From: Candidatus Woesearchaeota archaeon | GTDB lineage: Archaea; Nanobdellota; Nanobdellia; Woesearchaeales; ARS49 | Direction: 5' to 3' | Length of the DNA stretch: 64,000 bases | NCBI GenBank assembly: GCA_016215315.1 | Contig: JACRKG010000011.1 | Coordinates: 537-64,536, forward strand | Part shown: piece by piece, positions 1-64,000 of the stretch | Layout of the letters: each line of letters begins with the position of its first letter | Position numbering within the stretch: the first letter of the stretch is position 1 | Program-made: the position numbers and the translations under genes | The notes under the pieces: generated by a model | What the model saw: the letters and a program-made list of their open reading frames with translations, nothing else | Told to the model about the DNA's origin: nothing | Database searches by the model: none

Positions 1-1
1 A

Positions 2-1015
2 TGGCATGCTAGAGGTATTGCAGACGATAAAGGACCAGTATTTGCGTTCATCAAAGCAGTAGAAACGTTGCAAAACACTAGCGGATTGAAATTAAACACG
101 AAATTTTTAATAGAAGGCGAAGAAGAAGGCAAAAGCAATTTAGGTGACTGCATCAAAGAAAATGCATCAAGATTAAAGTGTGATTGCGTGTTAGTCTGTG
201 ATACTGAATGGTTAAATGAAGAAACAATAGCAATACCTTGTGGCTTAAGAGGAATAGTTTATGCATACATTCGTGTTAATGGTCCAAATGTTGATTTACA
301 TTCTGGAACTTTTGGCGGGATGGTAAAAAATCCCCATTTAGAACTAGCAAGAATATTAGTAAACTTAAAAAATGAAAAAGAAAAAATCTTGATTCCTGGC
401 TTTTATGATAGCGTTAAAAAAATAAGTGCAAAAGAAAAAAAACTTCTAGAACTTGTTCCACTAAATATTCAACATTTAGAAAAAGAAGTTGGAACAAAAT
501 TAACAAGTCAGGATAAAGTTGAATTATTAATTAAAAGAAGTGTTTTGCCTACTTTTGAGATTCACGGAATAACCGGAGGATATTTAGGACCTGGAGGAAA
601 GACCATCATTCCTGCTTATGCAGAAGCAAAAGTAAGCATGAGACTGGTTCCCGATCAGAACCCCGAAAAGATTCGTGATTTATTTGTGAGTTATATTAAA
701 GAACTAAATCCAGAAGCAATAGTTGTGGTAGATGGATTGGCAGAACCATTTTTAGTAGATATAAACAACCCTTACATAGAAAAAGCAGCAAAAATACTAG
801 AACAAACTTTTGGAAAAAAAACAGTATTCTTAAGAGAAGGAGCAAGCATCCCTGCAGTAGTTGATTTAAACAAAGAACTAAAAGTTCCAGTAGTGTTATT
901 CGGAATAAACAATCACGACTGTGATATTCATTCACCAAGAGAAAACCTTAATGAACTAAACTTTTACAAAGGAATAGAAGCACTAGCCAAATACTTAGAA
1001 GAATTAGGCAAATGA
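2..1015 (+). CDS. M20 family metallopeptidase (ArgE/DapE/CPG2-like), 5' end truncated by window edge
   Basis: Open frame from base 2 without ATG. ARGIADDKGP motif typical of M20 peptidases, and GEEEG metal-binding region. ORF track 68..1015 is the ATG-limited part. Confidence 0.75.
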   Translation, partial: WHARGIADDKGPVFAFIKAVETLQNTSGLKLNTKFLIEGEEEGKSNLGDCIKENASRLKCDCVLVCDTEWLNEETIAIPCGLRGIVYAYIRVNGPNVDLHSGTFGGMVKNPHLELARILVNLKNEKEKILIPGFYDSVKKISAKEKKLLELVPLNIQHLEKEVGTKLTSQDKVELLIKRSVLPTFEIHGITGGYLGPGGKTIIPAYAEAKVSMRLVPDQNPEKIRDLFVSYIKELNPEAIVVVDGLAEPFLVDINNPYIEKAAKILEQTFGKKTVFLREGASIPAVVDLNKELKVPVVLFGINNHDCDIHSPRENLNELNFYKGIEALAKYLEELGK

Positions 1016-1668
1016 AAGATTTAACCATAATCATTCCAACACTTAACGAAGAAAAAAACATACCCCGCGTTTTGCAGGCGTGCAAAACATACACAAAAAA
1101 CATTCTTGTTGTTGATGATGACAGCACAGATAAAACAAGACAATTGGCTGAAAAAGCTGGCGCAAAAGTAATTCACAGAACAAAAAATAAAGGTTTAACC
1201 GCCAGTGTTTTGGACGGAGTCCAAAACACAAAAACAAAATATTTCATTGTGATGGATGGCGACGGACAACATGATATTACTAAGATTTCAAAAATACGAG
1301 AACTTCTTGAAAGCCACGATTTAGTTGTGGGTGTGCGGGAGTCTGTTCCGGGCTGGCCTTGGCATAGAAAATTAATGTCCAAAATAGCAGAAAATTTAGG
1401 AAAAATAAGACTAAAACTCACAGGAACTAACTGTGGCGATATCTTATCCGGTTTTTTCGGAGCTAGAACAGAGTATGTTCAAAAGTATTTAGAAAAATAT
1501 CCGCGTTGTTTTGTTTTAGAAGGATATAAAGTTTTATTTGATATTCTTAAAAATTCTAAAAACCTCAAGATAGAAGAAGTAAACTATGTATTTTTAGAAA
1601 GAAAAGAAGGAAAGTCAAAAATAGGAAAAAAACAAGTGATTGCTTTCCTAAAATCAGCAATTCTTTAG
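1012..1668 (+). CDS. family 2 glycosyltransferase (dolichyl-phosphate sugar transferase-like)
   Basis: IIIPTLNEE...VVDDDSTDKT...VMDGDGQHD motifs (GT-A fold, DxD). Start overlaps upstream stop (ATGA). Confidence 0.8.
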   Translation: MKDLTIIIPTLNEEKNIPRVLQACKTYTKNILVVDDDSTDKTRQLAEKAGAKVIHRTKNKGLTASVLDGVQNTKTKYFIVMDGDGQHDITKISKIRELLESHDLVVGVRESVPGWPWHRKLMSKIAENLGKIRLKLTGTNCGDILSGFFGARTEYVQKYLEKYPRCFVLEGYKVLFDILKNSKNLKIEEVNYVFLERKEGKSKIGKKQVIAFLKSAIL

Positions 1669-1752
1669 TGATTCAAAAAAATTTAACAAATATTTGCATG
1701 TTAAAAAATAGTTTAAGAAAAGTTTATAAATAAAAAACACGTAGTGTTTTTA

Positions 1753-2247
1753 ATGCGAGTTTTTATTCAAAAAAAAGGTGTGTCTCCGTTAATTGCTACT
1801 TTTCTATTAGTTTTATTATCTGTAGTTCTTGGTGCTGTTGTTATGACTTTTGGTGAAGCATACATTGGAGAAAATGCAGGCTTTGCTAAAGGAGAACCAG
1901 AAGTTGGTTTAGGCTGCGAAACAATCAAGTTTGATATTACAACAATCAGAGGAGTACCTCATGTTTGCATTAAAGAAAGAACTTTAGACATTAGTCTAGA
2001 CAATAGTCCTAATACTATTATTGATGATTTCCATGCAAGAATTCATGGAAGCGAAGGAGTTAGCAATGTGCAAAATCTTCTCGACAAACCTTTAGAAAGA
2101 AACGCAGGAGTTAGATTAAGAATTCCTTATGAGTACGTTGGTAAACCATTAAAAGTAGTAATTACACCAATCAAAAAGACTGGCGGAGCTCTAGCTTATT
2201 GTACTGAAAAAAGTATTCAAATAGAAAACTTACCCGATTGCGAGTAA
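1753..2247 (+). CDS. archaeal type IV pilin-like protein (class III signal peptide)
   Basis: N-terminus MRVFIQKKG|VSPLIATFLLVLLSVVLGAVV: basic stretch, KG cleavage site, then hydrophobic helix. ATG at 1753 preferred over the GTG at 1744. Confidence 0.55.
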   Translation: MRVFIQKKGVSPLIATFLLVLLSVVLGAVVMTFGEAYIGENAGFAKGEPEVGLGCETIKFDITTIRGVPHVCIKERTLDISLDNSPNTIIDDFHARIHGSEGVSNVQNLLDKPLERNAGVRLRIPYEYVGKPLKVVITPIKKTGGALAYCTEKSIQIENLPDCE

Positions 2248-2306
2248 AAAGAAAGTATTCCTAATTTTTCGTTAGGTTTAAATATTTTCAAGAGTTAATT
2301 GTTTTT

Positions 2307-3047
2307 ATGAGAAAAAGTCTTTACATAAAATCTGCACCTTATTATGATATAGTTGTGGATTCTAAAGTTATAGCTAAAAGTGCAAAATTCATATCGAAGT
2401 TGCTTTCCAGATTTAATGTTAAATCTGTTCTCGAATTAGGTTGTGGAACTGGTTTATACTTTATTCCACTAAAGAAAGATAAATTTGATATTGAAGGATT
2501 AGATCTAAGCCAAAGTATGCTTAAAGAAGCTAGAAAGAAGAGCAAAACTATAAAATTGTATAAAAAAGACATGTCAACTTTCAAAATCAATAAGAAATAC
2601 GATGCAATAATTTGTTTAAATTCTTCATTACTTGCTCTTCCAAACTTTCAGCTTATTAAGAAGACTATCAAAAACATAAGTAAACACCTAAAAGAAGAGG
2701 GCATAATGATTTTATGTCTCCCAAATCATTCCAAAGAAATAAAGGAATCAAACAATGAAAGATCAGAAGAAACACACAAAATCACAGGAGGTATTCTAAA
2801 ATCAATCTGTTTCTCTCATAAAAAAGGAAACAAATGGATTGAAGAATGGCACGGAACTGTTAAAAAAGGAAACAAATCATACAAGTTCAAAGACGTGTTT
2901 GAAGAATTTATATTTTCTCCAAAAGAACTAGAAACTTTCCTTAAAATAACTGGTTTCGAAATACTAAAAATCTACGGTTCAAGAACAGGCGGAAATTTCA
3001 ATAACAAAAATTCATATCGTAGAGTTTACTTATGTAAAAAACAATAA
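2307..3047 (+). CDS. class I SAM-dependent methyltransferase
   Basis: VLELGCGTGLYFIPL glycine-rich SAM-binding motif I followed by acidic-residue motif II. Confidence 0.75.
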   Translation: MRKSLYIKSAPYYDIVVDSKVIAKSAKFISKLLSRFNVKSVLELGCGTGLYFIPLKKDKFDIEGLDLSQSMLKEARKKSKTIKLYKKDMSTFKINKKYDAIICLNSSLLALPNFQLIKKTIKNISKHLKEEGIMILCLPNHSKEIKESNNERSEETHKITGGILKSICFSHKKGNKWIEEWHGTVKKGNKSYKFKDVFEEFIFSPKELETFLKITGFEILKIYGSRTGGNFNNKNSYRRVYLCKKQ

Positions 3048-3087
3048 CTCACAAATTATTTATGTAGTTTAAAATTAAGGAGTTATT

Positions 3088-3324
3088 ATGCACGATTTAA
3101 ACTCGATAGGCATACCGATAAATCCAAACAAACACCCTGCTAAAAAATCACTATTTAGTGAGTTTTTTGAAGGATTGTCATTAATTTTTATTGGCACTGG
3201 AGATATAATCGGAATTATATTTTCTTTAATTCACGCAGTTATTTTTATTCTTTACTGGACATTATTTCTAATAGAAAGATTTATTTTAAGATTAAACATA
3301 GACAAACCAAAGGTTAAAAAATAA
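3088..3324 (+). CDS. hypothetical small membrane protein
   Basis: 78-aa ORF with one hydrophobic segment. No recognisable motif. Confidence 0.25.
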   Translation: MHDLNSIGIPINPNKHPAKKSLFSEFFEGLSLIFIGTGDIIGIIFSLIHAVIFILYWTLFLIERFILRLNIDKPKVKK

Positions 3325-3334
3325 TATTTTATAC

Positions 3335-3363
3335 AACTTTAAATAATCAACCAAATAAATCTA
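3335..3363. repeat. left 29-bp direct repeat flanking the TA cassette (AACTTTAAATAATCAACCAAATAAATC)
   Basis: Near-identical copy at 4035..4063 (2 mismatches), exactly 700 bp away. Confidence 0.7.
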
Positions 3364-3380
3364 TTTTTAAAAACTACTTT

Positions 3381-3716
3381 TTACTCTATCTCTATCAACA
3401 ATTTGTTATCTCCCACTTTTGATATTAAAACTTCTTCAGTTCCTTTAAGTTTAAGTTCTCGTTCTATGTCCGAAGGTATTCTTAATACTGTTCCTCTGGC
3501 GCTCTTACTTAACTTCCGATGTAATTTTAGTTGTGTTCCCCAAACACCTAGTTTTCTTGCTTGTTGAATCATTCTGTTACCTTCTTCTTCTCCAATAAAT
3601 TCTTCACTGCAAAGACCACACCTTTTTCCTTTAGCTATAAATACCACTCCATCCAAACTATTAATGACATCGTTTACTTCCATTAGTTCTCCTTTTTCAC
3701 ATTTTGGACACTTCAT
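3381..3716 (-). CDS. putative antitoxin: YgiT/MqsA-type zinc ribbon fused to SpoVT/AbrB swapped-hairpin domain
   Basis: MKCPKCEKGELME...CGLCSEEF Cys4 ribbon resembling the MqsA N-terminus. C-terminus GTVLRIPSDIERELKLKGTEEVLISKVGDNKLLIEIE is AbrB/MazE-like. Start taken at the internal ATG overlapping the toxin stop (ATGA). Confidence 0.6.
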   Translation of the reverse strand: MKCPKCEKGELMEVNDVINSLDGVVFIAKGKRCGLCSEEFIGEEEGNRMIQQARKLGVWGTQLKLHRKLSKSARGTVLRIPSDIERELKLKGTEEVLISKVGDNKLLIEIE

Positions 3717-3976
3717 TTTCTTTTTCCTCCTTCCGAACCAGTTATGCAAAACAATATATCGTCCATGAAATAATACACAGAGACTACTTTTTTGAAACCT
3801 TGTTTTTGAACATAAATTTCATATTTGTTTTTTCCGACTTTTTCTATTTTATATGCATCTCTTACTGCTTCGCGTAATTCATGAAAGTCCCAATTCCACT
3901 TATTCATATATTTAAGTGCAAAGTGTTTGCTCACATCAATCTTAACTTGATAAATGTTCCAAGGAACTTTCACCAT
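3713..3976 (-). CDS. putative toxin, DUF4258-like (toxin-first arrangement as in mqsRA)
   Basis: 87 aa. KHFALKYMNKWNWDFHELREAV resembles the H-A-x-x-R-M-x-x-R core of DUF4258. C-terminal beta-rich end VVSVYYFMDDILFCITG resembles the MqsR/DUF4258 C-terminus. 4-nt overlap with the antitoxin. Confidence 0.5.
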   Translation of the reverse strand: MVKVPWNIYQVKIDVSKHFALKYMNKWNWDFHELREAVRDAYKIEKVGKNKYEIYVQKQGFKKVVSVYYFMDDILFCITGSEGGKRK

Positions 3977-4034
3977 ATTTTCACTATCTTTTCATCATAT
4001 TTAAATCTTTCGCAAAAAAGTAAAAATTCTGTAA

Positions 4035-4063
4035 AACTTTAAATAATCAACCGAATAAATCCT
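4035..4063. repeat. right 29-bp direct repeat flanking the TA cassette (AACTTTAAATAATCAACCGAATAAATC)
   Basis: Matches 3335..3363. Confidence 0.7.
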
Positions 4064-4068
4064 TTTTT

Positions 4069-4845
4069 ATGTTACTCGAATTCGACCTTAATAAGAACGT
4101 TGCTCAGAATGCTGAAGATTATTATGCTAGAAGTAAAAAGGTGAAGAAAAAAATTGAAGGTGTCGAAAATGCTATTGCTAAGTTTAAAAAAGAGTTAGAA
4201 CAAGAGATTAAGAAAGAAGTCAAGAAAGAAGCGCACAAAGAAGTTCAGAAAATCGAGTTAGTTAAGAAATGGTATCACAAATTTAGGTGGTTTTTTAGCA
4301 GTGAAGGATTTCTTTGCATTGGCGGAAGAGATGCAACAACAAATGATATTGTTATCAAAAAACATACTGATCCAACTGACATAGTTTTTCATACAGAATC
4401 ACCAGGAAGTCCTTTTTTTGTTATAAAAAGTGAAGGAAAAAAAATAGGTGAAGCAACAATTCAAGAAACGGCTATTGCTACTGGAAGTTTTTCTAGAGCC
4501 TGGAAACAAGGAGTTACTAATACAGAAGTTTTTCATGTTAATCCTGACCAAGTAAGCAAGGAAGCTAATACTGGAGAATTTTTAACTAAGGGAGCTTTTA
4601 TGATATATGGAAAAAAAAACAATATTCAAGTCAAGCTAGAATTAGCCATAGGACTAAAAGATAATGAATTAATGTGCGGTCCCATTGAAGCAGTAAAGAA
4701 ATATTGCACTACTTACTTAATAGTAAATCAAGGCAGTCAGAAACCCAGCGATGCTGCCAAAAAGATAAAACAATCCATAAATGCAGAGTTAGACGATATA
4801 ATCCGAGTTCTTCCAGCAGGAGACATGCACGTAGAAAAAAACTGA
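4069..4845 (+). CDS. NFACT-R (DUF814) RNA-binding protein, Rqc2/FbpA C-terminal homologue
   Basis: N-terminal K/E-rich coiled coil, then FLCIGGRDATTNDIVIKKHTDPTDIVFHTESPGSPFFVIK typical of the DUF814/NFACT-R domain. Confidence 0.6.
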   Translation: MLLEFDLNKNVAQNAEDYYARSKKVKKKIEGVENAIAKFKKELEQEIKKEVKKEAHKEVQKIELVKKWYHKFRWFFSSEGFLCIGGRDATTNDIVIKKHTDPTDIVFHTESPGSPFFVIKSEGKKIGEATIQETAIATGSFSRAWKQGVTNTEVFHVNPDQVSKEANTGEFLTKGAFMIYGKKNNIQVKLELAIGLKDNELMCGPIEAVKKYCTTYLIVNQGSQKPSDAAKKIKQSINAELDDIIRVLPAGDMHVEKN

Positions 4846-4978
4846 TACCTCTAGACACAAGAAATGTGTGGTATCCATGTTGTCTTCTGGCATCAAACAT
4901 TACGGTCGTCATAGAGTTTTGCGCGAGCAAAACTCTAGAATCGCAATTTTTATAAAAAAAGGCCACTTTCGGCCATTT

Positions 4979-5446
4979 ATGAAGCAAATTTTGGAAGTTA
5001 CCAGAATAAAGCAAGAAAAAGAGGAATACAGCGGCATTGCTGCACTGTGCATGGTTTTGAATTTTTATGGAACAAAAACAGATCAAGAGGATTTAGCGTC
5101 TAATTTCTTACTTAACGGAGCTTATGATAAAGAGTTATTAAAAAGTGCTACAAGTCAAGGATTTTTTGCTTATTCGCACAAAAATGCTTCACTAGATACA
5201 ATCGTTAGTTTATTAAAACAAGGAATTCCTGCAATCGCAAAAACAAAAGGCAGTTCAAAAAAACCATTGTATTGCGTAATAACTGGTTATGATTTAGATA
5301 CAAAAGAAGTTTACTTTAACGATCCTTCAGATTTAAGAAGAACAAAACTCAATTTTGAAAATTTCCAAAAAACTTGGACTTTAGAAGACAACAAAAGAGG
5401 ATACAAGAATTTCTTAGTTAGCGTTAAACCAAAGAAGAAGAAATAA
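4979..5446 (+). CDS. C39-like papain-fold peptidase domain protein
   Basis: EYSGIAALCMVLNFYG matches the Cys motif of C39/BtrH-like peptidases. Start placed at the internal Met (MKQILE); the upstream 37 codons of the ORF-track call look non-coding. Confidence 0.45.
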   Translation: MKQILEVTRIKQEKEEYSGIAALCMVLNFYGTKTDQEDLASNFLLNGAYDKELLKSATSQGFFAYSHKNASLDTIVSLLKQGIPAIAKTKGSSKKPLYCVITGYDLDTKEVYFNDPSDLRRTKLNFENFQKTWTLEDNKRGYKNFLVSVKPKKKK

Positions 5447-5448
5447 TT

Positions 5449-7758
5449 TTATTCTCCGTACTTCATAACTTTGTTAGTATTAACAACTAAAGGAACTGAA
5501 TAAACTAATCCATTTTTGTTAATGAATTCCAAATTATATCTTTCCATTGATTTAGGAAACAAACCTACTTTTGAAGGTCTTAAAGGTCTTTGTGCTGGAC
5601 CGTCAAAACTTATATCAAAATCATTTAGCAGTATTGCTTCTGGATTTTTTAAGTATTCTTTTACACCATGACCGGGTGGAACATAAATATCACCTAATAG
5701 TCCTGCAGTATTTAATTTATATTTTAGATTGCTTAATATAATTGAGCTGCCGCTTATTGATGCGCTAATCCTTACGTCGCCTTCTTGGTATTGATTATTA
5801 TTTGCATTTAATGCTCCTTTTGTAAAATCATTATCAGTTACATCATCATCTAAAAATGTGAATTTATTTGCTCCTAAAAAGAATTCTACTGAATTAAAAT
5901 TTGGACCAATGATGATATTTGATACTGCAACAAGTTCTCCTGAAGGAAGAGGTTCTACATCGCCGACTTTCATTTTTGGCAAGAGATAGCCATTAATTTC
6001 TAGTAAAACATCTTTGTTAGCTGAACTAATAACTTTAACTTCAACATCAAAAGTATTGCCGCCCAGTGCATATGTTTGTTTATCTCCTTCGTTTAATATG
6101 TCTCCAAGTAATCCTCCAACTAAAGTTAGCTTTAATGAATTTCCACTTATTGAAGCACTCAAAACTTTATAGCTCGACCAACCAATCCTTATCTCTTTAC
6201 CAATCCAGTCAGGAACGTTGTTGTTTACTACATTTCCATTAATTCCACCAACAAGATCTATTTGGTAAGTGAATATTTCTTCACCTTTTTTATAAAACAA
6301 GAAGTTTCCAACATTATCAAGTTGATCTTTTCCAAATATTATTTGTCCAGAAGTTTTTGGTAAATCCACATATTGTTCATATTGTGTAACTCCAGATTGC
6401 GTTGAAATAGTTCCCGCACCTAATCTAGGCAAGTCATACTGAGTAAACACAGGCCTTACATCCCCCAAATATTCATTAAGTTCTAAATTATTATTGGGTT
6501 CTTCAACTTTTACCGTGTCACCACTTAATTCTAAGAACGTTTCATAAAATAATTGATTAATTGGCACTTCCATTGTTAATTCTCCATTTCCAATTCTATT
6601 CATTGGTTTGAATAATTCCAGGAAATCACCATAAACATTTCTTTGTTGTGAAATTTCAGGAGTGGATGGTAAAGCTATCAAGCCCGGAATTATTTTTCCA
6701 AGATTTAAAACAGTGCCTGATTTCTCCACAGTTATTTTGGTTACTTCATTTGTATTCAAGCTTTCTATTTTTTTCTTAGGCGTTTCTATTGTCACATCAA
6801 AAGATTTTGAATTTTTTAAATCATTTGTATCGCCTAAATCAATTTCTTGTCCGGCATCAGTCATTAATCTTAATTCTGTTCCATCAATTTTACTATCACC
6901 GTTCATATCAATAGAGAGCAATCCCGTTGGATCGACAAAAACATCATGAGATACTCCGCCAGTTATTAATGATGCTTCGCCCATTATTCCTTGCTGTGAA
7001 GAAGGATGATAAACAATTTGTTTTGTTCCACTAGCCAAATCTGTAAATGTCAAAACAGTATTAACAGCAGCAATATCTTCATATTTCAAAATGTTTGTTT
7101 CGTATCCATTAACAACAAAGTAATCTTTTTCAGTTATTTTAAAATCAAGCTTATCTTGTGGTTCAAAATAATAAAGCATTTTGTAGCCTAAAGATCCTCT
7201 TGGTTGAGTTACTGGAGTAGGTAAAACTTGTGTTGGAGGATTAGGAATTTGAACGAGTGGAGTTGTTTTTAGATTAAATGTCAAAACCTCTGCTGCGCAA
7301 TCAAAAGGATAAAATGTCAAGTTAGGTTTTTGCCAGTTAACATTGCAAGTGTAAAATAATAAATGATAATCTTGCGGTTGCAAACCCGCAGTACTTATCA
7401 TATCACTGACCGCTGCGCCATTAAACCAGCCAGTATTTCCTAAAGGAATTCCTTTTTTGAAATCCCAAGAATTAATTGAAGTCAAAGGATTATCAGGATA
7501 CAAAGCAAAAGTACCCCAAATAAAATCTGCCTTAGCAGCAAGAGAAATTCTTTCACCAACAAAAGGATCCCTATTAACCAAGGCTCCAGAGTTATCAAAG
7601 ACTCCTAAAGCAATGTTTTTTGCATCAATAAACCCGAAAGGATCATTTGGAGGACCATAATACTTATCTAAGCCATGAAACTTAATCCAATCATCACTAG
7701 TCATGGCAAAAACACTAGGAACTAAAAGGAGCACTAACAAAATCACCAATTTTTTCAT
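5449..7758 (-). CDS. large secreted/surface protein (769 aa)
   Basis: Cleavable signal peptide MKKLVILLVLLLVPSVFA. Gly/Asn/Thr-rich beta-type composition. No catalytic motifs seen. Confidence 0.6.
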   Translation of the reverse strand: MKKLVILLVLLLVPSVFAMTSDDWIKFHGLDKYYGPPNDPFGFIDAKNIALGVFDNSGALVNRDPFVGERISLAAKADFIWGTFALYPDNPLTSINSWDFKKGIPLGNTGWFNGAAVSDMISTAGLQPQDYHLLFYTCNVNWQKPNLTFYPFDCAAEVLTFNLKTTPLVQIPNPPTQVLPTPVTQPRGSLGYKMLYYFEPQDKLDFKITEKDYFVVNGYETNILKYEDIAAVNTVLTFTDLASGTKQIVYHPSSQQGIMGEASLITGGVSHDVFVDPTGLLSIDMNGDSKIDGTELRLMTDAGQEIDLGDTNDLKNSKSFDVTIETPKKKIESLNTNEVTKITVEKSGTVLNLGKIIPGLIALPSTPEISQQRNVYGDFLELFKPMNRIGNGELTMEVPINQLFYETFLELSGDTVKVEEPNNNLELNEYLGDVRPVFTQYDLPRLGAGTISTQSGVTQYEQYVDLPKTSGQIIFGKDQLDNVGNFLFYKKGEEIFTYQIDLVGGINGNVVNNNVPDWIGKEIRIGWSSYKVLSASISGNSLKLTLVGGLLGDILNEGDKQTYALGGNTFDVEVKVISSANKDVLLEINGYLLPKMKVGDVEPLPSGELVAVSNIIIGPNFNSVEFFLGANKFTFLDDDVTDNDFTKGALNANNNQYQEGDVRISASISGSSIILSNLKYKLNTAGLLGDIYVPPGHGVKEYLKNPEAILLNDFDISFDGPAQRPLRPSKVGLFPKSMERYNLEFINKNGLVYSVPLVVNTNKVMKYGE

Positions 7759-7852
7759 AAAAATACTGCGTATTTTTTAATTTATAAATTTTTGCTTTCG
7801 CAAAAATTCGAACAAGAAAAACTCAAGATTTTTAAAGTCCAAACCACAATTT

Positions 7853-7931
7853 AGCTTATAGTTAATGGTTTGCAGCGATAAACTCATCTGCCATCCGACA
7901 CCTAGTAAAATTTACGGTACCGACCGATGCC
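7853..7931. repeat. intergenic repeat-family copy plus conserved 47-nt leader motif (CCATCCGACACCTAGTAAAATTTACGGTACCGACCGATGCC)
   Basis: AGCTTATAGTTAATGGTTTGCAG resembles the GTTTATAGTT..CAG family. The downstream motif is about 85% identical to 49097..49150. Confidence 0.5.
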
Positions 7932-9636
7932 AGAAGTGTTTTATCCGACTGCAAGAGTAAAAAAGAGGTATATAGTGGCTCAAATATTATTAGAAGTAGG
8001 AATTATTTTCTTAGTTGCAGGACTATTCGCCTTATTATCAAAAGTTCTAAAACAACCATTAATTATAGGATACTTAATTGCAGGTTTGCTTATTGGACCT
8101 TCTGGATTTGGATTAATAAAAGGCGAAGAAGTAATTAGTTCTTTATCAGAATTAGGAGTTGCATTCTTACTATTCATAGTGGGTATGCAGTTGGATTTTA
8201 GAAAACTAAAAAGTTTAGGAAAAATAGTATTAACTGCAGGTTCGGCACAAATAATTCTTACTTTTGCAATAACGTACTTGGTCTTGCTACAATTTTCTTT
8301 TCTTGCTAATTCAGCAATTTATTTAGCTTTTGCACTTACTTTAAGCAGCACAATTGTTGTTGCTAAATTATTAGAAGAAAAAGGAGGATTTAGCTCTCTT
8401 CATGGACGTATAATTTTAGGAATTTTATTAACTCAAGACATCGTTGCTCTTTGCGCACTAACACTCTTATCGGCAGGAGAATTCTCATTAAACACCGTTT
8501 TTTTTGCAATACTTAAACTAGCAATACTGATTTTTGCAGCAGTATTTTTTAATACAACTTTTTTACCTCAAGCATTCAAGTTTTTTGCTAAATCAAGAGA
8601 ATTATTATTTGTAACTTCAATAATGTGGTTTTTTACTGTAATGCTAGGAACAAACTTATTAGGTCTCTCACAATCAATCGGGGCTTTCCTTGCGGGAATA
8701 AGCTTAGCATCAATATCCTACAATTTAGAAATAGAAAGCAAAGCAGTTGCTCTTAGAGATTTTTTTAGTACAATTTTTTTCGTAACTGTCGGAATGCAGA
8801 TAACCTTGGCAAACTTTAATTTTTGGTTCATTCCAATAATTTTAGTATCACTTTTTGTATTGATAGGAAATCCAATAATTGTATTTTTCTCAACAATACT
8901 TTTTGGTTTTACAGCAAGAACTGCTCTTTTGAGCGGACTGGCATTAGGTCAAGTAAGTGAGTTCTCACTCGTTTTTATTTCACTAGCACATCAATTAAAC
9001 TTAGTACCAAAAGAAGTACTTAGCTTTACTGCCTTAGTTGCGCTGCTAACTTTCATAGGGTCAACATACTCCATATTATATGATAGAAAAATATGCAATT
9101 TACTCAAACCAGCATTAGACAAAGTAAATAAATGGATCAAGAAAAAAGAAAAAACTTCTTACGTTCCTAAAAAGTACAGCCCCGAAATTATTATTTGCGG
9201 TTATGGAAGAGTTGGGAAAAAAATAGGATTAACACTCAAGAAGAAAAAAATTTTAGTGATAGATTTCAACCCAGAAATCATCAATAAAGTAAAAAAGAAA
9301 AAACCCGCAATATACGGAGATATAGGTGATGAGGAAATACTAAACAGACTCCCACTATCAAAGACAGAAATGGTAGTTTCAACAATAGGAGACCTTAACG
9401 ATACAAAGAAAATAATTAATCATGTTAAAGCGTACAACAAAAAAATAAAAGTAATAGTAACTGCATCAGAAGCAAGTGATGCTTTACTGCTTTATGATCA
9501 AGGGGCAGATTATGTTCTCGTTCCTCACTTAATAGGCGGAGAATATGCAGCATTATTGATTAACAAAGGAAATGTAGGGGCTAAAAAATTAAAGAGAAAG
9601 AAAGAAATACATATCAAAAAATTAAGAAAACTTTAA
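7927..9636 (+). CDS. Kef-type monovalent cation:proton antiporter with C-terminal RCK/TrkA-N domain
   Basis: About 12 TM helices of the CPA2 type, then IIICGYGRVGKKIG Rossmann motif. True start probably downstream (GTG near 7976), because the leader motif overlaps the ATG at 7927. Confidence 0.8.
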   Translation: MPEVFYPTARVKKRYIVAQILLEVGIIFLVAGLFALLSKVLKQPLIIGYLIAGLLIGPSGFGLIKGEEVISSLSELGVAFLLFIVGMQLDFRKLKSLGKIVLTAGSAQIILTFAITYLVLLQFSFLANSAIYLAFALTLSSTIVVAKLLEEKGGFSSLHGRIILGILLTQDIVALCALTLLSAGEFSLNTVFFAILKLAILIFAAVFFNTTFLPQAFKFFAKSRELLFVTSIMWFFTVMLGTNLLGLSQSIGAFLAGISLASISYNLEIESKAVALRDFFSTIFFVTVGMQITLANFNFWFIPIILVSLFVLIGNPIIVFFSTILFGFTARTALLSGLALGQVSEFSLVFISLAHQLNLVPKEVLSFTALVALLTFIGSTYSILYDRKICNLLKPALDKVNKWIKKKEKTSYVPKKYSPEIIICGYGRVGKKIGLTLKKKKILVIDFNPEIINKVKKKKPAIYGDIGDEEILNRLPLSKTEMVVSTIGDLNDTKKIINHVKAYNKKIKVIVTASEASDALLLYDQGADYVLVPHLIGGEYAALLINKGNVGAKKLKRKKEIHIKKLRKL

Positions 9637-9666
9637 TAACACCAAATACATAATTGAACAAAAAAG

Positions 9667-11286
9667 ATGGAAATAGAACCAGAATTACTAATAGCGCATG
9701 GTTTTGTAAAAAAAGAAGCAAAAGACAAGTATAAAGGCAAAACTCCTGAAGAAATAAAAGAATTTATTGTCAAATTAAAAAAAGAGAAAGGAACAAAAGA
9801 AGTTCTCAAACAATTAGCTGAAGACGCTGAATCTGACATGATGGAATTAGCAAAAGACCAAATGGTCCAAGTATTTTATCCAAAACCACTAAACAAATAT
9901 CACTTAATTTATGAAAATTTTAATACAAGCCTTGAACCAATATATTTTTGGGCATTAAATCATTTACAAACTGACTTGGGTTTTCCTAACGTTTACAAAC
10001 TAACAGACATTTTCAGCGCATCAGAACATAGTAGTTTTTACGGAGCAGCAGGACAAAGACTAGCACTCGCTCAAGACAATGTACAAAAATATTTAGCACT
10101 AATAGGCCAATTTGTACGAAACGACTTATTCCAATTAGTTAGAGATATTAAATGGATAAAAGAAAGATTAAGATATCATGAAGATTCACAAAAAGGATTA
10201 GATGCAGCAGAAATGACATTAAAAGGAATCTGGGTTGACTTAATTGATGGAAAAGTACAAGGACAACCAGTAAGCGCAAACGTCTTCCAAATGGCTCAAC
10301 AATTACAATTCACCGCACTTCCAGATTTCTTTTTCGGAGTAAAACCAAAAAAAATAGAAGATCTCGACAAAGAAGTTGACAAATTAGGAATAAGCCTTCC
10401 AGTAAAAAACGTTCTAAAAAGAAAACTACACCAATACATGATTTGGAAAGAAGAAAACTTCAAAGAATTAAGACAAAGAGAACTATTCGAACTAAAATAC
10501 TTAAGACAACACTATAACATACTAAAAATGTACTTAGCATGGGTAAAACCATACTTACAACACGCAGAAAGACTAAGAGAAGACTTATCAAAAACATCAA
10601 GCGCAGACCTCATCGCATCATTTGAAGGAAGCCTAATAGATATAGAAATAATGGGCACAGCAATACCCGAAGGAAACAAAGAATACTACGCATGTATATT
10701 ACTCAGTTTTAATTACAGAACAAAACCAAGCATGGACTACTCAGACCCATCCAGATACCACCGAGGACCGGTACACGTAGGAGAAACAACAGTCACTTGG
10801 AGAGCATACGCTTGGAACGATGAAGATATTCAAAAATTCATGAATTACAAAGAAAAACAAGACTTAATGAGTCTAGCAGAAGTAGACAACACAGTAAAAG
10901 CAACAATTGATGCAATAGGAGAAGACTTATGGAAATACCTAGGTGAAGCAGAAGAAAAAATTCCTTACAGCGAACAAGAAATAAGCGACATAGCAGGAAA
11001 AACAGGACTCACAAGAGAAGAAGCAAAATTATTATTAGAAAGAAAAAAACCACAAGAAGCACCAAAAAAACAAGGATTCTTCGAACCATTCACGGCCATA
11101 GGAAAAGGCTTTGGAGAAATATTTAGTTTCAGCCTGCCAAAAGGAACAGGAAGCAGCGCAAAAGAAGCAGCAAAGAAAGCCGCAAAAAAAGATAAAGAAA
11201 AAAAAGCAGCAGAAGGCATGGCAAAAAAATTACTCTGGGTACACTACGAAAACTTCAAGAAAACACACGGAATGACGACTTGGTAA
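9667..11286 (+). CDS. hypothetical protein (539 aa) with Lys/Ala-rich C-terminal tail
   Basis: Long ORF with strong coding periodicity. No motif recognised. Confidence 0.5.
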   Translation: MEIEPELLIAHGFVKKEAKDKYKGKTPEEIKEFIVKLKKEKGTKEVLKQLAEDAESDMMELAKDQMVQVFYPKPLNKYHLIYENFNTSLEPIYFWALNHLQTDLGFPNVYKLTDIFSASEHSSFYGAAGQRLALAQDNVQKYLALIGQFVRNDLFQLVRDIKWIKERLRYHEDSQKGLDAAEMTLKGIWVDLIDGKVQGQPVSANVFQMAQQLQFTALPDFFFGVKPKKIEDLDKEVDKLGISLPVKNVLKRKLHQYMIWKEENFKELRQRELFELKYLRQHYNILKMYLAWVKPYLQHAERLREDLSKTSSADLIASFEGSLIDIEIMGTAIPEGNKEYYACILLSFNYRTKPSMDYSDPSRYHRGPVHVGETTVTWRAYAWNDEDIQKFMNYKEKQDLMSLAEVDNTVKATIDAIGEDLWKYLGEAEEKIPYSEQEISDIAGKTGLTREEAKLLLERKKPQEAPKKQGFFEPFTAIGKGFGEIFSFSLPKGTGSSAKEAAKKAAKKDKEKKAAEGMAKKLLWVHYENFKKTHGMTTW

Positions 11287-11288
11287 AA

Positions 11289-11325
11289 GGTTTGTAGTTT
11301 ATAGTTTACGGTTCATAGTAAACTA
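11289..11325. repeat. intergenic repeat-family copy (GGTTTGTAGTTTATAGTTTACGGTTCATAGTAAACTA) with small hairpin
   Basis: Abuts the stop of 9667..11286. Contains TAGTTTAC/GTAAACTA inverted repeat. Confidence 0.6.
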
Positions 11326-11331
11326 AAAAAA

Positions 11332-11673
11332 CTAGTTAATTTTAAGATCACTAAGCGCAGCAACAACATATTCTTCAACCAAACCTAAATTTATATTGGT
11401 ATATCCTCGCGATATTCTCAAATTTAACTCAATAAGTATCCTACCAACAACTTTTTTTCTTATTTCTTCAGAATACTTTTTCGGCAGGGGATCACTCACA
11501 GGATTTATTTTTTCTCTGTACTTTTTTGCAATTTCCCAACTATTCTTAACTTCTTTCACGTATTTATTCGAAATATTCTCGTCATCGATTGCTTTCTCCA
11601 AAATTTTATGAACTATTGCGTTTGATAAATTCCCCACAAATAAGTCTATCAATTTCTTTTTATTTTGAACCAT
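11332..11673 (-). CDS. hypothetical protein (113 aa), possible partner of the upstream nucleotidyltransferase
   Basis: Overlaps the upstream gene by 14 nt. Alpha-helical composition. Confidence 0.4.
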   Translation of the reverse strand: MVQNKKKLIDLFVGNLSNAIVHKILEKAIDDENISNKYVKEVKNSWEIAKKYREKINPVSDPLPKKYSEEIRKKVVGRILIELNLRISRGYTNINLGLVEEYVVAALSDLKIN

Positions 11674-12451
11674 TTTTTATGTTTTGCATTATTCTATCAA
11701 ATGTTTCATTGTAAATTTTATCGTATTTTTTGAGAAATTCTTTCTTCTCAACTAAATTATTCTTTAACAAATCAACGCTTTCCAAATTAAAAAGTTCTTT
11801 TATTCTGTTATCAACTTGTTCTTTGCTAATTTTTCCTTTTTCTAGAAATAAAAGGATAGATATTAAATTTCTAGTCAAATAATACTTTTCTTTACCGCTT
11901 AAAATTTCAAAATTATCAATTAAATTTTTGCTCTTTAATAAATTCAAATCAAGAATTTTGTAATTGATTAATGGCTTAAAATAATAGATTATTCTCTTTT
12001 TTGAAACACATTTACTTAACATCGATTGGTACAAAGGGTCTGATGATAATCCTCTGAGCAACGTTTTGTTATCTAGCACCATCAAATGAGGTTTTATTCC
12101 TGTCTTAGAACTAATCTCTTTTTTGATAATTAATTCATTGATTTGCTCTTCACTCACTACCAACACATCAACATCATCAAAATTAAATCCTTCATCAAGA
12201 AAAGAACCAGTGACTATCACATTATCATAGCTCTCAATCAATTCATCTATCACCTCGAAAATTTCTTCAATAATTTTAATTTTTATTGGCTCTAACTTTT
12301 TTATGCCATAAAAAAACGGTTTTTCAATAATTGTTTTTTGTTTTAGAGGTTTAATCACTACAAAACTTCCAACAGTTAAGCCAGATCTATTTTTAGGCAA
12401 ATAAACTTGATCCATAACACTGCCTTTACTTATCTTAGCAATTATCTCCAT
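11660..12451 (-). CDS. nucleotidyltransferase-fold (Pol-beta superfamily) domain protein
   Basis: VIVTGSFLDEGFNFDDVDVLVV resembles the hG[GS]...D.D motif of minimal nucleotidyltransferases. Start at the internal Met (MEIIAK). Confidence 0.45.
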   Translation of the reverse strand: MEIIAKISKGSVMDQVYLPKNRSGLTVGSFVVIKPLKQKTIIEKPFFYGIKKLEPIKIKIIEEIFEVIDELIESYDNVIVTGSFLDEGFNFDDVDVLVVSEEQINELIIKKEISSKTGIKPHLMVLDNKTLLRGLSSDPLYQSMLSKCVSKKRIIYYFKPLINYKILDLNLLKSKNLIDNFEILSGKEKYYLTRNLISILLFLEKGKISKEQVDNRIKELFNLESVDLLKNNLVEKKEFLKKYDKIYNETFDRIMQNIKNGSK

Positions 12452-12534
12452 ATTACGTAAAAATACGTAATGATATATAAATGTTTCGAGAAAATGGCTT
12501 CGCAATTTTCAAAAACAAAAAAAAGAAAAAAAAA

Positions 12535-13005
12535 TTATTCCTCAGTCACATGATTTTCTACACGGTATTTGTAAGCTCTCATATAACCTTCATATTTTCT
12601 TATTAGTTCGTATCTGTCGTCTTTAACAGTAACTGGAATCTCGCAAATAGTTTCTTCCGTATCAGATCCGCGTTTAATCTTCAAAACAGCAGGTCTGACT
12701 TCAAATTCGTACATCATAACTCGTCCAACCAATCCAGGCCTTTCTCGAGTCTTAAAACTCATTCTACGTGTTACTCCGCGAACTGAGTCATCATGCGGTA
12801 CATAATCTTCTGCAGGAATCAATCCTTTACCGCTCACAATCATTTCTCCGATTTTGTTTCCTTCTTTCCAAATAAATCTGTAATGGCTGTCTTTAAAATG
12901 CGAATGAGGCGGAATTCTAAACCATCCATCCTCTGCAACCCCATAAATTAATCCTTCAATCCCATCAATTGTTATTTGCTCACCTACAAACCTTCCAATT
13001 CTATC
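12535..13005 (-). CDS. hypothetical protein; locally higher GC than neighbours
   Basis: Clear ORF. No motif recognised. Composition visibly GC-richer than flanks. Confidence 0.5.
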   Translation of the reverse strand, partial: DRIGRFVGEQITIDGIEGLIYGVAEDGWFRIPPHSHFKDSHYRFIWKEGNKIGEMIVSGKGLIPAEDYVPHDDSVRGVTRRMSFKTRERPGLVGRVMMYEFEVRPAVLKIKRGSDTEETICEIPVTVKDDRYELIRKYEGYMRAYKYRVENHVTEE

Positions 13006-13103
13006 CATTTTGAACACCTCCATGTGTTAATTATGTATATTTTACAGTTTTAAAAAATATTTTGGTTAAATTTTAGTAAGATTTATAAAAATAGACAGTT
13101 TTA

Positions 13104-13595
13104 ATGTATGATATGCAGAAAAATAGCAAAAGTATCGTAAAACCAGTTGATAGGAAAATTTTGAAGCTAATCCAAGATAAAGGATTGTGCGTTCCAAGAA
13201 TAACAAAAATAGCTCATGAATTGAGTTTACCGACCTCAACAGTTCAAGCCAGAATAAACAAAATGCAAGAACTTGGCGTAATTAAAGAATTCAATGTTCT
13301 TGTAGATCCAGAAAAGCTTGAAAAAAATTTTGTTGCGTTTGTTTTTGGTCAAGCAAAACTTGGTAAAGAGCTAGACTTAGATAAATCAGCAAAAGAATTA
13401 GTAAAAATACCTCAAGTTCAAGAAGTATTTTTCATTACAGGAGACTATGACTATTTAGTTAAATTAAGAGTCAAAGACCAAGATGAGTACTATTCCATCG
13501 TTCAGAAAGTAGCTAAATGCTTTGATTTAAGAGGTAAAGGACTGGTAGCACCAAAGTGTTTTAAGGATAGTCCAAAGATAGTTATTGAGAGTTAA
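13104..13595 (+). CDS. Lrp/AsnC family transcriptional regulator
   Basis: N-terminal HTH (ITKIAHELSLPTSTVQARINKM) and C-terminal RAM domain (VFFITGDYDYLVKLRVKD). Confidence 0.8.
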   Translation: MYDMQKNSKSIVKPVDRKILKLIQDKGLCVPRITKIAHELSLPTSTVQARINKMQELGVIKEFNVLVDPEKLEKNFVAFVFGQAKLGKELDLDKSAKELVKIPQVQEVFFITGDYDYLVKLRVKDQDEYYSIVQKVAKCFDLRGKGLVAPKCFKDSPKIVIES

Positions 13596-14013
13596 TATGC
13601 CTGACAAACAAATCGACCAAACAAAAGTACTTCTAAAATTTAAAGGAAAATATTTACTGCTGAAAAAAGTCAAAGATGTTCATCCAGAACATATCGGTGG
13701 ATGGGAAGTCCCTGGTGGAAAAATAAAGAAAAAAGAAGACAAAATAAACGCAGCACTAAGGGAAGTAAAAGAAGAAACAAAACTTAACTGCAAAATAATT
13801 ACGGAATTGAAAACTTTAGAGCTAGAAAAAGACAACATTAAAACAAAAACTCACGTTTACTTAGCAGAAGCCGAAACTGATAAAGTTATTCTCTCAAAAG
13901 AGCATTCTGATTATATTTGGATTTTTTACAAACAAATTGATGAACTAGAAAATGTTATATATAAAGATCTTTTAAAGAACTATTTGAAAGAAGCGGAGAA
14001 AATCAGGAACTGA
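13585..14013 (+). CDS. NUDIX hydrolase
   Basis: Nudix box GGKIKKKEDKINAALREVKEETKL (GX5EX7REUXEEXGU). Confidence 0.75.
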   Translation: MRVNMPDKQIDQTKVLLKFKGKYLLLKKVKDVHPEHIGGWEVPGGKIKKKEDKINAALREVKEETKLNCKIITELKTLELEKDNIKTKTHVYLAEAETDKVILSKEHSDYIWIFYKQIDELENVIYKDLLKNYLKEAEKIRN

Positions 14014-14080
14014 TTTTCAAATCAAACAAAGAAAAAAATAAAAAAAACAATAGTCAAAAAATTTTTGCTTGCAAAAATTT

Positions 14081-14257
14081 TTATTTGAGCTTTTTAGCTT
14101 GTTCTGCGCCTAAAACTCTCCAGCATTCATGTGGACCACTTTGGGATTTTGCTACTGCAAAAAACCTTGTGCCTTTTTGCCTTACACTATACGTGTCTGT
14201 TTCAAACTTCTTCTTCGATTTAACGTCATAAAAACTTAGTTTTGGTTTAGCTGCCAT
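14081..14257 (-). CDS. small basic protein, possible nucleic-acid binding (58 aa)
   Basis: Lys-rich. No family assigned. Start at the internal Met (MAAKPK). Confidence 0.4.
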   Translation of the reverse strand: MAAKPKLSFYDVKSKKKFETDTYSVRQKGTRFFAVAKSQSGPHECWRVLGAEQAKKLK

Positions 14258-14292
14258 ATTATTCCCACCTCGCATTGTTTTTAACTGCTTTT

Positions 14293-15003
14293 TTAGTATA
14301 TTTTGCGCCTGAGTTTATTAAGTTTTCCAAAATCGAGCACTTTTTCATGGTCGATAACGTAAATTTCGAAGTCTAAAGGGTTTTTAAATAGGGGACTCAA
14401 GAACTGCTCTTTTATCACATCACTACCTTCAATCAAAGGGTTAAATGAAGGTTGAACAATCAAAGTTCTGCCTTTGTAGTCTCCTTTAAGAAAGCATTTG
14501 TACTTTTCCATCCTTCCTGCTTCCTTAAAGCCAATAGCAGGGTGCTCATGACCTATTATAACCGTTTTAACCTCTTTGTCTAATTCAGGCTCATAATCCC
14601 CATGAACAAGAAGAATGTCCTTTATTTTGTATTCTTTTACCAATTTTACATTCTTCTTATCAGTTATAGGGTAAAGAATAACATCATGATTTCCTTTAAC
14701 AACGATTACTTCGTAATCGTTCAAAAGATCGAATAATTTTGAAATATCTTTCCATTCCTGTGACAATATTTTGCCAAATTCATGTTTTACATCACCATTC
14801 AGAATTATTCGTTTAACTTTTACTTTTTTCAGAATTTGTTCTATCTTTTTTGCAATATCTTTTAGTTGAAATCTTGGAACTAAAACTCCCGTTTTTTCTA
14901 AGAATCCTTCATAACCTAAATGCAAGTCAGAGATTACTAAAGTTTCATGTTCTTTCAAGTATAACGATTCTTCAACAATGAATATCTCTTTAACTAATTC
15001 CAT
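14293..15003 (-). CDS. calcineurin-like metallophosphoesterase (SbcD/Mre11-related archaeal phosphoesterase)
   Basis: LVISDLHLG, ILNGDVKHEF, VKGNHD, IIGHEHP metallophosphoesterase motifs. Confidence 0.75.
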   Translation of the reverse strand: MELVKEIFIVEESLYLKEHETLVISDLHLGYEGFLEKTGVLVPRFQLKDIAKKIEQILKKVKVKRIILNGDVKHEFGKILSQEWKDISKLFDLLNDYEVIVVKGNHDVILYPITDKKNVKLVKEYKIKDILLVHGDYEPELDKEVKTVIIGHEHPAIGFKEAGRMEKYKCFLKGDYKGRTLIVQPSFNPLIEGSDVIKEQFLSPLFKNPLDFEIYVIDHEKVLDFGKLNKLRRKIY

Positions 15004-15166
15004 TTTATTGTTAATTTGTTGTTTTAATTTAAAATTTGTTCAAAACAAAACAGCAGTTTTGTCAAAATACTAACAAATATGCCAAATACCTCTTTTTTTG
15101 TACATTTCTGCCATTTGATATATAAATAAGTATTCAAAAAATAGTAGTGGGTCTAAGGAGCGTAAA

Positions 15167-15601
15167 ATGAAATTCATGTACGATTGGAAAGACACGAAAA
15201 AACTTTACTGGAAAGAAGATTTTCCATACTCGGGAAACTTAGCAACACTTGCTGAAACGTATTCAAAAAATTCTCTAAGACCAAAAATCAGTAAAAAGGC
15301 ATTACTCGAAAAAATGCTTGAACAAGACAAAGAATAATTCTTTTTTCTTAGTTCATCAATAATAGTTTATTTAAAGGTATTTTCTTTACAAGAGCTTTAT
15401 GCCTCATACAGAAAAGCTTTAGCAATTTATGCAGACACAAATTTTGATCGTGAAATAAGTGAAGAAGAAAAAAATGCATTTAACAAAAAAATGTATGCAG
15501 AAAACAACCTAACAATAATAGAAAAAAATAGTCCAAAACAACACTGGACTTGAAGTAACAATAGAAGACTTGTTAAAAATATTAGAAAAATACCAGAATT
15601 A
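15167..15601 (+). pseudogene. decayed tandem paralogue of the downstream gene 15607..16143 (in-frame TAA at 15335 plus a frameshift near 15525)
   Basis: 56-aa ORF, then a 71-codon open frame in the same phase after one stop. Contains [21 protein letters not shown], matching ADTNFDHNISEKEKNDFNQKM of the intact copy. C-terminal segment readable only after a frame change. Confidence 0.45.
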
Positions 15602-15606
15602 AAAAA

Positions 15607-16143
15607 ATGACATTCATACCAAAAGATCAAATCGAGGAATTTTTAACTAAACAGGAAAGTCAAGACGTAATTGAAAAAACAGAAGGTCCTAAAAATCAAC
15701 CTGAAGAAACTTCAATTTATCAAGGGAATAATAATCAAAGAAATAATCAAAGACCTGAACCTGATTTAACTGATTATACTGACAAACAAAGCGAAGACCT
15801 GCGGACATGTATGCCTGTAATTGCAGTACTTCTGGCATTCGCAGGATTTATTTACTGGGCAGAGGGGAGAAAAATAGAGAGGAATAAAAAAGAAGAAAAC
15901 AGTTTACAGGAGTACAAATATCTTTATATGAACGCTTCAAATTTACATGCGAAAGCTCTAGTATTACACGCAGACACTAACTTTGATCATAACATAAGTG
16001 AAAAAGAAAAAAACGATTTCAACCAAAAAATGTGCGGAAGAAATAACGTAACAATCATTGATGGAAAATTTATTCAAAACAGCACAGGTCTTGAATTAAC
16101 AATAGAAGAACAAATAAAAATATTAGAACAGTACCAAAACTAA
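15607..16143 (+). CDS. hypothetical single-pass membrane protein (intact copy of the duplicated family)
   Basis: Central TM helix VIAVLLAFAGFIYW. C-terminal domain homologous to the upstream relic. Confidence 0.5.
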   Translation: MTFIPKDQIEEFLTKQESQDVIEKTEGPKNQPEETSIYQGNNNQRNNQRPEPDLTDYTDKQSEDLRTCMPVIAVLLAFAGFIYWAEGRKIERNKKEENSLQEYKYLYMNASNLHAKALVLHADTNFDHNISEKEKNDFNQKMCGRNNVTIIDGKFIQNSTGLELTIEEQIKILEQYQN

Positions 16144-16944
16144 TCACTTCTTAACTTCTCTTATCGGAACATAAATTTCTCCACTGAGCTTTATTTGTCC
16201 TGGTGGAATTATGAAAAAATCTGTGGTGCCGGATTCTATTTCTTGCTGCATTTTTTGTTTAGTTTTGTAATCATCTGCCTTTAATAAAAAAGAATGTTTT
16301 TTTGAAGCAGCAGGGTAGTTTAAAATCTCTTCTAACTTATCCTGATCTATTTCATGTCGATATACAAAAGTCATTTCTGGAATGCTGTGCGCAAAAGTTA
16401 GTGCAGAAATTATTTTCAAATCACTAATCTTTGCATGAATCTTTACAGAATGGTTATCATATTGGGCAATACCTATAAGTTCTTTTGCCCCAAATATCTT
16501 AATCCCTAATAACTTTGTTAGCAGACCTAATCCTTTGCCTTGCTCTGCTGTTGCTAATGAATGACTTATCCACAATCCTTGTTTTGCGGAAGGAATTGCG
16601 CAATACATAGATACAGGAATAAGACAGTCATAATTTTCAGGGATTTCAAATTTTTTCTTTAATGATTTTTCAAGAGAACTATTTTTTTTAGCTAAACCTA
16701 CAAAAGCGCTAGGCAGCATTCCACAGTCTAATGCAACCCATTTTTCCATTCCCATTTTTTTATCTCCGTAACTAATGCCATCTAATTGTATTAGTAAGTC
16801 AACAAATTGTTTACTTGATGTTAGCAAAGGATTTATGTAATGCGCAGACATGCCAAAAGGATTCATGCAAAACCCTTTAATATTTTCTTGGCTGCCTAAA
16901 ACATACAAAACATAATTATCCTTAACATAGTCTATTAAGCTCAT
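16144..16944 (-). CDS. hypothetical protein with GNAT-like acyl-CoA binding motif
   Basis: AEQGKGLGLLTKLLG resembles GNAT motif A (Q/R-x-x-G-x-G/A). Confidence 0.35.
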   Translation of the reverse strand: MSLIDYVKDNYVLYVLGSQENIKGFCMNPFGMSAHYINPLLTSSKQFVDLLIQLDGISYGDKKMGMEKWVALDCGMLPSAFVGLAKKNSSLEKSLKKKFEIPENYDCLIPVSMYCAIPSAKQGLWISHSLATAEQGKGLGLLTKLLGIKIFGAKELIGIAQYDNHSVKIHAKISDLKIISALTFAHSIPEMTFVYRHEIDQDKLEEILNYPAASKKHSFLLKADDYKTKQKMQQEIESGTTDFFIIPPGQIKLSGEIYVPIREVKK

Positions 16945-17065
16945 CTTTGCATGATTTTAGCATTGATTTTTATATTTAGTGACTAGCACAAAACACATTA
17001 TACAAATTTGTTCTAAATAGAACAAAATAGTAAAATTTAAATATAACCGCACCCAACAATCTATT

Positions 17066-17701
17066 ATGACTACAACAACTGAACAAACTCAGGATTACAT
17101 CAAGGAACATCCAGATATAAAGAACTGCTTGAAAAAAGGTTTAATTAACTATTCTTCACTTGCAAGGTTTATAGGAAAGGAAATAAATATTGAGAAAAAA
17201 ACTTCTAAAGAAGCAATCTTGATAGCTGCAAGAAGATTTCGAGAAAAACTTAAGCAGGAAATAAATTATGAAGAAGAAATAAGAAAAGTACTTTCTCAAT
17301 CAGAATTAGACATCAAAAACAAAATAAGCGTATTCATAATAAATAAAAGCATAAATTTTGACTTCATGCAAGAATTACAAAAACAAATAAGACAAGAATA
17401 CGGCACATTTTATATCATAGAAGGATCTGACAATTACACAGTCATTACGCAAGACAAATACACAGTTCAACTCGAGAAGAAATTCAGTCAAAAAATAATT
17501 CACAAAAACAAAGATCTTGCATTAATTAATTTTAAGAGCCAAAAAGAAATAGAACAAGTAAGAGGAGTTATTGCGTATTTAACAGCACTGTTTAATGAAC
17601 ATGGAGTAAATATTGTTGAGTTATTATCTTGTTGGACGGACACGTTATTTGTTGTTTCTTCAAAAGATGTAAACAAAGCACTGATGTTTTTAAAATTCTA
17701 G
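17066..17701 (+). CDS. ACT domain-containing protein
   Basis: C-terminal beta-alpha-beta-beta-alpha-beta pattern typical of ACT regulatory domains. Confidence 0.4.
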   Translation: MTTTTEQTQDYIKEHPDIKNCLKKGLINYSSLARFIGKEINIEKKTSKEAILIAARRFREKLKQEINYEEEIRKVLSQSELDIKNKISVFIINKSINFDFMQELQKQIRQEYGTFYIIEGSDNYTVITQDKYTVQLEKKFSQKIIHKNKDLALINFKSQKEIEQVRGVIAYLTALFNEHGVNIVELLSCWTDTLFVVSSKDVNKALMFLKF

Positions 17702-18516
17702 TTTTGTTCTTTTGCTAATACAAAACACTCTTGTCCTAAGTCTTGTCTATCTCTTACAAATATTATGTTGTATTCTTTTTCTGCAAATACTTCTTTATCC
17801 CCGTCATGGCCAATCAACGTTTTTTCATTTAAGTATCCAAAGTCTGCAAAGTCGTTCACTTTTTTAAAAGGTCCATATTTATTTTTGTACAGACTTGTTA
17901 TTTTGAAAAATTTTTGATCTTTTGTTTCTTTAACTTTACCTTTTAGCAACTCTGCTTTTTTTAAAAAATTCAAAATTGCTGTTTCTGCTCTTTCTTGACC
18001 TTTAGGATCATTAACATACCCGCACTCAACACACAAACCTATTTTTCCTAAGTTATTCATGTAAGCATCAGTTGCTCCTTCCTCAAATTCATCCCAGTTA
18101 AAACTTACAATTTTAACGGGCATAACTTTTGCAAACTTCCAAGTAATTTCTTCACCAATCACAAAAGGAACTGAATCAACACTATTGCTCGCATGAATGT
18201 CTAATAGAATATCTGCGCTGTCAAGTATTTTCATTATTTGAACTGCAGTTTTCCCTTCTAAAGTATTTTTAACTTCATCAGGCTGTTTTTTTAGAAAGCA
18301 CCTATTAAGATTACATTCTACAAAACGCTTTTTCTGTTTTATCGCTTCAAGATTTGCATAAATAAAAATTGCTTTACCTTTATCTAGTTTAAGTTCTGGC
18401 AATAATTTCTCAAAAGCATTAATTCCGCAAATTTCATTGCCATGAACTCCTGCCATAATTACTACAGTTCTGCCAGTTTCTTTACCTGTTTTTTCCACTA
18501 TCCGGAAATTTTCCAT
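17698..18516 (-). CDS. succinylglutamate desuccinylase/aspartoacylase (AstE/AspA) family zinc hydrolase
   Basis: VVIMAGVHGNEICG zinc-binding motif and downstream HAS/E motifs of the M14-like AstE_AspA family. Confidence 0.7.
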   Translation of the reverse strand: MENFRIVEKTGKETGRTVVIMAGVHGNEICGINAFEKLLPELKLDKGKAIFIYANLEAIKQKKRFVECNLNRCFLKKQPDEVKNTLEGKTAVQIMKILDSADILLDIHASNSVDSVPFVIGEEITWKFAKVMPVKIVSFNWDEFEEGATDAYMNNLGKIGLCVECGYVNDPKGQERAETAILNFLKKAELLKGKVKETKDQKFFKITSLYKNKYGPFKKVNDFADFGYLNEKTLIGHDGDKEVFAEKEYNIIFVRDRQDLGQECFVLAKEQN

Positions 18517-18558
18517 TATTATCAAGAATCAGGTTAAGGACTATAAAGTTTTCCATTT

Positions 18559-18589
18559 AAGAGTTTCTTCAGCGCCCTAAAGAAACTCT
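18559..18589. promoter_or_regulatory. perfect 11-bp stem hairpin (AAGAGTTTCTT-N9-AAGAAACTCTT) in the divergent promoter region upstream of gltX
   Basis: Read directly. GC-rich loop CAGCGCCCT. Confidence 0.4.
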
Positions 18590-18630
18590 TTCACAACAAA
18601 ATTTAAAAATGAGTCAATTTTAACAAGATC

Positions 18631-20313
18631 ATGAAAGATTTAATCAGAAATTACGCATTACAGAACGCAGTAAAACATGAAGGTGTGGCTCAAGTTGGTA
18701 GTGTTATAGGACATCTTATTCAAGCCGATCCTTCGGTTAAAAGTAAACTCAAAGAGTTATCTGCAGAAATTAATAAAATAGTTACCGAAGTCAACAAGTT
18801 AAGTGTTGAAGAACAAAGAAAAGAATTAGAAAAATCTGCTCCCGAATTACTTGAGGAGAAGCCTAAGGAAACCAGAACAGGTCTAAAAGACTTACCTAAT
18901 GTTAAAGGAAATGTTGTTTTACGTTTCGCACCATCACCTTCAGGACCATTACACGTAGGTCATGCAATGGTATTAGGATTGAATTATTTGTACGCTAAAA
19001 AGTACAAGGGGAAATTATTTTTAAGAATTGAAGATACCAATTCAAAAAATATCGATAAGGATGCTTATGAATTAATACCAAGAGATTGTAATTGGTTAAC
19101 AAAAAACGGTGTTAATGAAGTTATTGTTCAATCAACAAGACTAAAAATTTATTACGATTACTGCGAAAGACTAATTGCTACAGGCAAAGCATATGTTTGC
19201 CAGTGCAGTTCTGAAAAATTTCATGACTTAAGTTTAGAAAAAAAAGCATGCCCTTGCCGCGAAGTACCTAAACAAAAACAATTAGTTTTATGGCAAAGAA
19301 TGTTCAGTGATTTGAAACCTGGCGATGCTGTTGTAAGAATAAAAACAGATCTTAACCATCCAAATCCTGCAATGCGTGACTGGCCTGCAATGAGAATAAA
19401 TGACAGTCCTCATCCAAAAGAAAAAGCTCGCGTATGGCCATTAATGAATTTTTCAGTAGCAATTGATGATCATGAAATGAAAGTCACTCACACCATAAGA
19501 GGAAAAGATCATGCAGACAACGCAAAAAGACAAAAATATTTATTAGATTATTTCCAGTGGGAAGAACCAACTCACTCATTTATTGGAAGAATAAACTTTG
19601 AAGGAATGGACTTAAGCACAACACAAACAAGAAAAAAAATAGAAGCAGGAGAATATGAAGGCTGGGAAGACATAAGACTGCCTTTTTTGGGCGCATTAAG
19701 AAGAAGAGGCTATCAGCCCGAAGCATTCCAAAGATTTGTGGAAGATATGGGAATTTCATTAAGCGACAAAACAGTAACAAGAGAAGATTTCTTTAAAGCA
19801 ATAAATCATCACAACAAAGAAATACTCGACCCAGCAAGTAATCGATACTTTTTCGTAAAAGAACCAGTAGAAATAACCGTAGAAAAAGCACCCGAACAAA
19901 CAGCAGAACTAGATTTGCATCCAGGTATGAAGGAAAAAGGCAAAAGAATATTCAAAACAAAAGACAAATTTTACATCACAAAAGAAGATCATGCAGAACT
20001 AAAAGCAAAAAAATTATACCGACTAATGGACTGCTTAAATTTTACAAAAAAAGGAAAAAAATTCGCATTTGACAGTTTAGAATATGAAAACTATAAAGAT
20101 AAAGGAGATAAAATAATCCATTGGCTGCCAGTAAGCGATGACTTAGTTAAAGTTGAAGTAAGATTGCCAGACAACACAAAAGTTTCAGGACTTGGAGAAA
20201 AAGATTTATCAAAACTCAAAGAAGGAGACATAGTACAATTAGAAAGATTTGGTTTCTGCAGACTTGATAAAAAAGAAAAAGATAAATTAGAATTCTGGTA
20301 CGGACACAACTAA
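18631..20313 (+). CDS. gltX: glutamyl-tRNA synthetase, archaeal type
   Basis: HIGH motif (PSGPLHVGHA), archaeal/eukaryal GluRS architecture, 560 aa. Confidence 0.9.
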   Translation: MKDLIRNYALQNAVKHEGVAQVGSVIGHLIQADPSVKSKLKELSAEINKIVTEVNKLSVEEQRKELEKSAPELLEEKPKETRTGLKDLPNVKGNVVLRFAPSPSGPLHVGHAMVLGLNYLYAKKYKGKLFLRIEDTNSKNIDKDAYELIPRDCNWLTKNGVNEVIVQSTRLKIYYDYCERLIATGKAYVCQCSSEKFHDLSLEKKACPCREVPKQKQLVLWQRMFSDLKPGDAVVRIKTDLNHPNPAMRDWPAMRINDSPHPKEKARVWPLMNFSVAIDDHEMKVTHTIRGKDHADNAKRQKYLLDYFQWEEPTHSFIGRINFEGMDLSTTQTRKKIEAGEYEGWEDIRLPFLGALRRRGYQPEAFQRFVEDMGISLSDKTVTREDFFKAINHHNKEILDPASNRYFFVKEPVEITVEKAPEQTAELDLHPGMKEKGKRIFKTKDKFYITKEDHAELKAKKLYRLMDCLNFTKKGKKFAFDSLEYENYKDKGDKIIHWLPVSDDLVKVEVRLPDNTKVSGLGEKDLSKLKEGDIVQLERFGFCRLDKKEKDKLEFWYGHN

Positions 20314-20871
20314 TCATTCCATGTACGGCCTGTAAGTATTCTCTCCAGCTTCAGGATCTCTTTGTAAAATTATTAGTTCTGCATCATGAATGTCTAATGT
20401 TACTTGAGTAAATTTACCCCAAATGTCAATTGTACAGGATGAAAAATTATTAGAATGAATAATGCCCTGACTGTTAAACGAATATTGAGCTCTCAACCCT
20501 ACAATCAGTTTAGTTTTATCCTCGCCAGATTGACTGCCAAAAGGAAAAAATAATCCAAATCGTTCATCACCCAAAGAATCGGTTTTTCTTCTAACAACAT
20601 ATTCGCTCACTATTTTTCTTGAATTATTGTCTGAATCAGTAACAGGAAGAAATTCTCCTTCATCAGATAACTCAAAATCGTATTCAGCATCTGAAGACCT
20701 TAAGTAAGGAGGAAGATTCTTTTGTTCTCCAGCCAAATAAATTGTTCTTTCTTCATCGCTCAATCCTAATTGATGAACCAAACCATACTTGTCAAGTTTT
20801 TTCTGAATTCCTTCACAAGAACCATCAGATTCAATCCATTTGCCTATGAAGATTATTTGTTCTAGAGCCAT
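20314..20871 (-). CDS. hypothetical protein (185 aa), co-oriented immediately downstream of the AAA+ ATPase
   Basis: Clear ORF, acidic. No motif. Confidence 0.45.
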   Translation of the reverse strand: MALEQIIFIGKWIESDGSCEGIQKKLDKYGLVHQLGLSDEERTIYLAGEQKNLPPYLRSSDAEYDFELSDEGEFLPVTDSDNNSRKIVSEYVVRRKTDSLGDERFGLFFPFGSQSGEDKTKLIVGLRAQYSFNSQGIIHSNNFSSCTIDIWGKFTQVTLDIHDAELIILQRDPEAGENTYRPYME

Positions 20872-20904
20872 AAAAAATAAGAAAATAAAATAAGCTTATA
20901 AAAA

Positions 20905-22719
20905 CTATTGTTGATTATCTCTTTCAAAATCCACAGTTGCGTCAAATCTTTTAAGAAGATTATTTGGAACTGCAAGACCGCTGTAGCTTGAAGCAATTTC
21001 AAAAAGTTTTACTGCTCTTCTATTAGCTGCTTTCCTGGCTGCTTTTTCCGGGTCTTCTTCTTCAGTTTTTTCTTCCGCGGGTGCTTCTTCGACAGGCAGA
21101 TCTAATGTTTTTACGTAATTTTCTACATTTCTCGGGTTTGGTTTTTGTATGTTTCTTCCAGATAAGTAATCTTGAAGTCCAGAATACATTTTATCTTCAT
21201 CAAATGTTTTAACACCTGATTTGTTCAAGTAGTGTTTTAAAACTTCTCTTTGATCACTTTCTTCGGTTAAGTATCCGAATTTAACTATTAATCCGAATCT
21301 ATCTTCTAGTGCTCTGCCTGCTTCATCATCATCTTCTTCATCAGATTTAAAGCCCATTTTTAGAGCTCCTTCATGATTTGATATTACATACATTTTTGCA
21401 TTTGATGGTAAGCCGCTAAAAGATCCTTCCATCATTGTTTTAAGTCCAGTATACAAGTCTTCATCTTCTCCTAGCTTAAATTCATCAATTAATATAATAA
21501 ATTTGTTATCAACCATTTGTTCTATTTGATTGAAAACTGCAGGTAATGCAGGAGCCATTCTTTTATCTACTTCAAGAATTCTCAATCCTTCTTTTGAGTA
21601 TTTTGTTAATAATGCATTTACCATTGAAGACTTTCCAGTTCCTGGAGGTCCCTTAATGAAAACGTTATTTGCTTCTTTTCCTTTAAGTAATTTTTCAGTA
21701 TTTGCCACTAATTCTTTTTTCTGTGATTCGTATCCAACTAAGTCAGAAAGTTTTACTGCTTTTCTTTTAGTTGTTGGAACTAACATTGGTCCAAACATAG
21801 GATGCATTCCTATAGTGTACGTTTCAGAATCTTGTAATTTTCTTGTTTCTTGGTAATAATTGGCAATTATTTCTCCAACATTACTCCAATCCTTTTCTTG
21901 AGAAATTAATCTTTTAAGTCCGCCCCTCTCCTCTCTTGCTTTTCTTATTCTTTCTTCAGTTGGATTTTTTGAATTTCTTTTTGCAGGTTTAAAATCTCCA
22001 AAAGAAGGTAATTTTCTAGTAAAAGGAACAGCCAATTTATAATCATCAGGAAATAAATTTCTTAATTCTTGAAGTAATCCAAAATACTCAGTCATCACTC
22101 CTTCAAAATCAAATTCATAAACTCTTTTCATATTAACTGCGTAATCTCTGAATTCTTCTTTAACACTATCGCCTATTTGATCAAAATCTTGTTCACGACA
22201 TTTTCTAATAAATGCACCATCTCTTTCAAGCATTAATTCTAATAAATAATCTTGGAATGGAGTACCAACAACATTAGTAGCACCAGTTTCATAAGTGCTC
22301 GATATTCTTGTAAATAATTGTTTGTACGCATCAAAAGAATCTCGCAATGGTTCAATCAATCTAGCTAAGAAATCTGAAAGCTTAGAATTATTTCCTTTTC
22401 CTAAAATGTCGGATAAATTTTCGAGTTCTGACTGCATCAAAGTTAAGTATTTCTGAAGTTCAGTATCAAAACTTTCGCGTCTCATATTTATCGACTCAAT
22501 TAAAGCAAATCTACCGCCCCCATTCATTTGCTCAGGAGGATTATATACATAATTATCCACTAAACATCTTTGTAAGAAAACTTGTTCTTTTAATTTATCT
22601 GCTCTTTTTTTGAAAGATCTCAATCTGAATCTATTCACAGGATTCAACACTAAATCCTTTAAAGATCCGCCTCCCAATATTCTGTCTAATGCCATTTTAG
22701 TAGTATTAATAGGTACCAA
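20905..22719 (-). CDS. AAA+ ATPase with about 300-aa N-terminal domain of unknown function (DUF815-like core)
   Basis: Walker A IKGPPGTGKSSMVNAL, Walker B FIILIDEF. C-terminus Glu/Lys-rich. Confidence 0.7.
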   Translation of the reverse strand: MVPINTTKMALDRILGGGSLKDLVLNPVNRFRLRSFKKRADKLKEQVFLQRCLVDNYVYNPPEQMNGGGRFALIESINMRRESFDTELQKYLTLMQSELENLSDILGKGNNSKLSDFLARLIEPLRDSFDAYKQLFTRISSTYETGATNVVGTPFQDYLLELMLERDGAFIRKCREQDFDQIGDSVKEEFRDYAVNMKRVYEFDFEGVMTEYFGLLQELRNLFPDDYKLAVPFTRKLPSFGDFKPAKRNSKNPTEERIRKAREERGGLKRLISQEKDWSNVGEIIANYYQETRKLQDSETYTIGMHPMFGPMLVPTTKRKAVKLSDLVGYESQKKELVANTEKLLKGKEANNVFIKGPPGTGKSSMVNALLTKYSKEGLRILEVDKRMAPALPAVFNQIEQMVDNKFIILIDEFKLGEDEDLYTGLKTMMEGSFSGLPSNAKMYVISNHEGALKMGFKSDEEDDDEAGRALEDRFGLIVKFGYLTEESDQREVLKHYLNKSGVKTFDEDKMYSGLQDYLSGRNIQKPNPRNVENYVKTLDLPVEEAPAEEKTEEEDPEKAARKAANRRAVKLFEIASSYSGLAVPNNLLKRFDATVDFERDNQQ

Positions 22720-22800
22720 TATATAAATGTTTCGTTTTTTAACTACCTCTTAGTGGTGAATTAAGAAAACATTATAAAGCGCGGATTGTTCACAAATGAA

Positions 22801-23345
22801 ATGAACCAAAAAAATAGCAAACTCTTGAGATTTGGCGGAATCGCTTTAGTTTTGGGTGTTGGTTTGTATGCTGGATTATCACTAAAACTAGAGAAACAGT
22901 ACTTTATGCTAAAGCTCTACAAAGCATAGAAGATGCTTTTCAAGATCTTTTTGATTTTGAAGTAAACTTAACCAACTACAAAAGATATAATCCGCAAAAC
23001 AAAATCAAGTATACTTTCTTAGCACAAGCAAAAGAAAACCTTTCAAATATTGGACAAAAAATCAATTTATTACAGCAAGAAACAATAAACAGCGGTTTAA
23101 GTGCTAATAGATTAGAGCAATCGTTATACCATATCAAAGTTGCTCAGCAACAATTAATGCACGACTACATATTTGAACTAGATAACGTATTTACCTCAGA
23201 AGGAATTGCAGATATTAATTTTGATGCTGAAAAGTTTGAAATAAATAATAATGAACACGCAAAATCACTGCAAAGAGAATTCAAGTCAATTTCAGATTAT
23301 TTAGGTAATCAATCAAGTACAGTTCGTTTAATAGAAAACAAGTAA
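22801..23345 (+). pseudogene. frameshifted gene: N-terminal membrane anchor (22801..22929) and a 176-codon ATG-less open frame (22818..23345) in a different phase
   Basis: The second frame is open for 176 codons in stop-rich AT DNA, with no ATG/GTG/TTG before codon 113. The first frame encodes MNQKNSKLLRFGGIALVLGVGLYAGLSL. The frames overlap 22818..22929. Confidence 0.4.
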
Positions 23346-23434
23346 AGAAAGATTCTATCAATTACCTGATTTGTGTTTCACCAACGCCACAATCTTTATA
23401 AAAACCAATTTTCTTGTTCTATAAAGGTGATATT

Positions 23435-23599
23435 ATGAGTTTAGTAATTAGAACAAAGCTTAAAGAAGTAGCTCAAGGATTTAATATTTCCAGTGATTTT
23501 GCTGACACATTAGATAAGAAAGCAGAAGAATTAGTTAAGTCTGCTTGTGAAAGAGCTAAAGCAAACGGAAGAAAAACAGTAATGTCCAAGGATTTGTAA
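23435..23599 (+). CDS. archaeal histone-fold protein, C-terminally truncated (54 aa; alpha1-L1-alpha2-L2 only)
   Basis: Aligns to HMfB: DTLDKKAEELVKSACERAKANGRKTVMSKDL vs ARITLAKILEEMGRDIASEAIKLARHAGRKTIKAEDI. Stops where alpha3 should begin. The stop lies at the junction with an intergenic repeat copy. Confidence 0.5.
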   Translation: MSLVIRTKLKEVAQGFNISSDFADTLDKKAEELVKSACERAKANGRKTVMSKDL

Positions 23600-23601
23600 A
23601 A

Positions 23602-23633
23602 GGGTTTGAAGTTCACAGTTTATAGTTTGTAGG
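23602..23633. repeat. intergenic repeat-family copy (GGGTTTGAAGTTCACAGTTTATAGTTTGTAGG)
   Basis: Same family as 28381, 36512, 11289, 49061. Confidence 0.6.
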
Positions 23634-23639
23634 ACCTGA

Positions 23640-23800
23640 AGCGGTCGGAACATTAACGCCGCTGCGCGGAAATTGATAACTGCTAAATTATTCGCGTGCA
23701 CTCGCAGAATTTTTTTATTTCTTCTGGATTCATGATGCTGCCGCCACCCACAGTAAAGAACTATGCAAGCACACAATTCTCGGCGGCCTGAGCTCAGAAA
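23640..23800. other. GC-rich structured island in intergenic DNA: candidate small ncRNA (possible C/D-box-like element 23731..23795)
   Basis: Local GC about 50% vs about 30% background. Complementary segments: GCGG/CCGC, GCTGCCGCC/GGCGGC. ATGATGC ... CTGAGC about 60 nt apart. Confidence 0.25.
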
Positions 23801-23855
23801 ATTTAAGTTAATCAAGAAAACAAGCAACATCCAGATAATTTTAGGTACAAATAAC

Positions 23856-24194
23856 TCATTTTTTGAACAATCTCTTTTTTGGTTTCATTGAAGGAATATT
23901 TATTTCTGGACCTTTTAAGTCTTCAAACATTTCTTCATGCTCTTCTTCTTTAGGTGAGCCATTTGTTGGACCTGCATCACGTAAATCCCTAACCATTTCT
24001 GAAAGGGCAACCACTCCATCAGCTATTTGAGAATTTTGTTCGAGAACTTCATTCATTTTTTCAGCCAAAGCACCAGTAGAAGAATCACCCGATCTTTCTA
24101 AAACTTTATCGAACCGCTCAATAGCTTTCTCAAACAAATCTAGCACTTTGTCTAGCTTTTCATGTAGTTCTTCTATTGATTCTTCAACACCCAT
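23856..24194 (-). CDS. hypothetical coiled-coil protein
   Basis: Heptad-rich, acidic. No motif. Confidence 0.45.
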   Translation of the reverse strand: MGVEESIEELHEKLDKVLDLFEKAIERFDKVLERSGDSSTGALAEKMNEVLEQNSQIADGVVALSEMVRDLRDAGPTNGSPKEEEHEEMFEDLKGPEINIPSMKPKKRLFKK

Positions 24195-24339
24195 AATATC
24201 TCCTCTTTTAGTAATATATTGGAAGCGTTATTTATAAATATTACTGTAAGTATTGATAAAAACTTTATTTGAGCAATCAACAGATATCAAAGGGGATCAA
24301 AATTTACGGTGTTTGAGGTCATTAAGTACTAAATATTTG

Positions 24340-24954
24340 TTAATTTTTTCCACCGTAAACTAGTATTAGCCCAACAATTGACAGAACAACACTAAATCCA
24401 ATTATGTGCAAGAAAAAGTATTGAAAGAACATTTGATTAAAAACTTGCACCATTACATAATTACCTGGAAACTGCCATTGATCAAATGCAAGCATTTCAT
24501 GAAATTTTGTGAACAAAAAATTAAAAGGCAGAATTGCTAATAACAAAATCATAACTAAATTAAGAATACTTCCATAAAAAATGATTACTCGATTTATCCT
24601 AAAAGTATAAACGAGTACCAAAATCAAAAACAAAACATTTAGCATAAACATTTTATCTCTTACCTCAAACATATGACTTACTTCTTCTTGCTGAAAGCCT
24701 TGAATGAAGTTAGTTTTGTACGTTAAGTAATCAAGTGTTTTTTGCCCATATTCTTGAGCTTGAGGATGAGCGTTGCTAAGTTCAAACAATAAATTATAAA
24801 ATTGAGCATTAAACGTCAAAAGAAACGCACTCAACAATAAAAGAAATAATGGAAAAACGATAATCAAAAATAAATCCTTCGTGCTTGCAAACTTTCGCCC
24901 CAAAACCATAAACCACAAACTACCAACATTTTTCTTACTTAATCTTTGCGCCAT
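24340..24954 (-). CDS. hypothetical integral membrane protein (5-6 TM)
   Basis: Hydrophobic helices. 20-nt overlap with metG stop. Confidence 0.5.
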   Translation of the reverse strand: MAQRLSKKNVGSLWFMVLGRKFASTKDLFLIIVFPLFLLLLSAFLLTFNAQFYNLLFELSNAHPQAQEYGQKTLDYLTYKTNFIQGFQQEEVSHMFEVRDKMFMLNVLFLILVLVYTFRINRVIIFYGSILNLVMILLLAILPFNFLFTKFHEMLAFDQWQFPGNYVMVQVFNQMFFQYFFLHIIGFSVVLSIVGLILVYGGKN

Positions 24955-27547
24955 CAGGCAGATCTATACTTACACCTTTTAATTCTTTTCCATCACAATA
25001 TGCTTTTTTGTTTTTTACTTCTAGTTTTAGTTTTGCAAAATCTTCAATAGTTATTTGGTTGTTATTAGGTGTTGTTCCTTCGATTTGTACTTGATCACCA
25101 GGGTTACCTTGCGGTTCTAAAACTTTCACAACTCCCTCTTTTTCTGCAGCTAAAAGCATTCCTTGACTTTCTATACCTCGTATATTCGCAGGCTTTAAGT
25201 TTGAAATTATTACTATTTTTTTACCAACCAATTCTTCTTTTTTGTAAGAATTCTTTATTCCACCAACTAATTGTCTTTTTTCCCCACCCAAATCAAGCTT
25301 CAAGAAATATAATTTGTCTGCGTTTGGATGATCTTCTACGGATTCAATTTGAGCAACTTTAAGATTTAACAAAGATAAGCTTTTAGAAGTATTTTGATTT
25401 GTATTTTGTTGAACCTCTTTGCCATTAAAGCCAATTATTAATTCTTTAGCTTCTTTGAGTGCATCTTGCATTTGGTTATCACTCATCTTATTATTACCGA
25501 ACAAGATCAAGAATACGTGCTTAGTTGTTATTTCTGTTTTTGTTTGATTGCATTGTTTTGAGAGTCTTCCTATTATTTTTTCCTCATCAGAATAAACTAG
25601 TTCTCCTGCTTTTAGAAGTTCTCTATTTCCTTCTAAAGAAATAAATTCCTCTCCTTCTTTTGATAATCTTACAGTTATTTTTCCAACTAGCCTATTAACG
25701 TCATGAGTTGCAATAGAAGTTAATGTTTTCACTGATACAATATTGTAAACGTCTACAACTGCATTTATTTGAGGCAAGTTATTTCCTTTGATTAATTTTA
25801 TCAGGCCAACTACTGAGTTGGGATTTTTTTCTTTGTCTAGGCCTGCTTTTTCTTGAATTTTGTTGTATTCTTCAAGAACTTCTTTATTTTCATATTTTTG
25901 AAGATTCTCTTTCAAATCTTTCTTCATTTTTTCTATTGTTTCACTCTTCTTTCTAATCTTTAAATCGTTTATTTGTGTTCCAACTACTTTGATTCCTAAA
26001 TTTTTAACTTCTGGAGAAATGACTAGTTCTATTTCTGGAATTTTTTCTTTTCTTTCAACAAATTCTACTTTTTTGAACAATATTTGTGGTTCTTCTGTTT
26101 TTCCTTTAGTTGTTTTCTTAAAAGTTGCATCTTTGAATGATTTTATTTTTTGTCCTATTTGTTTTGCTAATTTTTCAGAACTTTCAGGAATAAAAGAATA
26201 AGTCAATAATGAAGTAATTCTTAAACTTTCTACAAGCACGTAAAGTATTGTTCCTAATCTTTTTTTGTCTTGAACTTTCCAAGGTTCGGTTTTGTTTATG
26301 TAAGCATTGCATTCATGAATGAATTCCCAAATTATTTCTAACGCTTTACTCCATTCATAATTTTGCATTTGTTCATTGGCTCTAGTAAATAACGTGTTTG
26401 CTTTTTGTATTAATTCTTCATCATCTTTTTCAAACTTTCCAGGCTTGGGAATTTTTCCATCAAAATTTTTGAAGACTAATGTGTTAACTCTTTGTAATAA
26501 GTTTCCTAATGAATTCGCTAAGTCTGCGTTTGCTCTTTCAACTATTGATTTTTCAGAAACATCCCCATCTTGTCCTGCAGGAATATCTCTCATTAAGTAA
26601 TATCTTACTTGGTCAACACCATAAGTATCAATTAAATAAATTGGATCAATAACATTGCCTAATGATTTACTCATTTTTTGGCCTTCAAAAGTTAAGTAAC
26701 CGTGAACTAGCACTTTTTTAGGTTGTTCAATTCCTAAACTATACAACATTCCAGGCCAAATTACTGAATGAAACCAATTAATTCCTTTACCAATAAAGTG
26801 AACATTCGCAGGCCAAAATTTTTCTTTACTTTTTATTCTAGTTGCACTGTAATAGTTTCCAAGCGCGTCAAACCAAACATAAACAGTGTGATTTTGATCT
26901 ATTGGTGTTTTAATACCCCAAGTCTTTCCAACTCTACTAACACTAATATCTTTTAATTCTTCTTTCTCAAGTCTTGACTGTATTTCATTACTCCAAGTTT
27001 GAGGAGTTATCAGTCCTTTTTTTATTAATTCTAGAATTTTCTCTTTGAATTTTGATAATTTGAAAAAATAGCTCTCTTCTTTAATATGTTCTGGCTTTTT
27101 TTTATGTTCGGGACATTCTCCGTTAATCAAATCTTTTTCAGTGTAAAACGCTTCACATCCTTTGCAGTATAATCCTTCATAATGTCCTTTGTAAATATCT
27201 CCGTTATCAAATGCTTTTTTGAACAATTCTTGAACAACTTTTACGTGTCTTTTCTCAACAGTTCTTATGAAATCATCATTTGATAGATTTGCTTTTTTGC
27301 ATAATTCAATAAAAAATTGAGCGTTTTTGTCAACAAATTCTCTTACTGGAATTCCCGCTTTTTCAGCAGCTTCTTCATTCTTTGAAGCATTATCATCTGT
27401 TCCGGTTAAGAAGAAAACATCCTCACCAAGCAACCTGTGCCATCTTGCTATTGCATCAGCTATTGCTTTCTCATACAAATGGCCACAATGAGGTTTGGCA
27501 TTAACATAATCTATTGCAGTAGTAATGTAAAACGTTTTTTTAGCCAT
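24935..27547 (-). CDS. metG: methionyl-tRNA synthetase with C-terminal B3/4-like and EMAP/Trbp111-like tRNA-binding extensions
   Basis: Catalytic domain with KMSKS, CxxC zinc knuckles. B3/4-like DVYNIVSVKTLTSIATHDVNRL...ISLEG. EMAP-like OB fold VEDHPNADKLYFLKLDLGGEKRQLVGGI. Confidence 0.9.
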   Translation of the reverse strand: MAKKTFYITTAIDYVNAKPHCGHLYEKAIADAIARWHRLLGEDVFFLTGTDDNASKNEEAAEKAGIPVREFVDKNAQFFIELCKKANLSNDDFIRTVEKRHVKVVQELFKKAFDNGDIYKGHYEGLYCKGCEAFYTEKDLINGECPEHKKKPEHIKEESYFFKLSKFKEKILELIKKGLITPQTWSNEIQSRLEKEELKDISVSRVGKTWGIKTPIDQNHTVYVWFDALGNYYSATRIKSKEKFWPANVHFIGKGINWFHSVIWPGMLYSLGIEQPKKVLVHGYLTFEGQKMSKSLGNVIDPIYLIDTYGVDQVRYYLMRDIPAGQDGDVSEKSIVERANADLANSLGNLLQRVNTLVFKNFDGKIPKPGKFEKDDEELIQKANTLFTRANEQMQNYEWSKALEIIWEFIHECNAYINKTEPWKVQDKKRLGTILYVLVESLRITSLLTYSFIPESSEKLAKQIGQKIKSFKDATFKKTTKGKTEEPQILFKKVEFVERKEKIPEIELVISPEVKNLGIKVVGTQINDLKIRKKSETIEKMKKDLKENLQKYENKEVLEEYNKIQEKAGLDKEKNPNSVVGLIKLIKGNNLPQINAVVDVYNIVSVKTLTSIATHDVNRLVGKITVRLSKEGEEFISLEGNRELLKAGELVYSDEEKIIGRLSKQCNQTKTEITTKHVFLILFGNNKMSDNQMQDALKEAKELIIGFNGKEVQQNTNQNTSKSLSLLNLKVAQIESVEDHPNADKLYFLKLDLGGEKRQLVGGIKNSYKKEELVGKKIVIISNLKPANIRGIESQGMLLAAEKEGVVKVLEPQGNPGDQVQIEGTTPNNNQITIEDFAKLKLEVKNKKAYCDGKELKGVSIDLPDGAKIK

Positions 27548-27656
27548 TAAAATGATATATTCACGATTATTTTATAAAGTTTTTCACAAAAGTTATTCAT
27601 AACTCACTACGTTCGTCATGAATAACTTTTAAATAGATTAGGGGTGTTTTAATTCT

Positions 27657-28262
27657 GTGAAGCAATTAATTAGCAAAAATAACAATATTTGGGTATCTAG
27701 CTCTTTAGAAGAAGAGGTTTTACGAGAAAAAATCCTTAATTGTGACGCCGTTCTGAGTGATTTAGATGACACAGACACTAATCCTACCGCACCAATAATA
27801 ATTAGACAAGGAATTAAACGGTATTTTTACCGCCCTGAATTTATTACTTGGTGGATGAAATTAACAATCACAAACCAAATACTAAACCGAAGAGAACAAA
27901 GCGATGCATGGAAATTATACTCAAGCAAATTTATTGATGCAAAAGAAAGAAAAAGAATTAGAAAACAATTGACACCTCAAAGAGTGAATGACTTGTTATT
28001 TCCTGGAGTTAAAGAATTTTACTCTCTAATTACACCAGCATACAAAACTTATGTTACACGAAATCTTTACGAAGTTGGCGATGCTTTTGGATGCGTTCTG
28101 GGATTTGATGAAATTATTAGCGGTGCAAGAAATAAAGAAATCGCAGCAGCAGAATTTATTAATGCCCATCCTCAATTTAGAAAGTACTTAGTGAAAGGTG
28201 ATTCTCATCACGACGAAGGAATGATTGATGCGCTTAAATTCTACCAAAAAAAGGCAAAATAG
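27657..28262 (+). CDS. HAD-superfamily hydrolase-like protein
   Basis: DLDDT (motif I DxDxT) and GDSHHD (motif IV GDxxxD). Confidence 0.4.
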   Translation: MKQLISKNNNIWVSSSLEEEVLREKILNCDAVLSDLDDTDTNPTAPIIIRQGIKRYFYRPEFITWWMKLTITNQILNRREQSDAWKLYSSKFIDAKERKRIRKQLTPQRVNDLLFPGVKEFYSLITPAYKTYVTRNLYEVGDAFGCVLGFDEIISGARNKEIAAAEFINAHPQFRKYLVKGDSHHDEGMIDALKFYQKKAK

Positions 28263-28380
28263 ATTACGTTTTAGGAATATGGGTTTCTAAAACACCAACA
28301 GATAGAGCAAAATTCGACGTAAATATTGGACAAAATTATACTGGATTGGTTGAACTATTAAAGAAAAAAAGCCAGTAACT

Positions 28381-28446
28381 AGTTTATAGTTTGCAGTTTA
28401 TGGTTCACAGTCGTCCTATAAACTTCAAACTGTAAACTACAAACTT
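28381..28446. repeat. intergenic repeat-family copy forming a long imperfect hairpin
   Basis: AGTTTATAGTTTGCAGTTTATGGTTCACAG-N8-TATAAACTTCAAACTGTAAACTACAAACT. Arms are reverse complements with a few mismatches. Lies immediately 3' of tRNA-Pro. Confidence 0.7.
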
Positions 28447-28449
28447 AAA

Positions 28450-28524
28450 TGGGATCGGGGAGATTTGAACTCCCAATCTCACCCACCCCAAGGGTGAATC
28501 TTAACCAAGTTGGACTACGACCCC
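28450..28524 (-). tRNA. tRNA-Pro (anticodon GGG)
   Basis: Reverse complement GGGGTCGTAGTCC...CACCCTTGGGGTGGGTG...GGGAGTTCAAATCTCCCCGATCCCA: 7-bp acceptor, T-arm GGGAG/TTCAAAT/CTCCC, anticodon loop TTGGGGT. Confidence 0.85.
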
Positions 28525-28527
28525 AAA

Positions 28528-29679
28528 TTAAACAAAACTAACTTCCATTTCTAGTGCATCCCTTGTGGGATATTCTTCAACTACTGCCGGGATTAAGTTT
28601 TGTTTTTTTAAAAAACAAGCGTGTTTTTTTAGCAAACGTCTGTCTGTGATTAATCTTAATTTTACTTCGTCAACAAAAATTAAATCTTCAGATATTTTTA
28701 ATTGTGCTATTAATTTTTGTCTTAATTCTTCTAAAATTGGTAAGTACTTTTTTTTGTCTGCTTGTTCTAGTTTTTGTCTGTAGTTTAGTCCGGGGGTTAG
28801 TTCTGGTAAATAAATTGCTCCGCGGATTATTGTTCCTTCGTCAGTTACTTGGTCAAAACTTTTCTTAATGTTCTTTGCTCTTCGTTTTATTCTATTCTTT
28901 AATTGAACATTGTCTTTTAGTTTTGCAGTGCAGAAGTAAAGAGTCAATCCTGCATTTTTTGCTTCTTTCAATATTTCTAGTGCTAGTTCTGCGCTTCCTT
29001 TGACTGCGTAAGATAATTGGTTTTTTAGCATAAAACCTCTGCTTAAGTATTCACAATCATTTCTTTCTGACCATTCTAATTCATTCAAGTTTAGGAATTT
29101 TACTTTTTCTTTCATAAAATCTACCAGTTCTAGAATTTCTTTTTTCATTCCCGGAATACAAGGTATTTCTATGCCTACATCCCAATCATATTTTCTTGCC
29201 AATTCTATTTGCGGCCATAAAGTTTTGTCATATAGGTTTGCGTGAAATCTTATCTCATCAAGACCTGCTTCGTACAATTTTTTTAATCTTTCTTCATTGA
29301 CTAATCTGAAAGTAGTGTACAAGTGTGCATGAAATTTTTTGCCGAATTCTTTTTTTAAAAGCCTTAAGTACTCACAAACTCGGTCAACAACCACTAAAGG
29401 ATCTCCTCCAGTGATTCCTACTCCTTTTGCTTCAGTTAATCTTGCTTCTTCAAGAAGGTCTTCTGGTTTTTCTATCTTCCATTCATTTGCATAAATTACA
29501 TCTTTGTTTATTTTTTTATCACTTACAGGACAATAGAAGCATTTTAGTCCGCATAAACCCGTAATGAATAATACTAATTTTTGGCCTTTAATGCAATACT
29601 CGCATCCTTTGGCCATCCTTCCTTTAACTAAAGAAAAACATCCTGTATCGACAATGTTTTGAGCGGCTAATAATTCCAT
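28528..29679 (-). CDS. radical SAM domain protein (PflA-like activase fold) with long C-terminal extension
   Basis: CGLKCFYCP (CxxxCxxC) cluster motif, GGDP SAM-binding glycine motif. Confidence 0.75.
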   Translation of the reverse strand: MELLAAQNIVDTGCFSLVKGRMAKGCEYCIKGQKLVLFITGLCGLKCFYCPVSDKKINKDVIYANEWKIEKPEDLLEEARLTEAKGVGITGGDPLVVVDRVCEYLRLLKKEFGKKFHAHLYTTFRLVNEERLKKLYEAGLDEIRFHANLYDKTLWPQIELARKYDWDVGIEIPCIPGMKKEILELVDFMKEKVKFLNLNELEWSERNDCEYLSRGFMLKNQLSYAVKGSAELALEILKEAKNAGLTLYFCTAKLKDNVQLKNRIKRRAKNIKKSFDQVTDEGTIIRGAIYLPELTPGLNYRQKLEQADKKKYLPILEELRQKLIAQLKISEDLIFVDEVKLRLITDRRLLKKHACFLKKQNLIPAVVEEYPTRDALEMEVSFV

Positions 29680-29768
29680 AAGAATCAATATTTATTGCTT
29701 ATTTAAAAAAGTATTTACTGAACGCAAATAATCTAAAGTAGTTTATTTAAAGCTATCTTGCTTTCTAT

Positions 29769-30269
29769 TTGTTTATGGAAAATAAAAAATTCAAAAGACA
29801 AGATCTTAACAAATTAGAAGAAGTCGAATTACTAACATCAACAGTAGAACAAGAACCAACAGTTGAAGTATTTTCTCCAACAATAGAAAAAACACATTTG
29901 CAAAAAGTTTTGAAAGTTGTCAGAATGAGTTTGATGTACTTAAGTATTGGTGCTGCTTTTTATGGAGTTGTAGCTTACGCTCCTAAAGTTGCAGAAGTTG
30001 GAATTAGAAATGATCAAGTAAACAGTGAATTCAAGAGTGTTTATGACAACACAAGTTCAAAATACGCAGATACAAACAATGACGGAGTTGTTTCATCTCA
30101 AGAAATGGATTCTTTTGATAGCGCTTTCTTAACAAGCAATGGTTTTAAAGTTAGTGGAGAAGAAAGAATAAATCTAAAGTACGGCCCAATGCCTTACATG
30201 AAAGGAACTTTTGAAAGAGCACAGAAGGAAACTATCACTGAATTGTTAAAGAATTACCAGCCAAAATAA
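29769..30269 (+). CDS. hypothetical membrane-anchored protein
   Basis: One TM helix (MYLSIGAAFYGVVAY). Confidence 0.4.
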   Translation: MFMENKKFKRQDLNKLEEVELLTSTVEQEPTVEVFSPTIEKTHLQKVLKVVRMSLMYLSIGAAFYGVVAYAPKVAEVGIRNDQVNSEFKSVYDNTSSKYADTNNDGVVSSQEMDSFDSAFLTSNGFKVSGEERINLKYGPMPYMKGTFERAQKETITELLKNYQPK

Positions 30270-30307
30270 ATTATTAGAAAAATATCAGCCTCAATAAAAT
30301 CAAACTA

Positions 30308-31327
30308 TCAAGTCTTATTTAGTTTTTGTTCTGCTCCTTTTTTATAATCATCAAGAAATTTCATGTTATTAGAAACATATTCATATATAGTATTCACGAA
30401 AAAACCCATTGCTTGAGTTGCTTCTTCAAATTCTAGATCATTCATCATAATGCAATAAAATATTCTGCTAGCCTTAATATACATTATACCACAACTATGC
30501 AAGTATTTATTCTCTCCCTCATATTTTACTCCGAATTTTTGAGAAACTTTAACTTCAGGAGGTAAATTTGCAATTTTTTTTATGTCAAATACGGTGTTTG
30601 AAAGAAGGGATAAAATATACTCGGAATCTTGTGATTCAAGAATGGTAGATAAATAAATACTAGAAAAAACATTGTAGAATGATTTGGGTGTTGCAAGACC
30701 AGTGTCATAATCTTGGCCTGGTTTTGTTTTATTAATACTATCTTCAGTGTACATATCAAGATAACTAAAAATGAAATTTGCATCTTTAGGTTTTAGAATT
30801 TTGCTCAGCGCTCTAAAAGCAGTATCATCTGATTCTTGCAACATTTTTTCTAGAAGAACTTTCACGCTAAGTTCTTTATCAGTAGTTTTGTATAATGTTC
30901 CAAAATTAGCAGTTCTGTCTGAATCTTCTATTTTAATCAAATCATCAAGACCTATTTTACCTTCTTCTTTCATTTTCAGCACAAGTACCGCAGCTAAAAC
31001 TTTAACTAAGCTAGCAAAAGGATATCCTGTTCTTTCATTTATTCCTATGGAGGCACCATTTCTTAAGTTTTCAACATAAATTGAAGCAGTGAAGTTATTT
31101 TCTTGCATGAAAGACTCAAAAATCTTTTTCAAAGGAACATAATTAGTTATTAAAAAACTCTTAGGTTCTAACACTCCTGCAGCTATTCTGGGAGAAATAA
31201 AAGTAAAATCTTCTTTATTTGATTCAATAAAAGAATAATTATTGAAACAAATTATTGCAAGAAAAGACAAAAGCACTAGAATTAATATCAACTCAAAAAC
31301 TGCCACCCGTTTTAGATTAAATCTCAT
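30308..31327 (-). CDS. class A beta-lactamase-like serine hydrolase, membrane-anchored
   Basis: N-terminal TM. FASLVK contains S-x-x-K. Later SDN-like and KTG-like region. Confidence 0.55.
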   Translation of the reverse strand: MRFNLKRVAVFELILILVLLSFLAIICFNNYSFIESNKEDFTFISPRIAAGVLEPKSFLITNYVPLKKIFESFMQENNFTASIYVENLRNGASIGINERTGYPFASLVKVLAAVLVLKMKEEGKIGLDDLIKIEDSDRTANFGTLYKTTDKELSVKVLLEKMLQESDDTAFRALSKILKPKDANFIFSYLDMYTEDSINKTKPGQDYDTGLATPKSFYNVFSSIYLSTILESQDSEYILSLLSNTVFDIKKIANLPPEVKVSQKFGVKYEGENKYLHSCGIMYIKASRIFYCIMMNDLEFEEATQAMGFFVNTIYEYVSNNMKFLDDYKKGAEQKLNKT

Positions 31328-31410
31328 TCAACCCTGAAATAAAACACCCACATTTAAATCTTAGTTTTAGCTAAGAAACATTTTTAAATCTGGATTCGTT
31401 TTGGATTTTT

Positions 31411-32892
31411 ATGACTGACAAAAAAGGCTCTAAAGCAAATAAGCAGGACAATTTTAGTGAGTGGTATTCTCAGATTTGCGGTGAAACTGGAGCTAAGCTT
31501 GTTGATTTAAGGTATGATGTTCAAGGTTTTATTGTTCATCGCCCTTGGAGTATGCGAGTTTTAAGAAAGATTTATTCTTTTTTTGAAGAAGAAGTCGAGA
31601 AAGACAATCATGAACCAATGTTATTTCCAACAGTTATTCCTGAAGAACATTTATTAAAAGAAAAAGAACATGCAGGTTTTACTCCTGAAGTTTTCTGGGT
31701 CGAGTATGCGGGAGATAAAAAGTTAGAAAAACGATTAGCATTAAGACCTACTGGAGAAACACAAATTTATCCATTGTATTCTTTATGGATTAGAAGTTAT
31801 AATGATTTGCCTTTGAAAGGTTATCAATCTAGAATTACTACTTTTAGAAATGAAATGACTACGCGTCCTTTTTTGAGGGGCAGAGAATTTATGTTTTTTG
31901 AAACTCACGATGTCTTCGAAACCCACGACGAAGCCGTTTCTCAAATAAAAAAAGATTTAATCATGATGAAGAACACGATTCGTGATAAACTAAAAATTCC
32001 TTTTTTATTTTTCCAAAGACCTAAATGGGATGTATTTAAAGGAGCTGATGAAACTTTCACTTCAGACAGCATTCTTCCTGATGGTAAAAGAATTCAAGTT
32101 AGCAGCACTCATGATTTAGGGCATAATTTTGCTAAAGCATTTAATGTCCAATTTGTTGGAAAGGATGGAAAAAGAAGTTATGCTTTCCAGACTTGTTTTG
32201 GGCCTGGTATTTGGAGAATTTTTGGAACAATGATTGCAATTCACGGGGATGACCAAGGATTAATGCTTCCTTTCTGTGTTGCACCAGTGCAAGTTGTAAT
32301 TATTCCAATAACTTTTGTTAAAGATCCTGAAGCTAGTAAAAAAGTTCTTGAGCTTTCCAAAAAATTAGAAAGCGAACTAAAAAATTTAAATTATTCTGTG
32401 CTTGTTGATTTAACTAATAAAACTCCCGGTTTCAAATTTAATGAGTGGGAAATGAAGGGAGTTCCTATAAGAATAGAAATAGGTCCTAGAGATTTAGAAC
32501 AAAACCAAGTAACTGTTAGCGCTAGAACAAGTAAAGAAAAATTAGCAGTAAAAATTAATGAATTAAAAAATAAATTACCTGAACTTGCAGAACAAAACGA
32601 TAAAGTTTTAGAAGAAACCGCAATCAAATATTTCAAAGATAATATTAAAAATGCAAAAACTCTTGACGAAGTCAAGAGTATAATTAAAGACCATCGTGGT
32701 TTTGTAAGAATTCCTTTCTGCAGTGTTATGCTTGATGGCAAGAAGTGTGCCGAGAAATTAAAAACAGAAACTAACGGTGTTGACGTTTGCGGATTCTTAT
32801 TTGAAAAAGAAGAAAAATTAGCTAGTTCTGATACGTGCGCTGTTTGCGGAAAGAAAGCAACAAAGATAGTTTATGCTGCTAAGAGTGTTTGA
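31411..32892 (+). CDS. proS: prolyl-tRNA synthetase, archaeal/eukaryal type
   Basis: Class II motifs, C-terminal zinc-binding domain with CxxC...C. 493 aa. Confidence 0.9.
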   Translation: MTDKKGSKANKQDNFSEWYSQICGETGAKLVDLRYDVQGFIVHRPWSMRVLRKIYSFFEEEVEKDNHEPMLFPTVIPEEHLLKEKEHAGFTPEVFWVEYAGDKKLEKRLALRPTGETQIYPLYSLWIRSYNDLPLKGYQSRITTFRNEMTTRPFLRGREFMFFETHDVFETHDEAVSQIKKDLIMMKNTIRDKLKIPFLFFQRPKWDVFKGADETFTSDSILPDGKRIQVSSTHDLGHNFAKAFNVQFVGKDGKRSYAFQTCFGPGIWRIFGTMIAIHGDDQGLMLPFCVAPVQVVIIPITFVKDPEASKKVLELSKKLESELKNLNYSVLVDLTNKTPGFKFNEWEMKGVPIRIEIGPRDLEQNQVTVSARTSKEKLAVKINELKNKLPELAEQNDKVLEETAIKYFKDNIKNAKTLDEVKSIIKDHRGFVRIPFCSVMLDGKKCAEKLKTETNGVDVCGFLFEKEEKLASSDTCAVCGKKATKIVYAAKSV

Positions 32893-33021
32893 AACTTTGG
32901 AAAATCAACTCATTCTAAAAAAGGTCAAAAAATGCCTATTTTTGAAACAACACAAAAAAAACAGAAAAATATTTAAGCTTTAAAAGAAAGTAAATAGTTA
33001 AAAAGATAAAAGGGTGAAAGA

Positions 33022-34542
33022 ATGATAAAAAGAGTTAATATATATATATATATAATATTATTTTTGATTCTCGTTGCTGGTGTTTTAGCAGCACCGCTGC
33101 CAACTGTTAATGGAGATTCTGGTACTTGGGGCACAATACTTAATACATTTCTAGGTGTTTCTTTAGCAAGTGATGGAACTTTAAATTCTAATGTTGTTGG
33201 TACTGCTCAAATAACTGATGGAGTAATTACGACAAGTGATATTAGTGCTACAGCAGGCATAACAAGCGGACAAATCGCAGACGGAACAATCACTACAGAC
33301 GACATCGCCACAGACACTATTGCTGCAGCAGACATCGCAGCAGGAGCAGTTGGAACTTCAGAAATCGCAGACGGAGTCATCACAACAACAGACATTAGCT
33401 CCTCAGCAGGAATCACAAGCGCACAAATCGCCGATGCTACTATTGCCAATGCAGATATTAGCACTAGTGCTGCCATTGCTTTAAGTAAATTAGCTGCCGG
33501 AACTGACGGACAAATAATAGTTGTAGGTGTTTCTACGACCACAGTTCCTGCTTATGCAACAATGAGTGGCGATGCAACATTAAGCAACCTAGGAGCACTA
33601 GCAGTTTCAGATGACAGTCATGCGCATACTGCAAGCACAATTTCAGGACTTGGCACAGATGATATTTCTGGATTAAGTGCTGCCGATTTAAATGCTGACT
33701 TCGGCGACTTTACATGTACTGGAAGTGCAGCGGGTTGCACTGTGGATGCTAATGCTGTTGCTTTAGGTACTGATACTACTAATAACTATGTGGCTACTGT
33801 TGCGGATAGTGGTGCTGGAATATTTACTGTTTCAGGTAGTGGTTCTGAAAGTGCTACTGTAACTCTCGCCATCACTGCTGATATGATTGATGGTACTGAA
33901 TTGAAAGATTCATTGGCTCTTGATGCTGCTACAACGATTACTGGCACTACTGCTGGTGTTGGTTTAACTATAACATCAAACATTAACGCTGCTGCACTGA
34001 CTGTTACTAACGCCAATGTAGGGGGTTCTGTACTATCTCTCACTAGCTCTGGTGGTGGAACGTTACTATCTGCTCAAGGCGCTTGTTATGACGGCAATCT
34101 TGCAACTTGTGTTTTAAATGATTACGCAGAACTTTATCCAGCTAGTGAAAGTGTTGAACAAGGAAGTTTGGTATCAATTGATGATTCAAAAGAAGACTTA
34201 TTTGTTAAGACAACAAGAAAAAGTTATGATACTTCAGTTATAGGAATAGTGTCTACAAGTCCTGCCATAGTTATTGAAGGGGGCGCAATTAAATTAATGG
34301 GCGGAATTTATGCTCACAACCCTTTAAAACCTGCAATAGCTATGGCTGGAAGAGTTCCAGTAAAAGTAACTAATGAGAATGGACCCATAAAACCAGGAGA
34401 CTTGCTTGTTCCAAGCTCAACACCAGGTTATGCAATGAGATGTCCTGGAAGATTAGAGTGCATAGGAAGTGTTGTTGGAAAAGCATTAAGGCCGTTTAAA
34501 GAAAAAGAAGGCAAAGTTTTAGCATTAGTGATTAATAGCTAA
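33022..34542 (+). CDS. secreted surface protein with tandem about 20-aa tail-fibre-like repeats and a C-terminal beta domain
   Basis: Signal/anchor MIKRVNIYIYIILFLILVAGVLAAP. At least six repeats of the form ITTxDIxxxAGITSxQIADGxI. GC-rich codons (Ala/Thr/Gly). Confidence 0.6.
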   Translation: MIKRVNIYIYIILFLILVAGVLAAPLPTVNGDSGTWGTILNTFLGVSLASDGTLNSNVVGTAQITDGVITTSDISATAGITSGQIADGTITTDDIATDTIAAADIAAGAVGTSEIADGVITTTDISSSAGITSAQIADATIANADISTSAAIALSKLAAGTDGQIIVVGVSTTTVPAYATMSGDATLSNLGALAVSDDSHAHTASTISGLGTDDISGLSAADLNADFGDFTCTGSAAGCTVDANAVALGTDTTNNYVATVADSGAGIFTVSGSGSESATVTLAITADMIDGTELKDSLALDAATTITGTTAGVGLTITSNINAAALTVTNANVGGSVLSLTSSGGGTLLSAQGACYDGNLATCVLNDYAELYPASESVEQGSLVSIDDSKEDLFVKTTRKSYDTSVIGIVSTSPAIVIEGGAIKLMGGIYAHNPLKPAIAMAGRVPVKVTNENGPIKPGDLLVPSSTPGYAMRCPGRLECIGSVVGKALRPFKEKEGKVLALVINS

Positions 34543-34543
34543 A

Positions 34544-35470
34544 ATGAAAAAAATATTTTTTGTTTTATTAATTATCTTTTTGATTCCTGTAGTTTATGCG
34601 GGAGCATATGGTGCCGGTGCTTACGGTGCGGGAGATTATGGTGTTGGAGAGGCCGCTGCATCTCCTAGCACGACTAGTGAATCAAGAACAACAACAGAAA
34701 CAACTACGGAAGATACTGGAAGATTTGATCCTAAATCTTATCTTGGCTTTGTTGCAAATTTTATTGCTCCTGGAAGCATTGCAGAATTGAGTAAAACAAA
34801 TAAAATAACTAAGACAGTAACTGCAATTAAAGGCAGTTTAGATTCTGTTGTTTTATTCAGGTTAAATGCTCAAACACACACAGTTATGTTGGATAAAGTT
34901 GATGAGCAAACTAAAACTGTTTCGTTCATTTTAGCTTCGGAGCCTCAATTTTTTAGTTTGAAAGAGAATGAAAAAATGCAGTTTGATTTAGATGGAGATT
35001 TATTTGCTGAGACTGAAGTTTCTGCAGGCAACACTAATTATAGTAAATTAAGTACTGATGTGAGTATTTCTTGGGTAGAAAACCAGACAATGATAACGAC
35101 AGTTACAAAGCAAGAAAGCGAGACACCCTCCACTAAAAAAGAGATAACACCAGGCACAGAACTAAAAATTTCAGAAACAAAAAAAACAGAAACAATTACA
35201 GAACTAAAGAAGGAAGAATTAAAATTACAACCAAAAGATTTTGTATCTTTCAAAGAATTCTTTGAAAGTGCTAAAGAATCTCTCGAAAATGTTAAAACAC
35301 TTTTCGAGAAATTCACGAACAAGATTTTTGATGAAATAAAAAAACATCCAGAAGTAAATATGCTCATTCTAGAAATTGCTTCAGGAGTTGCCGTTTTTGT
35401 ATTAGTAATAACATTTGTATTGTTCAAAAGTCATCGCAAGAAGCGTAAAGAAAGAGTACAAGAAATATAA
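34544..35470 (+). CDS. surface-anchored protein: signal peptide, GAYGAG repeats, Thr-rich linker, C-terminal TM anchor
   Basis: Starts 2 nt after the previous stop. AGAYGAGAYGAGDYGVG repeats. C-terminal helix then KSHRKKRKER. Confidence 0.55.
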   Translation: MKKIFFVLLIIFLIPVVYAGAYGAGAYGAGDYGVGEAAASPSTTSESRTTTETTTEDTGRFDPKSYLGFVANFIAPGSIAELSKTNKITKTVTAIKGSLDSVVLFRLNAQTHTVMLDKVDEQTKTVSFILASEPQFFSLKENEKMQFDLDGDLFAETEVSAGNTNYSKLSTDVSISWVENQTMITTVTKQESETPSTKKEITPGTELKISETKKTETITELKKEELKLQPKDFVSFKEFFESAKESLENVKTLFEKFTNKIFDEIKKHPEVNMLILEIASGVAVFVLVITFVLFKSHRKKRKERVQEI

Positions 35471-35484
35471 ACCGTTAAGAACTA

Positions 35485-35874
35485 TCAATAATTTTGAACT
35501 TTTATTCCACGTATTCTTTTGAAATGTTCTTGATTTCTAGTTACAACTATATCCACGCCTTTACTCAGAGCAATTCCCGCAGTCAAACAATCACAATCCG
35601 AAATTTCTTTCCCGGATTTTATTAATTCTGCAGATATTTCAGCTGATTTTATGATTGAATTATTATCCAAAGAGAGCACTCTTAAATCTTCAAAAACTTC
35701 CATAACTTCTCTTAATTTAGGCAGAGACATTCCTCTCAAAAATAATCCTCTCATTAATTCATACATATTTATCTGAGTGGTAAGCAATGGACTTTTTGAC
35801 TCAATTAATTTAAGTGCATCTTCATTTCCTCTTGACAAATCAATTAAAAAAGTGGTGTCTAAAACTTTCATCAT
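35485..35874 (-). CDS. vapC: PIN-domain ribonuclease toxin VapC
   Basis: MKVLDTTFLIDL with conserved acidic residues of the PIN fold. 129 aa. Confidence 0.75.
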   Translation of the reverse strand: MMKVLDTTFLIDLSRGNEDALKLIESKSPLLTTQINMYELMRGLFLRGMSLPKLREVMEVFEDLRVLSLDNNSIIKSAEISAELIKSGKEISDCDCLTAGIALSKGVDIVVTRNQEHFKRIRGIKVQNY

Positions 35875-36101
35875 AACCTCGATCTAATCATTTTTATATT
35901 TTTGGATCTTATTTTTTTCAAATCTTCAAGCATCTTTTCTCCTTCTGTTTCGGATATTATTCCAAACAAATCTTTCCAAGTTTTTGCTTCTTTTTTAGAA
36001 AAAACTCGAACTATCTCCTCTGAAAAACTTTCATTTTCAAATTTATTATTAAAAAGCAAGCCATATGAATCTTCAGTGATTGTTATAGTTTTTGTTGTCA
36101 T
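35871..36101 (-). CDS. vapB: VapB-type antitoxin (76 aa)
   Basis: MTTKTITITEDSYGLL N-terminal DNA-binding beta-strand motif. 4-nt overlap with vapC. Start at the internal Met. Confidence 0.5.
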   Translation of the reverse strand: MTTKTITITEDSYGLLFNNKFENESFSEEIVRVFSKKEAKTWKDLFGIISETEGEKMLEDLKKIRSKNIKMIRSRL

Positions 36102-36206
36102 AAACATACGTGTATGTTTACTTGTATATAAACTTTTCGTGCCTTTAAAAACTATCTTCAATAAGCAAGAAAAGCTTAAATACCCATTTTTCTTTTTGTA
36201 TGTATT

Positions 36207-36509
36207 GTGAAAATAACCATCGATACTAAGTTGGATTCAAAAGAGGAGATAAGGAGAGCTGTTGAATTATTAAATAATTTAATGGGAACTAGGAATAGTT
36301 CTGAGCACAGAAATATTTTTGATGATAATACTTCTTCCAGTGTTAGCAATCCTCTCAACATGTTCGATACTAGTAATTCGAGTCCTCCACCAAGTAGTTC
36401 TAGTAGTTCATCAAATGCGTTTAATTCTATGTTTAATAATGAGCCTGAATTAAAAGAAGAAAAGAATGATGACAATGATGATTCAGTTCCTGAGATAGAA
36501 TTCTACTAA
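36207..36509 (+). CDS. hypothetical Ser-rich acidic protein
   Basis: Low-complexity (SSPPPSSSSSSS), acidic C-terminus. Confidence 0.35.
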   Translation: MKITIDTKLDSKEEIRRAVELLNNLMGTRNSSEHRNIFDDNTSSSVSNPLNMFDTSNSSPPPSSSSSSSNAFNSMFNNEPELKEEKNDDNDDSVPEIEFY

Positions 36510-36511
36510 AA

Positions 36512-36588
36512 TAGTTTATAGTTCACAGTTTATGGTTTATAGGTCAATAAGTTTTTTACTGTAAACTCCGAACTACAAACTATAAACT
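36512..36588. repeat. intergenic repeat-family copy forming a long hairpin between convergent genes; abuts both flanking stop codons
   Basis: AGTTTATAGTTCACAGTTTATGGTTTATAGG-N17-CTGTAAACTCCGAACTACAAACTATAAACT. Confidence 0.7.
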
Positions 36589-36589
36589 T

Positions 36590-36913
36590 TTATTCTAAAT
36601 CTAGAATGTATCCGTCGTATTTTTCGTTAAAGTATAAATCAATTAGTGCTTCTACTGCTTCTAATTGTCCGTGAAGTTCTTCTATGTTGCTTATTGCTTT
36701 GGATACTCTTCGCGAGGCAAGTGCGAATTTTTCTTTTTCGTTAATTGTAGGTGTTGCTGGTGCCACTATTTCACTCAAAGTTTTTCCTGAAGAATAATTT
36801 TTTTTCAGAACACTGTATTCTCTTAAAACAGTTGCTATGTATGCAATATCACTTTTTACTGGTTTTAGTGCTTTGACGATGCTCTTTTGGAGACCGTCAA
36901 GTTCATCAGCCAT
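36590..36913 (-). CDS. hypothetical alpha-helical protein at the distal end of the ribosomal/RNAP cluster
   Basis: 107 aa, no CxxC. Not RpoN/RpoK-like. Confidence 0.45.
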   Translation of the reverse strand: MADELDGLQKSIVKALKPVKSDIAYIATVLREYSVLKKNYSSGKTLSEIVAPATPTINEKEKFALASRRVSKAISNIEELHGQLEAVEALIDLYFNEKYDGYILDLE

Positions 36914-36914
36914 T

Positions 36915-37310
36915 TTATCTGTAGCTTTTTTGTCTTTTTGATCTTGCTTTACCGTGAGTGTTTGGCTTTCTACTTTCTCTTTGCCTTACATCCGGAACTA
37001 ACAAAGTTCTATCATAATCTAAGAATTGTTGGCGTAATTTTTTGTTGTGTTCTGCTAAAACTTTTGATACTGCAACTCTTATAGCATCAGATTGGGAGCT
37101 CATTCCTCCGCCAGAAACGCTTACTTGAATATTAACTTTACTTGCTGTTTCTCCTGCAATTTGTAGTGGTTCTTTTATTTTATCTTTATACATTTGAGTA
37201 GAATAATTTTCTAGTAATTGTGAATTAATTCTAACTATTCCTGTGCCTTCGCTTAGTGTTGCTCTTGCGATTGCTTTTTTTCTTGTTCCTACTTCATGAA
37301 TTACTTTCAT
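36915..37310 (-). CDS. rps9: 30S ribosomal protein S9 (uS9)
   Basis: Conserved uS9 core and basic C-terminal tail ...KARSKRQKSYR. Confidence 0.9.
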   Translation of the reverse strand: MKVIHEVGTRKKAIARATLSEGTGIVRINSQLLENYSTQMYKDKIKEPLQIAGETASKVNIQVSVSGGGMSSQSDAIRVAVSKVLAEHNKKLRQQFLDYDRTLLVPDVRQRESRKPNTHGKARSKRQKSYR

Positions 37311-37822
37311 CTTTTACCACCTATTGATTTAATGACATCAGCAATACTTGTGAATTTGACAACTCCTCTTTCTGTAACGTCTGCATTTTTTAGTGTTATT
37401 GCTTTTCCTTTAAATTCTTCAGGTACGCCTAAATAACACATTACTCTTTGAAAAGCTTCTCTACCTCTAGTTCTTTTGAATGGGAGCATTTTTTTTATTA
37501 TTCTTCTTAAAAATCGGTCGGGTAATCTTGATAAGAATGGTCCTTTGTTTTGTTTTCCTATTTCTCTTCTTTGGTATCTGTATTTTTCTGCAACTTGGTA
37601 TTTGTCGCCAGTTATTATTGCTTTTTCACTGTTAACAACTGCAACTTTGTTGCCTAGTAATGCTTGTTTTGCAACCCAGGATGCGAAACGTCCTACGATT
37701 AAGTTTGAAGCATCAAGTACTATTAAGTTTCTAGGAGTTGATTCTTGTTCTTTTGGTTCAGAATGTTCTTTTGGTTCATGAGTTTTTTCTTTCATGATTG
37801 GTTTTTTTTCTATTTTGTTCAT
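37307..37822 (-). CDS. rpl13: 50S ribosomal protein L13 (uL13) with N-terminal basic extension
   Basis: VIDASNLIVGRFASWVAKQALLGNKVAVVN core motif. Confidence 0.9.
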   Translation of the reverse strand: MNKIEKKPIMKEKTHEPKEHSEPKEQESTPRNLIVLDASNLIVGRFASWVAKQALLGNKVAVVNSEKAIITGDKYQVAEKYRYQRREIGKQNKGPFLSRLPDRFLRRIIKKMLPFKRTRGREAFQRVMCYLGVPEEFKGKAITLKNADVTERGVVKFTSIADVIKSIGGKR

Positions 37823-38178
37823 CCTAGTATCCTCACGTCTTTACCTTTTGGATTGTTTTTTAGTAATTCTTGAATTGTTAAACATTTTCCTTTTTGTTCA
37901 ATTTGGTTTTTTGCATCACTTGAAAATGATAGTGCTGCTACGTTTACTTTGTGATCAAGATTTCCACTGCCTAATACTTTTCCTGGGACTATAACTGTTT
38001 CATTGTCTTTTGTGAATCGGTTAATTCTTGAAACGTTAACAACTCTTCTTTTTCTTGTTGGTAATTCTAGATCGAGAGCTATTCTATTCCACAAGTCAGC
38101 TTTTTGTAATGCAGATTCTTTCTTTAACAAACTAATTAATTCTTGCAAATGTTCGTTTGTTGGCCCTGTACGTTTCAT
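37819..38178 (-). CDS. rpl18e: 50S ribosomal protein L18e (eL18)
   Basis: MKRTGPTNEHLQELISLLKK typical L18e N-terminus. Start at the internal Met, because the ORF-track start would overlap the tRNA. Confidence 0.8.
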   Translation of the reverse strand: MKRTGPTNEHLQELISLLKKESALQKADLWNRIALDLELPTRKRRVVNVSRINRFTKDNETVIVPGKVLGSGNLDHKVNVAALSFSSDAKNQIEQKGKCLTIQELLKNNPKGKDVRILG

Positions 38179-38227
38179 TTTGATTTGTTGTTTTACTTTT
38201 TTATGTTGATCGCATCGATTTAATGAT

Positions 38228-38312
38228 GCGGAGGAAGGGATTCGAACCCTCGCAGGCAATAAGCCACTAGACCCTCAATCTAGCACATTTGACCAGGCTC
38301 TGTCACCTCCGC
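38228..38312 (-). tRNA. tRNA-Leu (anticodon GAG), class II with long variable arm
   Basis: Reverse complement GCGGAGGTGACAGAGCCTGGTCAAATGTGCTAGATTGAGGGTCTAG-TGGCTTATTGCCTGCGA-GGGTTCGAATCCCTTCCTCCGCA. Anticodon loop TTGAGGG. Confidence 0.85.
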
Positions 38313-38314
38313 AT

Positions 38315-39097
38315 TTAGAGTTTCTCGTCCAACTCTTTAAGTTGGTTTTGGAGTATTTCTAAAGCGGCAGTAAGCATCTCTTTGGGAGATAACTGGCCCC
38401 ATGGCTCTATGAAAAATAAAAATTGGTCTTTTTCGTATTCTAATTTTACTACGTCATCACAGATTCCTTCTACGGTGTCTATTAAGTTTAGTTCTATGAT
38501 TAGGTCTTTGTCGATTTTTCCATTTTTGAAAATTTGTGGTGGATACTTGTCTTTGAATTCTTCAAACTTACTGCTACTATTGTTTATTGTTAGTTTTGGA
38601 TAATTAATGTACCAACAAAGTCCCGGACTCCATTTGACGTGCTCTTGCCCTCTTCCCAATATTGCTGTTCCAGTTAATTCTAGCTCTTGACCTTTCAATA
38701 ATTTAACTATCAGCAAGTCTGGTTGTGCAGGTTTTACTTTTGGATCTTTGCTTTTCAAGTCTTTTGCGTAAACATTACAAGGTCCTTTAGCTTTGAGAGT
38801 TAATTGTACGGAACTTTTTGCGCTTCTGTCTGCTCCAAAAGCATTTTTTTCTTCTTCTGAAGGTAAGTCATATCCTTTTAAGTCGGTTGTTAATGGAATT
38901 AGTCCTATTCTTAATCCTAGCATTTCATCATAGAGTGCTGAACTGTTTTGTGCGATTTCTAAATCTTCTATTGCCATTGTAGGAACGCTATCAATGATAA
39001 GTCTTCTTACTGCGTTAGCCATTGCTTCGTTTATTCCTTTAATGTGAAGAGCTACTTTTCCTGTGAGTTTGTCTTTGCTTAATTGTTTTATGTTCAT
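38315..39097 (-). CDS. rpoD: DNA-directed RNA polymerase subunit D (Rpo3)
   Basis: RpoD/RPB3 dimerisation motifs. Position between uS11 and L18e as in archaeal operons. Confidence 0.85.
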
Positions 39098-39615
39098 ACT
39101 CTTCTACCTCTTCTTCCTCCTTTCTTTCTGCATCCACCATGTGGTAAAGGAGTTACATCTTCAATAAAGCCTACTTTTATTCCCATTCTTGATAATGTTC
39201 TGATTACAGCTTGTGCTCCTGGTCCTGGAGTTGTTGGTCCATTGTGGCCTCCTGGAGCTCTTATTTTTACGTGAACTCCTTGAACTCCTTTGTCTCTTAA
39301 TTGGTCTCCAACAAGTTTTGCAGCCATCATTGCTGCTGTTGTTGAGCCTTCACTTCTATCACTCTTAACTACTACTCCACCACTGCTTTTTGCTAAAGTT
39401 TCGCTACCAGTAACATCTGTTACTGTTATTATAGTATCGTTATATGATGCAAAAATGTGACATACTCCCCAGATTTGATCATTTCTTTGTTGAACTCTTT
39501 CTCTTGATTGTCTAAAACCACCGCCGCCTCCAGCGCCACCTCTATCTTGACCTTTCTTACCTTTGCTTTTATTTTCTCTTCTCTGTTCTACTTTTGGACT
39601 ATTCCTTCTTGCCAT
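39094..39615 (-). CDS. rps11: 30S ribosomal protein S11 (uS11) with Gly/Arg-rich N-terminal extension
   Basis: [18 protein letters not shown]...PGPGAQ conserved core. Confidence 0.9.
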
Positions 39616-40198
39616 GTTGTTCCTTTTGTGTTTTTTCTTTTTTTACTTCTGGTTTTTTTACTTCTATTTTTTCTTTGCTTGGTTTTTTCTCAACTCTCAT
39701 TGGGTGATCTGCATTAGATAATTTTGATTTTGGAGTGAATGATATTCCTGCTTCTTCACCCTCACTCACTAAATATGCTGGTGAAGAAACTATTCTGTCT
39801 CCAATTTTAATGTGTTCATGGATTATGAATTGTCTTGCTTGTCTTACTGATCTTGCTAAGTTTTTTCTAAAAACTAAAGTTTGCAATCTTCTTTCTAAAA
39901 CATCTCGTAAGTTTAATGTTAAAACATCATCAAGACCTGCCTTGTCTGTCATTAAGTCTAGTTTTTGTAATTTTTGGAGCAATAATTGTTTTTCTTTGTT
40001 TGCTTGATCTGTTCTTAATGCAATTAATTTTTTAGCTTGACCCGTGAATTCTTTTAGGACACTGTTCATTTTCCAAATTTCTGTTTTATTCTTTAATCCA
40101 TACTCTAACAAAACTTTTTTTTCTTCTTCAATTCTTGCTCTTTCCCAAGGGTGTCTTGGTGTTGAGTATTTGTTTGTTATTTTTTTTATGTCTCCCAT
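39599..40198 (-). CDS. rps4: 30S ribosomal protein S4 (uS4) with Lys-rich C-terminal tail
   Basis: S4 domain ([29 protein letters not shown]). Confidence 0.9.
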
Positions 40199-40678
40199 TT
40201 ATGTTGTTCCACCCTTCTTCTTACCTGCAATAGAAACTCCAAGTTTTGCTTTCTTCTTATTCTTTCTGAAGTTACTTCTTGTTCTTTGTCCTCTGACGGG
40301 TAATCCTAATATGTGTCTTACTCCTTTGTAACACTTTATTTTCTTCATCATTTTTATGTCTTCTTGTAATCTTAAGAATAATTCAGTAACACTTAAGTGC
40401 ATGTCTTCACCAGTATCCGGATCTTTTCTTCTATTAAATAACCAAGAAGGAATTCCTAATTTTGTTGGTGACTTTATTGCGTCCTCTACTTTTTTTAATT
40501 GTTCTTTTGATAAACTTCCTAATTTTGTAGCAGGATCTATACCTAAAACAACTAGAATGGCATTAGCAAACATAGTACCTACTCCTTTAATCTTTCTTAA
40601 TGCAAATAAGATTTGTTTATTTCCATCTAAATCTGTATTAAGCAGACGTATTAAGTTTTGTAATGGTTGATCCGACAT
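40199..40678 (-). CDS. rps13: 30S ribosomal protein S13 (uS13)
   Basis: KGVRHILGLPVRGQRTRSN signature. Confidence 0.9.
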   Translation of the reverse strand: MSDQPLQNLIRLLNTDLDGNKQILFALRKIKGVGTMFANAILVVLGIDPATKLGSLSKEQLKKVEDAIKSPTKLGIPSWLFNRRKDPDTGEDMHLSVTELFLRLQEDIKMMKKIKCYKGVRHILGLPVRGQRTRSNFRKNKKKAKLGVSIAGKKKGGTT

Positions 40679-40850
40679 TATTTTTTACCCCTAATAACCC
40701 AAGAAAATATGACAACCCTAAAATCGCCATAAAGACTCGGGCAGAACTTAGAGGAATCTTAGTTTATTTATAAAGCTTTCTAGAATTTTTGAGAAAGTGA
40801 AAAATCCACGTAGCAAAATTTAATTATTAGCTGTCCTTAATTACACCAAC

Positions 40851-41918
40851 ATGATTTATTTGGACAATGCAGCAAGCACTAAGGTTGATGAGAAAGTTTT
40901 GAAAGAAATGATTCCTTATTTTAGTACTGATTACGCAAATCCTAGTAGTGAGCATAAATTTGGCAAAAAAATTAGTAATGTAGTTCTCGAATGTAAAGCG
41001 AGAATTGGCAAAATACTTGGTTGCAGACCTGATGAAATATTCTTTACTAGTTGCGGTACAGAAAGCAATAATTGGGTCATTAATAGTTTTGATAAAATTA
41101 TTACTTCAGAAGTTGAGCACAAATCAATAATTGAACCTGCAAAACAAAAAAATGCAGTATTTTTGAAGCCAGATAATTTTGGAAGAATAAGTATAAAACA
41201 AGTTGAAAAAGTTTTAACTGAAGAAACAGAATTAGTAAGCATAATTTATGGAAACAACGAAATTGGCACCGTTAATGATATCCGAGAGATCGCAGCGGCC
41301 GTTAAAAAAAAAGGAAAATTATTCCACGTCGATTCCTGCCAATGTGGAATGCTTGATTTAAATGTAAGACCTCACATTGACTTAATGACATTAAATGGAA
41401 GTAAAATCAATGGACCTAAAGGAATTGGAATTCTTTACGCAAGTCTTGAAGCACAAGACAGTTTGAAACCATTATTAATTGGTGGAGGACAGCAAGAAGG
41501 TTTTAGGAGTGGAACTCTTAATGTTCCTGGAATTGTTGGGTTTACTAAAGCATTAGAATTATCACAGAAGATTGACAAAGAAAAACTTTATTTTCTGCGC
41601 AAATTTTTTGTTGAGCAAACAAAAAATTTAGGTGGGCAAATTAATGGACACCCAACAGAAGTCTTACCTCACATTATTAGTGTTAGTTTTCCTGGAAAAG
41701 AAGCATTACACTTATTGCAAAAACTAGAAGAGAACAATATTATTGCTAGCGCAGGTAGTGCTTGCACGAGTAAAACAATAGAACCAAATCACGTGCTTAA
41801 AGCAATTGGTTTGAATAATTCTGCAAGCAAAGGAACAATAAGATTCAGTCTAGGAAAAAACACAACAAAAGAGGAATTAAGTAAAGTTGTTGAATTGTTG
41901 GGAAAAGTACTTTTGTGA
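40851..41918 (+). CDS. cysteine desulfurase-like class V aminotransferase (NifS/IscS-type, short form)
   Basis: PLP-Lys region LNGSKINGPKGIG, SGTLNVPGIVG, active-site Cys loop SAGSAC. Confidence 0.75.
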   Translation: MIYLDNAASTKVDEKVLKEMIPYFSTDYANPSSEHKFGKKISNVVLECKARIGKILGCRPDEIFFTSCGTESNNWVINSFDKIITSEVEHKSIIEPAKQKNAVFLKPDNFGRISIKQVEKVLTEETELVSIIYGNNEIGTVNDIREIAAAVKKKGKLFHVDSCQCGMLDLNVRPHIDLMTLNGSKINGPKGIGILYASLEAQDSLKPLLIGGGQQEGFRSGTLNVPGIVGFTKALELSQKIDKEKLYFLRKFFVEQTKNLGGQINGHPTEVLPHIISVSFPGKEALHLLQKLEENNIIASAGSACTSKTIEPNHVLKAIGLNNSASKGTIRFSLGKNTTKEELSKVVELLGKVLL

Positions 41919-41981
41919 CCTCTCAGATAGCAAAGGTTATAAGATTTGTTGCATTTCATTATTTTATTGGAGGTTTTTGTT

Positions 41982-42584
41982 ATGAAAAACAAACAAACCA
42001 GTTTAGGAAATCCATTTACGGATTTAGAAAATCTAGTTGATTATTTGACTATTACCACTTGGAATATGGGCGCAGGCATGCCTGATTTGCAAATTGAAGC
42101 AGCTCCGCTCAAAACATATCTTCTAGGTTTTTATGTAGGAGATAAAAATTTAGCAGCACAAGCTGCAGAAGAACTTTTGAAAAAAGACCCGTTCAAAGCA
42201 TATCAAGCAGGAAAGTGTTCTCAAAATCAAAACTTAGCAGAAAGAGCAGTTGTTGTATTAATAGAAAAAGATGCTGAAAAAGCATACAAAATTGCAAAAC
42301 ACCAAGCACAGGATAAACAATTTTATGAAAAAGCAGTTCAAGCACTTGTTCAGGAAAATCCATTGAAGGCTTGCGGAGTTGGTTTAAGAGAAGAAGATGA
42401 TTATTTGTTAAGAAATGCAGGCAGAGCTCTTCTTAAAGTTAATCCTAGAAAAGCACATTCCGTTGGGAGATATTATGAAGATAAAAAACTCATGACTGAT
42501 GCAGAACAATTAATCAAACAAAAAAGAAAACTTTCAAGAAATCCTGTGAGCCATTCAGATATGTTCGAACTCCTGGGAATATAA
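41982..42584 (+). CDS. hypothetical alpha-helical repeat protein
   Basis: Repeated ...P.KAYQ/KAYK/KACG/KAHS... helical-hairpin units. Confidence 0.4.
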   Translation: MKNKQTSLGNPFTDLENLVDYLTITTWNMGAGMPDLQIEAAPLKTYLLGFYVGDKNLAAQAAEELLKKDPFKAYQAGKCSQNQNLAERAVVVLIEKDAEKAYKIAKHQAQDKQFYEKAVQALVQENPLKACGVGLREEDDYLLRNAGRALLKVNPRKAHSVGRYYEDKKLMTDAEQLIKQKRKLSRNPVSHSDMFELLGI

Positions 42585-42706
42585 AACAGTCTTGAATTGT
42601 GTGAGATCATGCTAAAACTTTCTTTTGTTTTTTTATTTCTTTTTCAACTTCTTCAAAAATAACCTCTAAATAAAATTTTCTTAATGCTTTTCCATTAATG
42701 CTTTCT

Positions 42707-44059
42707 TTATCGTACTTGCCAGTATCCGCCTTTATCAGGACCTATCCTTTTGATTATTTTTTTATCTTTGAGTATTGCTAATTGTTTTTCTACAGCTCTT
42801 TGAGAAATTCCAATTATTCTGGCCATTTGTCTTGCATTAATGTGTTTGTTTTCTTTTATTAGAGCAATAATTTTCTCCGAACTTCTCTCCGAACCTTCTC
42901 CGAACTTTTCTTCAGCTCTTTCAGAAAAGTACTCTCTTTTGAATTTTATTTTAAAATTTCCTTGGTTTTCTTCAAAAGTTGGAAGGGATAATTTGTTTTC
43001 TTTGAGTAAATTTATAATGTTTATTGTTCCTTTGCCCCAAGTATCAATGTATCCAGTTAGAAAAAATATTTTCGCGATTAGTGGATTGCGTAATTCTGAA
43101 TCATGTTCTTTGTAGAGGTCTTTAATTTTTATTTCTGCAGGAAGTTTTCCCGGGTTTGAGATTGTTATTGATTCGTCATGTATTTTTAGGCATACAAAAC
43201 TATTTTTTCTGTAGTCTCTGTGTATTAATGCGTTAAGTACTGCTTCTCTTAATGCTTCAATTGGTATTTCCCAGCTTTCTTTTCTTCTGAATTCTTCAAT
43301 TCTAGCTCGCACGTGTAGATGATCTTTAAAGAAGGAAAGAGCCCCTTCGAGTAATTGAAATAAATTCCCGTTAAAATCTCTAATGTCCGCAAATTCTTCT
43401 GTTGTTCCTTTGAAACGCCCGCATTTCAAAGTAATGTTTGGAAAGAATCGGTCTGAATTTTTTCCAAAAACAACAACCGCGGCATTTGTCAAACCTTCAC
43501 TAAAAAATAAACCTAATTTTCTTAGAATTGTCTTTTTACTTGTATCTGTTATAATCATTCTTTTTGATTCTTTGGCTAATTTAACAAAAGAATTTACTGT
43601 TTCGTTATCAATGTCTTTTAATGAAGCTTCTTCGCAAATTTCATCATCCCATCTTAGCTTATCTTCATTCTTGTCAACAAACAAATTTTCTAATTCTTTA
43701 GCACTCAACTGTCTGTCCTCGTCGCCAACTCTTGTGTACGCGCGTCCATAAGAAAAATAAGGTTTTTCTGAGCCTTCAAAATCCACAATAACATAATTCT
43801 TACCATTCAAGTCAATTCTGTTGATTTTTGGATAAATCTTTGGTTCTACGTGGTCGCTAATGGCTTTAGAGATTTCTCTTAAAGTATTTTCTGTGACGTT
43901 TTGTCCAACAACCTCACCATCATTTTTTACACCAAAATATAATTGCCCTTTGCCGTGTTTATTTAAAATAGCAACTATTGAGATAATTGCTTCTTTAAGC
44001 TCGGAAGTAGATTTTTTTAGTTCTACTGTTTCGTTTTCCTTTAATTTGTCTTTCGTCAT
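42707..44059 (-). CDS. AlbA_2 (Schlafen-like) domain ATP-binding protein with C-terminal winged-HTH
   Basis: N-terminus VELKKSTSELKEAIISIVAILNKHGKGQLYFGVKNDGEVVG (AlbA_2), HATPase-like middle, C-terminal HTH (INARQMARIIGISQRAVEKQLAILK). Confidence 0.65.
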   Translation of the reverse strand: MTKDKLKENETVELKKSTSELKEAIISIVAILNKHGKGQLYFGVKNDGEVVGQNVTENTLREISKAISDHVEPKIYPKINRIDLNGKNYVIVDFEGSEKPYFSYGRAYTRVGDEDRQLSAKELENLFVDKNEDKLRWDDEICEEASLKDIDNETVNSFVKLAKESKRMIITDTSKKTILRKLGLFFSEGLTNAAVVVFGKNSDRFFPNITLKCGRFKGTTEEFADIRDFNGNLFQLLEGALSFFKDHLHVRARIEEFRRKESWEIPIEALREAVLNALIHRDYRKNSFVCLKIHDESITISNPGKLPAEIKIKDLYKEHDSELRNPLIAKIFFLTGYIDTWGKGTINIINLLKENKLSLPTFEENQGNFKIKFKREYFSERAEEKFGEGSERSSEKIIALIKENKHINARQMARIIGISQRAVEKQLAILKDKKIIKRIGPDKGGYWQVR

Positions 44060-44206
44060 TTTTTTATTAAAGGAAAGTTTTAATTAACAATAACAAAATA
44101 AATATTTCCATCAAAAAGATCAAAATCATCATTGAGTCTATGTGATGTTTGTTGCAAAATGTTTGTACTCGTCGATAAACTTGAATCATACCACACATTT
44201 AGCACT

Positions 44207-44325
44207 AATTCTTTATATGTTTTTCTAGAAAGATTTCTCAGAAAAGTGAGAAATTTTTCCAAAAAAATGAGAAAATTTCTCAAAAAATGGAAATATTTTC
44301 CAAAAAATTAGAAAAAATTTACTGA
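44207..44325. repeat. about 110-nt repeat element copy 1: TTCTTTATATG-TTTCTAGAAA plus 4-5 units of 21-nt period built on palindrome GAGAAATTTCTC
   Basis: Near-identical copy at 51671..51770 in direct orientation. Confidence 0.7.
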
Positions 44326-44344
44326 ATTGAATTAGACTTATTTT

Positions 44345-44581
44345 TTAACTACAATAACGATCGTATCCTCCATCATAGTCACGACCACAATTTCTTCTTT
44401 GTTTTCGCTCTTCTGCGTCCATAGCTACTGCTCGATCTTCAGCATCGCCAAATAAATCAGTAACATTTACAACAGTTCTTCCTGTTTTTTTCAGTTGAGC
44501 ATCAATTTGTCTTTTCAATTCTGCAGCTTTTTGCTGATCTTCAGGTGTTAATTTATCAGATATTTCTTTTTTTTCAGACAT
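44345..44581 (-). CDS. hypothetical small charged protein
   Basis: 78-aa ORF with coding periodicity. Confidence 0.4.
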   Translation of the reverse strand: MSEKKEISDKLTPEDQQKAAELKRQIDAQLKKTGRTVVNVTDLFGDAEDRAVAMDAEERKQRRNCGRDYDGGYDRYCS

Positions 44582-44726
44582 TTATTTTCCTCCTATTTTT
44601 ATTCATATTAAATACTCCTAGTATTTAAATGTTTCGAAATATTTACTACCATTTAGTGGCAAAAGTAGAAAGATTTAAAAGATCGGCAGAAATACCAGGT
44701 TAAAGAAGATTTTAGGGGGTATCAAA

Positions 44727-45728
44727 ATGGCAAACTTACACGAACTTTTCAGAAAATATGTTCAAGAAAGACAACAAGTTAGTTCTTTAGGACAACAATT
44801 AACACAACAAAGAGTAGAACTTACTGATTTAGAAAAAGCTTTAGATGGTGGCCAAGTTAAAGATGCTTTAACAAAAGAAATACAAACAAGAGAAGGACAA
44901 GTAGCCGAAGCAAAAAAAGCTTTAGAAGCAGGACAATTAGAACAAGGGTACAATGCTTTATTTCCTCAAGAAGCAAAAGTTTGTGTAGCACCAGTAAAAA
45001 AAGATATTCTTGCAGGATTGGATATTGAATTAAGATCAGATAAATTTACCTCATTTTCAGAAAATTTAGAAAGATTAAGACTTGCAGGATATGACCGACA
45101 TATAAGACCTGCCGAACTTATAGAAGTTCTATCAAGATACTTTGAAGGAGATAGAAATTATGAACAAACAGCCGAACTCTTCAATAATTCCAAGATGGTT
45201 TATGGAAACATCGCTTGGGTTGGTTTGGCTGCAAGATTAAAAAAAGGCAGCCAAGAAATCGAGTTCGCTTTAGATCCTGAATTCAACACGCCTTACAAAG
45301 CATACTTACTTGAAATAGATCCATTAAAAGCAAGTAAAAAAATAACACTAAATTCTTTATTATTCAACGGAATAAAAATCTACCAACAATACGATTTTGG
45401 AACCGTTATAGAAACAAAAGTAAACGAATTACCTGAAGAATTAGTTGAACTTCTTTGTGGCAGAAGTTCTGAAGATTTACCTGAAAAATTAAACGACTTG
45501 ATGTTATCATTGCGTCTAAATGAGCGGGAATGGTCCGTTCTAGCATTCGGAAGAGCATCTTGTGGAAACTTTTATTTCACAAATGCACCAACACAATTTG
45601 TACCTGCCCAATCTATAGGCGTAAAAAATCACACATCAGTACAGGAAGAAGATAAAGTTCCTACAAAATTAGAATATAACGGAGGTAAAAAAAATGAAAG
45701 AAGCATTAAACAAGTATACTCAAGCTAA
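44727..45728 (+). CDS. hypothetical protein: N-terminal coiled coil, paralogous to next gene, no MIDAS motif
   Basis: N-terminus KYVQERQQVSSLGQQLTQQRVELTDLEKAL parallels KYTQAKVEVDSRRQEVAGLEATLAGQ of the next gene. ALFPQEAKV vs LLFPDQVV. Confidence 0.5.
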   Translation: MANLHELFRKYVQERQQVSSLGQQLTQQRVELTDLEKALDGGQVKDALTKEIQTREGQVAEAKKALEAGQLEQGYNALFPQEAKVCVAPVKKDILAGLDIELRSDKFTSFSENLERLRLAGYDRHIRPAELIEVLSRYFEGDRNYEQTAELFNNSKMVYGNIAWVGLAARLKKGSQEIEFALDPEFNTPYKAYLLEIDPLKASKKITLNSLLFNGIKIYQQYDFGTVIETKVNELPEELVELLCGRSSEDLPEKLNDLMLSLRLNEREWSVLAFGRASCGNFYFTNAPTQFVPAQSIGVKNHTSVQEEDKVPTKLEYNGGKKNERSIKQVYSS

Positions 45729-46488
45729 AGTTGAAGTTGATTCAAGAAGACAAGAAGTTGCAGGTTTAGAAGCAACATTAGCAGGACAAAATCAATCTTT
45801 TGCAGCAACAGAACAAGAATTAAAAGCTGCAATCCAACAAGAAATAGACGCAAGATTTGCATCATTAACAGAAGCAGATAAAGCACTATTACAAAACGAC
45901 CCAGTCAAAGCATACCAATTATTATTTCCGGACCAAGTAGTTAGTCCAGGAAAATACAGAGGATTTGCAGTATTATTAGATAGTTCTGGATCAATGGAAG
46001 ACTTCGGCGCATTTAAAGAAGCATCTCAAGGAGCTCAAGAAGCATTTAATTTTTGTACTGGTGACGGAGCAGTAATAAATTTCAGTCTTGAAACTTTATT
46101 TTCCGGTTGGACTTATTTACTAGATGCTTATGGAAAAAACGGTTATAGAACAAGAAATGTTTGCGCTATGAGCTTTCTTAGTGATTACTTGAGAACTTTT
46201 CAAAGAGGCGGAACTCAATTAAGCAACAAAGAATTAATGCAATTAATAAATCAAGCAAAAGAACCTTTTTACGCACTAATGGTGACCGATGGACAAATCG
46301 AGAATTTCAACAAAATACAAGACACTCTAAAAAGCTTAAAAGAAAAGGGCAATGAACTAGAAATAATTTACCTAGGTTCTGACGCTAAGTGTCTTAAAGA
46401 CTTGACAGCTTTAGCAAAAGTTCAATCAGTCAAACCAAACCAAGTAAAAGCAAAAATACTAGAGTGCGCTAGAGCTAAACTTGAATGA
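45694..46488 (+). CDS. von Willebrand factor A (vWA) domain protein with N-terminal coiled coil
   Basis: MIDAS residues: VLLDSSGSM (DxSxS), GGTQLS (Thr), VTDGQ (Asp). Overlaps previous gene by 35 nt. Confidence 0.6.
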   Translation: MKEALNKYTQAKVEVDSRRQEVAGLEATLAGQNQSFAATEQELKAAIQQEIDARFASLTEADKALLQNDPVKAYQLLFPDQVVSPGKYRGFAVLLDSSGSMEDFGAFKEASQGAQEAFNFCTGDGAVINFSLETLFSGWTYLLDAYGKNGYRTRNVCAMSFLSDYLRTFQRGGTQLSNKELMQLINQAKEPFYALMVTDGQIENFNKIQDTLKSLKEKGNELEIIYLGSDAKCLKDLTALAKVQSVKPNQVKAKILECARAKLE

Positions 46489-46939
46489 AATGAATCTTAA
46501 ACAAATCGTTCAAGATCTTTTTCAGAATTACAAAGCAAATAAGCAAACCATTCAAGAAAGAGAAGTTCTGGAAGAAGAACTTCTTTCATTCTCAGGAATT
46601 GAAAGAAATGATTCTTATTTTTTTGTTTTGATACCTGTTGACTCTCCCGACCTTCAACATTTTGGTTCTGCTTGCGGTGAATTTGGAAACAAAATGTTCT
46701 CTAGCAAATCATTAGCAACATTTCTTAAAAACAAAGATGTAAAAAACATTTTAGGGATTGTTTACCAACCACACTCAGATTTTACTTATTCAAATAATAC
46801 TGTAGCTTTAAGCGCCATTGCATTACCAATTGTTGGAAAAGATGGGCACGTATTTCAATTTTTAGCAGAAAAAAACAAAGGCAGCTTCAGATATGAAAGA
46901 TCAAGAGTTAAAGTATGGAGCGTTTACGAATCGGAATAA
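46481..46939 (+). CDS. hypothetical protein (152 aa), third gene of the cassette
   Basis: Overlaps the vWA gene stop by 8 nt. Confidence 0.45.
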   Translation: MNEMNLKQIVQDLFQNYKANKQTIQEREVLEEELLSFSGIERNDSYFFVLIPVDSPDLQHFGSACGEFGNKMFSSKSLATFLKNKDVKNILGIVYQPHSDFTYSNNTVALSAIALPIVGKDGHVFQFLAEKNKGSFRYERSRVKVWSVYESE

Positions 46940-46945
46940 AAAGAT

Positions 46946-47479
46946 TCAAAACTTATCACTGATATCTTCAGTCCTAAAACCTTTAACAAGAGCCACTCCA
47001 TCTATTGTGGAATGATTGTAAGTCTCTACATCTACCATTCTAAGTATTTGATGAACTTTAACTATTGGAGGCCATAGTTGAATCCAGGTACCTTTGGGAG
47101 TTATTTCGTCATTTACATTCTCTATCTGATTGCGACATTCTGGATAACACATAATAAGCAACAAACTTTCACCACCATAATCTTTTGCAAGAATATGAGA
47201 ATACCATGAGCTATCATTCAGTCCAGTTTCTAAAGTTGGCACACCATCAATAATTGCACATTCATCTTTCTCATAAACAATTCTCCTACCATCTCTAACC
47301 AAATATTGATAAATTGCATCATCAAGTTTGGCAGTGCTCATACACCCCCTATTCGCCATAGTAGTTTTTCTTTTATCAAATACTTTTCTTACTGAATCAT
47401 AGCCTTGCAAAAAGGTCGTAGAATTAATTCCAGATACTATATAACCTTTATAACCTAAATTTTTTGACATTTTTATCAC
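46946..47479 (-). CDS. hypothetical protein (177 aa) with conserved-looking Cys/His residues
   Basis: Clear ORF. No family assigned. Confidence 0.45.
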   Translation of the reverse strand: MIKMSKNLGYKGYIVSGINSTTFLQGYDSVRKVFDKRKTTMANRGCMSTAKLDDAIYQYLVRDGRRIVYEKDECAIIDGVPTLETGLNDSSWYSHILAKDYGGESLLLIMCYPECRNQIENVNDEITPKGTWIQLWPPIVKVHQILRMVDVETYNHSTIDGVALVKGFRTEDISDKF

Positions 47480-47597
47480 CTGTCTTAAAATACATCATTA
47501 TAAGAATATGCACCCTATTTAAATCTTTCTATTTTAACCACTTACGAGTGATTACAAAACAAAACATTTATAAAGAGCTGCGTTTCTTACTCAATTC

Positions 47598-48080
47598 ATG
47601 ACATTTTACATCATAATTAGAGGACCTTTGGGGGTTGGCAAATCTACGATTAGTAAAAGTATTGCTAAAGAATTGAATGCAGAGTATATTTCAATAGACA
47701 AAGTATTATCTGAAAATGGTTTAGATAAAGTAGAGAATGACATTCCTGAAAAGAATTTTATTAAAGCTAATGAAATAATACTTCCTAAAGCTCAAGAAAT
47801 TTTAAGCAGAGGAAAACCAATAGTTTTTGATGGTAATTTTTACTTTCATGCACAAATCAGCCACCTAATTGAAAATTTAGAAGGTCAACATTATATTTTT
47901 ACTTTAGACGCTAGCATAGGAACTTGCATTAGGAGAGATGCTCAGAGAGAAAAACCTTGCGGTGAAGACGCTGCAAAAGCAGTTTACAGTTTAGCATCTA
48001 GAGTTATTTACGGACAAAAGATTAGCACTGAAAACAAAAGCATAGAACAAGTTATTGAGGAAATAAAAAAACAATTATGA
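47598..48080 (+). CDS. P-loop kinase (AAA_33 / zeta-toxin / CPT-like fold)
   Basis: Walker A IIIRGPLGVGKST at extreme N-terminus. Walker B-like IVFDGNFYF. Confidence 0.65.
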   Translation: MTFYIIIRGPLGVGKSTISKSIAKELNAEYISIDKVLSENGLDKVENDIPEKNFIKANEIILPKAQEILSRGKPIVFDGNFYFHAQISHLIENLEGQHYIFTLDASIGTCIRRDAQREKPCGEDAAKAVYSLASRVIYGQKISTENKSIEQVIEEIKKQL

Positions 48081-48316
48081 GATCAATAGAATTTGTCGCG
48101 GTAATAAAATACCTAAACATGAATGAAGACGCAGTTAGATTAATTTTTGAGAGACTGTGTCCTGGAGAATATTATTGTAGACACTTTGAAAATTTAAGAA
48201 GAAAGGACATTATAGGAATAGTAGATATTACAGATTACGATCAAGTGTTTAACAGAGGAGTACCTTCAGATTTAGGCAGATTCATTGAAAGAATAGCAAT
48301 AATCGATGAGCACTAA
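48077..48316 (+). CDS. hypothetical small protein translationally coupled (ATGA overlap) to the P-loop kinase
   Basis: 79-aa ORF. Confidence 0.4.
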   Translation: MRSIEFVAVIKYLNMNEDAVRLIFERLCPGEYYCRHFENLRRKDIIGIVDITDYDQVFNRGVPSDLGRFIERIAIIDEH

Positions 48317-48370
48317 CGACAAAAACTTTAAAAACAAACAAATTAAACACAATCTTTTGGAGGAAATAAT

Positions 48371-49060
48371 ATGGAAACACAAACAAAAACACACGAACAT
48401 AATCATGAAAAGCATAATCATAGTTGCAACAACACTCATTCGACGCCAAGCGACCCTCTGACACCCAGTAACATTTCGACACCTAATGATACCAAGGACA
48501 ACGATTTTGGAGTAGTCAAAATCACTAAAAGTATGACTATTGGTGAGCTTGTGCAAACGTATCCTTCTTGCGCTGAAGTTTTAATGGAGGCTGGAGTTCA
48601 TTGCGTAGGTTGCGGTGCAGCTTTTTGGGAAACAATAGAACAAGGACTTAAAGGCCACGGAATGAGTGATGAAGACGTCGATGAAGTGGTTAAACAATTA
48701 AATGATGCAATTCCTAAAGATGCAGGCGGAAGCAATGATACTGTTGTCGTTACTGAAAAAGCGGCAGAAAAATTAAAAGACATTCTTAAGGAACAAAAAA
48801 AAGAAGGCTACGGATTAAGAATTGAAGTTCTTCCAGGAGGATGTTCTGGATTCCAGTATGCTTTTGATTTCGAAAATGAAAAGAAAGAAAATGATACAGT
48901 AATAGAAGTTAGCGGAGTTAATTTTTTTGTCGATAATGAAAGCATAAAAATGCTTAGAGGAGCAAGAATTGATTACGTTGACAGCTTGCAAGGTGCTGGA
49001 TTCAAAATAAGCAATCCTAATGCAAAAAGCACTTGCGGTTGCGGACAGTCGTTTAGTTAG
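48371..49060 (+). CDS. fusion protein: His-rich N-terminus + DUF1858 (hybrid-cluster-associated redox disulfide domain) + HesB/IscA-type Fe-S cluster insertion domain
   Basis: HEHNHEKHNHSCNNTH. TIGELVQTYPSCAEVLMEAGVHCVGCG (DUF1858). C-terminal IscA signature CSGF...CGCGQSF. Confidence 0.65.
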   Translation: METQTKTHEHNHEKHNHSCNNTHSTPSDPLTPSNISTPNDTKDNDFGVVKITKSMTIGELVQTYPSCAEVLMEAGVHCVGCGAAFWETIEQGLKGHGMSDEDVDEVVKQLNDAIPKDAGGSNDTVVVTEKAAEKLKDILKEQKKEGYGLRIEVLPGGCSGFQYAFDFENEKKENDTVIEVSGVNFFVDNESIKMLRGARIDYVDSLQGAGFKISNPNAKSTCGCGQSFS

Positions 49061-49150
49061 AAATTTACGGTTTGTAGTTCACAGTGAAAAACTCAGCGGC
49101 CATTCGACACCAAGTAATATTTTGATACCGAAATGATGTCTCGGACGGCA
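49061..49150. repeat. intergenic repeat-family copy (AAATTTACGGTTTGTAGTTCACAG) plus conserved 47-nt leader motif
   Basis: CCATTCGACACCAAGTAATATTTTGATACCGAAATGATGTC matches 7891..7931. Imperfect stem GCCATTCGA / TCGGACGGC. Confidence 0.55.
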
Positions 49151-49176
49151 TAAATAAAATATGACAGGAGAAAAAA

Positions 49177-49779
49177 ATGAAAGTACTAGCGTTTAGCGAT
49201 GTTCACGGCGATCATTCTTTAATTAGAAAGCACGTTGAAACTGCAAAAAAAGAAAACGTTGACTTGGTTATTATTGCAGGAGACTTTTCAGTGTTAGACC
49301 AAGCACCGCAAAACTTAATAGGTCCGTTTAAAGCTATTGGAAAAAAAGTTTTAGTTGTTCACGGAAATCATGAAAGCGAAACAACGCTTGAATTTTTGTC
49401 TGAAAGTTATAAAGTTGGAAATCTTAACAAGTATGCTGTAGAGTATGATGGCGTAGGATTTTTTGGTGCTGGTGGAGCAAGTATTGGTCCTTTTATGACT
49501 CCGGAAAAAGTAATTTTTGAAAGAATAAAAAACGGACACAAGTATGTTAGCAAAGCAAAGAAAAAAATCATGGTAACTCATTCTCACCCAAGTGGTTCTT
49601 TGATGGAACAGTTTTCTAATATTGTTCCAGGTAGCGAAAGTGTTAGAAGAGCAATAGAACAATTTCATCCAGATATTGTGGTTTGCGGTCACGTTCATGA
49701 AGCTCAAGGAATCGAAGAAAAAATAGGAAATACTAGAGTAATTAATGTTTCTAAAGTTGGAAAAATATTTGACATATGA
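49177..49779 (+). CDS. calcineurin-like metallophosphoesterase
   Basis: LAFSDVHGD, IIAGDFS, VHGNHE, GHVHEAQG motifs. Confidence 0.7.
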   Translation: MKVLAFSDVHGDHSLIRKHVETAKKENVDLVIIAGDFSVLDQAPQNLIGPFKAIGKKVLVVHGNHESETTLEFLSESYKVGNLNKYAVEYDGVGFFGAGGASIGPFMTPEKVIFERIKNGHKYVSKAKKKIMVTHSHPSGSLMEQFSNIVPGSESVRRAIEQFHPDIVVCGHVHEAQGIEEKIGNTRVINVSKVGKIFDI

Positions 49780-49889
49780 TTCTAGAATCAAGCTTGCTTC
49801 GCGATTAATGATTCCATAATAATTTGACTTCCAAAGTTTTAACAACAAGAGTGGGCGTGTTATTTTTAATTAATTTTCTCCTTTTAAAT

Positions 49890-50040
49890 TTTTGTCTCAG
49901 CCCGTCCGCGAATTGATAAAAATTTAATTGTGGCGGACGGTCTTCGAGAATTATAGTTAAAGATCATTCCGAAGATTGGCGGGCCAAAGTTCATATCAAT
50001 TTGCCCGCCAATCTTCGTGTAAATGTCCGCAGGACTGGAA
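49890..50040. other. GC-rich cluster of hairpins in intergenic DNA (candidate structured RNA or terminator cluster)
   Basis: CCGTCCGC-N23-GCGGACGG. Perfect 14-bp inverted repeat CGAAGATTGGCGGG-N20-CCCGCCAATCTTCG (49970..50017). GTCCGC recurs. Confidence 0.35.
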
Positions 50041-50097
50041 ACTGAGAATTTTCATCATAAAAATAAAAACCAATTAAACCACCCGAACATAACCTTT

Positions 50098-50115
50098 TTG
50101 TGTACTAGTACACAA
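50098..50115. promoter_or_regulatory. perfect 18-nt palindrome TTGTGTACTAGTACACAA about 55 nt upstream of the 50174 start: candidate operator
   Basis: Read directly. Self-complementary. Confidence 0.4.
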
Positions 50116-50173
50116 TTAGGTTTTTAAATCTTGATTGGTTTCTCTGAGTTATTCGAGTGGAGGAAAAAATAAA

Positions 50174-51127
50174 ATGGAAAGAACAATTGTTGTTGATGAT
50201 TTAACTTATTTTAGAGCTTTAGATTATAGTGTTAGAGAAGCCATGAAAGCTTTTGAGACTTCTTTGGTCGAAGCTGCTGAACAAACAGTTAGTGATATTG
50301 AAGCGAAAGTTGGAAGTTATCCTGTTGAAGGGTACTATCATGAAACAGAAAACTTAACGAGATACTTTAATGCAATAAGAACTTTACAAGATCCAGTAAA
50401 TTTTTCAGAAAAAGTAACTGATAACATAAAATTGTTTAACAAAATTTACACACATCCAGTTTTTGGGTTAAAACAAGCAATGCCTACAGCATTAAATAAA
50501 GATGCTTACTGGAAAGATCATGAACCCGTTGTTGTTTCTCCAGTTATTGATCCAGTGACTATTGCAACACAAAAAACTTATCCTAGTTGGACTTTTGATA
50601 CAATCATGACTGCTATTGAAGGACAAGAATTAGGAACTTGCCTTGTTGGTTTGGCAGCTCTCGTTGACCAGAATAATAAAGTTGACGGAAAATACAATCC
50701 TGTAGCTACAACTTGGGCTAGAGAAACTACTGTTTTGTCAGCTGCAAAATTTGTAGCAAGAAGCTGCATGCCTTCAAAACCAACAATTGATTGGCAAGTG
50801 AGCAAAGAAGTAGAAGAATACGGCACTAAAGTACTTGCAGGATATGCTGACTTAATAGAGAATAATTCTCTCACAAGAAATGTAAGAAGACCTTATGAGG
50901 TTAATGAGAAAACAATTAGCGCATTATTGAGCAATTCAGAAAACCCACGAAGATGTGTTCATTTATGCACTGACGACAAAAAAAATCACTATCATTGGGC
51001 TGTTGCAGTTGATAACAACGGTAAGTACAGAGTAGTTGACTTTTATGCAAAAAAAATAGTGACAACAAAAGAATACCAAAAAGATCCAAGCGCAGTATTA
51101 CAGCTTGAATTTTTTGATAGAAACTAA
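50174..51127 (+). CDS. hypothetical protein (317 aa), possible Cys/His hydrolase
   Basis: Start at MERTIVV. C-terminus CVHLCTDDKKNHYHWAVAVD. Confidence 0.45.
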   Translation: MERTIVVDDLTYFRALDYSVREAMKAFETSLVEAAEQTVSDIEAKVGSYPVEGYYHETENLTRYFNAIRTLQDPVNFSEKVTDNIKLFNKIYTHPVFGLKQAMPTALNKDAYWKDHEPVVVSPVIDPVTIATQKTYPSWTFDTIMTAIEGQELGTCLVGLAALVDQNNKVDGKYNPVATTWARETTVLSAAKFVARSCMPSKPTIDWQVSKEVEEYGTKVLAGYADLIENNSLTRNVRRPYEVNEKTISALLSNSENPRRCVHLCTDDKKNHYHWAVAVDNNGKYRVVDFYAKKIVTTKEYQKDPSAVLQLEFFDRN

Positions 51128-51183
51128 TAAATTAAGTTTACATCAGAAGATCAAAACGCCCGAGTGATTACGCTCAGAATTTT

Positions 51184-51504
51184 TTAACTAAATAATTTAG
51201 TTTTAATAATAGTCAGATCTTTATTTATTTTTTCAAATTTTGAAGAAGTTTCTTTTTTAAATTCTTTCAGATCAAGTTTAAGTTCTTTGATGTCTTCTTG
51301 AATGTGTTCAATGGAAGAGGAAAATTTCCCAGTAGTATAGAATATATTAATAACCATAATTCCTATTCCTACAGACAAAGCAACAGTTATTTCATCTAAA
51401 GTAGGACTGTGCCCAGTTAATTTTAGTAAAATCATATATATTACCACTAAGAAACAAACTATAGATAGTATCGATACCACTAAATTAATCAAATCTTTTA
51501 TCAT
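51184..51504 (-). CDS. hypothetical small membrane protein with C-terminal coiled coil
   Basis: Two TM helices then a KELKLDLKEFKKE heptad region. Confidence 0.4.
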   Translation of the reverse strand: MIKDLINLVVSILSIVCFLVVIYMILLKLTGHSPTLDEITVALSVGIGIMVINIFYTTGKFSSSIEHIQEDIKELKLDLKEFKKETSSKFEKINKDLTIIKTKLFS

Positions 51505-51670
51505 TTCACACCTTTCAAAAGCATTAGCACAGCTAAAAACAAAGTCAACGCCAAAATCCAAGGCATAATTGCGTAATACAACTTGTTAAATTTAGCATAA
51601 AAAATGTCAAATTTGCTTTCTGTTGAGTTTATCGTCAATCGATTCATTTTACAAATCATATTAAACAATT

Positions 51671-51770
51671 ATTCTTTATATGTCTTTCTAGAAAAATTTC
51701 TCAGAAAAATGAGAAATTTTTCCAAAAAATGAGAAGATTTCTCAAAAAGTTGAAAATCTTTCAATGGTTG
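51671..51770. repeat. about 110-nt repeat element copy 2 (GAGAAATTTCTC-type palindrome array)
   Basis: ATTCTTTATATGTCTTTCTAGAAAAATTTCTCAGAAAAATGAGAAATTTTTCCAAAAAATGAGAAGATTTCTCAAAAAG matches 44207..44300 at about 90%. Confidence 0.7.
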
Positions 51771-51811
51771 GAGAATTCTTCAAGTACAGAGAATTTTGCG
51801 AAGCAAAATTC

Positions 51812-52228
51812 TCACTTCATCTTTTTTGTTACTGCAATTCTTTCTTTGCATTTGCTGCAATTAAATACTACTGCATCTGCAGTTACATCTTTTTGTTTTG
51901 CTTCGTCAAATATTTTTACTTTTTTTCTTGCAAAAGGAATTTGTGTTTCTCCTTCATTTTTGCATTTGCCGCAAGTGTATTGTATGTTTGCAGTTAGTGT
52001 ATCTTCGTAAGCTTCTTTTTCAACAGTGTGACCACATTCAGGACAAGTATATTCGTTTGCTCTAATCTTTGGCTTTCCAGTTTTAGGATCTTTTGGTTTA
52101 CCCATTGTTCCTTTTTTGCATTGAGGACAAGTTTCTTTGAACACCCAAGTAACTATTTTTTGATCACCAACTAATCTTCTAGTGAAATAAGCACAATCGT
52201 CCATACTATCCGGATATTTTAATGCCAT
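51812..52228 (-). CDS. zinc-ribbon protein with four CxxC pairs
   Basis: CPQC...CPEC...CGKC...CSKC spaced as two Cys4 ribbons. Confidence 0.6.
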   Translation of the reverse strand: MALKYPDSMDDCAYFTRRLVGDQKIVTWVFKETCPQCKKGTMGKPKDPKTGKPKIRANEYTCPECGHTVEKEAYEDTLTANIQYTCGKCKNEGETQIPFARKKVKIFDEAKQKDVTADAVVFNCSKCKERIAVTKKMK

Positions 52229-52335
52229 GAATGGAATAGAAACTAAGATGTATTTAAATTTAACTGGGAAAAGGTTGTTAAAATATTCTTACTACAGTCA
52301 AAAAGCTTAAATAACACTTCAATAAATTTAAACTC

Positions 52336-54144
52336 GTGACTCAAATAAACATCACACATACAACGTGGAATTTTAGTCAGTTGTTTAATTCGGATAATGA
52401 TCCTAAAATAGAAGAAGAGAAGAAAATATTATTAAAAAAGAGTGAAGAATTTGTTAATAAGTGGAAGAATAGAACAGACTATTTAGAATCGCCAGAAGTT
52501 CTTAAAGAAGCGTTAGATGATTATGAAGCATGGCATAAAGATCATGGTAGTGACGGAAATCAAGGTTATTATTTTGGTTTAAGAATGTCCCAAGAATCTG
52601 ATAGTTCCGAATTAAAAGCTAAATTTAACAAATTAAAAGATGTTGCACTAAAAATAGGGAATGAAATGCAATTCTTTACTCACCGAATTGCCAGAATTCC
52701 TGAATATCAACAAAGAAAGTTTTTGGACTTTCAAGAATTGAAAGTCTACAAACATTTTCTTGAGCGTTTATTTGTTGAAGCAAAGCATTTATTGAGTGAA
52801 GATGAAGAAAAAATAATGACTTTAAAATATTCTACTTCTCATGCTAATTGGGCTAGAATGACTGATGAATTTCTTTCAAAAGAAGAATGTTCAATCATTG
52901 ATGAAGATGGAACTAAGAAATCTAAGAATTTTAATGAAGTAATTAGTTTAACTTCAAGCAAAAATAAACCAACCAGAGATTCGGCAGCTAAAGCAATCAA
53001 TAAAGTTTTTGAAAAATACATCGAAATCGGAGAAGCGGAAATGAATTCCATTTTTGAAAACAAAAAAGTAGATGATGAATTACGCAAATTTCAACGGCCT
53101 GAAAGCGATAGACATCTGAGTGATGATATTGATACCGAAGTTGTAGATGCTCTTTCAAAAGCGGTTTCTAAAAGATTTGATTTATCCCAAAAATATTACG
53201 AATTAAAAGCAAAACTATTTGGCGTAAAAAAATTAGAATATCATGAAAGAAATGTTCCTTATGGAGATCTTGACAAAAAATACTCCTATGACGAAGCAGT
53301 CGATTTGTGTTATGATGTTTTCAAGAATTTAGATTCCGAATTTGCAGCTATTTTCAAAAAATTAATTGAAGAAGGTCACGTCGACGTCTTTCCTAAAAAG
53401 GGAAAAACTGGTGGTGCTTTTTGTGCTTGTGATGGAACAAAGAAACCAACATATATTCTTCTTAATTTTACTGGAAAACTAAGGGATGCTGCAACAATAG
53501 CTCACGAAATGGGTCATGCAATTAATGATGAATTGATGAAAACAAAACAAAACGAATTAAGTTTTGGTGTTCCACTCTGCATTGCAGAAGTTTCTAGTAC
53601 TTTCATGGAAGATTTTGTTTTTGAAGAATTATTAAAAGAAGCAAATGAAGAATTAAGGCTTGCATTAATGTTTGAAAAATTAGGTGAAGAAATTTCTACA
53701 ATACCAAGACAAATTGCGTGTTATACTTTTGAGCAAGAAATGCATAAAACATTCAGAGAAAAAGGATACTTAAATAATAAAGAAATTGGCGAAATATTCC
53801 AAAAAAACATGAAATCATACATGGGCCCTTTTGTCAAGCAAAGTAAAGGTTCACAAAATTGGTGGTTGTATTGGAATCATATTAGAAGATTTTTTTACGT
53901 TTATTCATATGCATCAGGATTATTAATTTCAAAATCAATGCAGCATAAGTTAAGAAAAGATAAAAATTTTATTTTTAAAATTAAAGAATTCTTAAGTGCG
54001 GGAACTTCAGATTCTCCAAAAAACATTTTTTTAAGAATGGGCATAGATATTACTAATCAAGAATTCTGGAATGAAGGACTACTAGAAATAGAAACTTTAC
54101 TAAAAGAAACTGAAGAGTTAGCTAAAAAAATGGGAAAGATTTAA
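52336..54144 (+). CDS. pepF: oligoendopeptidase F (M3B family)
   Basis: HEMGH zinc motif (IAHEMGHAIND) and downstream Glu ligand region. 602 aa. Confidence 0.85.
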   Translation: MTQINITHTTWNFSQLFNSDNDPKIEEEKKILLKKSEEFVNKWKNRTDYLESPEVLKEALDDYEAWHKDHGSDGNQGYYFGLRMSQESDSSELKAKFNKLKDVALKIGNEMQFFTHRIARIPEYQQRKFLDFQELKVYKHFLERLFVEAKHLLSEDEEKIMTLKYSTSHANWARMTDEFLSKEECSIIDEDGTKKSKNFNEVISLTSSKNKPTRDSAAKAINKVFEKYIEIGEAEMNSIFENKKVDDELRKFQRPESDRHLSDDIDTEVVDALSKAVSKRFDLSQKYYELKAKLFGVKKLEYHERNVPYGDLDKKYSYDEAVDLCYDVFKNLDSEFAAIFKKLIEEGHVDVFPKKGKTGGAFCACDGTKKPTYILLNFTGKLRDAATIAHEMGHAINDELMKTKQNELSFGVPLCIAEVSSTFMEDFVFEELLKEANEELRLALMFEKLGEEISTIPRQIACYTFEQEMHKTFREKGYLNNKEIGEIFQKNMKSYMGPFVKQSKGSQNWWLYWNHIRRFFYVYSYASGLLISKSMQHKLRKDKNFIFKIKEFLSAGTSDSPKNIFLRMGIDITNQEFWNEGLLEIETLLKETEELAKKMGKI

Positions 54145-54431
54145 TTTTGTACAACTTCTAATTGCCCAAACTTTCCGGTGCTTAATTGTTTTTCGCCTTG
54201 ATATTCGCCAACCCAGCCTTTAGTTATTTTAACTTTATCTCCAACCTTAACTTGACCAACTTGCTCGTTCCATAAAGTTAATTTAACTTCGCCAGTTTCA
54301 TCTTTAGCTTTGCAATTGCACAATTGTCCTTCTTTACCAAACTTATTAAAAGTTTTAGGCTCTTGTTTTTCAACTATTTCCAAAACAATATCTACATTGC
54401 CTTTGTTTGCTTCTAAGTCTTTAACTTGCAT
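54141..54431 (-). CDS. single OB-fold nucleic-acid-binding protein (RPA/SSB-like)
   Basis: Beta-barrel pattern NVDIVLEIV...GEVKLTLWNEQ...KVKITKGWV typical of short archaeal OB-fold proteins. Confidence 0.55.
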   Translation of the reverse strand: MQVKDLEANKGNVDIVLEIVEKQEPKTFNKFGKEGQLCNCKAKDETGEVKLTLWNEQVGQVKVGDKVKITKGWVGEYQGEKQLSTGKFGQLEVVQN

Positions 54432-54477
54432 AATTCGAAAAAAGAAGTAAGTGTTTTTAAAGCTTTCCTAGATATTT

Positions 54478-55290
54478 TCATCCTCGTATCCCGTAAATCA
54501 TTCCTAGCATTGTGTTTATTTTTCTTGTTATTAGGTCGTTGAAGTATTCTGTTTTGGCGTATCTTTGTGCTCCGATTAGTTTTTGTACTTCATCAAATTT
54601 TTGTGGAGTAAAACTGTAGTATAAGTCATAGCATTTTTCTAAGTATTCTTGAATCTTTTTGTTTGGTGTTTTATTGAATAAAAGCATGTAATTAATGTCA
54701 TCTCCAATGTTTTCTAGTAAACTGCAAAGTTTTGAATAAAGAGTTACTAATTCATAATCTTTGTGTCCTTGTTTTATTAGTAATCTTAAGCAATAAGCAT
54801 GCAATTTGTTAAGGTTTTGATCGTATTTTTTTATTAATTCTTTATCTTGTTCTCTAGACATTTCTATTATTAACAAAAAACATCTTCTTAGTAATGTTTC
54901 AAAGTTTTCTGAAGCTTCCTTGGCTATGTCTTTTATTATCAAGTATTCTTTTTTGTGTTCGATTATTTCATAACCTATGCAACGATTACTAATAACATCA
55001 TAAACTTCACTTGTTTGTTTTGTATCTGCATTAATTATTTTTATTTCATCTACTCCTTTTTTGTACAGTATTTGTAAAACGCGAGTTAGTGAATGCCTTA
55101 ATATTTTAGCATCCACTGTCGCTTTTGTTTTCTCAATTCCCTCTGGTTTTATTACTAACGCCGACCCCGTAATAGACAAATCAACTTGCCTAGATTTTTC
55201 TAAACCGTACTTTTTTACCCATTCTATTGGCAAAGTAATTGTGTAAGAACTTCGTTCTTTAGGTCCTTGTGTGGTGAGTTTCCTTTGCAT
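54478..55290 (-). CDS. PhoU-family phosphate uptake regulator with N-terminal AbrB/SpoVT domain
   Basis: ITLPIEWVKKYGLEKSRQVDLSITGSALVIKP (swapped hairpin) then two PhoU-like three-helix repeats. Confidence 0.7.
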   Translation of the reverse strand: MQRKLTTQGPKERSSYTITLPIEWVKKYGLEKSRQVDLSITGSALVIKPEGIEKTKATVDAKILRHSLTRVLQILYKKGVDEIKIINADTKQTSEVYDVISNRCIGYEIIEHKKEYLIIKDIAKEASENFETLLRRCFLLIIEMSREQDKELIKKYDQNLNKLHAYCLRLLIKQGHKDYELVTLYSKLCSLLENIGDDINYMLLFNKTPNKKIQEYLEKCYDLYYSFTPQKFDEVQKLIGAQRYAKTEYFNDLITRKINTMLGMIYGIRG

Positions 55291-55405
55291 AGAAAATGCT
55301 TGCGCATTTTCTATATATAAATATTTCGCAATATTACTATATATTTGTAATAGGGTTAAATATAAATAGCTTACAAACTTATTTTATTTACCGGAGGTAA
55401 ATAAA

Positions 55406-55933
55406 ATGAAAACAAATTACGAACAAAAAGCGAAGCTTTTTGCGTACAAAGCGCATGATGGAGTGTTAAGAAAGGATGGAGTTACACCTTACATAGAGCA
55501 TCCTAAGGCAGTTGTTGGAATACTCAGATCGGTAGGAATACAAGACGATGTAATATTATCTGCAGCTTGGCTTCACGATGTTGTTGAAGATTGCGATGTT
55601 AGTTTAGAGACTGTTAGAAAAGAATTCGGAGATAGTGTTGCTAACTTAGTTGATGGAATGACTCAGAGAAATGACAAAAACGAAAGCGATGAAGAATACC
55701 ACAACAGAATAATAAGCAATAACAATGATGTGAGAACTATCAAGTTAGCGGATGTACTGCACAACATGAGAAGCATTACAAGCATACCCAAGAAAGAATG
55801 CAGAGTTAAAGTATACAACAGTATGAGAAACTCTTGGACTGATTACAAAGTGTTTGCGCATGAAGTCTGCTCAGACTTATCAGAAATGATTGAAGAAGCT
55901 TACCAAAAAGCCAGTAAGCAATTGGAGGTATAA
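55406..55933 (+). CDS. HD-domain phosphohydrolase, (p)ppGpp-hydrolase-like
   Basis: HPKAV...AWLHDVVED HD motif, like the RelA/SpoT hydrolase domain. Confidence 0.65.
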   Translation: MKTNYEQKAKLFAYKAHDGVLRKDGVTPYIEHPKAVVGILRSVGIQDDVILSAAWLHDVVEDCDVSLETVRKEFGDSVANLVDGMTQRNDKNESDEEYHNRIISNNNDVRTIKLADVLHNMRSITSIPKKECRVKVYNSMRNSWTDYKVFAHEVCSDLSEMIEEAYQKASKQLEV

Positions 55934-56047
55934 ATATGAAAAACAAAACAGTTGTCTGCCAAGATTGGTTGGAGAGTGAAGCGAGTAGAATAAGAAATGA
56001 AGGTAAATAAAGTATATTCCTGCGAAAGTATTAAATAATTATTACTT

Positions 56048-56506
56048 TTGATTATTTTGATGAGTATTGAAACTGAATTGCATAATCAGCTTCCAAGTCT
56101 TGAAGGTATTCTTGATGTTGTTCAAAAGATTCCAATAGATCATTGGTCTGTTAAGAAAATACATGTTAAAGGATTAGAACCTTCACTTAGTGATCACTAC
56201 TTGTTCGTTGCTAGATATGGACAAATGGTTCAATTAGATAAAAGAGGAATATATAGAATAGAAATTAAAGCGCCAGTTCCTACTGCTCCAAGAAATTTGA
56301 GTGATTTGGCAAAAAGAAGTCCAAAAGATATCATAATGCCTTTGGGTGAGTATACTTTAACTTTTTCTAAAGGCGAAGAAAACCACGCCGAAATAAGCAC
56401 AGTATTTAATGGGAGTATAATCTGGGGAGATCAAATTAATACCGCAATAAATCGAGAATACAAAAGACTACTAGTAGCATATGCAAAATACAAAACTAGC
56501 AAATAA
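56048..56506 (+). CDS. hypothetical protein
   Basis: 152-aa ORF, no motif. Confidence 0.4.
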   Translation: MIILMSIETELHNQLPSLEGILDVVQKIPIDHWSVKKIHVKGLEPSLSDHYLFVARYGQMVQLDKRGIYRIEIKAPVPTAPRNLSDLAKRSPKDIIMPLGEYTLTFSKGEENHAEISTVFNGSIIWGDQINTAINREYKRLLVAYAKYKTSK

Positions 56507-56519
56507 GATCAAATTATTC

Positions 56520-57422
56520 TCAGCCCATGTGCGCATGCTTATGACTTAATACTTCGTAGAATGAGTCAAATATTGGTTTATCCGAGGAGAAGCTGTAGAA
56601 TTCTGCTCCTGCTTCGTCGCATGCTTTTAGTATTTCATTTTTGTGTTTTGCTAGGTTTAGTAAGTATTGCTTTCTTAAGTATGGGTTAACATAAGTTCTT
56701 AGTTGTTCTTTGCTTTCTAAATCTCTTAATTTAAAGTCTCCATCTAAATTTAAGTCTGCTTCTACTGGATCTAAGACTTGTATTAGTTTTACTTCGTTAT
56801 GTTTTAGTTTTAGTAATGTTGTTCTTATTTGGTCTATATCATATAAGAAGTCAGAAATCAGTATTATTAGTGATTTGGTATTGATTACTTTTTTGTAAGA
56901 GGATAATGATTCTTGTAAGTTTGATAGTCCTTGAGGTTTTTCATTGTTTAAGTGGTCTAATAGTACCATTAATTGTTGTCTTCCTCTTTTTGGTCTGAAT
57001 ATTGTTAGTTTGTCAGCAAATGTTGATAGAACAAATTTTTCGTTGTTTTTCATTGCCATAAATGCAAAGCCTATTCCTAGCATTGATGCATATTCAGATT
57101 TTTTTAGCTTGGCACTTTTGAAGTCCATGCTTGCGCTGAAATCTACAATTACGTGAATGGTTAAGTTTCTTTCTTCTTCGAATCTTTTAATGAATAATTT
57201 GTCTGTTCTTCCAAATACTTTCCAGTCTATTGCTCTGAAGTTTTCTCCAGGACTATAGATGGTGTAATCTTTGAATACTAATCCTTCTCCAGTATGCTTA
57301 CTTACTCTTTCTCCAGTGTAGTTTGAAGTAATTCGTTTGTTAATTATTAAACTCATCCTATCAAGGTGATCCAAGAACTCTATGTCAATCATAGTAAAAC
57401 CTCTTGGTTTTACCGACATCAA
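56520..57422 (-). CDS. DUF58 (vWA-like) protein, MoxR-associated
   Basis: HVIVDFSASMDF (D-x-S-x-S-like) and position downstream of MoxR. Confidence 0.65.
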   Translation of the reverse strand: MMSVKPRGFTMIDIEFLDHLDRMSLIINKRITSNYTGERVSKHTGEGLVFKDYTIYSPGENFRAIDWKVFGRTDKLFIKRFEEERNLTIHVIVDFSASMDFKSAKLKKSEYASMLGIGFAFMAMKNNEKFVLSTFADKLTIFRPKRGRQQLMVLLDHLNNEKPQGLSNLQESLSSYKKVINTKSLIILISDFLYDIDQIRTTLLKLKHNEVKLIQVLDPVEADLNLDGDFKLRDLESKEQLRTYVNPYLRKQYLLNLAKHKNEILKACDEAGAEFYSFSSDKPIFDSFYEVLSHKHAHMG

Positions 57423-57502
57423 CGGTGTCTAATGGAGTCATAAATATTTGTAGGTGTCGGGGAAGGTCGCGGGAGTCAAAAACATTTTCTAGACTTTTCA
57501 TT

Positions 57503-58438
57503 TTAAAGGATTTTTTTAATTACATCATCTACTTTTAGATTGCTTTTTTCTGCTTCAAACGTAGGTATTATTCTGTGTCTTAGTATTGGTAGTGCCATGT
57601 TTTTTACGTCATCTTTGCTTACGTATTTTCTTCCGTTTAGTAATGCTCTTGCTTTTGCTGAAATTACTAGTCCTAGTGATGCTCTTGGTGATGCTCCGTA
57701 TTCTATTAGTTGTGGGCTATTTCTTGTTTTTGTTACTATGTCGACTGCGTATTTTTTTATGTCGTTTGCTATTGGTATGCTTTTTGATAGTTGTTGTAGT
57801 TGCAATAATTCTGCTTTTTTTAGTACAACTCTTACTTTTGCTTCTTCTGCTTGTTCTGCATACCTGTTTACTATTTCTAGTTCTTCTTGAAATGTGGGGT
57901 ATGAAACATTGATTTTTAGCAAGAATCTGTCGCTTTGCGCTTCTGGTAATGGATAGGTTCCTTCTTGTTCGATTGGGTTTTGTGTTGCTAGTACAAAGAA
58001 TGGTTTGTCTAATTGGTATGTTGTGTTTCCTACTGTTACTTGTCTTTCTTGCATCGCTTCTAAGAGTGCTGATTGTGTTTTTGGTGTTGCTCTGTTGATT
58101 TCGTCTGCTAAAACCAGATTTGCGAATACTGGTCCTGGTTGGAATTTGAAGTTTCTTTTTCCTCCAGTTGTTTCTTCTATTAAGTATGTTCCTGTGATGT
58201 CTGATGGCATTAAGTCTGGAGTGTTTTGTATTCTTGAGAATTTTAGTTCCATCATTTCTGCCATGGTTTTTACTACTAGTGTTTTTGCTAGTCCGGGATA
58301 TCCTTCTAGTAGTGCGTGTGCGTTGCATAGTAATGCTATCATTACTTCTCCAACCATTTCTTCTTGCCCTACTATTACTCTTCCCACTTCCGAGAATGAT
58401 TTATCAATTAATTTTTTTGCGTCAGCAACTTTCATCAT
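57503..58438 (-). CDS. MoxR-family AAA+ ATPase
   Basis: LLEGYPGLAKT Walker A, LADEINRA Walker B, MoxR-specific NPIEQEGTYPLPEAQSDRF. Confidence 0.85.
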   Translation of the reverse strand: MMKVADAKKLIDKSFSEVGRVIVGQEEMVGEVMIALLCNAHALLEGYPGLAKTLVVKTMAEMMELKFSRIQNTPDLMPSDITGTYLIEETTGGKRNFKFQPGPVFANLVLADEINRATPKTQSALLEAMQERQVTVGNTTYQLDKPFFVLATQNPIEQEGTYPLPEAQSDRFLLKINVSYPTFQEELEIVNRYAEQAEEAKVRVVLKKAELLQLQQLSKSIPIANDIKKYAVDIVTKTRNSPQLIEYGASPRASLGLVISAKARALLNGRKYVSKDDVKNMALPILRHRIIPTFEAEKSNLKVDDVIKKIL

Positions 58439-58560
58439 ATTTTTTCCTCCGGAAAAAATCTATTATTCCTCACTTCGTTCGGAACATAAATATTTTCCTA
58501 TACTACTTCTTTTTTTGTTTTTTGTTGAGAATTTTAAAAACGAAGCTTCGTTTTTAAATT

Positions 58561-59343
58561 CTACTTGCTTATTCTGCTAAAATAATCTTTAACTATTAAA
58601 TGATAATCTTCAGGTATGTTCTCTTGATAGCTTACGTCTGATGTTGCTTTTATTTCTTTTGGTTTATAATTGCTTTCAAAAGTGTTTTTTTCGGGATCTT
58701 TAATTTTGCTTATATCAATATCGGTTTGTACTGGGCTTAATACTAGTTGTAGTTCTTGGTAGCCTAGTTCTGCTATTGATTTGTTTCCGTAAATATCCTC
58801 TAATTTTTGTGATTCATTTAAGTAAAGTGTTTCGTCTTGAACATTATATGCAGGTAATTGGGCTATTTTTTCTTTTAAGTTGGACAATAAATCTGCAAAG
58901 TTTAGTAGTGAGATGTTTGCTGCTGCAATAAATATAATCAAAAAGGACAATATTACTAATAGAGTTATTCTTCCAGTTATTTGGCCAAATTTTAGGAATA
59001 CTGCGTTGTTTATCATTCCCATCTTTTTGAGTACTTCTTCATTAAGTTCATTGATCACAGAATCGTCTTTGTGTAAATTGTCTGCAACTGTTCTTAGTTG
59101 TTCTCTTAAGAAGGGAACTCTTCTTTCTATGTATTCAAAATGAGCTGATTTGATTACATACCAAGTGTGAAGCAGTAAGTATAAAACAAAGGGAATAAAT
59201 GTGTAATAGAAAGGTATTTGTATTAATAAAAACACTAAGAAGAATATAGAAAAAACAACCAAACTATCTATTAAACTATTTGTGGCTGCCATTATTACTA
59301 CATTAAATTTCAATTCCCTCAGTGCTTTCTCAATTGTTTTCAT
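58561..59343 (-). CDS. hypothetical membrane protein (4 TM)
   Basis: Part of the Bat-like operon. Confidence 0.5.
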   Translation of the reverse strand: MKTIEKALRELKFNVVIMAATNSLIDSLVVFSIFFLVFLLIQIPFYYTFIPFVLYLLLHTWYVIKSAHFEYIERRVPFLREQLRTVADNLHKDDSVINELNEEVLKKMGMINNAVFLKFGQITGRITLLVILSFLIIFIAAANISLLNFADLLSNLKEKIAQLPAYNVQDETLYLNESQKLEDIYGNKSIAELGYQELQLVLSPVQTDIDISKIKDPEKNTFESNYKPKEIKATSDVSYQENIPEDYHLIVKDYFSRISK

Positions 59344-59344
59344 C

Positions 59345-59875
59345 TTATGAATTTTGGCAAGCAGCTAGACTGCTTTTGCAAGATGCTAATGAGTTGCTCA
59401 AACTATTAACGTTATCTTTGTAAGAATTACTTAATGCTATTAGTTCATTCACTTTTTCTTGTAATTGGTTGTTTGAGGCTTCAAGGTTGGCGTAATCGAA
59501 TTCTAATTTTTGATTTCTTGTTTTTAAATTATTATTCAGAATTTCTAAGTCGTCAGATTTTAACTTAAACTGGTCTTTTTCTTTGGCCACTTTGTCTTTT
59601 TCTGTTTTTACTTCTTGATATTTTTGGCTGAATTCTTCTTCACGTTCTGATTTAGTTGATAATTCTGTTTCTATTTTTTTAAGTAGTGCTTGTTTTTGTT
59701 CTAACTCTTGTTTTATTCCTGTTAGATCAGTATTTAGTCCGGAATATTCTGAATTTATTTTTTTAAATGTATAATTAAAATAAACTGTTGCTGATACTAG
59801 CCCTAATGAAGCTAGAAGTATCAGGAACAAAAGGAACAAGTTTGCATTTTTTGTTATGAAAGCCATACTATTCAC
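59345..59875 (-). CDS. membrane-anchored coiled-coil protein
   Basis: N-terminal TM, then heptad repeats rich in K/E/Q/L. Confidence 0.5.
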   Translation of the reverse strand: MNSMAFITKNANLFLLFLILLASLGLVSATVYFNYTFKKINSEYSGLNTDLTGIKQELEQKQALLKKIETELSTKSEREEEFSQKYQEVKTEKDKVAKEKDQFKLKSDDLEILNNNLKTRNQKLEFDYANLEASNNQLQEKVNELIALSNSYKDNVNSLSNSLASCKSSLAACQNS

Positions 59876-62297
59876 TTCGGAAATAACGCCTTATAAATAT
59901 TTCTATTAAAAACAAAATCATTGCAGCCAATAAGAATGGCCACCTGAGTGTTTCTTTTGAAGTTACCACTCTTTTTGATCTCGTTTTTGCGTATTCATAA
60001 ATGCCATTTATATCACTTGGTTCAAACATTAGTCCACCTGTTGAGCTGACAAAATTTCTTAGTTCTTGATTAAGTCCTAAGTTTTGGTATTCTAAAGGAT
60101 AATTGCTTGCAAAAGTCGAGGATAATACTTCTTGGAAGCCTATTTTTTCTGGAACTACTGTTGTTTGATATGTGTTTTCGTCTGTTTTGTAAAAAGTATG
60201 TTCTGGACTTTTTGGTTGTTGTTTTGATTTTATTGTTAAAATTGCAGGTTCTCCCACTCTTGTATCTTTTACATTGATTCCTTCCTCTAGTTTTCTGTCG
60301 GGTTCTCCTATTGCCCAGTTTAGTGATCTTACTAGTATTTTTGAATTTTTACCGCTCATTAATTCTGCAGCCCACACACTTCCATCATCTATTGCATATG
60401 CTCCAACTCTTCCTAGACCTACTCTCCACACTGCAAATATTGGGTCTCCTTTGTTTGTTGTTAATAGTAATCTTGCAGATGTTTTTGGTACTACGTCATT
60501 AAATCCATAAATTGAAGCACTTATGTTTGCTAAGTCGTTTGTTATGAAATGGTTGCTGTTTAGTACTGTGAGTGTTGGTGTTTTTGTTTTATCTTCGTCT
60601 AGATCTCCAAATAATATTTTTATTTTTGATACTTCATCTGCTTTGAAGAATACTCCATTTGTTAGTTCTGCTATTCTCATCATTGCTAAATCATCAGTTT
60701 TTTCTCCAACTCCAACTGTGTATATTCTTGCTCCTATGTTTGCTGCTTTTTTTGCCGCTTCATAAGCCACATTTATTGTTTCTGCAGTGTCTTTTCCATC
60801 GCTAATTAGGATTATGTTTTTGCTTCCAGGAACTGTTTCTAATAATTGTTCTGCTTTTAATATTCCTTGACTTATTGCTGTACTGCTGAAGTGTTTTAGT
60901 TTGGATATTCTTTCCTCAACATCTCCTTTTGAGAATAATATTTCCATTGGAGATACTAGGTATGCTTGGAAGTTGAATGCTACTACTGCCAACCGTACAT
61001 TAGGTCGGATGTTTTTTAGTACATCTAGAGCTAATGCTTTTTCTACGTCTACAGATAATACTCCTTCTGCAAGTTGTGCTCCTTGACTTCCCGAAATATC
61101 AACAACTATCACTATGTTCATGTCGCTTTCTTTTCTTCCTGCTTTTCCTACTTGTACTGGCATGATTAGTGTTTCAAAAGGAGAAGCTCTGTATAAACCG
61201 TCGTTGTAACTGTTGTATCCTCCAAATACTAGCATTCCGTTACCATCTCTTAAATATTCTAATAATGTATCCACATGAGGATTTAGATCGTTTGAGTGTA
61301 CATCATTTACCATTACTGCGTATGCGTCTTTTAATAACTCTTTAAGTTGCGACTCTTCAGGCATATAAGGCAGTTCTTTTACTTTTACTACTTGTTCAAG
61401 AAGTGTTTTGATTGGTGATTTTGGATTTTTTGAGATTAATAATACTTGGGGTTGTGGAACTACTTGTACTGATTTGTAGAATGCATTATTTTCTTGAATA
61501 TCATCATTAACTGAGATTTCTGCGCTTACTTTATGGAAGCCTGTTGCGAATTTTTGTGATACAGTTACTATTTTTTCAGTAGTTACTTGTTCGTAAACGA
61601 TTTTTCCATCAATTGTTACTTTTAATGGTACACTACTTATTTTTCCTACTTTGTTTATCATTATGTTAAATGTATTTTCTACGTCTTCTGTTGATTTGTC
61701 CGGTCCTTGTATTGAAACGCTTGCTTCATCTTTTACTTGAGCTAATTGTACTCCATTAATTGTACTGTTAAGGTTGCTTGCATACAATACTACATCCCCT
61801 AAGGAAGTTCCTTTTGTTACTTGTCCATCGCTCACTAGTAATATGTTATCATTTTTGCTTAATTGACTTAGTACTTCATCACCTAACTCGCTTTCTTCTC
61901 TTCTTCCTATTGTCATTACTTGGACATCTATTTTATCTCTTAATGCATCAATGCTAGATTGAGGAAATGAGTCTAGAACAGACATACTGCTTGAATTGTC
62001 TATTAATATTTTGAGGAAAAGATCTCCTTGAATTTCTTTTTCAACTTCAACATAATATCCCGTTAATGCAAGAAGTAATAAGAAAAAGATTATTGTTCTG
62101 CTTATCAAAACCATCTTTTGAACTAATAAACGTTTTTGTTTCACATGTTCTTCTTCTTGTAATTTTAAGTATTCTCCTTTAATAAAATACCAAAGTATGA
62201 AGAATATAGGAATTATTAATAACAATAACCACGCTTTTTCCATGCTTAAAGATATGTTAAAAAAATACAGTAGTTTTTCTATTGTTTCAATCATCAT
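59868..62297 (-). CDS. vWA domain membrane protein (BatB-like, two vWA modules)
   Basis: N-terminal TM pair. ILIDNSSSMS and IVIVVDISGSQG MIDAS motifs. C-terminal TM. Confidence 0.7.
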   Translation of the reverse strand: MMIETIEKLLYFFNISLSMEKAWLLLLIIPIFFILWYFIKGEYLKLQEEEHVKQKRLLVQKMVLISRTIIFFLLLLALTGYYVEVEKEIQGDLFLKILIDNSSSMSVLDSFPQSSIDALRDKIDVQVMTIGRREESELGDEVLSQLSKNDNILLVSDGQVTKGTSLGDVVLYASNLNSTINGVQLAQVKDEASVSIQGPDKSTEDVENTFNIMINKVGKISSVPLKVTIDGKIVYEQVTTEKIVTVSQKFATGFHKVSAEISVNDDIQENNAFYKSVQVVPQPQVLLISKNPKSPIKTLLEQVVKVKELPYMPEESQLKELLKDAYAVMVNDVHSNDLNPHVDTLLEYLRDGNGMLVFGGYNSYNDGLYRASPFETLIMPVQVGKAGRKESDMNIVIVVDISGSQGAQLAEGVLSVDVEKALALDVLKNIRPNVRLAVVAFNFQAYLVSPMEILFSKGDVEERISKLKHFSSTAISQGILKAEQLLETVPGSKNIILISDGKDTAETINVAYEAAKKAANIGARIYTVGVGEKTDDLAMMRIAELTNGVFFKADEVSKIKILFGDLDEDKTKTPTLTVLNSNHFITNDLANISASIYGFNDVVPKTSARLLLTTNKGDPIFAVWRVGLGRVGAYAIDDGSVWAAELMSGKNSKILVRSLNWAIGEPDRKLEEGINVKDTRVGEPAILTIKSKQQPKSPEHTFYKTDENTYQTTVVPEKIGFQEVLSSTFASNYPLEYQNLGLNQELRNFVSSTGGLMFEPSDINGIYEYAKTRSKRVVTSKETLRWPFLLAAMILFLIEIFIRRYFRSE

Positions 62298-63991
62298 TAG
62301 AGCATTCCTCTAAATTTTAGGTAGACTAATTCTCCTGAAATTGCAAGTATTGCCAAGAGTATTATTATTGGACTTATATCAAATGTTCTTTTTTCTTTTA
62401 TTGCCTGTACTTGATATGCTTCGGCACTTTTTTCTGTTACACTTTTTACTGCAGTTATGCTGCTTTCTCGTTCATCTAATAAGTTTGATGCAATTTTTTG
62501 TCCTGGAAGTTTGTAAATTCCTGCATCTTCAAGTAATACGGTTTGAGTTACAACTCTTCTTCCTGAGGGCAGTTCTACTTCTTGAGGTTGTGATGTGCTT
62601 AAAAAATCTTTAGTTAAATGATTTAGTTGATTAAGATCTTGTTTTTCTAGCAAAAATTTTATTAGTTCTGTCCAAAATATTGGGTAACTTGGAGAAAATT
62701 TGAAGTCACTTGCTCCCTCCATTATTCCGTAATAAATTATTTTTCCTCTACCTTTTTGCTGCATTCCTATTATTGTTTGGTTTTCTGCAGTTACAAAAGG
62801 AGTTAATGGATTATCACTGCCTAAAGTCCAGTGATATTCTACTTTTCCAAAATCTGCATTTCTCGTGAACTTATTTACTTGTTGAACTATTAAGTCTGCA
62901 CCGCTTCTTATTTTTTCAAGTACGGGCAAATTAAATAGCGGGTTTAAATTTATTTTATCCATATTTTCTTGAGTATTAATTACAAGGCTTGCTCCTGCTT
63001 CAACTCGTGCATTTAAGTCTTCAAAAGTTCCAGTTAAGATTTCGTTTGGATCAATATTTTGTAAAAAATAAATATCATAGTCTCCTCCCGGAATGATTGG
63101 GGGGTTAGTAACTTCTACATCTAAAAGTTTTGTTGCTTTTAGTGCATTTGTCAAGAATATTGAGTCGTTATTTGTTATTATTAATGCTTTAGATTTTAAC
63201 TGATCTGGAGCACTTATGTAAGCATAATTATCTAAGTCCAAGTCATCTTTAGGACTTATTTCTAGCTTTGTTATTCCTCCAACTGTTTGAAATGAGAATG
63301 GTTCTACTTGTCCTGGTTCTAAAGTAATTTCTTTTGTTAAGTCATTCGCTGTTAAGGTTACTTTTTTTGGTTCATTATTGAAATTTTTAATGTATGCTAC
63401 ACTTGCTTGATCATCAACAACCAATTTTACGAAACCAACATTATCTTTTTCTTGATCATTTGCAATATTAACAAAATCAACTATCATTCCTTTAGATTCT
63501 AGTATTGATTTTGCTGTTGATGGGTCTTGCCCTTCAGTATTTATGAAATCACTTATTACAATTATTCTTCCTTCTCTGTTTTTGTCTGCTTGTTCAAGAA
63601 TGCTTCCTGCAGCAAGTATTGCATCGCCTAATCTTGTTGAAGATTCTGAAGGTCTTAAGCTATTTATGAAATCTACCGTTTCGCTTTTTCCTTTATCTTT
63701 GAGAGCTATTTTAGTATAATATTTTGCCAAAACAACTGTGTTTCTCGAACCAGCCACTTCTTTTGCTTTTTGCATCATTTTTTGAAATCTTGTTGTTCCA
63801 TCTTCTTTTGTTTGCATACTTGCACTCACATCAAGAACTAAAACTGTGTGAGCCGCACTTATGTCATGGAAGTATTCCATTATTGGTGCTAAAACTGCAA
63901 GAGTTATCAATAGAAGAACTAATAATTGAATAAGAAATAACCAGTCTTTTGTTAATTGTTTCAAGAAAGAAGTAATTTTGTTTGTCCCCAT
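62297..63991 (-). CDS. vWA domain membrane protein (BatA-like)
   Basis: N-terminal TM. TVLVLDVSASMQ MIDAS motif. C-terminal TM. Confidence 0.7.
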   Translation of the reverse strand: MGTNKITSFLKQLTKDWLFLIQLLVLLLITLAVLAPIMEYFHDISAAHTVLVLDVSASMQTKEDGTTRFQKMMQKAKEVAGSRNTVVLAKYYTKIALKDKGKSETVDFINSLRPSESSTRLGDAILAAGSILEQADKNREGRIIVISDFINTEGQDPSTAKSILESKGMIVDFVNIANDQEKDNVGFVKLVVDDQASVAYIKNFNNEPKKVTLTANDLTKEITLEPGQVEPFSFQTVGGITKLEISPKDDLDLDNYAYISAPDQLKSKALIITNNDSIFLTNALKATKLLDVEVTNPPIIPGGDYDIYFLQNIDPNEILTGTFEDLNARVEAGASLVINTQENMDKINLNPLFNLPVLEKIRSGADLIVQQVNKFTRNADFGKVEYHWTLGSDNPLTPFVTAENQTIIGMQQKGRGKIIYYGIMEGASDFKFSPSYPIFWTELIKFLLEKQDLNQLNHLTKDFLSTSQPQEVELPSGRRVVTQTVLLEDAGIYKLPGQKIASNLLDERESSITAVKSVTEKSAEAYQVQAIKEKRTFDISPIIILLAILAISGELVYLKFRGML

Positions 63992-64000
63992 TGATTTAAG

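Follow-up and report, generated by a model that had tools for sequence, protein, structure and literature searches.

The DNA analysed here, a stretch of 64,000 nucleotides referred to as the window, belongs to the MAG of a Candidatus Woesearchaeota member, a DPANN archaeon (locus tags HZA97_01475/01480). Upstream of its NFACT-R gene the window holds two small genes on the reverse strand, a predicted toxin-antitoxin pair, enclosed by two directly repeated copies of a short sequence (Table 1). Two ORFs only, with an overlap of 4 bp, were found between the repeat copies, which bears out the original prediction, made from the letters alone, that nothing but an overlapping toxin and antitoxin gene lies there. 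The inserted segment ends on both sides in flanks without conservation, about 11 nt long at 3370-3380 and about 20 nt long at 4015-4034.

Table 1. Features at the NFACT-R locus, in window positions.
Feature	Position	Strand	Remarks
Pilin-like protein gene, 164 aa	1753..2247	+	Called from its N-terminal motif only
Second window-specific block	2251..3334	+	Outside the repeat-bounded segment, left of copy 1; without long flanking duplication
Class I SAM methyltransferase	2307-3047	+	Within the second block
Hydrophobic ORF, 78 aa	3088-3324	+	Within the second block
Direct repeat copy 1	3335..3369	+	Putative orphan NFACT-R core promoter; TATA box TTTAAATA at 3338-3345
Inserted segment, 665 bp	3370..4034	-	Cassette plus short non-conserved flanks
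Antitoxin gene, 111 aa	3381..3716	-	Predicted N-terminal MqsA/YgiT-type zinc-ribbon domain and C-terminal AbrB/MazE/SpoVT-like domain
Toxin gene, 87 aa	3713..3976	-	Predicted RelE/BrnT/HigB-like fold; no Pfam family
Cassette's own promoter	3977..4013	-	BRE-like element, TATA box, tandem operator-like repeats, then ATG at 3976
Two tandem 11-nt operator-like repeats, ATGATGAAAAG/ATAGTGAAAAT	3998-3977	-	Cassette promoter
TATA box TTTAAATA	4005-3998	-	Cassette promoter
BRE-like element GCGAAAGA	4013-4006	-	Cassette promoter
Direct repeat copy 2	4035..4069	+	Putative working NFACT-R core promoter; TATA box at 4038-4045
NFACT-R (DUF814) gene	4069..4845	+	Pfam PF05670, E=1.6e-31; ribosome-rescue gene; resident, its promoter the apparent insertion target

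The direct repeat is real and lies far above chance. Written as the 27-mer pattern AACTTTAAATAATCAACC[A/G]AATAAATC it has two sites only in the 64-kb window, both on the forward strand (3335-3361 and 4035-4061), and no match to the pattern was seen in 100 shuffles; had it been a common intergenic motif genome-wide, this would by the original prediction have counted against a cassette. The original prediction had described the pair as a 29-mer (3335-3363 and 4035-4063) with two mismatches, of which the repeat itself holds and the mismatch count does not, as three positions differ. Copies of the 27-mer differ by one mismatch and those of the best ungapped extension, which covers 35 nt, by three (32 of 35 positions identical), while under a looser search the similarity reaches 54 nt at 81% identity. 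With +1/-2 ungapped scoring the pair scores 26, against a median of 8, a 99th percentile of 12 and a maximum of 19 for a background of 402 equally spaced pairs of 200-nt segments from the rest of the window. A second, independent assembly from the same sample (L001, Logan, SRR12113407), with only 3 SNPs relative to the window over about 9.8 kb, contains both copies at the same distance of 700 bp, and an assembly artefact is therefore unlikely. The longest exact run common to both copies is 18 nt, and assembly k-mers are typically longer than this.

The toxin could not be named by its sequence, as no match was obtained in Pfam, NCBIfam (E<=0.1) or PADLOC, a search of the PDB with the family profile returned no toxin, and no Pfam or NCBIfam family was common to more than 4 of 25 toxin homologues. 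Its family is small, with 62 clusters at 50% identity among 1.84 billion representatives, and an alignment of homologues shows the invariant residues K17, H18, F19, W27, R35, K51, Y52, E53, K63, G80 and G83. The AF2 model of the protein (pLDDT 92) gave a consistent picture when compared with the PDB by Foldseek: the 26 best matches were all toxins of the RelE/ParE superfamily, among them HigB2, HP0892, BrnT, YoeB and RelE, with probabilities of 0.60-1.00 and E-values from 7e-3 to 0.2. The TM-scores with BrnT (3u97) were 0.64/0.71, and sequence identity to the best structural matches was 11-21%. The Pfam family MqsR_toxin did not match, and MqsR was not among the top structural matches. A RelE/ParE fold is thus a credible prediction for the 87-aa protein.

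The antitoxin, which has more than 200 homologues, carries four invariant cysteines, C3, C6, C33 and C36, and the family profile finds the MqsA N-terminal domain in the PDB (E=1e-4). The five top Foldseek matches are likewise MqsA (26% identity), followed by weaker matches to MazE and SpoVT. Pfam matches are weak, PF15731 reaching 18.4 bits, under the cut-off of 30. Residues 78-109 match MazE/AbrB weakly and are modelled as beta strands, and no helix-turn-helix was detected. From fold and profile it is credible that the two genes encode a type II toxin-antitoxin system, as had been claimed, with a predicted layout like that of MqsRA: the toxin gene comes first, the antitoxin has a zinc domain, and an AbrB-type domain appears to replace the helix-turn-helix.

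In more than 40 homologous loci the toxin gene is preceded by a TATA box and repeats of the ATAGTGAAAA type, followed by the ATG; on the far side of the TATA box conservation ends after about 8-10 nt. With this conserved promoter and repeat layout of its own, the cassette would be a self-contained transcription unit. The ATAGTGAAAA repeats are probably the operator to which the antitoxin binds.

The repeat that encloses this cassette is of a different origin. In copy 2, the TATA box TTTAAATA at 4038-4045 precedes the NFACT-R start codon (A at 4069) by 31 nt, and 30-31 nt is also the commonest spacing between TATA-like motifs and start codons in the window (12 TATA-like matches, TTTAAATA and variants). 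A TATA-like motif about 25-35 nt upstream of the ATG is found for 23 of the 113 window ORFs of at least 60 aa. A TATA box some 30 nt before the ATG is the arrangement expected of leaderless archaeal transcripts. The spacing implies that the NFACT-R mRNA would be leaderless, in which case the 35-nt unit contains the core promoter in full, as far as the presumed start of transcription. The repeat is hence most readily recognized as the complete core promoter of NFACT-R, from the TATA box to the A of the ATG. It is not a generic promoter motif, as only the BRE/TATA part (AAAnTTTAAATA) recurs at other genes, and the 16 nt downstream of it occur in these two copies alone. Copy 1 has no forward-strand gene downstream and is directed into the 3' end of the antitoxin gene. 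As the repeat appears to be a resident promoter and not a recombination site that belongs to the cassette, the choice left by the original prediction, between a small mobile addiction cassette and an insertion that had duplicated its target, falls to the latter, the target being the NFACT-R promoter.

A site without the cassette is present in the closest relative found, L087 (GCA_053530895.1), whose NFACT-R is 89% identical. This genome is of a different species, with a DNA identity to the window of 80-87%, and it is syntenic with the window across M20 peptidase, GT2, 164-aa pilin-like gene, NFACT-R, C39 peptidase, 771-aa gene and Na/H exchanger. The motif is single there (3753-3778) and immediately precedes NFACT-R, the toxin-antitoxin pair is missing, and aaaACTTTAAATAATCcACCAAATAAATCTctttttATG comes straight after the stop codon of the pilin-like gene. 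By blastn the DNA specific to the window extends over 2241-4032, about 1.79 kb, and homology to L087 resumes at position 4033. The predicted empty site with a single copy of the repeat thus exists, whereas its predicted place between the methyltransferase and NFACT-R genes is not confirmed, since the methyltransferase is absent and the pilin-like gene is found there instead. At 2 of 35 positions the L087 copy differs from copy 1 and at 4 of 35 from copy 2. That copy 2 is further from L087 than the scar copy counts against duplication in place, and the divergence of copy 2 fits its import from another allele at least equally well, the counts being small.

The pilin-like gene is located close upstream of NFACT-R in nine loci (L087, L089-L091, L008, L020, L021, L023 and L031), and it was the ancestral immediate upstream neighbour. 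Five of the gaps measure 0-12 nt, that of L087 36 nt and those of L089-L091 212 nt. In 85 other NFACT-R loci the pair was not found once, and the inserted segment is missing from all of these and from L087. Since the adjacency occurs in nine loci from several Woesearchaeota and the pair in none of the 85, the arrangement in the window is the derived one, and a deletion in L087 instead of an insertion in the window is ruled out by the same adjacency. The gap between the two genes has also been filled with other cargo: in L007, whose NFACT-R is 73% identical, it holds a HEPN/nucleotidyltransferase pair and an EamA-like transporter, which makes the site a recurrent hotspot of insertion.

The comparison with L087 is no clean plus/minus contrast for the cassette, since the block of 1.08 kb with the methyltransferase and the 78-aa ORF is missing there too. 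The GC content of the block is 0.275 against 0.324 for the window. As both block and cassette are absent from L087, at least two insertions separate the window from that genome. The methyltransferase could not be taken for an ancestral neighbour, as that of L089 and L090 is only 28% identical and is found elsewhere in the locus. A long duplication around the block was also looked for, and its junctions share only TAAAA(A), too short to interpret.

The pair is portable. As a unit of an 86-aa and a 111-aa gene with its conserved promoter it recurs in other DPANN genomes in at least eight unrelated housekeeping contexts, where its neighbours include mannose-phosphate isomerase and an M24 peptidase, RpiB and a metallophosphoesterase, a PEP-utilising enzyme and L37ae, Nop and fibrillarin, a radical SAM gene, Lon and a ligase-like ORF. 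Flanking direct repeats were sought in the 200 nt on each side of the cassette at 39 scorable loci (about 33 after removal of redundancy), and a score above the background of at most 11 was reached by two of them only, the window (26) and L125 (15). None was found at the other 31 or so non-redundant loci, so that flanking repeats cannot be called a general feature of the cassette, and none at the PemK indel that separates L002 from L003. The many unrelated surroundings of the pair support the mobility supposed for the cassette; most of its other copies have no flanking repeat, L125 being the one exception. With duplications at only 2 of about 33 non-redundant loci, they are perhaps not the usual outcome of insertion.

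L125 is a second, independent insertion with a target duplication, here of 15 bp. The cassette is bordered at either end, without a gap, by the perfect 15-mer GAAATGCAGGGGAAA, whose left copy constitutes the last codons of the ligase-like ORF, which now ends in ...EMQGKA* with its stop codon inside the TATA box of the cassette. From the right copy the reading frame runs on to the original stop, ...EMQGKN*. What was left over at this site is a fragment of coding sequence without promoter features. The inserts in the window and in L125 do not share their termini.

Several searches bear on how the segment could have moved. The claim that no integrase is nearby is correct for the region that begins about 4 kb upstream of NFACT-R and ends 5.7 kb downstream of it, in which no mobility genes were recognized by Pfam. 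The repeat search of the window found no inverted repeat that pairs the ends of the insert. The sole candidate for terminal inverted repeats, an 8-nt TTTTTACT match, has no significance in DNA so rich in AT, and a transposon or MITE is rejected on the lack of such repeats together with duplications of no fixed length (35 and 15 bp). Searches for a tRNA or Rfam element that could have served as target gave none, and a virus was discarded as carrier as no viral contig encodes the toxin. An integrase island or integron cassette was also considered and set aside, the repeat being missing from other copies of the cassette. A donor locus was not found: the window has no second copy of the 21-nt flank that lies within the insert, and at P0002, which encodes the closest toxin homologue (77% identical), the flanks are unrelated.

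Our preferred reading, to which we assign a probability of roughly two in three, is that a self-contained toxin-antitoxin cassette inserted at the NFACT-R promoter and duplicated a 35-bp target by capture that required no recombinase. The duplication of the promoter and its single copy at the empty site are observed, and the mode of insertion, an illegitimate recombination of a linear fragment, we infer from duplication lengths that vary between 35 and 15 bp, termini that are neither shared nor inverted, and the lack of a recombinase or tRNA target at the locus. The cassette would have entered the core promoter in inverted orientation, as about 665 bp including short foreign flanks, when a linear DNA fragment was captured at a staggered break or a replication intermediate, and fill-in would then have produced a duplication of variable length. 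The 35 bp so duplicated would start at the TATA region and end on the first base of the NFACT-R start codon, with copy 2 continuing to drive leaderless transcription of NFACT-R and copy 1 remaining as a scar past the stop codon of the antitoxin gene. Such insertions may survive because duplicated start or stop signals keep the neighbouring gene functional. After its insertion the pair would behave as an addiction module in which the zinc domain of the antitoxin neutralises an RNase-like toxin and the AbrB-like domain represses the operon at the ATAGTGAAAA repeats between TATA box and start site, and loss of the cassette by recombination between the two repeats would be counter-selected.

A different history, which we hold to be unlikely, is an exchange between population variants, by homology-facilitated illegitimate recombination or by unequal crossing-over, in which the donor allele had the cassette in place before its NFACT-R promoter. 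With a homologous junction within NFACT-R and an illegitimate one just downstream of the recipient promoter, the cassette would come to stand between the recipient's promoter, as copy 1, and the donor's, as copy 2. Allelic variation could then account for the three positions at which the copies differ, the closer resemblance of L087 to copy 1 than to copy 2 favours this history slightly, and the site is, as L007 indicates, a recurrent hotspot. The bases left of copy 2 (TTCTGTAAAA) are also nearer to the end of the pilin-like gene in L087 (TTCTTAAAAAA) than to that in the window (GCGAGTAAAAA), but this resemblance amounts to a 4-mer in AT-rich DNA. The donor allele is moreover hypothetical, with the cassette in 0 of 85 NFACT-R loci, and the duplication in L125, at an unrelated site, would be left unexplained.

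Integration of a circular cassette at an att-like 27-35-mer, site-specific or of the Campbell type and with a recombinase acting in trans, would yield direct repeats and a single-copy empty site as its expected product too. It is nevertheless very improbable, as the repeat is host promoter sequence that other cassette copies lack, L125 is flanked by a quite different 15-mer, and the ends of the cassette lose their conservation shortly upstream of the TATA box; no integrase was found between about 4 kb upstream of NFACT-R and 5.7 kb downstream of it, nor a tRNA target, nor a viral contig with the pair. No better a case can be made for copy 1 as a selected duplicate, an antisense promoter that tunes the toxin-antitoxin operon or a terminator for the convergent genes, with its link to the insertion secondary. 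Its BRE/TATA region is intact, with a TATA-to-TA spacing as in copy 2, and it should on sequence grounds still recruit TBP and TFB while facing the 3' end of the antitoxin gene; yet it is present in no relative, a T5 tract follows 10 nt downstream of the predicted start site, and the equivalent leftover in L125 is devoid of promoter features. That the repeat is a chance match or an artefact of MAG assembly, for which the AT-rich DNA (32% GC) and the TATA boxes common to promoters might speak, has a negligible probability in view of the empty shuffles, a score above the empirical maximum, an exact run of no more than 18 nt and two concordant assemblies.

The capture of a bare cassette with duplication of its target has its closest precedent in the insertion with long target duplication of bacterial restriction-modification systems (2000, Gene 259:99; Furuta, Abe & Kobayashi 2010, NAR 38:2428, PMC2853133), for which the repeat has to exceed 30 bp, a related genome has to show the empty site, and mobility genes have to be lacking. 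Translation starts or stops are frequently included in these repeats, the published screen retained no case from archaea (PMC2853133), and a later review attributes the mode to restriction-modification systems only (PMC3874152). The NFACT-R repeat is, at 35 nt, barely longer than 30 bp, and that of L125 has 15 bp only. L087 provides the empty site and also lacks the methyltransferase and the 78-aa ORF, and by Pfam annotation no mobility gene lies within about 4 kb upstream and 5.7 kb downstream of NFACT-R. With two copies in the 64 kb, the repeat is not a multicopy element of the window. The locus resembles the restriction-modification cases in that a small addiction-type unit without a mobility gene lies between repeats of host sequence of more than 30 bp that are single at the empty site, in that the neighbouring gene is left intact, through its start signals here and its stop codon in L125, and in lengths that vary between events. 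It differs in its cargo, a predicted type II toxin-antitoxin pair, in its host, a DPANN archaeon, in duplications of 35 and 15 bp as opposed to 46 to about 400 bp, and in an empty-site genome that is of another species and has a second difference by insertion nearby.

Integron cassettes such as the toxin-antitoxin units of the Vibrio superintegron are also of about 0.6-0.7 kb and lie between directly oriented repeats. Their repeats, however, are attC sites borne by the element and recombined by IntI, whereas the repeat described here is host sequence; there is neither an attC-like palindrome nor an integrase, and the cassette has a promoter of its own. As to its products, the pair shares with MqsR-MqsA (YgiU-YgiT) of E. 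coli the toxin gene in first position, an MqsA-like N-terminal zinc domain, a predicted RelE-superfamily toxin fold and, probably, autoregulation through an operator in its own promoter. It is unlike MqsR-MqsA in the AbrB/MazE-like C-terminal domain, found in place of an Xre-type helix-turn-helix, in a toxin without sequence match to MqsR and in an archaeal promoter (TATA/BRE) with a mRNA that appears to be leaderless. BrnT/BrnA, HigB2/HigA2 and RelE/RelB provide the best structural matches to the toxin and are comparable in protein size and in being two-gene operons, but they are only 11-21% identical to this toxin and their antitoxins are of another type.

Toxin-antitoxin pairs are widely called mobile, while the footprint of a bare cassette that entered without a carrier element is rare. 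The locus described here offers a filled site, an empty site, the exact target that was duplicated and a second insertion of the same family flanked by a duplication. The footprint is clean but has its precedent, and its significance lies in extending long target duplication to a predicted type II toxin-antitoxin system in a DPANN archaeon with a reduced genome. The locus also defines a so far unannotated family of predicted RelE-fold toxins, combined with a hybrid antitoxin of an MqsA N-terminal and an AbrB domain and with a conserved archaeal promoter-operator. A more far-reaching idea, speculative and improbable, is that this narrow DPANN-specific family constitutes a minimal autonomous mobile unit, a promoter and two genes in about 650 bp, that inserts repeatedly at gene boundaries with long target duplications of variable length and without a dedicated recombinase, possibly helped by a protein of its own such as the AbrB-type binder, and that the orphan promoter has perhaps been co-opted as an antisense regulator. 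Were it true, the mode of mobility known from restriction-modification systems would be extended to toxin-antitoxin pairs and to archaea, with a tractable minimal element at hand. Of more immediate use is the promoter consensus with leaderless architecture for this lineage of Woesearchaeota, and the two copies of the NFACT-R promoter provide a test case for the activity of duplicated promoters left behind by insertions.

A second independent target duplication for the cassette family is found in L125, a locus from another genome, where a diverged member of the family adjoins a perfect 15-bp direct repeat. The left copy makes up the 3' end of the coding sequence of a ligase-like ORF; the one on the right reads on in frame up to the original stop. 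The contigs of L002 and L003, two further loci from other genomes, are 96% identical and both code for the same cassette toxin, but differ in a PemK-toxin gene pair: where L002 has 62 bp, about 650 bp are present in L003. No direct repeat was seen flanking this difference between the two.

In the cassette promoters, of the window as well as of homologous loci, the TATA box is followed by two 11-nt tandem repeats with the consensus ATAGTGAAAA that lie ahead of the ATG, and a palindromic variant, TGATTATCA, is found in diverged family members. These repeats are likely to be operators for the AbrB-type antitoxin. Many genes of the window (for example at 2307, 7758, 12451, 17066, 22695 and 55290) have a TATA-like box starting about 29–31 nt before the ATG, with an A-rich, BRE-like stretch upstream, and this architecture suggests that transcription is largely leaderless in this lineage of Woesearchaeota.

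The second window-specific segment, the methyltransferase/78-aa block, has a GC content of 0.275 compared to 0.324 for the window and is missing from L087, the closest relative found, which has a single promoter copy and no cassette. The 78-aa ORF had no homologue among the retrieved loci. The gap that separates NFACT-R from the pilin-like gene seems to be a hotspot at which insertions recur. In L007, from a related genome whose NFACT-R is 73% identical to that of the window, other genes than in the window occupy this gap, and the names listed for them were given from sequence reading and not from Pfam.

Coordinates of features in the window and in the compared loci
Feature	Location	Basis
Methyltransferase/78-aa block	window 2251-3334	
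11-nt tandem repeats	window 3977-3998, minus strand	
15-bp direct repeat	L125:132-146 and 797-811	
PemK-toxin difference	L003:4701-5349; L002:5009-5070	
Pilin-like/NFACT-R gap	L007:2414-5001	
HEPN-like ORF (143 aa) and nucleotidyltransferase-like ORF (173 aa), as pair	within L007:2414-5001	sequence reading
EamA-like transporter	within L007:2414-5001	sequence reading
79-nt direct repeat	window 15524-15602 and 16065-16143	
ORF ending in second 79-nt copy	window 15607-16143	
~20-nt tandem repeat clusters	window 44242-44318 and 51705-51761	

Other repeats occur in the window. The second copy of a 79-nt direct repeat (78% identity) forms the 3' end of an ORF. The first, covered by no long ORF, ends in TAA just ahead of the start of that ORF and may be what is left of a tandem paralogue. 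Tandem repeats of about 20 nt (AAAAATGAGAAAWTTT...) also form two clusters, located 7.4 kb apart.

What the first reader, a model, noticed from the sequence alone, without database searches (positions are those of the whole stretch)
28381..28446. Family of A/T-rich palindromic intergenic repeats (core GTTTATAGTTCACAGTTTATGG) at six or more gene 3' ends
Copies at 7853..7884, 11289..11325, 23602..23633, 28381..28446, 36512..36588 and 49061..49085. The two long copies (28381, 36512) are inverted duplications that fold into 25-30-bp imperfect hairpins. All sit downstream of stop codons, mostly between convergent genes. Candidate bidirectional terminators or a miniature repeat element (MITE/REP-like) of this lineage.
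Basis: seen in the sequence. Interest (0 to 1): 0.7.

Follow-up and report, generated by a model that had tools for sequence, protein, structure and literature searches.

The report
Heptamer repeat arrays after stop codons
Short runs of a repeated 7-base unit sit directly after the ends of several genes in this small archaeal genome; they are real and far from random, but they belong to a known, poorly understood class of simple 7-base repeats and are not a new mobile element or a classical terminator.

Summary
All six cited sites hold the motif, and I found one more degenerate copy at 24899-24928(-). The element is not a palindrome. It is a tandem array of about four heptamers, RGTTYRY, followed by AG (about 30 nt). 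The two "long palindromic copies" are two such arrays on opposite strands. Each one abuts the 3' end of one of two convergent genes (one of them is tRNA-Pro).

- **Position:** eight of nine arrays start 1-7 nt after a same-strand gene end (P about 1e-11).
- **Lineage:** the window is Woesearchaeota-like (DPANN archaea).
- **Turnover:** a syntenic relative (about 85-90% nucleotide identity) lacks arrays at four orthologous gene ends. It has a six-unit array at the MetRS end, where the window has a degenerate one. More distant relatives (188 kb) have none.
- **Wider distribution:** the same degenerate heptamer forms arrays in many bacterial phyla and in viral contigs, only 2-3 times more often than composition-matched controls.

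Verdict: a new archaeal member of the known class of heptanucleotide simple-repeat arrays. They possibly substitute for oligo-T terminators. They are not MITE or REP elements and not classical hairpin terminators.

The parts
11289..11318 (+). Array GGTTTGT AGTTTAT AGTTTAC GGTTCAT AG. It starts 2 nt after the stop of gene 9667-11286(+), in a 45-nt convergent spacer.
23603..23632 (+). Array GGTTTGA AGTTCAC AGTTTAT AGTTTGT AG. It starts 3 nt after the stop of the 61-aa histone-fold gene 23414-23599(+), in a 256-nt convergent spacer.
28381..28410 (+). Array AGTTTAT AGTTTGC AGTTTAT GGTTCAC AG. It starts 2 nt after the true stop (28376-28378) of the frameshifted HAD-like gene. It is the 5' arm of hairpin 28380-28439.
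28416..28445 (-). Array AGTTTGT AGTTTAC AGTTTGA AGTTTAT AG on the minus strand. It starts 3-4 nt after the 3' end of tRNA-Pro(GGG) (28449/28450). It is the other hairpin arm.
36513..36542 (+). Array AGTTTAT AGTTCAC AGTTTAT GGTTTAT AG. It starts 3 nt after the stop of gene 36207-36509(+). It is the 5' arm of the second hairpin. The loop 36543-36558 holds a T6 run.
36559..36588 (-). Array AGTTTAT AGTTTGT AGTTCGG AGTTTAC AG on the minus strand. It starts 1 nt after the stop of gene 36590-36913(-), the last gene of the ribosomal-protein/RpoD operon.
49062..49084 (+). Three-unit array AATTTAC GGTTTGT AGTTCAC AG. It starts 1 nt after the stop of the DUF1858/Fe-S-assembly gene 48371-49060(+). The block that follows (49089-49122) is shared with site 7853.
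7853..7875 (+). Degenerate three-unit array AGCTTAT AGTTAAT GGTTTGC AG in a divergent intergenic region, not at a real gene end. It is homologous, together with its downstream block (7880-7913), to site 49062.
24899..24928 (-). Degenerate array TGTTGGT AGTTTGT GGTTTAT GGTTTTG, 6 nt after the MetRS stop (24935). The orthologous position in relative L152 holds a six-unit array.

Best explanation
These are lineage-specific heptanucleotide simple-sequence-repeat arrays, about four copies of RGTTYRY plus AG. They are not copies of a mobile element. They arise and are remodelled in place by gain and loss of 7-nt units (slippage) plus transitions. They persist only in one position: the first ~30 nt after a gene's 3' end, in the sense orientation, so they would be transcribed as a G/U-rich start of the 3' UTR. 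Where two convergent genes each carry one, the two arrays are complementary and the transcript from either strand can fold into a 23-27 bp hairpin that fills the whole spacer. I think the most likely role is a non-canonical 3'-end module that stands in for the oligo-T terminators used at other gene ends in this genome. It would limit read-through into the convergent neighbour and protect the 3' end. Shown here: the array anatomy, the position and orientation, the hairpin potential, the turnover between relatives, and the near-exclusivity with T-runs. Inferred: slippage as the generating process, transcription of the arrays, and any termination or protection activity.
For: Anatomy: across 34 units, GTT at positions 2-4 is 33-34/34 invariant. 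Positions 1, 5, 6 and 7 vary, mostly by transitions (39 against 8 transversions). All strong period-7 arrays in the window are of this type. Position: 8 of 9 arrays start 1-7 nt after a same-strand gene end; P about 1e-11 given random placement in the 8% intergenic space, and P about 4e-5 using only three sites that I regard as not forced by short spacers. One array follows a tRNA, so the link is to transcript ends, not to translation. Turnover: L152 is syntenic at about 78-90% nucleotide identity, and the alignment blocks break exactly at the arrays. It has no array after the 107-aa gene, the 100-aa gene, tRNA-Pro or the HAD gene. It has a six-unit array 2 nt after the MetRS stop, where the window has a degenerate four-unit one; the more distant L155 has none there. 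In 188 kb from relatives with 35-67% S9 identity (mostly 50-67%) there are no arrays. Terminator substitution: a T>=4 run lies in the 3' spacer of 2 of 7 array-bearing ends against 25 of 31 other ends (Fisher p=0.014); for T>=5 it is 1/7 against 17/31 (p=0.06). In L152 the orthologous ends after tRNA-Pro and the 100-aa gene carry T6 runs. Hairpins: z -4.8 to -7.9 on both strands. Generality: (RGTTYRY)4AG arrays occur in at least 119 loci of GTDB species genomes across many phyla. In those loci 30 of 54 same-strand upstream gene ends lie within 10 nt, against 2 of 47 in antisense. An inverted partner is seen only downstream (17/130, against 0/130 upstream). Literature: the G-rich heptamers of Xanthomonas and Nostoc show a four-unit preference, lie within 0-50 bp of the stop on the coding strand, form inverted pairs, and vary fast between close relatives (PMC4692102).
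Against: There are no 3'-end or expression data. The arrays contain at most three consecutive U. In M. maripaludis, aCPSF1 did not bind RNA whose U-tracts were cut to U3 (PMC8716108). Loss at four orthologous sites in a close relative shows the arrays are dispensable. Eight of 17 convergent junctions in the window have spacers of 14 nt or less or overlap (my count), so this genome tolerates gene ends with no dedicated signal at all. The deficit of T-runs may partly reflect arrays filling short spacers. Three of the four single arrays have no predicted structure. One copy (7853) is not at a gene end. Heptamer arrays in general are common: composition-matched control patterns gave 59, 32 and 42 loci in IMG/VR against 108 for the true pattern. 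In the viral set, adjacency to gene ends is seen in both orientations (19/50 sense, 28/52 antisense). In the Saccharibacteria locus L007 the perfect arm is antisense, inside a co-directional operon. Two pairs of near-identical strains showed no unit-number difference, so slippage is not directly observed.
Confidence: 0.45

Rival explanations
1. The arrays are functionless by-products of polymerase slippage on 7-nt units. They accumulate just past stop codons and between convergent genes only because those are the few positions in an 8%-intergenic genome where 30 extra bases disturb no promoter, ribosome-binding site or reading frame. The hairpins are an accident of two arrays meeting.
For: Heptanucleotide repeats are reported as the commonest long simple repeats in prokaryotes and are attributed to slippage (Mrazek 2007, as summarised in PMC4679880, and PMC4692102). 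Control heptamer patterns are only 2-3 times rarer than the true pattern. Close relatives differ in presence or absence and in unit number. No function was found for the best-studied heptamers. Arrays are almost never within 10 nt of gene starts but are often next to gene ends, also for a control pattern.
Against: Pure tolerance does not predict sense orientation for all five single or degenerate post-stop arrays in this lineage, or the 30-to-2 orientation bias in the genome set. It does not predict a start within 1-3 nt of the stop in spacers of 116 and 256 nt. It does not predict strict conservation of GTT with purine/pyrimidine class kept elsewhere, or units within an array being nearly all different rather than homogenised. 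It does not predict the excess of exactly four units (81/130; also reported by Rehm et al.), or the deficit of T-runs at array-bearing ends.
Confidence: 0.33
2. The hairpin copies are REPIN- or MITE-like mobile elements, with the inverted arrays acting as terminal repeats. The single arrays are decayed half-elements. They would be spread by a Y1 (RAYT or IS200/IS605-type) or other transposase encoded elsewhere in the genome.
For: The pattern of doublets plus singlets at gene 3' ends resembles REPIN and REP elements. Relatives differ in presence or absence at orthologous sites. Sites 7853 and 49062 share about 75 nt including flanking sequence, so at least one array was copied together with its neighbourhood. 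Relative L152 encodes a Y1 transposase. Saccharibacteria L007 and the Prevotella loci carry near-identical array hairpins, which look like dispersed copies.
Against: Copies are not near-identical: only 3 of 6 lie within 3 mismatches of the 22-mer. The two hairpins share neither loop nor flanks. I saw no target-site duplication. Single arrays are not palindromes. tblastn with the L152 Y1 protein finds nothing in the window (E>2). That transposase is flanked by its own unrelated CCCCGACCTTYAGGTCG hairpins, and L152 has fewer arrays, not more. At the MetRS site the two genomes differ in unit number, not by insertion or excision.
Confidence: 0.1
3. The arrays are double-stranded DNA binding sites, a 7-bp iterated operator or a TATA-like decoy for TBP or a chromatin protein, and they act on transcription initiation or chromosome organisation.
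For: Many units contain TTTATA, the archaeal TATA core (direct reading of the sequence). Three units span 21 bp, two helical turns. Two copies lie upstream of plus-strand genes (7853 and 49062).
Against: Most copies lie between convergent genes, where no promoter is needed. No purine-rich BRE-like sequence precedes the TTTATA cores (direct reading). The distances to the next start codon (74 and 115 nt) do not fit promoter geometry. Strict sense orientation relative to the upstream gene is not expected for a duplex-binding site.
Confidence: 0.07

Closest known systems
Heptameric intergenic simple repeats of Xanthomonas (GGGAATC) and Nostoc PCC 7120 (GGGGAYT) (Rehm et al. 2015, PMC4692102); more generally the heptanucleotide 'long simple sequence repeats' of Mrazek et al. 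2007
   Same: A 7-nt unit in tandem arrays, strongly intergenic. A preference for four units. [quoted passage not shown] Some copies form inverted pairs able to make stem-loops. Extensive length and sequence change between close relatives. No link to insertion sequences. No known function.
   Different: The unit here is A/T-rich with single G residues, so it cannot form a G-quadruplex, which was the explanation offered for the four-unit preference. The host is a DPANN archaeon, not a bacterium. Units within an array are almost always non-identical.
Cyanobacterial STRR (short tandemly repeated repetitive) heptamers CCCCAGT, TTGGTCA and CAACAGT (Mazel et al. 1990; cited from my own knowledge and mentioned in PMC4692102)
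   Same: Tandem heptanucleotides dispersed in intergenic DNA, with a lineage-specific distribution. In the register used here, STRR3 reads AGTCAAC and STRR1 reads AGTCCCC, so they share the AGT start.
   Different: Different units, often longer arrays, restricted to cyanobacteria. Adjacency to stop codons is not part of the STRR definition.
TAACTGA direct repeats of marine Beggiatoaceae, Cyanobacteria and some Bacteroidetes (MacGregor 2015, PMC4679880)
   Same: Heptamer arrays of 2-6 copies, intergenic, with a patchy cross-phylum distribution and orientation tied to the neighbouring gene. The reverse complement in this register is AGTTATC, which shares the AGTT core.
   Different: In BOGUAY most copies lie a few nt upstream of start codons, suggesting translational control, not after stop codons. 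The unit is invariant rather than degenerate.
REP/BIME elements and REPINs with their RAYT transposases
   Same: Short elements at gene 3' ends and between convergent genes. Inverted doublets that form hairpins, plus single copies. REP elements are known to stabilise upstream mRNA (my own knowledge).
   Different: A REP unit is itself an imperfect palindrome with high copy identity and a cognate Y1 transposase. Here the unit is an internal tandem repeat, the copies are diverged, and no RAYT gene lies in the window.
Archaeal U-tract terminators read by aCPSF1/FttA (PMC8716108)
   Same: U-rich signals within a few tens of nt after gene ends, and several tracts in series raise efficiency. In this window, arrays and oligo-T runs tend to be alternatives at gene ends.
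   Different: The defined signal needs tracts of at least four U. The arrays offer only UUU (or UU in the C-containing units), repeated every 7 nt.

Membership tests
Heptanucleotide simple-sequence-repeat arrays (LSSR / STRR-like) | Head-to-tail tandem copies of a 7-nt unit, three or more copies | tested here: met
   A regex and a scoring scan give 3-4 units at nine places. TRF reports period 7 at five of them.
Heptanucleotide simple-sequence-repeat arrays (LSSR / STRR-like) | Over-represented relative to chance and confined to non-coding DNA | tested here: met
   Nine arrays against about 0.07 in shuffles. All lie in the 8% of the window that is intergenic; only the degenerate copy touches a predicted start. 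The genome-wide count could not be tested.
Heptanucleotide simple-sequence-repeat arrays (LSSR / STRR-like) | Unit number and sequence change between close relatives (slippage dynamics) | tested here: met
   At the MetRS 3' end there are about 4 degenerate units in the window, 6 units in L152 and none in L155. Arrays are absent at four other orthologous ends in L152. Near-identical strain pairs show no change.
Heptanucleotide simple-sequence-repeat arrays (LSSR / STRR-like) | Close to the upstream ORF's stop, on its coding strand, with four units preferred (features reported by Rehm et al. 2015) | tested here: met
   Eight of nine arrays start 1-7 nt after a same-strand gene end. Six of nine have exactly four units. 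Paper.
REP / REPIN with RAYT | Each unit is an imperfect palindrome with a conserved head, and copies are highly similar | tested here: not met
   Three of the four single arrays fold no better than shuffles; one forms a weak 7-8 bp hairpin (z -2.8). Only 3 of 6 sites lie within 3 mismatches of the 22-mer.
REP / REPIN with RAYT | A cognate Y1 (RAYT) transposase gene in the genome, flanked by the repeats | tested here: inconclusive
   None found in the 64-kb window by tblastn with the L152 Y1 protein. The L152 Y1 gene is flanked by unrelated hairpins. The rest of the genome was not available.
MITE | Terminal inverted repeats around a conserved core, with target-site duplications and near-identical dispersed copies | tested here: not met
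   The two hairpins have different loops (5 nt and 16 nt, unrelated) and their flanks are simply the two stop codons. I saw no duplication. Four copies have one arm only.
Bacterial-type intrinsic (bidirectional) terminator | A G+C-rich stem-loop followed directly by a U-tract | tested here: not met
   The stems are A/U- and G-U-rich. No T-run follows either stem on either strand. The terminator scan of 28000-37000 did not list them.
Archaeal U-tract terminator (aCPSF1/FttA-assisted) | One or more tracts of at least four consecutive U within about 30 nt before the transcript 3' end | tested here: not met
   The arrays contain at most UUU. Only 2 of 7 array spacers hold any T>=4 run. The U3 variant was not bound by aCPSF1 (PMC8716108).
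Archaeal U-tract terminator (aCPSF1/FttA-assisted) | Transcript 3' ends map at the element | not testable with these tools
   No RNA data are available for this organism.
Integron attC site | An imperfect palindrome after a cassette ORF with a 5' RYYYAAC and a 3' GTTRRRY core, in a cassette array next to an integrase | tested here: not met
   The arm order is the reverse (GTT-type arm 5', AAC-type arm 3' on both strands). The units read GTTYRYR, not GTTRRRY. The neighbours are housekeeping genes 3-13 kb apart.
Any Rfam RNA family | A match at the family's gathering score | tested here: not met
   The whole window gives only two tRNAs. E-value searches of five array regions give only sub-threshold noise. 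Eight array-bearing loci from other taxa give nothing.

The most novel reading that the evidence does not exclude
(RGUUYRY)x4, placed 1-7 nt after a stop codon or tRNA 3' end, would be a dedicated 3'-end formation signal that does not depend on U4 tracts and is read in a 7-nt register by an RNA-binding protein (for example a heptameric Sm-like ring, or a KH or S1 protein). The same '4 x 7 nt just past the stop, on the coding strand' architecture in the G-rich heptamers of Xanthomonas and Nostoc would then reflect one cross-domain mechanism and not G-quadruplex formation.
Probability: 0.1. Interest if true: 0.8.

Novelty: new member of a known kind. Interest (0 to 1): 0.4.

Why it matters
Heptanucleotide arrays are the commonest long simple repeats in prokaryotes, yet nobody knows why seven bases, why about four units, or why they sit just past stop codons. 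This window adds an archaeal (DPANN) case whose unit cannot form a G-quadruplex but keeps the same architecture. That weakens the only structural explanation offered so far. The arrays also tend to replace oligo-T runs at gene ends, which gives a concrete, testable hypothesis. On the practical side, these arrays create long hairpins between convergent genes. Annotators could mistake them for terminators, MITEs or small RNA genes.

Tried and rejected
- **Rfam:** the gathering-threshold search of the whole window, E-value searches at five sites, and eight foreign loci gave nothing relevant.
- **A general GTTT or AGTT signal downstream of stops in this lineage:** not seen once the arrays are set aside, and not seen in relatives.
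- **Arrays as spacers between the stop and a canonical hairpin-plus-T-run terminator in bacteria:** 6 of 124 arrays against 20 of 372 random positions, so no enrichment.
- **Stop codons in all three frames as the purpose of a 7-nt period:** in the window arrays the TAG triplets often fall in the same frame or are replaced by CAG or TGG, so this was rejected on direct reading.
- **Integron attC similarity:** arm order and core sequence do not fit.
- **A link to IS200/IS605 ends:** the L152 transposase hairpins and the GC-rich element at 23640-23682 share nothing with the arrays.
- **TATA/BRE promoter reading:** no BRE, and the geometry is wrong.
- **The small ORF 7865-7960 (31 aa, four Cys) overlapping array 7853:** the homologous block at 49062 is interrupted by stops, so the shared block is probably non-coding.
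- **A cross-phylum 'universal' RGTTYRY family:** downgraded after control patterns proved only 2-3 times rarer.
- **Orientation bias:** clear in the genome set but not reproduced in viral contigs.

Full report
**What is there.** The window is 30-37% G+C. Reading the six cited sites shows that the shared feature is not a 22-nt palindromic core. It is a tandem run of 7-nt units with the consensus RGTTYRY (AGTTTAT, AGTTCAC, AGTTTGT, GGTTTAT and so on), usually four units closed by AG, about 30 nt in all. The quoted 22-mer matches only three of the six sites within three mismatches, with none expected by chance. A strict regular expression and a scoring scan (three units, at least 19 of 21 positions) recover all six sites. 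They also recover two reverse-strand arrays at 28416-28445 and 36559-36588, and one degenerate reverse-strand copy at 24899-24928. Markov shuffles give about 0.07 hits per window. Over 34 units, positions 2-4 (GTT) are 33-34/34 invariant. Positions 1, 5, 6 and 7 vary freely but mostly within the purine or pyrimidine class: 39 transitions against 8 transversions relative to AGTTTAT. TRF shows that the strong period-7 arrays of the window are all of this type.

**The palindromes.** They form 23-27 bp imperfect hairpins of -22.7 to -28.5 kcal/mol, with z from -4.8 to -7.9, on either strand. They are best described as two arrays in opposite orientation. Each starts right after its own gene end:
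- 28381(+) starts 2 nt after the stop of a HAD-like gene.
- 28445(-) starts 3-4 nt after the 3' end of tRNA-Pro.
- 36513(+) starts 3 nt after the stop of a 100-aa gene.
- 36588(-) starts 1 nt after the stop of the last gene of the ribosomal-protein/RpoD operon.

The HAD-like gene appears to end at 28262, but comparison with the intact 258-aa orthologue in L152 shows a frameshift at an A-run. The real stop is at 28376-28378. Of the single arrays, one has a 7-8 bp hairpin (z -2.8) and three fold no better than shuffles. Structure is therefore not the family's common property.

**Position.** Using a greedy ORF map corrected for the small histone-fold gene, the frameshift and the two tRNAs, 8% of the window is intergenic. 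Eight of nine arrays start 1-7 nt after a same-strand gene end. Given random placement in intergenic space the probability is about 1e-11. It is about 4e-5 if only three sites that I judge not to be forced by short spacers are counted. The exception is 7853. It lies between divergent genes and, with about 50 nt of downstream sequence, is a diverged copy of the 49062 region.

**Organism and relatives.** The neighbouring genes are archaeal: L18e, L13, S9, RpoD, ProRS, MetRS and a histone fold. Named homologues of the radical-SAM gene are from Woesearchaeota and Nanoarchaeota.
- L001, a contig from SRR12113407, is 99.97% identical and differs only in an (AT)n run.
- L152 (GCA_053530895.1) is syntenic at about 78-90% nucleotide identity. 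The alignment blocks break exactly at the arrays.
- In L152 there is no array after the 107-aa gene, the 100-aa gene, tRNA-Pro or the HAD gene. T6 runs follow tRNA-Pro and the 100-aa gene instead.
- L152 does have a six-unit array 2 nt after the MetRS stop, where the window has its degenerate copy. The more distant L155 has none there.
- Thirty-one metagenome loci with 35-67% S9 identity (188 kb) contain no array.

The arrays are therefore young, labile and lineage-specific. At the one shared site they differ in unit number, which is what slippage would produce and not what insertion or excision would produce.

**Mobile element?** The tests I could run argue against it. Copies are not near-identical, and the two hairpins share neither loop nor flank. 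I saw no target-site duplication. No Y1 transposase is encoded in the window. The Y1 gene in L152 is an IS200/IS605-type unit with its own unrelated hairpins. The one sign of copying is the 7853/49062 pair.

**Terminator?** The hairpins do not meet the bacterial definition. The stems are A/T-rich, no T-run follows them, and the terminator scan does not list them. They also do not meet the archaeal U-tract definition. The arrays never exceed UUU, and aCPSF1 failed to bind a U3 variant in M. maripaludis (PMC8716108). Even so, arrays and oligo-T runs behave as alternatives. A T>=4 run lies in the 3' spacer of 2 of 7 array-bearing ends against 25 of 31 other ends (p=0.014). For T>=5 the figures are 1/7 against 17/31 (p=0.06). 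The orthologous ends in L152 point the same way. This is the basis for my preferred reading, a non-canonical stand-in for oligo-T terminators. The evidence is weak: the sample is small, and arrays leave little room for T-runs in short spacers.

**Beyond this lineage.** By my own estimate for uniform base composition, chance would give about 0.5 hits. The loci come from Bacteroidota, Acidobacteriota, Patescibacteria, Cyanobacteria, Firmicutes, Planctomycetota, Verrucomicrobiota and one Thermoplasmata archaeon. In these loci:
- 30 of 54 upstream same-strand gene ends lie within 10 nt of the array, against 2 of 47 in the antisense sense.
- 81 of 130 arrays have exactly four units.
- An inverted partner occurs only downstream (17/130, against 0/130 upstream).

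Controls temper this picture. In IMG/VR the true pattern hits 108 loci, but three composition-matched patterns hit 59, 32 and 42. In the viral set, adjacency to gene ends appears in both orientations. Heptamer arrays as such are therefore common, and this unit is only modestly favoured.

**Literature.** Mrazek et al. (2007) found heptanucleotides to be the commonest long simple repeats and proposed polymerase slippage as the cause (summarised in PMC4679880). Rehm et al. (PMC4692102) described GGGAATC and GGGGAYT arrays in Xanthomonas and Nostoc. Those arrays are intergenic, prefer four units, lie within 0-50 bp of the stop on the coding strand, include inverted pairs, and vary strongly between close relatives. 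No function was found. MacGregor (PMC4679880) described TAACTGA arrays, which read AGTTATC in this register, mostly upstream of start codons. A search of the paper library for six tandem two-unit strings of this motif found nothing relevant.

**Verdict.** The 'palindromic repeat, MITE or bidirectional terminator' reading is only partly right. The element is a new archaeal member of the known class of heptanucleotide simple-repeat arrays. What it adds is a non-G-rich example with the same four-unit, just-past-the-stop architecture, and a hint that such arrays substitute for oligo-T terminators. Identity as simple-repeat arrays: high confidence. Terminator-substitute function: low to moderate confidence.

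Noticed in passing
window 27657-28378: The HAD-like gene is split over two reading frames at an A-run (about 28248-28262), whereas the orthologue in L152 is an intact 258-aa protein. This is either a sequencing or assembly error in a homopolymer, or a real frameshift.
   Followed up: yes
window 23640-23682 (-); L152 1946-1991: A 46-nt G+C-rich element (CAGTTATCAATTTCC.CGCAGC..GGCGTYAATGTTCCGACC) is 89% identical between the two genomes but sits at different loci. In the window it lies next to array 23603. In L152 it lies in the spacer where the window has the 36513 hairpin. It has no Rfam match and may be a small RNA gene or a relocating element.
   Followed up: partly
window 7880-7913 and 49089-49122: A block of about 34 nt, 85% identical (AAACTCA.C.GCCATYCGACACCWAGTAAWATTT), follows the arrays at 7853 and 49062, both upstream of plus-strand genes. 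It is coding-like in one copy (31-aa ORF 7865-7960) but interrupted by stops in the other. No structure is predicted.
   Followed up: partly
window 44194-44335 and 51657-51776: Two blocks, 89% similar over 73 nt, hold a TTTATATG box followed by palindromes ATTTCTCAgaaaaTGAGAAAT repeated every 21 bp. They look like a shared promoter and operator for two small-gene loci, one of them next to a Schlafen-AlbA_2/HATPase_c_4 gene.
   Followed up: no
window 33038-33058: An (AT)n run differs by one unit from the 99.97%-identical contig L001. It is the only difference in 6.3 kb.
   Followed up: yes
L152 11232-12260 and 17128-17556: Relative L152 has a duplicated tRNA-Pro 3' end bracketing about 1 kb of extra DNA, which looks like an integration footprint. 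It also has an IS200/IS605-type Y1 transposase flanked by CCCCGACCTTYAGGTCG hairpins. Neither is present in the window.
   Followed up: partly
L150 (Ga0180007_10006673), whole locus: An 11-kb metagenome contig is packed with other heptamer arrays (AATGGAA, CGGAATC, GACCAGY, AACAATC, ACTACYC). Several occur as inverted pairs about 70-100 nt apart. It shows the same architecture with unrelated units.
   Followed up: no
L010, L012, L046, L070 (Prevotella MAGs); L007 (Saccharibacteria MAG): In Prevotella, (RGTTTAC)4 arrays flank a core that begins ATGATTAC and ends GTAATCAT, followed by an inverted array. In L007 there are three near-identical (AGTTTGT)4 hairpins within 3 kb of a co-directional operon. 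These look more like dispersed copies of one element than the window's arrays do.
   Followed up: partly
window 15413-15602 and 15952-16143: Two adjacent stretches of about 190 nt are 76-78% identical, which suggests tandemly duplicated small genes or gene ends.
   Followed up: no

Follow-up and report, generated by a model that had tools for sequence, protein, structure and literature searches.

Two convergent genes of the 64-kb window (the whole stretch of DNA that we analysed), which comes from a Candidatus Woesearchaeota genome, are each followed, on their own strand, by a short tandem array of heptamers: a 100-aa gene on the + strand and, on the - strand, a 107-aa gene that is the last of the operon uS13-uS4-uS11-RpoD-L18e-uL13-uS9 (Table 1). 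The + strand array is identical in the independent Logan contig L152 and has a T6 run on its 3' side (36553-36558), and the segments 36513-36547 and 36561-36588 pair into a hairpin with a z of about -5. Both arrays belong to a repeat family of tandem heptamers (RGTTYRN, consensus AGTTTAT) that occupies nine places in the window, beginning at 7853, 11289, 23603, 28381, 36513 and 49062 on the + strand and at 36588, 28445 and 24921 on the - strand. The original prediction had listed five copies of a repeat family at gene ends; the family is real and does adjoin gene ends, but its copies number nine.

Table 1. Heptamer arrays and promoter-like element of the window, in order of position.
Feature	Units or sequence	Position	Strand	Context
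Weak 3-unit array	AGCTTAT AGTTAAT GGTTTGC	7853..7873	+	divergent spacer, no upstream same-strand gene
Array	GGTTTGT AGTTTAT AGTTTAC GGTTCAT AGT	11289..11319	+	2 nt past TAA 11284-11286 of 539-aa gene
Array	GGTTTGA AGTTCAC AGTTTAT AGTTTGT AGG	23603..23633	+	3 nt past TAA 23597-23599 of 54-aa histone-fold gene
Array	AGTTTGT GGTTTAT GGTTTTG	24901..24921	-	13 nt past TAA 24937-24935 of MetRS
Array	AGTTTAT AGTTTGC AGTTTAT GGTTCAC AGT	28381..28411	+	2 nt past TAA 28376-28378
Array	AGTTTGT AGTTTAC AGTTTGA AGTTTAT AGG	28415..28445	-	starts 4 nt past 3' end of tRNA-Pro(GGG) (28449-28525, - strand)
Array	AGTTTAT AGTTCAC AGTTTAT GGTTTAT AGG(TCAA)	36513..36547	+	3 nt past TAA 36507-36509 of 100-aa gene (36207-36509)
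Convergent partner array	AGTTTAT AGTTTGT AGTTCGG AGTTTAC	36561..36588	-	1 nt past TAA 36592-36590 of 107-aa gene
Array	(AGTTAGA) AATTTAC GGTTTGT AGTTCAC AGT	49055..49085	+	at DUF1858-IscA gene end
Promoter-like element	AAACTCAnnnGCCATYCGACACC + A/T-rich box	49086..49122	+	3' of array

The arrays hold 3-5 units with a mode of 4 (4 in five or six of the nine and 3 in the remainder, a small sample) and measure 21-35 nt. The pattern RGTTYRNRGTTYRNRGTT, allowing at most one mismatch, matched the window 19 times as compared to 0.47 expected, and 20 of 21 strict two-unit matches fell within the nine arrays, about one being expected by chance. TRF recovered periods of 7 and 14 from the window, 14-nt super-periods are present within arrays, and the order of units is different in every copy. 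Across the 33 units, the three letters of GTT are intact in 32, 32 and 33 cases, position by position; positions 1, 5, 6 and 7 vary, in 27-42% of units, and departures from AGTTTAT comprise 38 transitions and 6 transversions. We considered and rejected the possibility that the search pattern itself produced the invariant GTT: two-unit remnants would be expected from broken arrays, and outside the arrays a single match of this kind exists, which is the chance level. The units contain GG at most, and since G3 tracts are absent they lack the four G-tracts of a potential G-quadruplex; T tracts reach TTT, with a single TTTT in the 24921 array. Rfam searches of the window at the gathering threshold, and of 23300-24300 at E<=1, returned two tRNAs only and nothing at the arrays.

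Eight of the nine arrays begin 1-13 nt beyond a same-strand gene end, one of these genes being the tRNA-Pro. From stop codon to first good heptamer, the gap is 1-3 nt at 11284, 23597, 28376, 36507, 49058 and 36592(-), and 13 nt at 24937(-). Array and adjoining gene end are co-oriented in 8/8 cases (p = 0.004), and where a single array sits in a longer spacer, as three do, it lies closer to the stop than chance would readily give (combined p = 0.0035). Divergent spacers contain one array of the nine, in one of 16 such spacers, and two full inverted pairs occupy convergent ends (28381/28445 and 36513/36588). A hairpin or bidirectional terminator was considered as the core feature and rejected, as single arrays do not fold. 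The gene at 11332-11673, which converges on the 539-aa gene, carries on its own strand a T7 run and one AGTTTAC unit. Between tandem genes, the stop is followed by the array and then by the promoter-like element, ahead of the next gene. This element lies 3' of two arrays (49086..49122 and 7874-7913), the 7853 array sitting in a ~80-nt stretch common to 49062-49140; a third copy, at 57442-57459(-), is preceded by a T5 run instead of an array. The element is outside the repeat, and shows that an array or a T-run comes between the stop and the next promoter.

The original prediction placed the stop of the upstream gene inside or directly against the repeat, and at its five sites the gap is indeed 1-3 nt; the stop, however, lies upstream of the good heptamers. 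In the DUF1858-IscA gene the native TAG (49058-49060) is overlapped by the degenerate first unit of the array 49055..49085. The stop earlier given as 28372 is the TAA at 28376-28378, where a frameshifted gene of the 258-aa type (27657-28378) truly ends, the ORF listed there being only its frameshifted tail. The original prediction had every frame closed by a stop in the first ~14 nt of the repeat, but the copy cited for this, at 36507, closes frames 0 and 2 only: TAA at 36507 (frame 0), TAG at 36512 (frame 2) and TAG at 36519 (frame 0), with frame 1 open for more than 40 nt. Counted from the stop, all frames are closed within 17 nt at 0/6 array-bearing CDS ends, within 20 nt at 1/6 and within 33 nt at 2/6; the 28376 copy also has three-frame closure, which overall occurs at only 1-2 of 7 CDS ends and is not a property of the family. 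Each array contains 0-3 TAGs, which arise at the junction of two units (...TAT followed by AG...), and the 24921 array is free of stop codons in every frame.

Alignment with orthologues, the check that the original prediction had named, likewise failed to bear out the proposal that the repeat supplies the gene's stop: the stop is upstream of the heptamers and conserved in array-free orthologues, and four genes keep both C-terminus and stop position without an array. The 539-aa gene ends in HGMTTW, as compared to HGMLAW, HRMLTW and HGMLTW in array-free orthologues, and its orthologues in L153, L155, L157 and L158 have the same stop with the array absent. The gene at 36507 ends in PEIEFY (HHIQFY in an array-free orthologue) and the histone-like gene in RKTVMSKDL (RKTVMAKDL); the histone-like orthologue in L155 ends at the same position and continues with TTATTTTTTG. 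All IscA orthologues end in CGCGQSF followed by S, N or H and the stop. At 28376 the stop position is kept to within one codon and the last residues differ. Judged by these alignments, the stops of array-bearing genes are native and ancestral.

What sits past these stops in relatives was often a T run. In 7/9 orthologous comparisons, a run of at least five Ts lies within ~25 nt of the gene end in the relative where the window has an array; three of the seven concern the tRNA-Pro in as many relatives, one each the histone-like gene and the gene at 36507, and two the 539-aa gene (2/4 relatives). The tRNA-Pro genes of relatives B, C and D have T5-T6 runs in the array's place, and in L165 and L122 runs of T6-T9 close the ribosomal operon. 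Within the window itself, runs of at least five Ts occur at 1/8 array-bearing ends versus 12/26 other ends, a difference in the expected direction that is not significant (Fisher p = 0.12). On this comparative evidence, the arrays occupy the place of the oligo-T terminators (T5-T9) of relatives. A consensus scan of 22000-38000 for bacterial promoters and intrinsic terminators (GC-rich hairpin plus T run) flagged no array, though it was uninformative in that its counts stood at the level of shuffled sequence; we do not class the arrays as such terminators, and the host is an archaeon.

Two gene ends could be followed across relatives with arrays. At the MetRS end, the window has 3 units, relative C (L163) 6, relative D (L165) 3-5 and relative B (L164) none, and the array is kept across genomes only 73-77% identical in MetRS protein. 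The 24921 array falls within the ORF of the downstream Lit-like gene, provided that this starts at ATG 24954, and the Lit-like ORF is open and in frame in genomes A, B and C. The MetRS-end array is probably translated as part of the 5' region of the next gene, and could therefore be at most a partial terminator there. At the IscA end, the window and relative C both have arrays, with different units, that of relative C being a 4-unit array with an inverted partner that has no upstream gene on its own strand; relative D has a perfect (GGTTTGT)3 antisense in the IscA N-terminal coding region, and an array within a coding low-complexity linker. From these alignments, the MetRS and IscA ends retain an array at the same place across genomes, while unit order and number change. 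The array-bearing assemblies are the HZA97 MAG of the window, GCA_053530895.1 and GCA_016213425.1, and the array-free relatives GCA_053533315.1 and GCA_040960315.1. Real arrays were absent from 31 uS9-anchored JGI metagenome loci (188 kb, up to 67% identity), which serve as array-free outgroups only, and arrays were also absent from relative B (~27 kb) and from further Woesearchaeota loci (~58 kb). The gain of arrays at gene ends relative to other Woesearchaeota is real.

The arrays are an archaeal case of an already known, still unexplained kind of repeat, the heptamer repeats near stop codons. Their closest counterparts are the G-rich heptameric simple sequence repeats of Xanthomonas (GGGAATC) and Nostoc (GGGGAYT) (Rehm et al. 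2015, PMC4692102), which share several features with them: heterogeneous tandem 7-nt units with conserved positions and a clear 4-unit mode; placement within 50 bp downstream of the stop on the sense strand, with frequent convergent inverted pairs and under-representation between divergent genes; and associated genes that are functionally unrelated, with length and sequence varying between related species. By contrast, the unit in the window is A/T-rich without G-tracts, so that a G-quadruplex account of the 4-unit preference is inapplicable here; the host is archaeal, the arrays stand in place of oligo-T terminators, and orientation, mixed in Xanthomonas (30-35% each way), is 8/8. TAACTGA heptamer direct repeats of marine Beggiatoaceae, cyanobacteria and Bacteroidetes (MacGregor 2015, PMC4679880), cyanobacterial STRR heptamers and Mrazek's long simple sequence repeats likewise form dispersed, lineage-specific intergenic arrays, each with 2-6 copies of a single heptamer, beside unrelated neighbours, but TAACTGA repeats lie just upstream of start codons, with a suggested role in translation initiation, and the arrays described here just downstream of stops.

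A pattern scan for GTTYRNR arrays returned bacteria only among the matches listed (at least 118), which has no bearing on archaeal distribution, and the pattern forces at least 4 units, so that lengths are not comparable with those in the window. The bacterial arrays have the same degenerate unit and are often inverted pairs, and (GTTTATA)n in Prevotellaceae equals the window consensus; they differ in coming from a wide range of phyla, in each of which the unit takes a form of its own. Among the 118 listed, a long same-strand ORF ended within 40 nt upstream in 43 and an opposite-strand ORF in 23, ORF ends in GC-rich genomes being partly artefacts. Rfam found tRNAs only at 18 of these bacterial loci, and no match came from searching the literature for archaeal terminators made of heptamer repeats.

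We consider it about as probable as not (roughly 0.5) that the arrays, a heptanucleotide simple-sequence family (RGTTYRN)3-6, sit in the terminator slot and act as a U-rich 3'-end signal, a role suggested by sequence comparison. Of the combined stop module envisaged in the original prediction, the translation-stop part falls away; the transcription-stop part is plausible in view of the T-run slot in relatives and the one tRNA. Arrays would arise, and keep changing, as 7- and 14-nt blocks slip or are duplicated within T-rich sequence past gene ends, a process of which the 14-nt super-periods and the three identical GGTTTGT units in relative D are possible signs. The transcript of an array (four GUUU or GUUC blocks, 7 nt apart) would still be a U-rich 3'-end or termination signal for archaeal RNA polymerase, so that sense orientation would persist. 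At convergent genes, each gene would contribute one array, and the hairpin would be incidental. Termination at arrays would probably need aCPSF1/FttA and may often be leaky, like that of the leaky internal operon terminators that are described as common in archaea (PMC10450193).

The archaeal termination signal consists of U-rich tracts read by aCPSF1 (Li et al. 2021, PMC8716108), and the arrays resemble such oligo-U terminators in their position directly past a stop or tRNA, in strand, and in being U-rich and multi-tract. In Methanococcus maripaludis, however, aCPSF1 needs two U4 tracts and leaves U3 tracts unbound in vitro (PMC8716108), and the arrays offer U3 tracts at 7-nt spacing and a single U4, short of at least two U4 tracts. 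Also against a terminator are the 7853 array and the inverted partner in relative C, neither of which has an upstream same-strand gene, and the antisense coding-region array in relative D. Moreover, slippage alone leaves the invariant GTT and the usual 4 units unexplained.

A less probable but still serious account is that the arrays are functionless slippage products on T-rich low-complexity DNA, tolerated behind genes and oriented by inheritance from a T-rich terminator. Their absence from the 188 kb of distant relatives, the ~58 kb of other Woesearchaeota loci and the ~27 kb of relative B fits neutral turnover, as do the differing unit order and number at orthologous sites, the perfect triplicate units and the array within a coding low-complexity linker, both in relative D, and the in-frame array within the Lit-like ORF. 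Among the long simple-sequence repeats of prokaryotes, moreover, heptamers form the most abundant class, with slippage proposed as their origin (Mrazek 2007, as cited in PMC4679880), and the Xanthomonas and Nostoc heptamers have been described without a function being found (PMC4692102). The invariance of GTT counts against neutral decay, because such decay would hit all positions, whereas GTT survives in 32-33 of 33 units and four other positions vary, almost only by transitions. Nor would neutrality predict survival of the MetRS-end array at 73-77% protein identity, a narrow unit number (3-5, mode 4) rather than a broad one, or an orientation of 8/8; and because gene ends with an array mostly lack a T-run terminator, their transcripts must be ended by something else. 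The GTT evidence could instead point to a periodic binding platform, on which an oligomeric protein reads GUU or GTT every 7 nt, in RNA or DNA, and controls 3' processing, stability or factor-dependent termination. We regard this reading, which is by analogy throughout, as doubtful, and rate just as low the proposal that a factor-read 3'-end signal (GUUY four times in 7-nt phase, bound by an oligomeric RNA-binding protein) displaced oligo-U in this DPANN lineage. Candidate readers might be, for example, the four KH domains of the aCPSF1/FttA dimer or stacked heptameric Sm-like rings. HutP reads UAG every 7 nt, TRAP is another known analogue, and the Sm site RAUUUGUGR resembles the heptamer unit. 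A binding platform would accommodate the strict 7-nt phase of GTT with a purine/pyrimidine pattern kept elsewhere, the preference for 4 units, which unrelated bacterial heptamers share (PMC4692102), and the placement on one strand of the transcripts, a tRNA among them; but no candidate protein was found in the window, arrays offer no covariation or structure to go by, and in relatives they also occur in coding DNA and antisense.

The original prediction also likened the repeat to Correia elements or RPEs inserting at gene ends. A miniature mobile element of this kind, or a REP-like one, could account for the dispersed copies, which are absent from most relatives, for the palindromic pairs (28381/28445, 36513/36588 and in relative C), the ~80-nt stretch of array plus promoter-like element at two unrelated loci, and the one in-frame occurrence within an ORF, as with RPEs. 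We nevertheless find it improbable. All-against-all blastn of 320-nt flanks detected heptamers only in common, except for the pair 7853/49062, and on these grounds a larger element or MITE was rejected; terminal inverted repeats, target-site duplications and a conserved core are all lacking, and reading of the flanks revealed no direct repeat bracketing any array. The single arrays 23603, 49062 and 24921 lack inverted ends and are unfolded (z +0.2 to +1.4), hairpins in the window being confined to convergent ends, where each arm belongs to its own gene. Unit order differs per copy, unlike copying from a master element, and at ~30 nt the arrays, in which single-arm copies are the rule and a conserved body is lacking, are far from the 100-150 nt of Correia elements, Rickettsia palindromic elements and REP/BIME, which they resemble as small dispersed repeats at gene ends, some palindromic and one within an ORF. 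Least probable of all is a fail-safe three-frame translation stop that also provides the gene's own stop: TAG is frequent in arrays, these begin 1-3 nt past the stop, and a degenerate unit overlaps the stop at 49058, but closure is reached at so few CDS ends, the stops and C-termini are ancestral, and the 24921 array is stop-free and probably translated. An array following a tRNA, furthermore, implies a role that is not translational. The orthologue comparison, named as the test in the original prediction, refutes this reading, and we infer that the arrays are neither a translation-stop device nor a transposable element.

Independent of function, these A/T-rich heptamers share the anatomy of the Xanthomonas and Nostoc repeats (~4 units, post-stop sense strand, convergent pairs and fast turnover). 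We argue from this that the anatomy is general to heptamer repeats and that G-quadruplexes are an insufficient explanation of it; were a factor-read signal to prove true, the preference for 4 units and for the first 50 nt after the stop in Xanthomonas, Nostoc and other bacteria would be explained without a G-quadruplex. For annotation, the arrays mislead gene callers, as ORFs run on through them, and stop-rich sequence beside a stop is prone to over-interpretation. If the arrays are 3'-end signals, as we favor, an archaeal lineage can swap its oligo-U terminator for phased short U-tracts, and a wider definition of terminators would be called for in annotating DPANN and other uncultured archaea.

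At 36507-36520, the TAA of a 100-amino-acid gene and the three nucleotides AAT precede the opening unit of a tandem heptamer array reading AGTTTAT AGTTCAC AGTTTAT GGTTTAT AGG; the site is base-for-base identical in an independent Logan contig (L152). Scanning the window unit by unit for RGTTYRN (consensus AGTTTAT) revealed nine arrays of 3-5 units each; Tandem Repeats Finder reports a period of 7, sometimes 14, at these sites, and repeat grouping places them in families D8 and D10. The original prediction was thus right that a repeat family exists at gene ends, while its count of five copies overlooked three minus-strand arrays and the weak copy at 7853. Within the window, RGTTYRNRGTTYRNRGTT (≤1 mismatch) has 19 matches against 0.47 expected, and 20 of 21 strict two-unit matches fall inside the nine arrays (~1 by simulation). 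Of the 33 units, 32 retain G2, 32 retain T3 and all 33 retain T4; positions 1, 5, 6 and 7 vary, and deviations from AGTTTAT comprise 38 transitions and 6 transversions. The invariant GTT is no artefact of the search pattern, because decayed arrays should leave two-unit remnants and matches outside the arrays are at chance level. Beyond the heptamers the copies have no common sequence, with one exception: 7853 and 49062 share an ~80-nt stretch made up of the array and a promoter-like element. Hairpins with z of -5 to -7 occur only at the converging co-oriented arrays 28381/28445 and 36513/36588; a small hairpin lies at 11289, and single arrays showed no folding. No Rfam family matches the arrays of the window or of 18 similar bacterial loci.

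Two other repeats lie in spacers of the window: tandem 20-21-nt units (AGAAATTTTTCCAAAAAAATG-like; 3-4 copies) at 44194-44335 and 51657-51776, with a common 73-nt flank (89% identity), and a 54-nt direct repeat (...AACTTTAAATAATCAACCRAATAAATC..., 81% identity) at 3316-3369 and 4016-4069, in two spacers 700 nt apart. A further duplication (15413-15602 / 15952-16143; 541-nt-spaced, 76-78% identity) covers the 3' ends of adjacent paralogous genes.

The arrays follow functionally unrelated genes: those for a 539-aa protein without assigned function (identical to HZA97_01505 of a Candidatus Woesearchaeota MAG), a histone-fold protein, MetRS, tRNA-Pro(GGG) and a DUF1858-IscA fusion, a frameshifted 258-aa-type gene, the 100-aa gene, and the last gene of the uS13...uS9 operon. 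Ribosomal proteins and RpoD in the window are of archaeal type. Array orientation is that of the adjoining gene end in 8/8 cases (p = 0.004), and the three single arrays with longer spacers lie nearer to the stop than uniform placement would predict (combined p = 0.0035). The 7853 array sits in a divergent spacer.

It had been proposed that the repeat opens with stop codons in all three frames and supplies the stop of the upstream gene. At the copy cited for this, we found TAA at 36507 (frame 0), TAG at 36512 (frame 2) and TAG at 36519 (frame 0), with frame 1 running >40 nt without a stop. Counted from the stop codon, all frames are closed within 17, 20 and 33 nt at 0/6, 1/6 and 2/6 array-bearing CDS ends, compared with 1/64, 1/64 and 6/64 other gene ends; the copy at 28376 is also closed in all three frames, and the 24921 array contains zero stops in any frame. 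Stops are enriched in arrays because the unit junction reads ...TAT-AG..., and closure of all three frames does not characterise the heptamer family. Nor does the repeat provide the genes' stops: the gap from stop codon to first good heptamer is 1-3 nt for six CDSs and 13 nt for MetRS, and solely at 49058 is a TAG overlapped by a unit, the degenerate AGTTAGA.

Array-free orthologues, the test named in the original prediction itself, keep C-termini and stop positions. The 539-aa protein ends ...HGMTTW-TAA in the window and ...HGMLAW, ...HRMLTW, ...HGMLTW or ...HGMLSF, each then TAA, in four array-free relatives (60-76% identity). The gene at 36507-36520 ends ...PEIEFY (L122 homologue, ...HHIQFY), the histone-fold protein ...RKTVMSKDL (equal-length L155 orthologue, ...RKTVMAKDL), and CGCGQSF[S/N/H] terminates every IscA orthologue inspected. 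Since orthologues without arrays end alike, C-termini and stop positions are ancestral and the arrays arrived behind them: the observation of repeats at gene ends was borne out in part, and its headline interpretation is refuted. The ORF cited at 28372, whose TAA lies at 28376-28378, proved to be the 3' part of a gene with a frameshift in an A7 run; its C-terminus is ...LLKKKSQ vs ...LLKKKVKD in the intact orthologue of relative C (GCA_053530895.1).

The region 27540-28378, which precedes the 28381 array, appears to be a degenerating version of the 258-aa gene intact in C, with the frameshift at ~28246-28252 and, near its 5' end, a 54-nt insertion carrying in-frame stops and a perfect 13-bp hairpin (AAAAGTTATTCAT...ATGAATAACTTTT, about 27589-27631). 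The ~220 nt between the histone-fold gene and a convergent 112-aa gene (23634-23855) look G+C-rich for the genome and match no Rfam family at a threshold as loose as E≤1; in relatives C and B, at most a few nt separate the two genes. This stretch could represent an insertion or an RNA gene missed by annotation.

Relatives carry oligo-T runs directly 3' of the orthologous gene ends (see table). T≥5 was found in the relative where the window has an array in 7/9 orthologous comparisons. Within the window, T≥5 lies near 1/8 array-bearing ends vs 12/26 other ends with a spacer of ≥30 nt, a difference in the expected direction that does not reach significance (p = 0.12). In the tandem-gene cases (n=2), the array is followed by the promoter-like element (CGACACC and an A/T box) of the downstream gene; the element occurs once more at 57442-57459, there with a T5 run in place of the array.

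Heptamer arrays of the window and sequences behind orthologous gene ends in relatives
Feature	Location	Strand	Basis or sequence
Heptamer arrays	7853, 11289, 23603, 28381, 36513, 49062	+	unit-by-unit scan
Heptamer arrays	36588, 28445, 24921	-	unit-by-unit scan
539-aa gene end	L155		TAA-ATTTTTATT
539-aa gene end	L157		TAA-A7-TTTTTTATTTTT
Histone-like gene end	L155		TAA-TTATTTTTTG
End of homologue of gene at 36507-36520	L122		TAG-AATTTTTG
tRNA-Pro end	L164 (relative B)		T6
tRNA-Pro end	L165 (relative D)		T5
tRNA-Pro end	L163 (relative C)		T4 then T6
After uS9	L165		T6, T5, T6, T8
After uS9	L122		T9

The promoter-like element reads ACTCnnnnGnCCnTYCGACACC then WAnnAAWATTT (7874-7926, 49083-49140 and 57442-57480 (-)) and lies 20-70 nt upstream of three unrelated genes: a Na+/H+ exchanger, a metallophosphoesterase and 56520-57422. 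The orthologous exchanger promoter in relatives reads CGATACC-TTTTTAAA. In array-free L153 (8190-8240) and L122 (4240-4300), a conserved leader hairpin (AAAGAGGCAnCGC...GCnGGTCTCTTTTTG, then AAAAAGAGG-ATG/TTG) precedes unrelated genes, where it may occlude the ribosome-binding site.

The uS9-anchored metagenome loci (188 kb), further Woesearchaeota loci (~58 kb), the sequence covered from relative B (~27 kb) and the MetRS end of L167 are all free of arrays. Two closer genomes, C and D (GCA_016213425.1), have them. In C (IscA 95%, MetRS 77% identity), IscA is followed by TAG-T-AGTTCAC AGTTTAT AGTTTAC GGTTTAC-AG, with an inverted partner array 30 nt beyond that has no upstream gene on its strand, and MetRS by six units; in D (MetRS 73%), 3-5 units follow MetRS. 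Array position is therefore kept at the MetRS end (A, the genome of the window, C and D) and the IscA end (A and C), with unit order and number wholly different. Growth through slippage or duplication is suggested by the 14-nt super-periods and by a set of three identical GGTTTGT units in D. Relative C also has a duplicated tRNA-Pro 3' end (AAATCTCCCCGATCCCA; L163 8202-8335) 110 nt past the tRNA, suggestive of an integration scar, and a 5.4-kb island with integrase, AbiEii and Bro-N (L160 3664-9035) between orthologues of window genes 46946-47479 and 47598-48080.

Downstream of MetRS, the ATG of a Lit-like ORF lies inside the MetRS 3' end, and the ORF reads across the 24921 array. The distance from the MetRS stop to a conserved TTTTCC is a multiple of 3 in A (78 nt), B (60 nt; T5 runs at this spot) and C (81 nt); in D it is 74 nt and the Lit-like frame is broken. 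Translation probably runs through the window's array here, which would then be no more than a leaky terminator. Relative D carries (GGTTTGT)3GGTTTGC antisense in the N-terminal coding region of the IscA fusion (L166 4875-4902 (-)), a low-complexity, His/Thr/Asn-rich region where it encodes ...ANHKPQTTN...; family arrays can therefore occupy coding low-complexity linkers. Together with the C partner and the 7853 array, these cases show a simple-sequence repeat able to settle wherever it is tolerated. MetRS itself (24935-27547, -) contains a PheRS-beta-type B3_4 domain (residues 584-687) beside its C-terminal tRNA-binding domain, common to the 871-874-aa orthologues of C and D and absent from the 647-652-aa orthologues of the B-like clade.

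We propose, at roughly 50% probability for the whole reading, that a heptanucleotide simple-sequence family would arise and turn over through slippage within the T-rich DNA that follows gene ends, its sense orientation persisting because the U-rich, 7-nt-phased transcript may still work as a 3'-end or termination signal; stop codons within arrays would be incidental. The nature and position of the arrays, the native stops, the arrays in place of T-runs and the kept positions despite turnover are observed directly, while slippage as the origin and termination as the function are inferred. Counting against termination, the arrays carry U3 tracts only, and aCPSF1 of M. maripaludis requires two U4 tracts and leaves U3 unbound (PMC8716108). 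A purely neutral repeat, in keeping with arrays in coding DNA and set against the uniform sense orientation at gene ends, is somewhat unlikely. The 7-nt period and constant GTT could suit a periodic platform for a bound protein, an idea we consider unlikely, with arrays of relatives also found in coding DNA and in antisense orientation. The inverted pairs with hairpins recall a MITE-like element; with nothing but heptamers in common among nearly all copies, this is quite improbable. A fail-safe stop, to which the stop-bearing unit junctions would lend themselves, is hardly credible beside the native stops and open frames.

Heptamer repeats are known elsewhere, Mrazek's work, as summarised in PMC4679880, describing heptamers as the commonest long simple-sequence repeats. 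Closest to the window arrays are GGGAATC and GGGGAYT in Xanthomonas and Nostoc (Rehm et al., 2015; PMC4692102), which lie ≤50 bp from the stop on the sense strand, at times overlapping it. Convergent inverted pairs are frequent among them, divergent spacers seldom contain them, they differ from species to species, and no function was identified for them. Their four-unit preference was linked to G-quadruplex formation, which is impossible in the A/T-rich window arrays. TAACTGA arrays stand just upstream of start codons (MacGregor, 2015; PMC4679880). Our search for literature on heptamer repeats as archaeal terminators found no papers. When a single genome of each species was scanned for GTTYRNR (≥4 units), the matches listed came from many bacterial phyla and were often paired in inverted orientation; of 118 arrays among them, 43 lie directly behind a same-strand ORF vs 23 behind an opposite-strand ORF. 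The listed matches include Prevotella and other Bacteroidota, Acidobacteriota, Cyanobacteria, Saccharibacteria, Verrucomicrobia and Streptomyces, with unit flavour differing by lineage and without Rfam families; at five Prevotella loci (L023, L032, L038, L083, L095) inverted arrays surround a conserved ~45-nt core (ATGATTAC...). The window arrays are thus a new archaeal, A/T-rich heptamer repeat of an already known class whose function is unexplained, and what goes beyond that class is their seat in the terminator slot.
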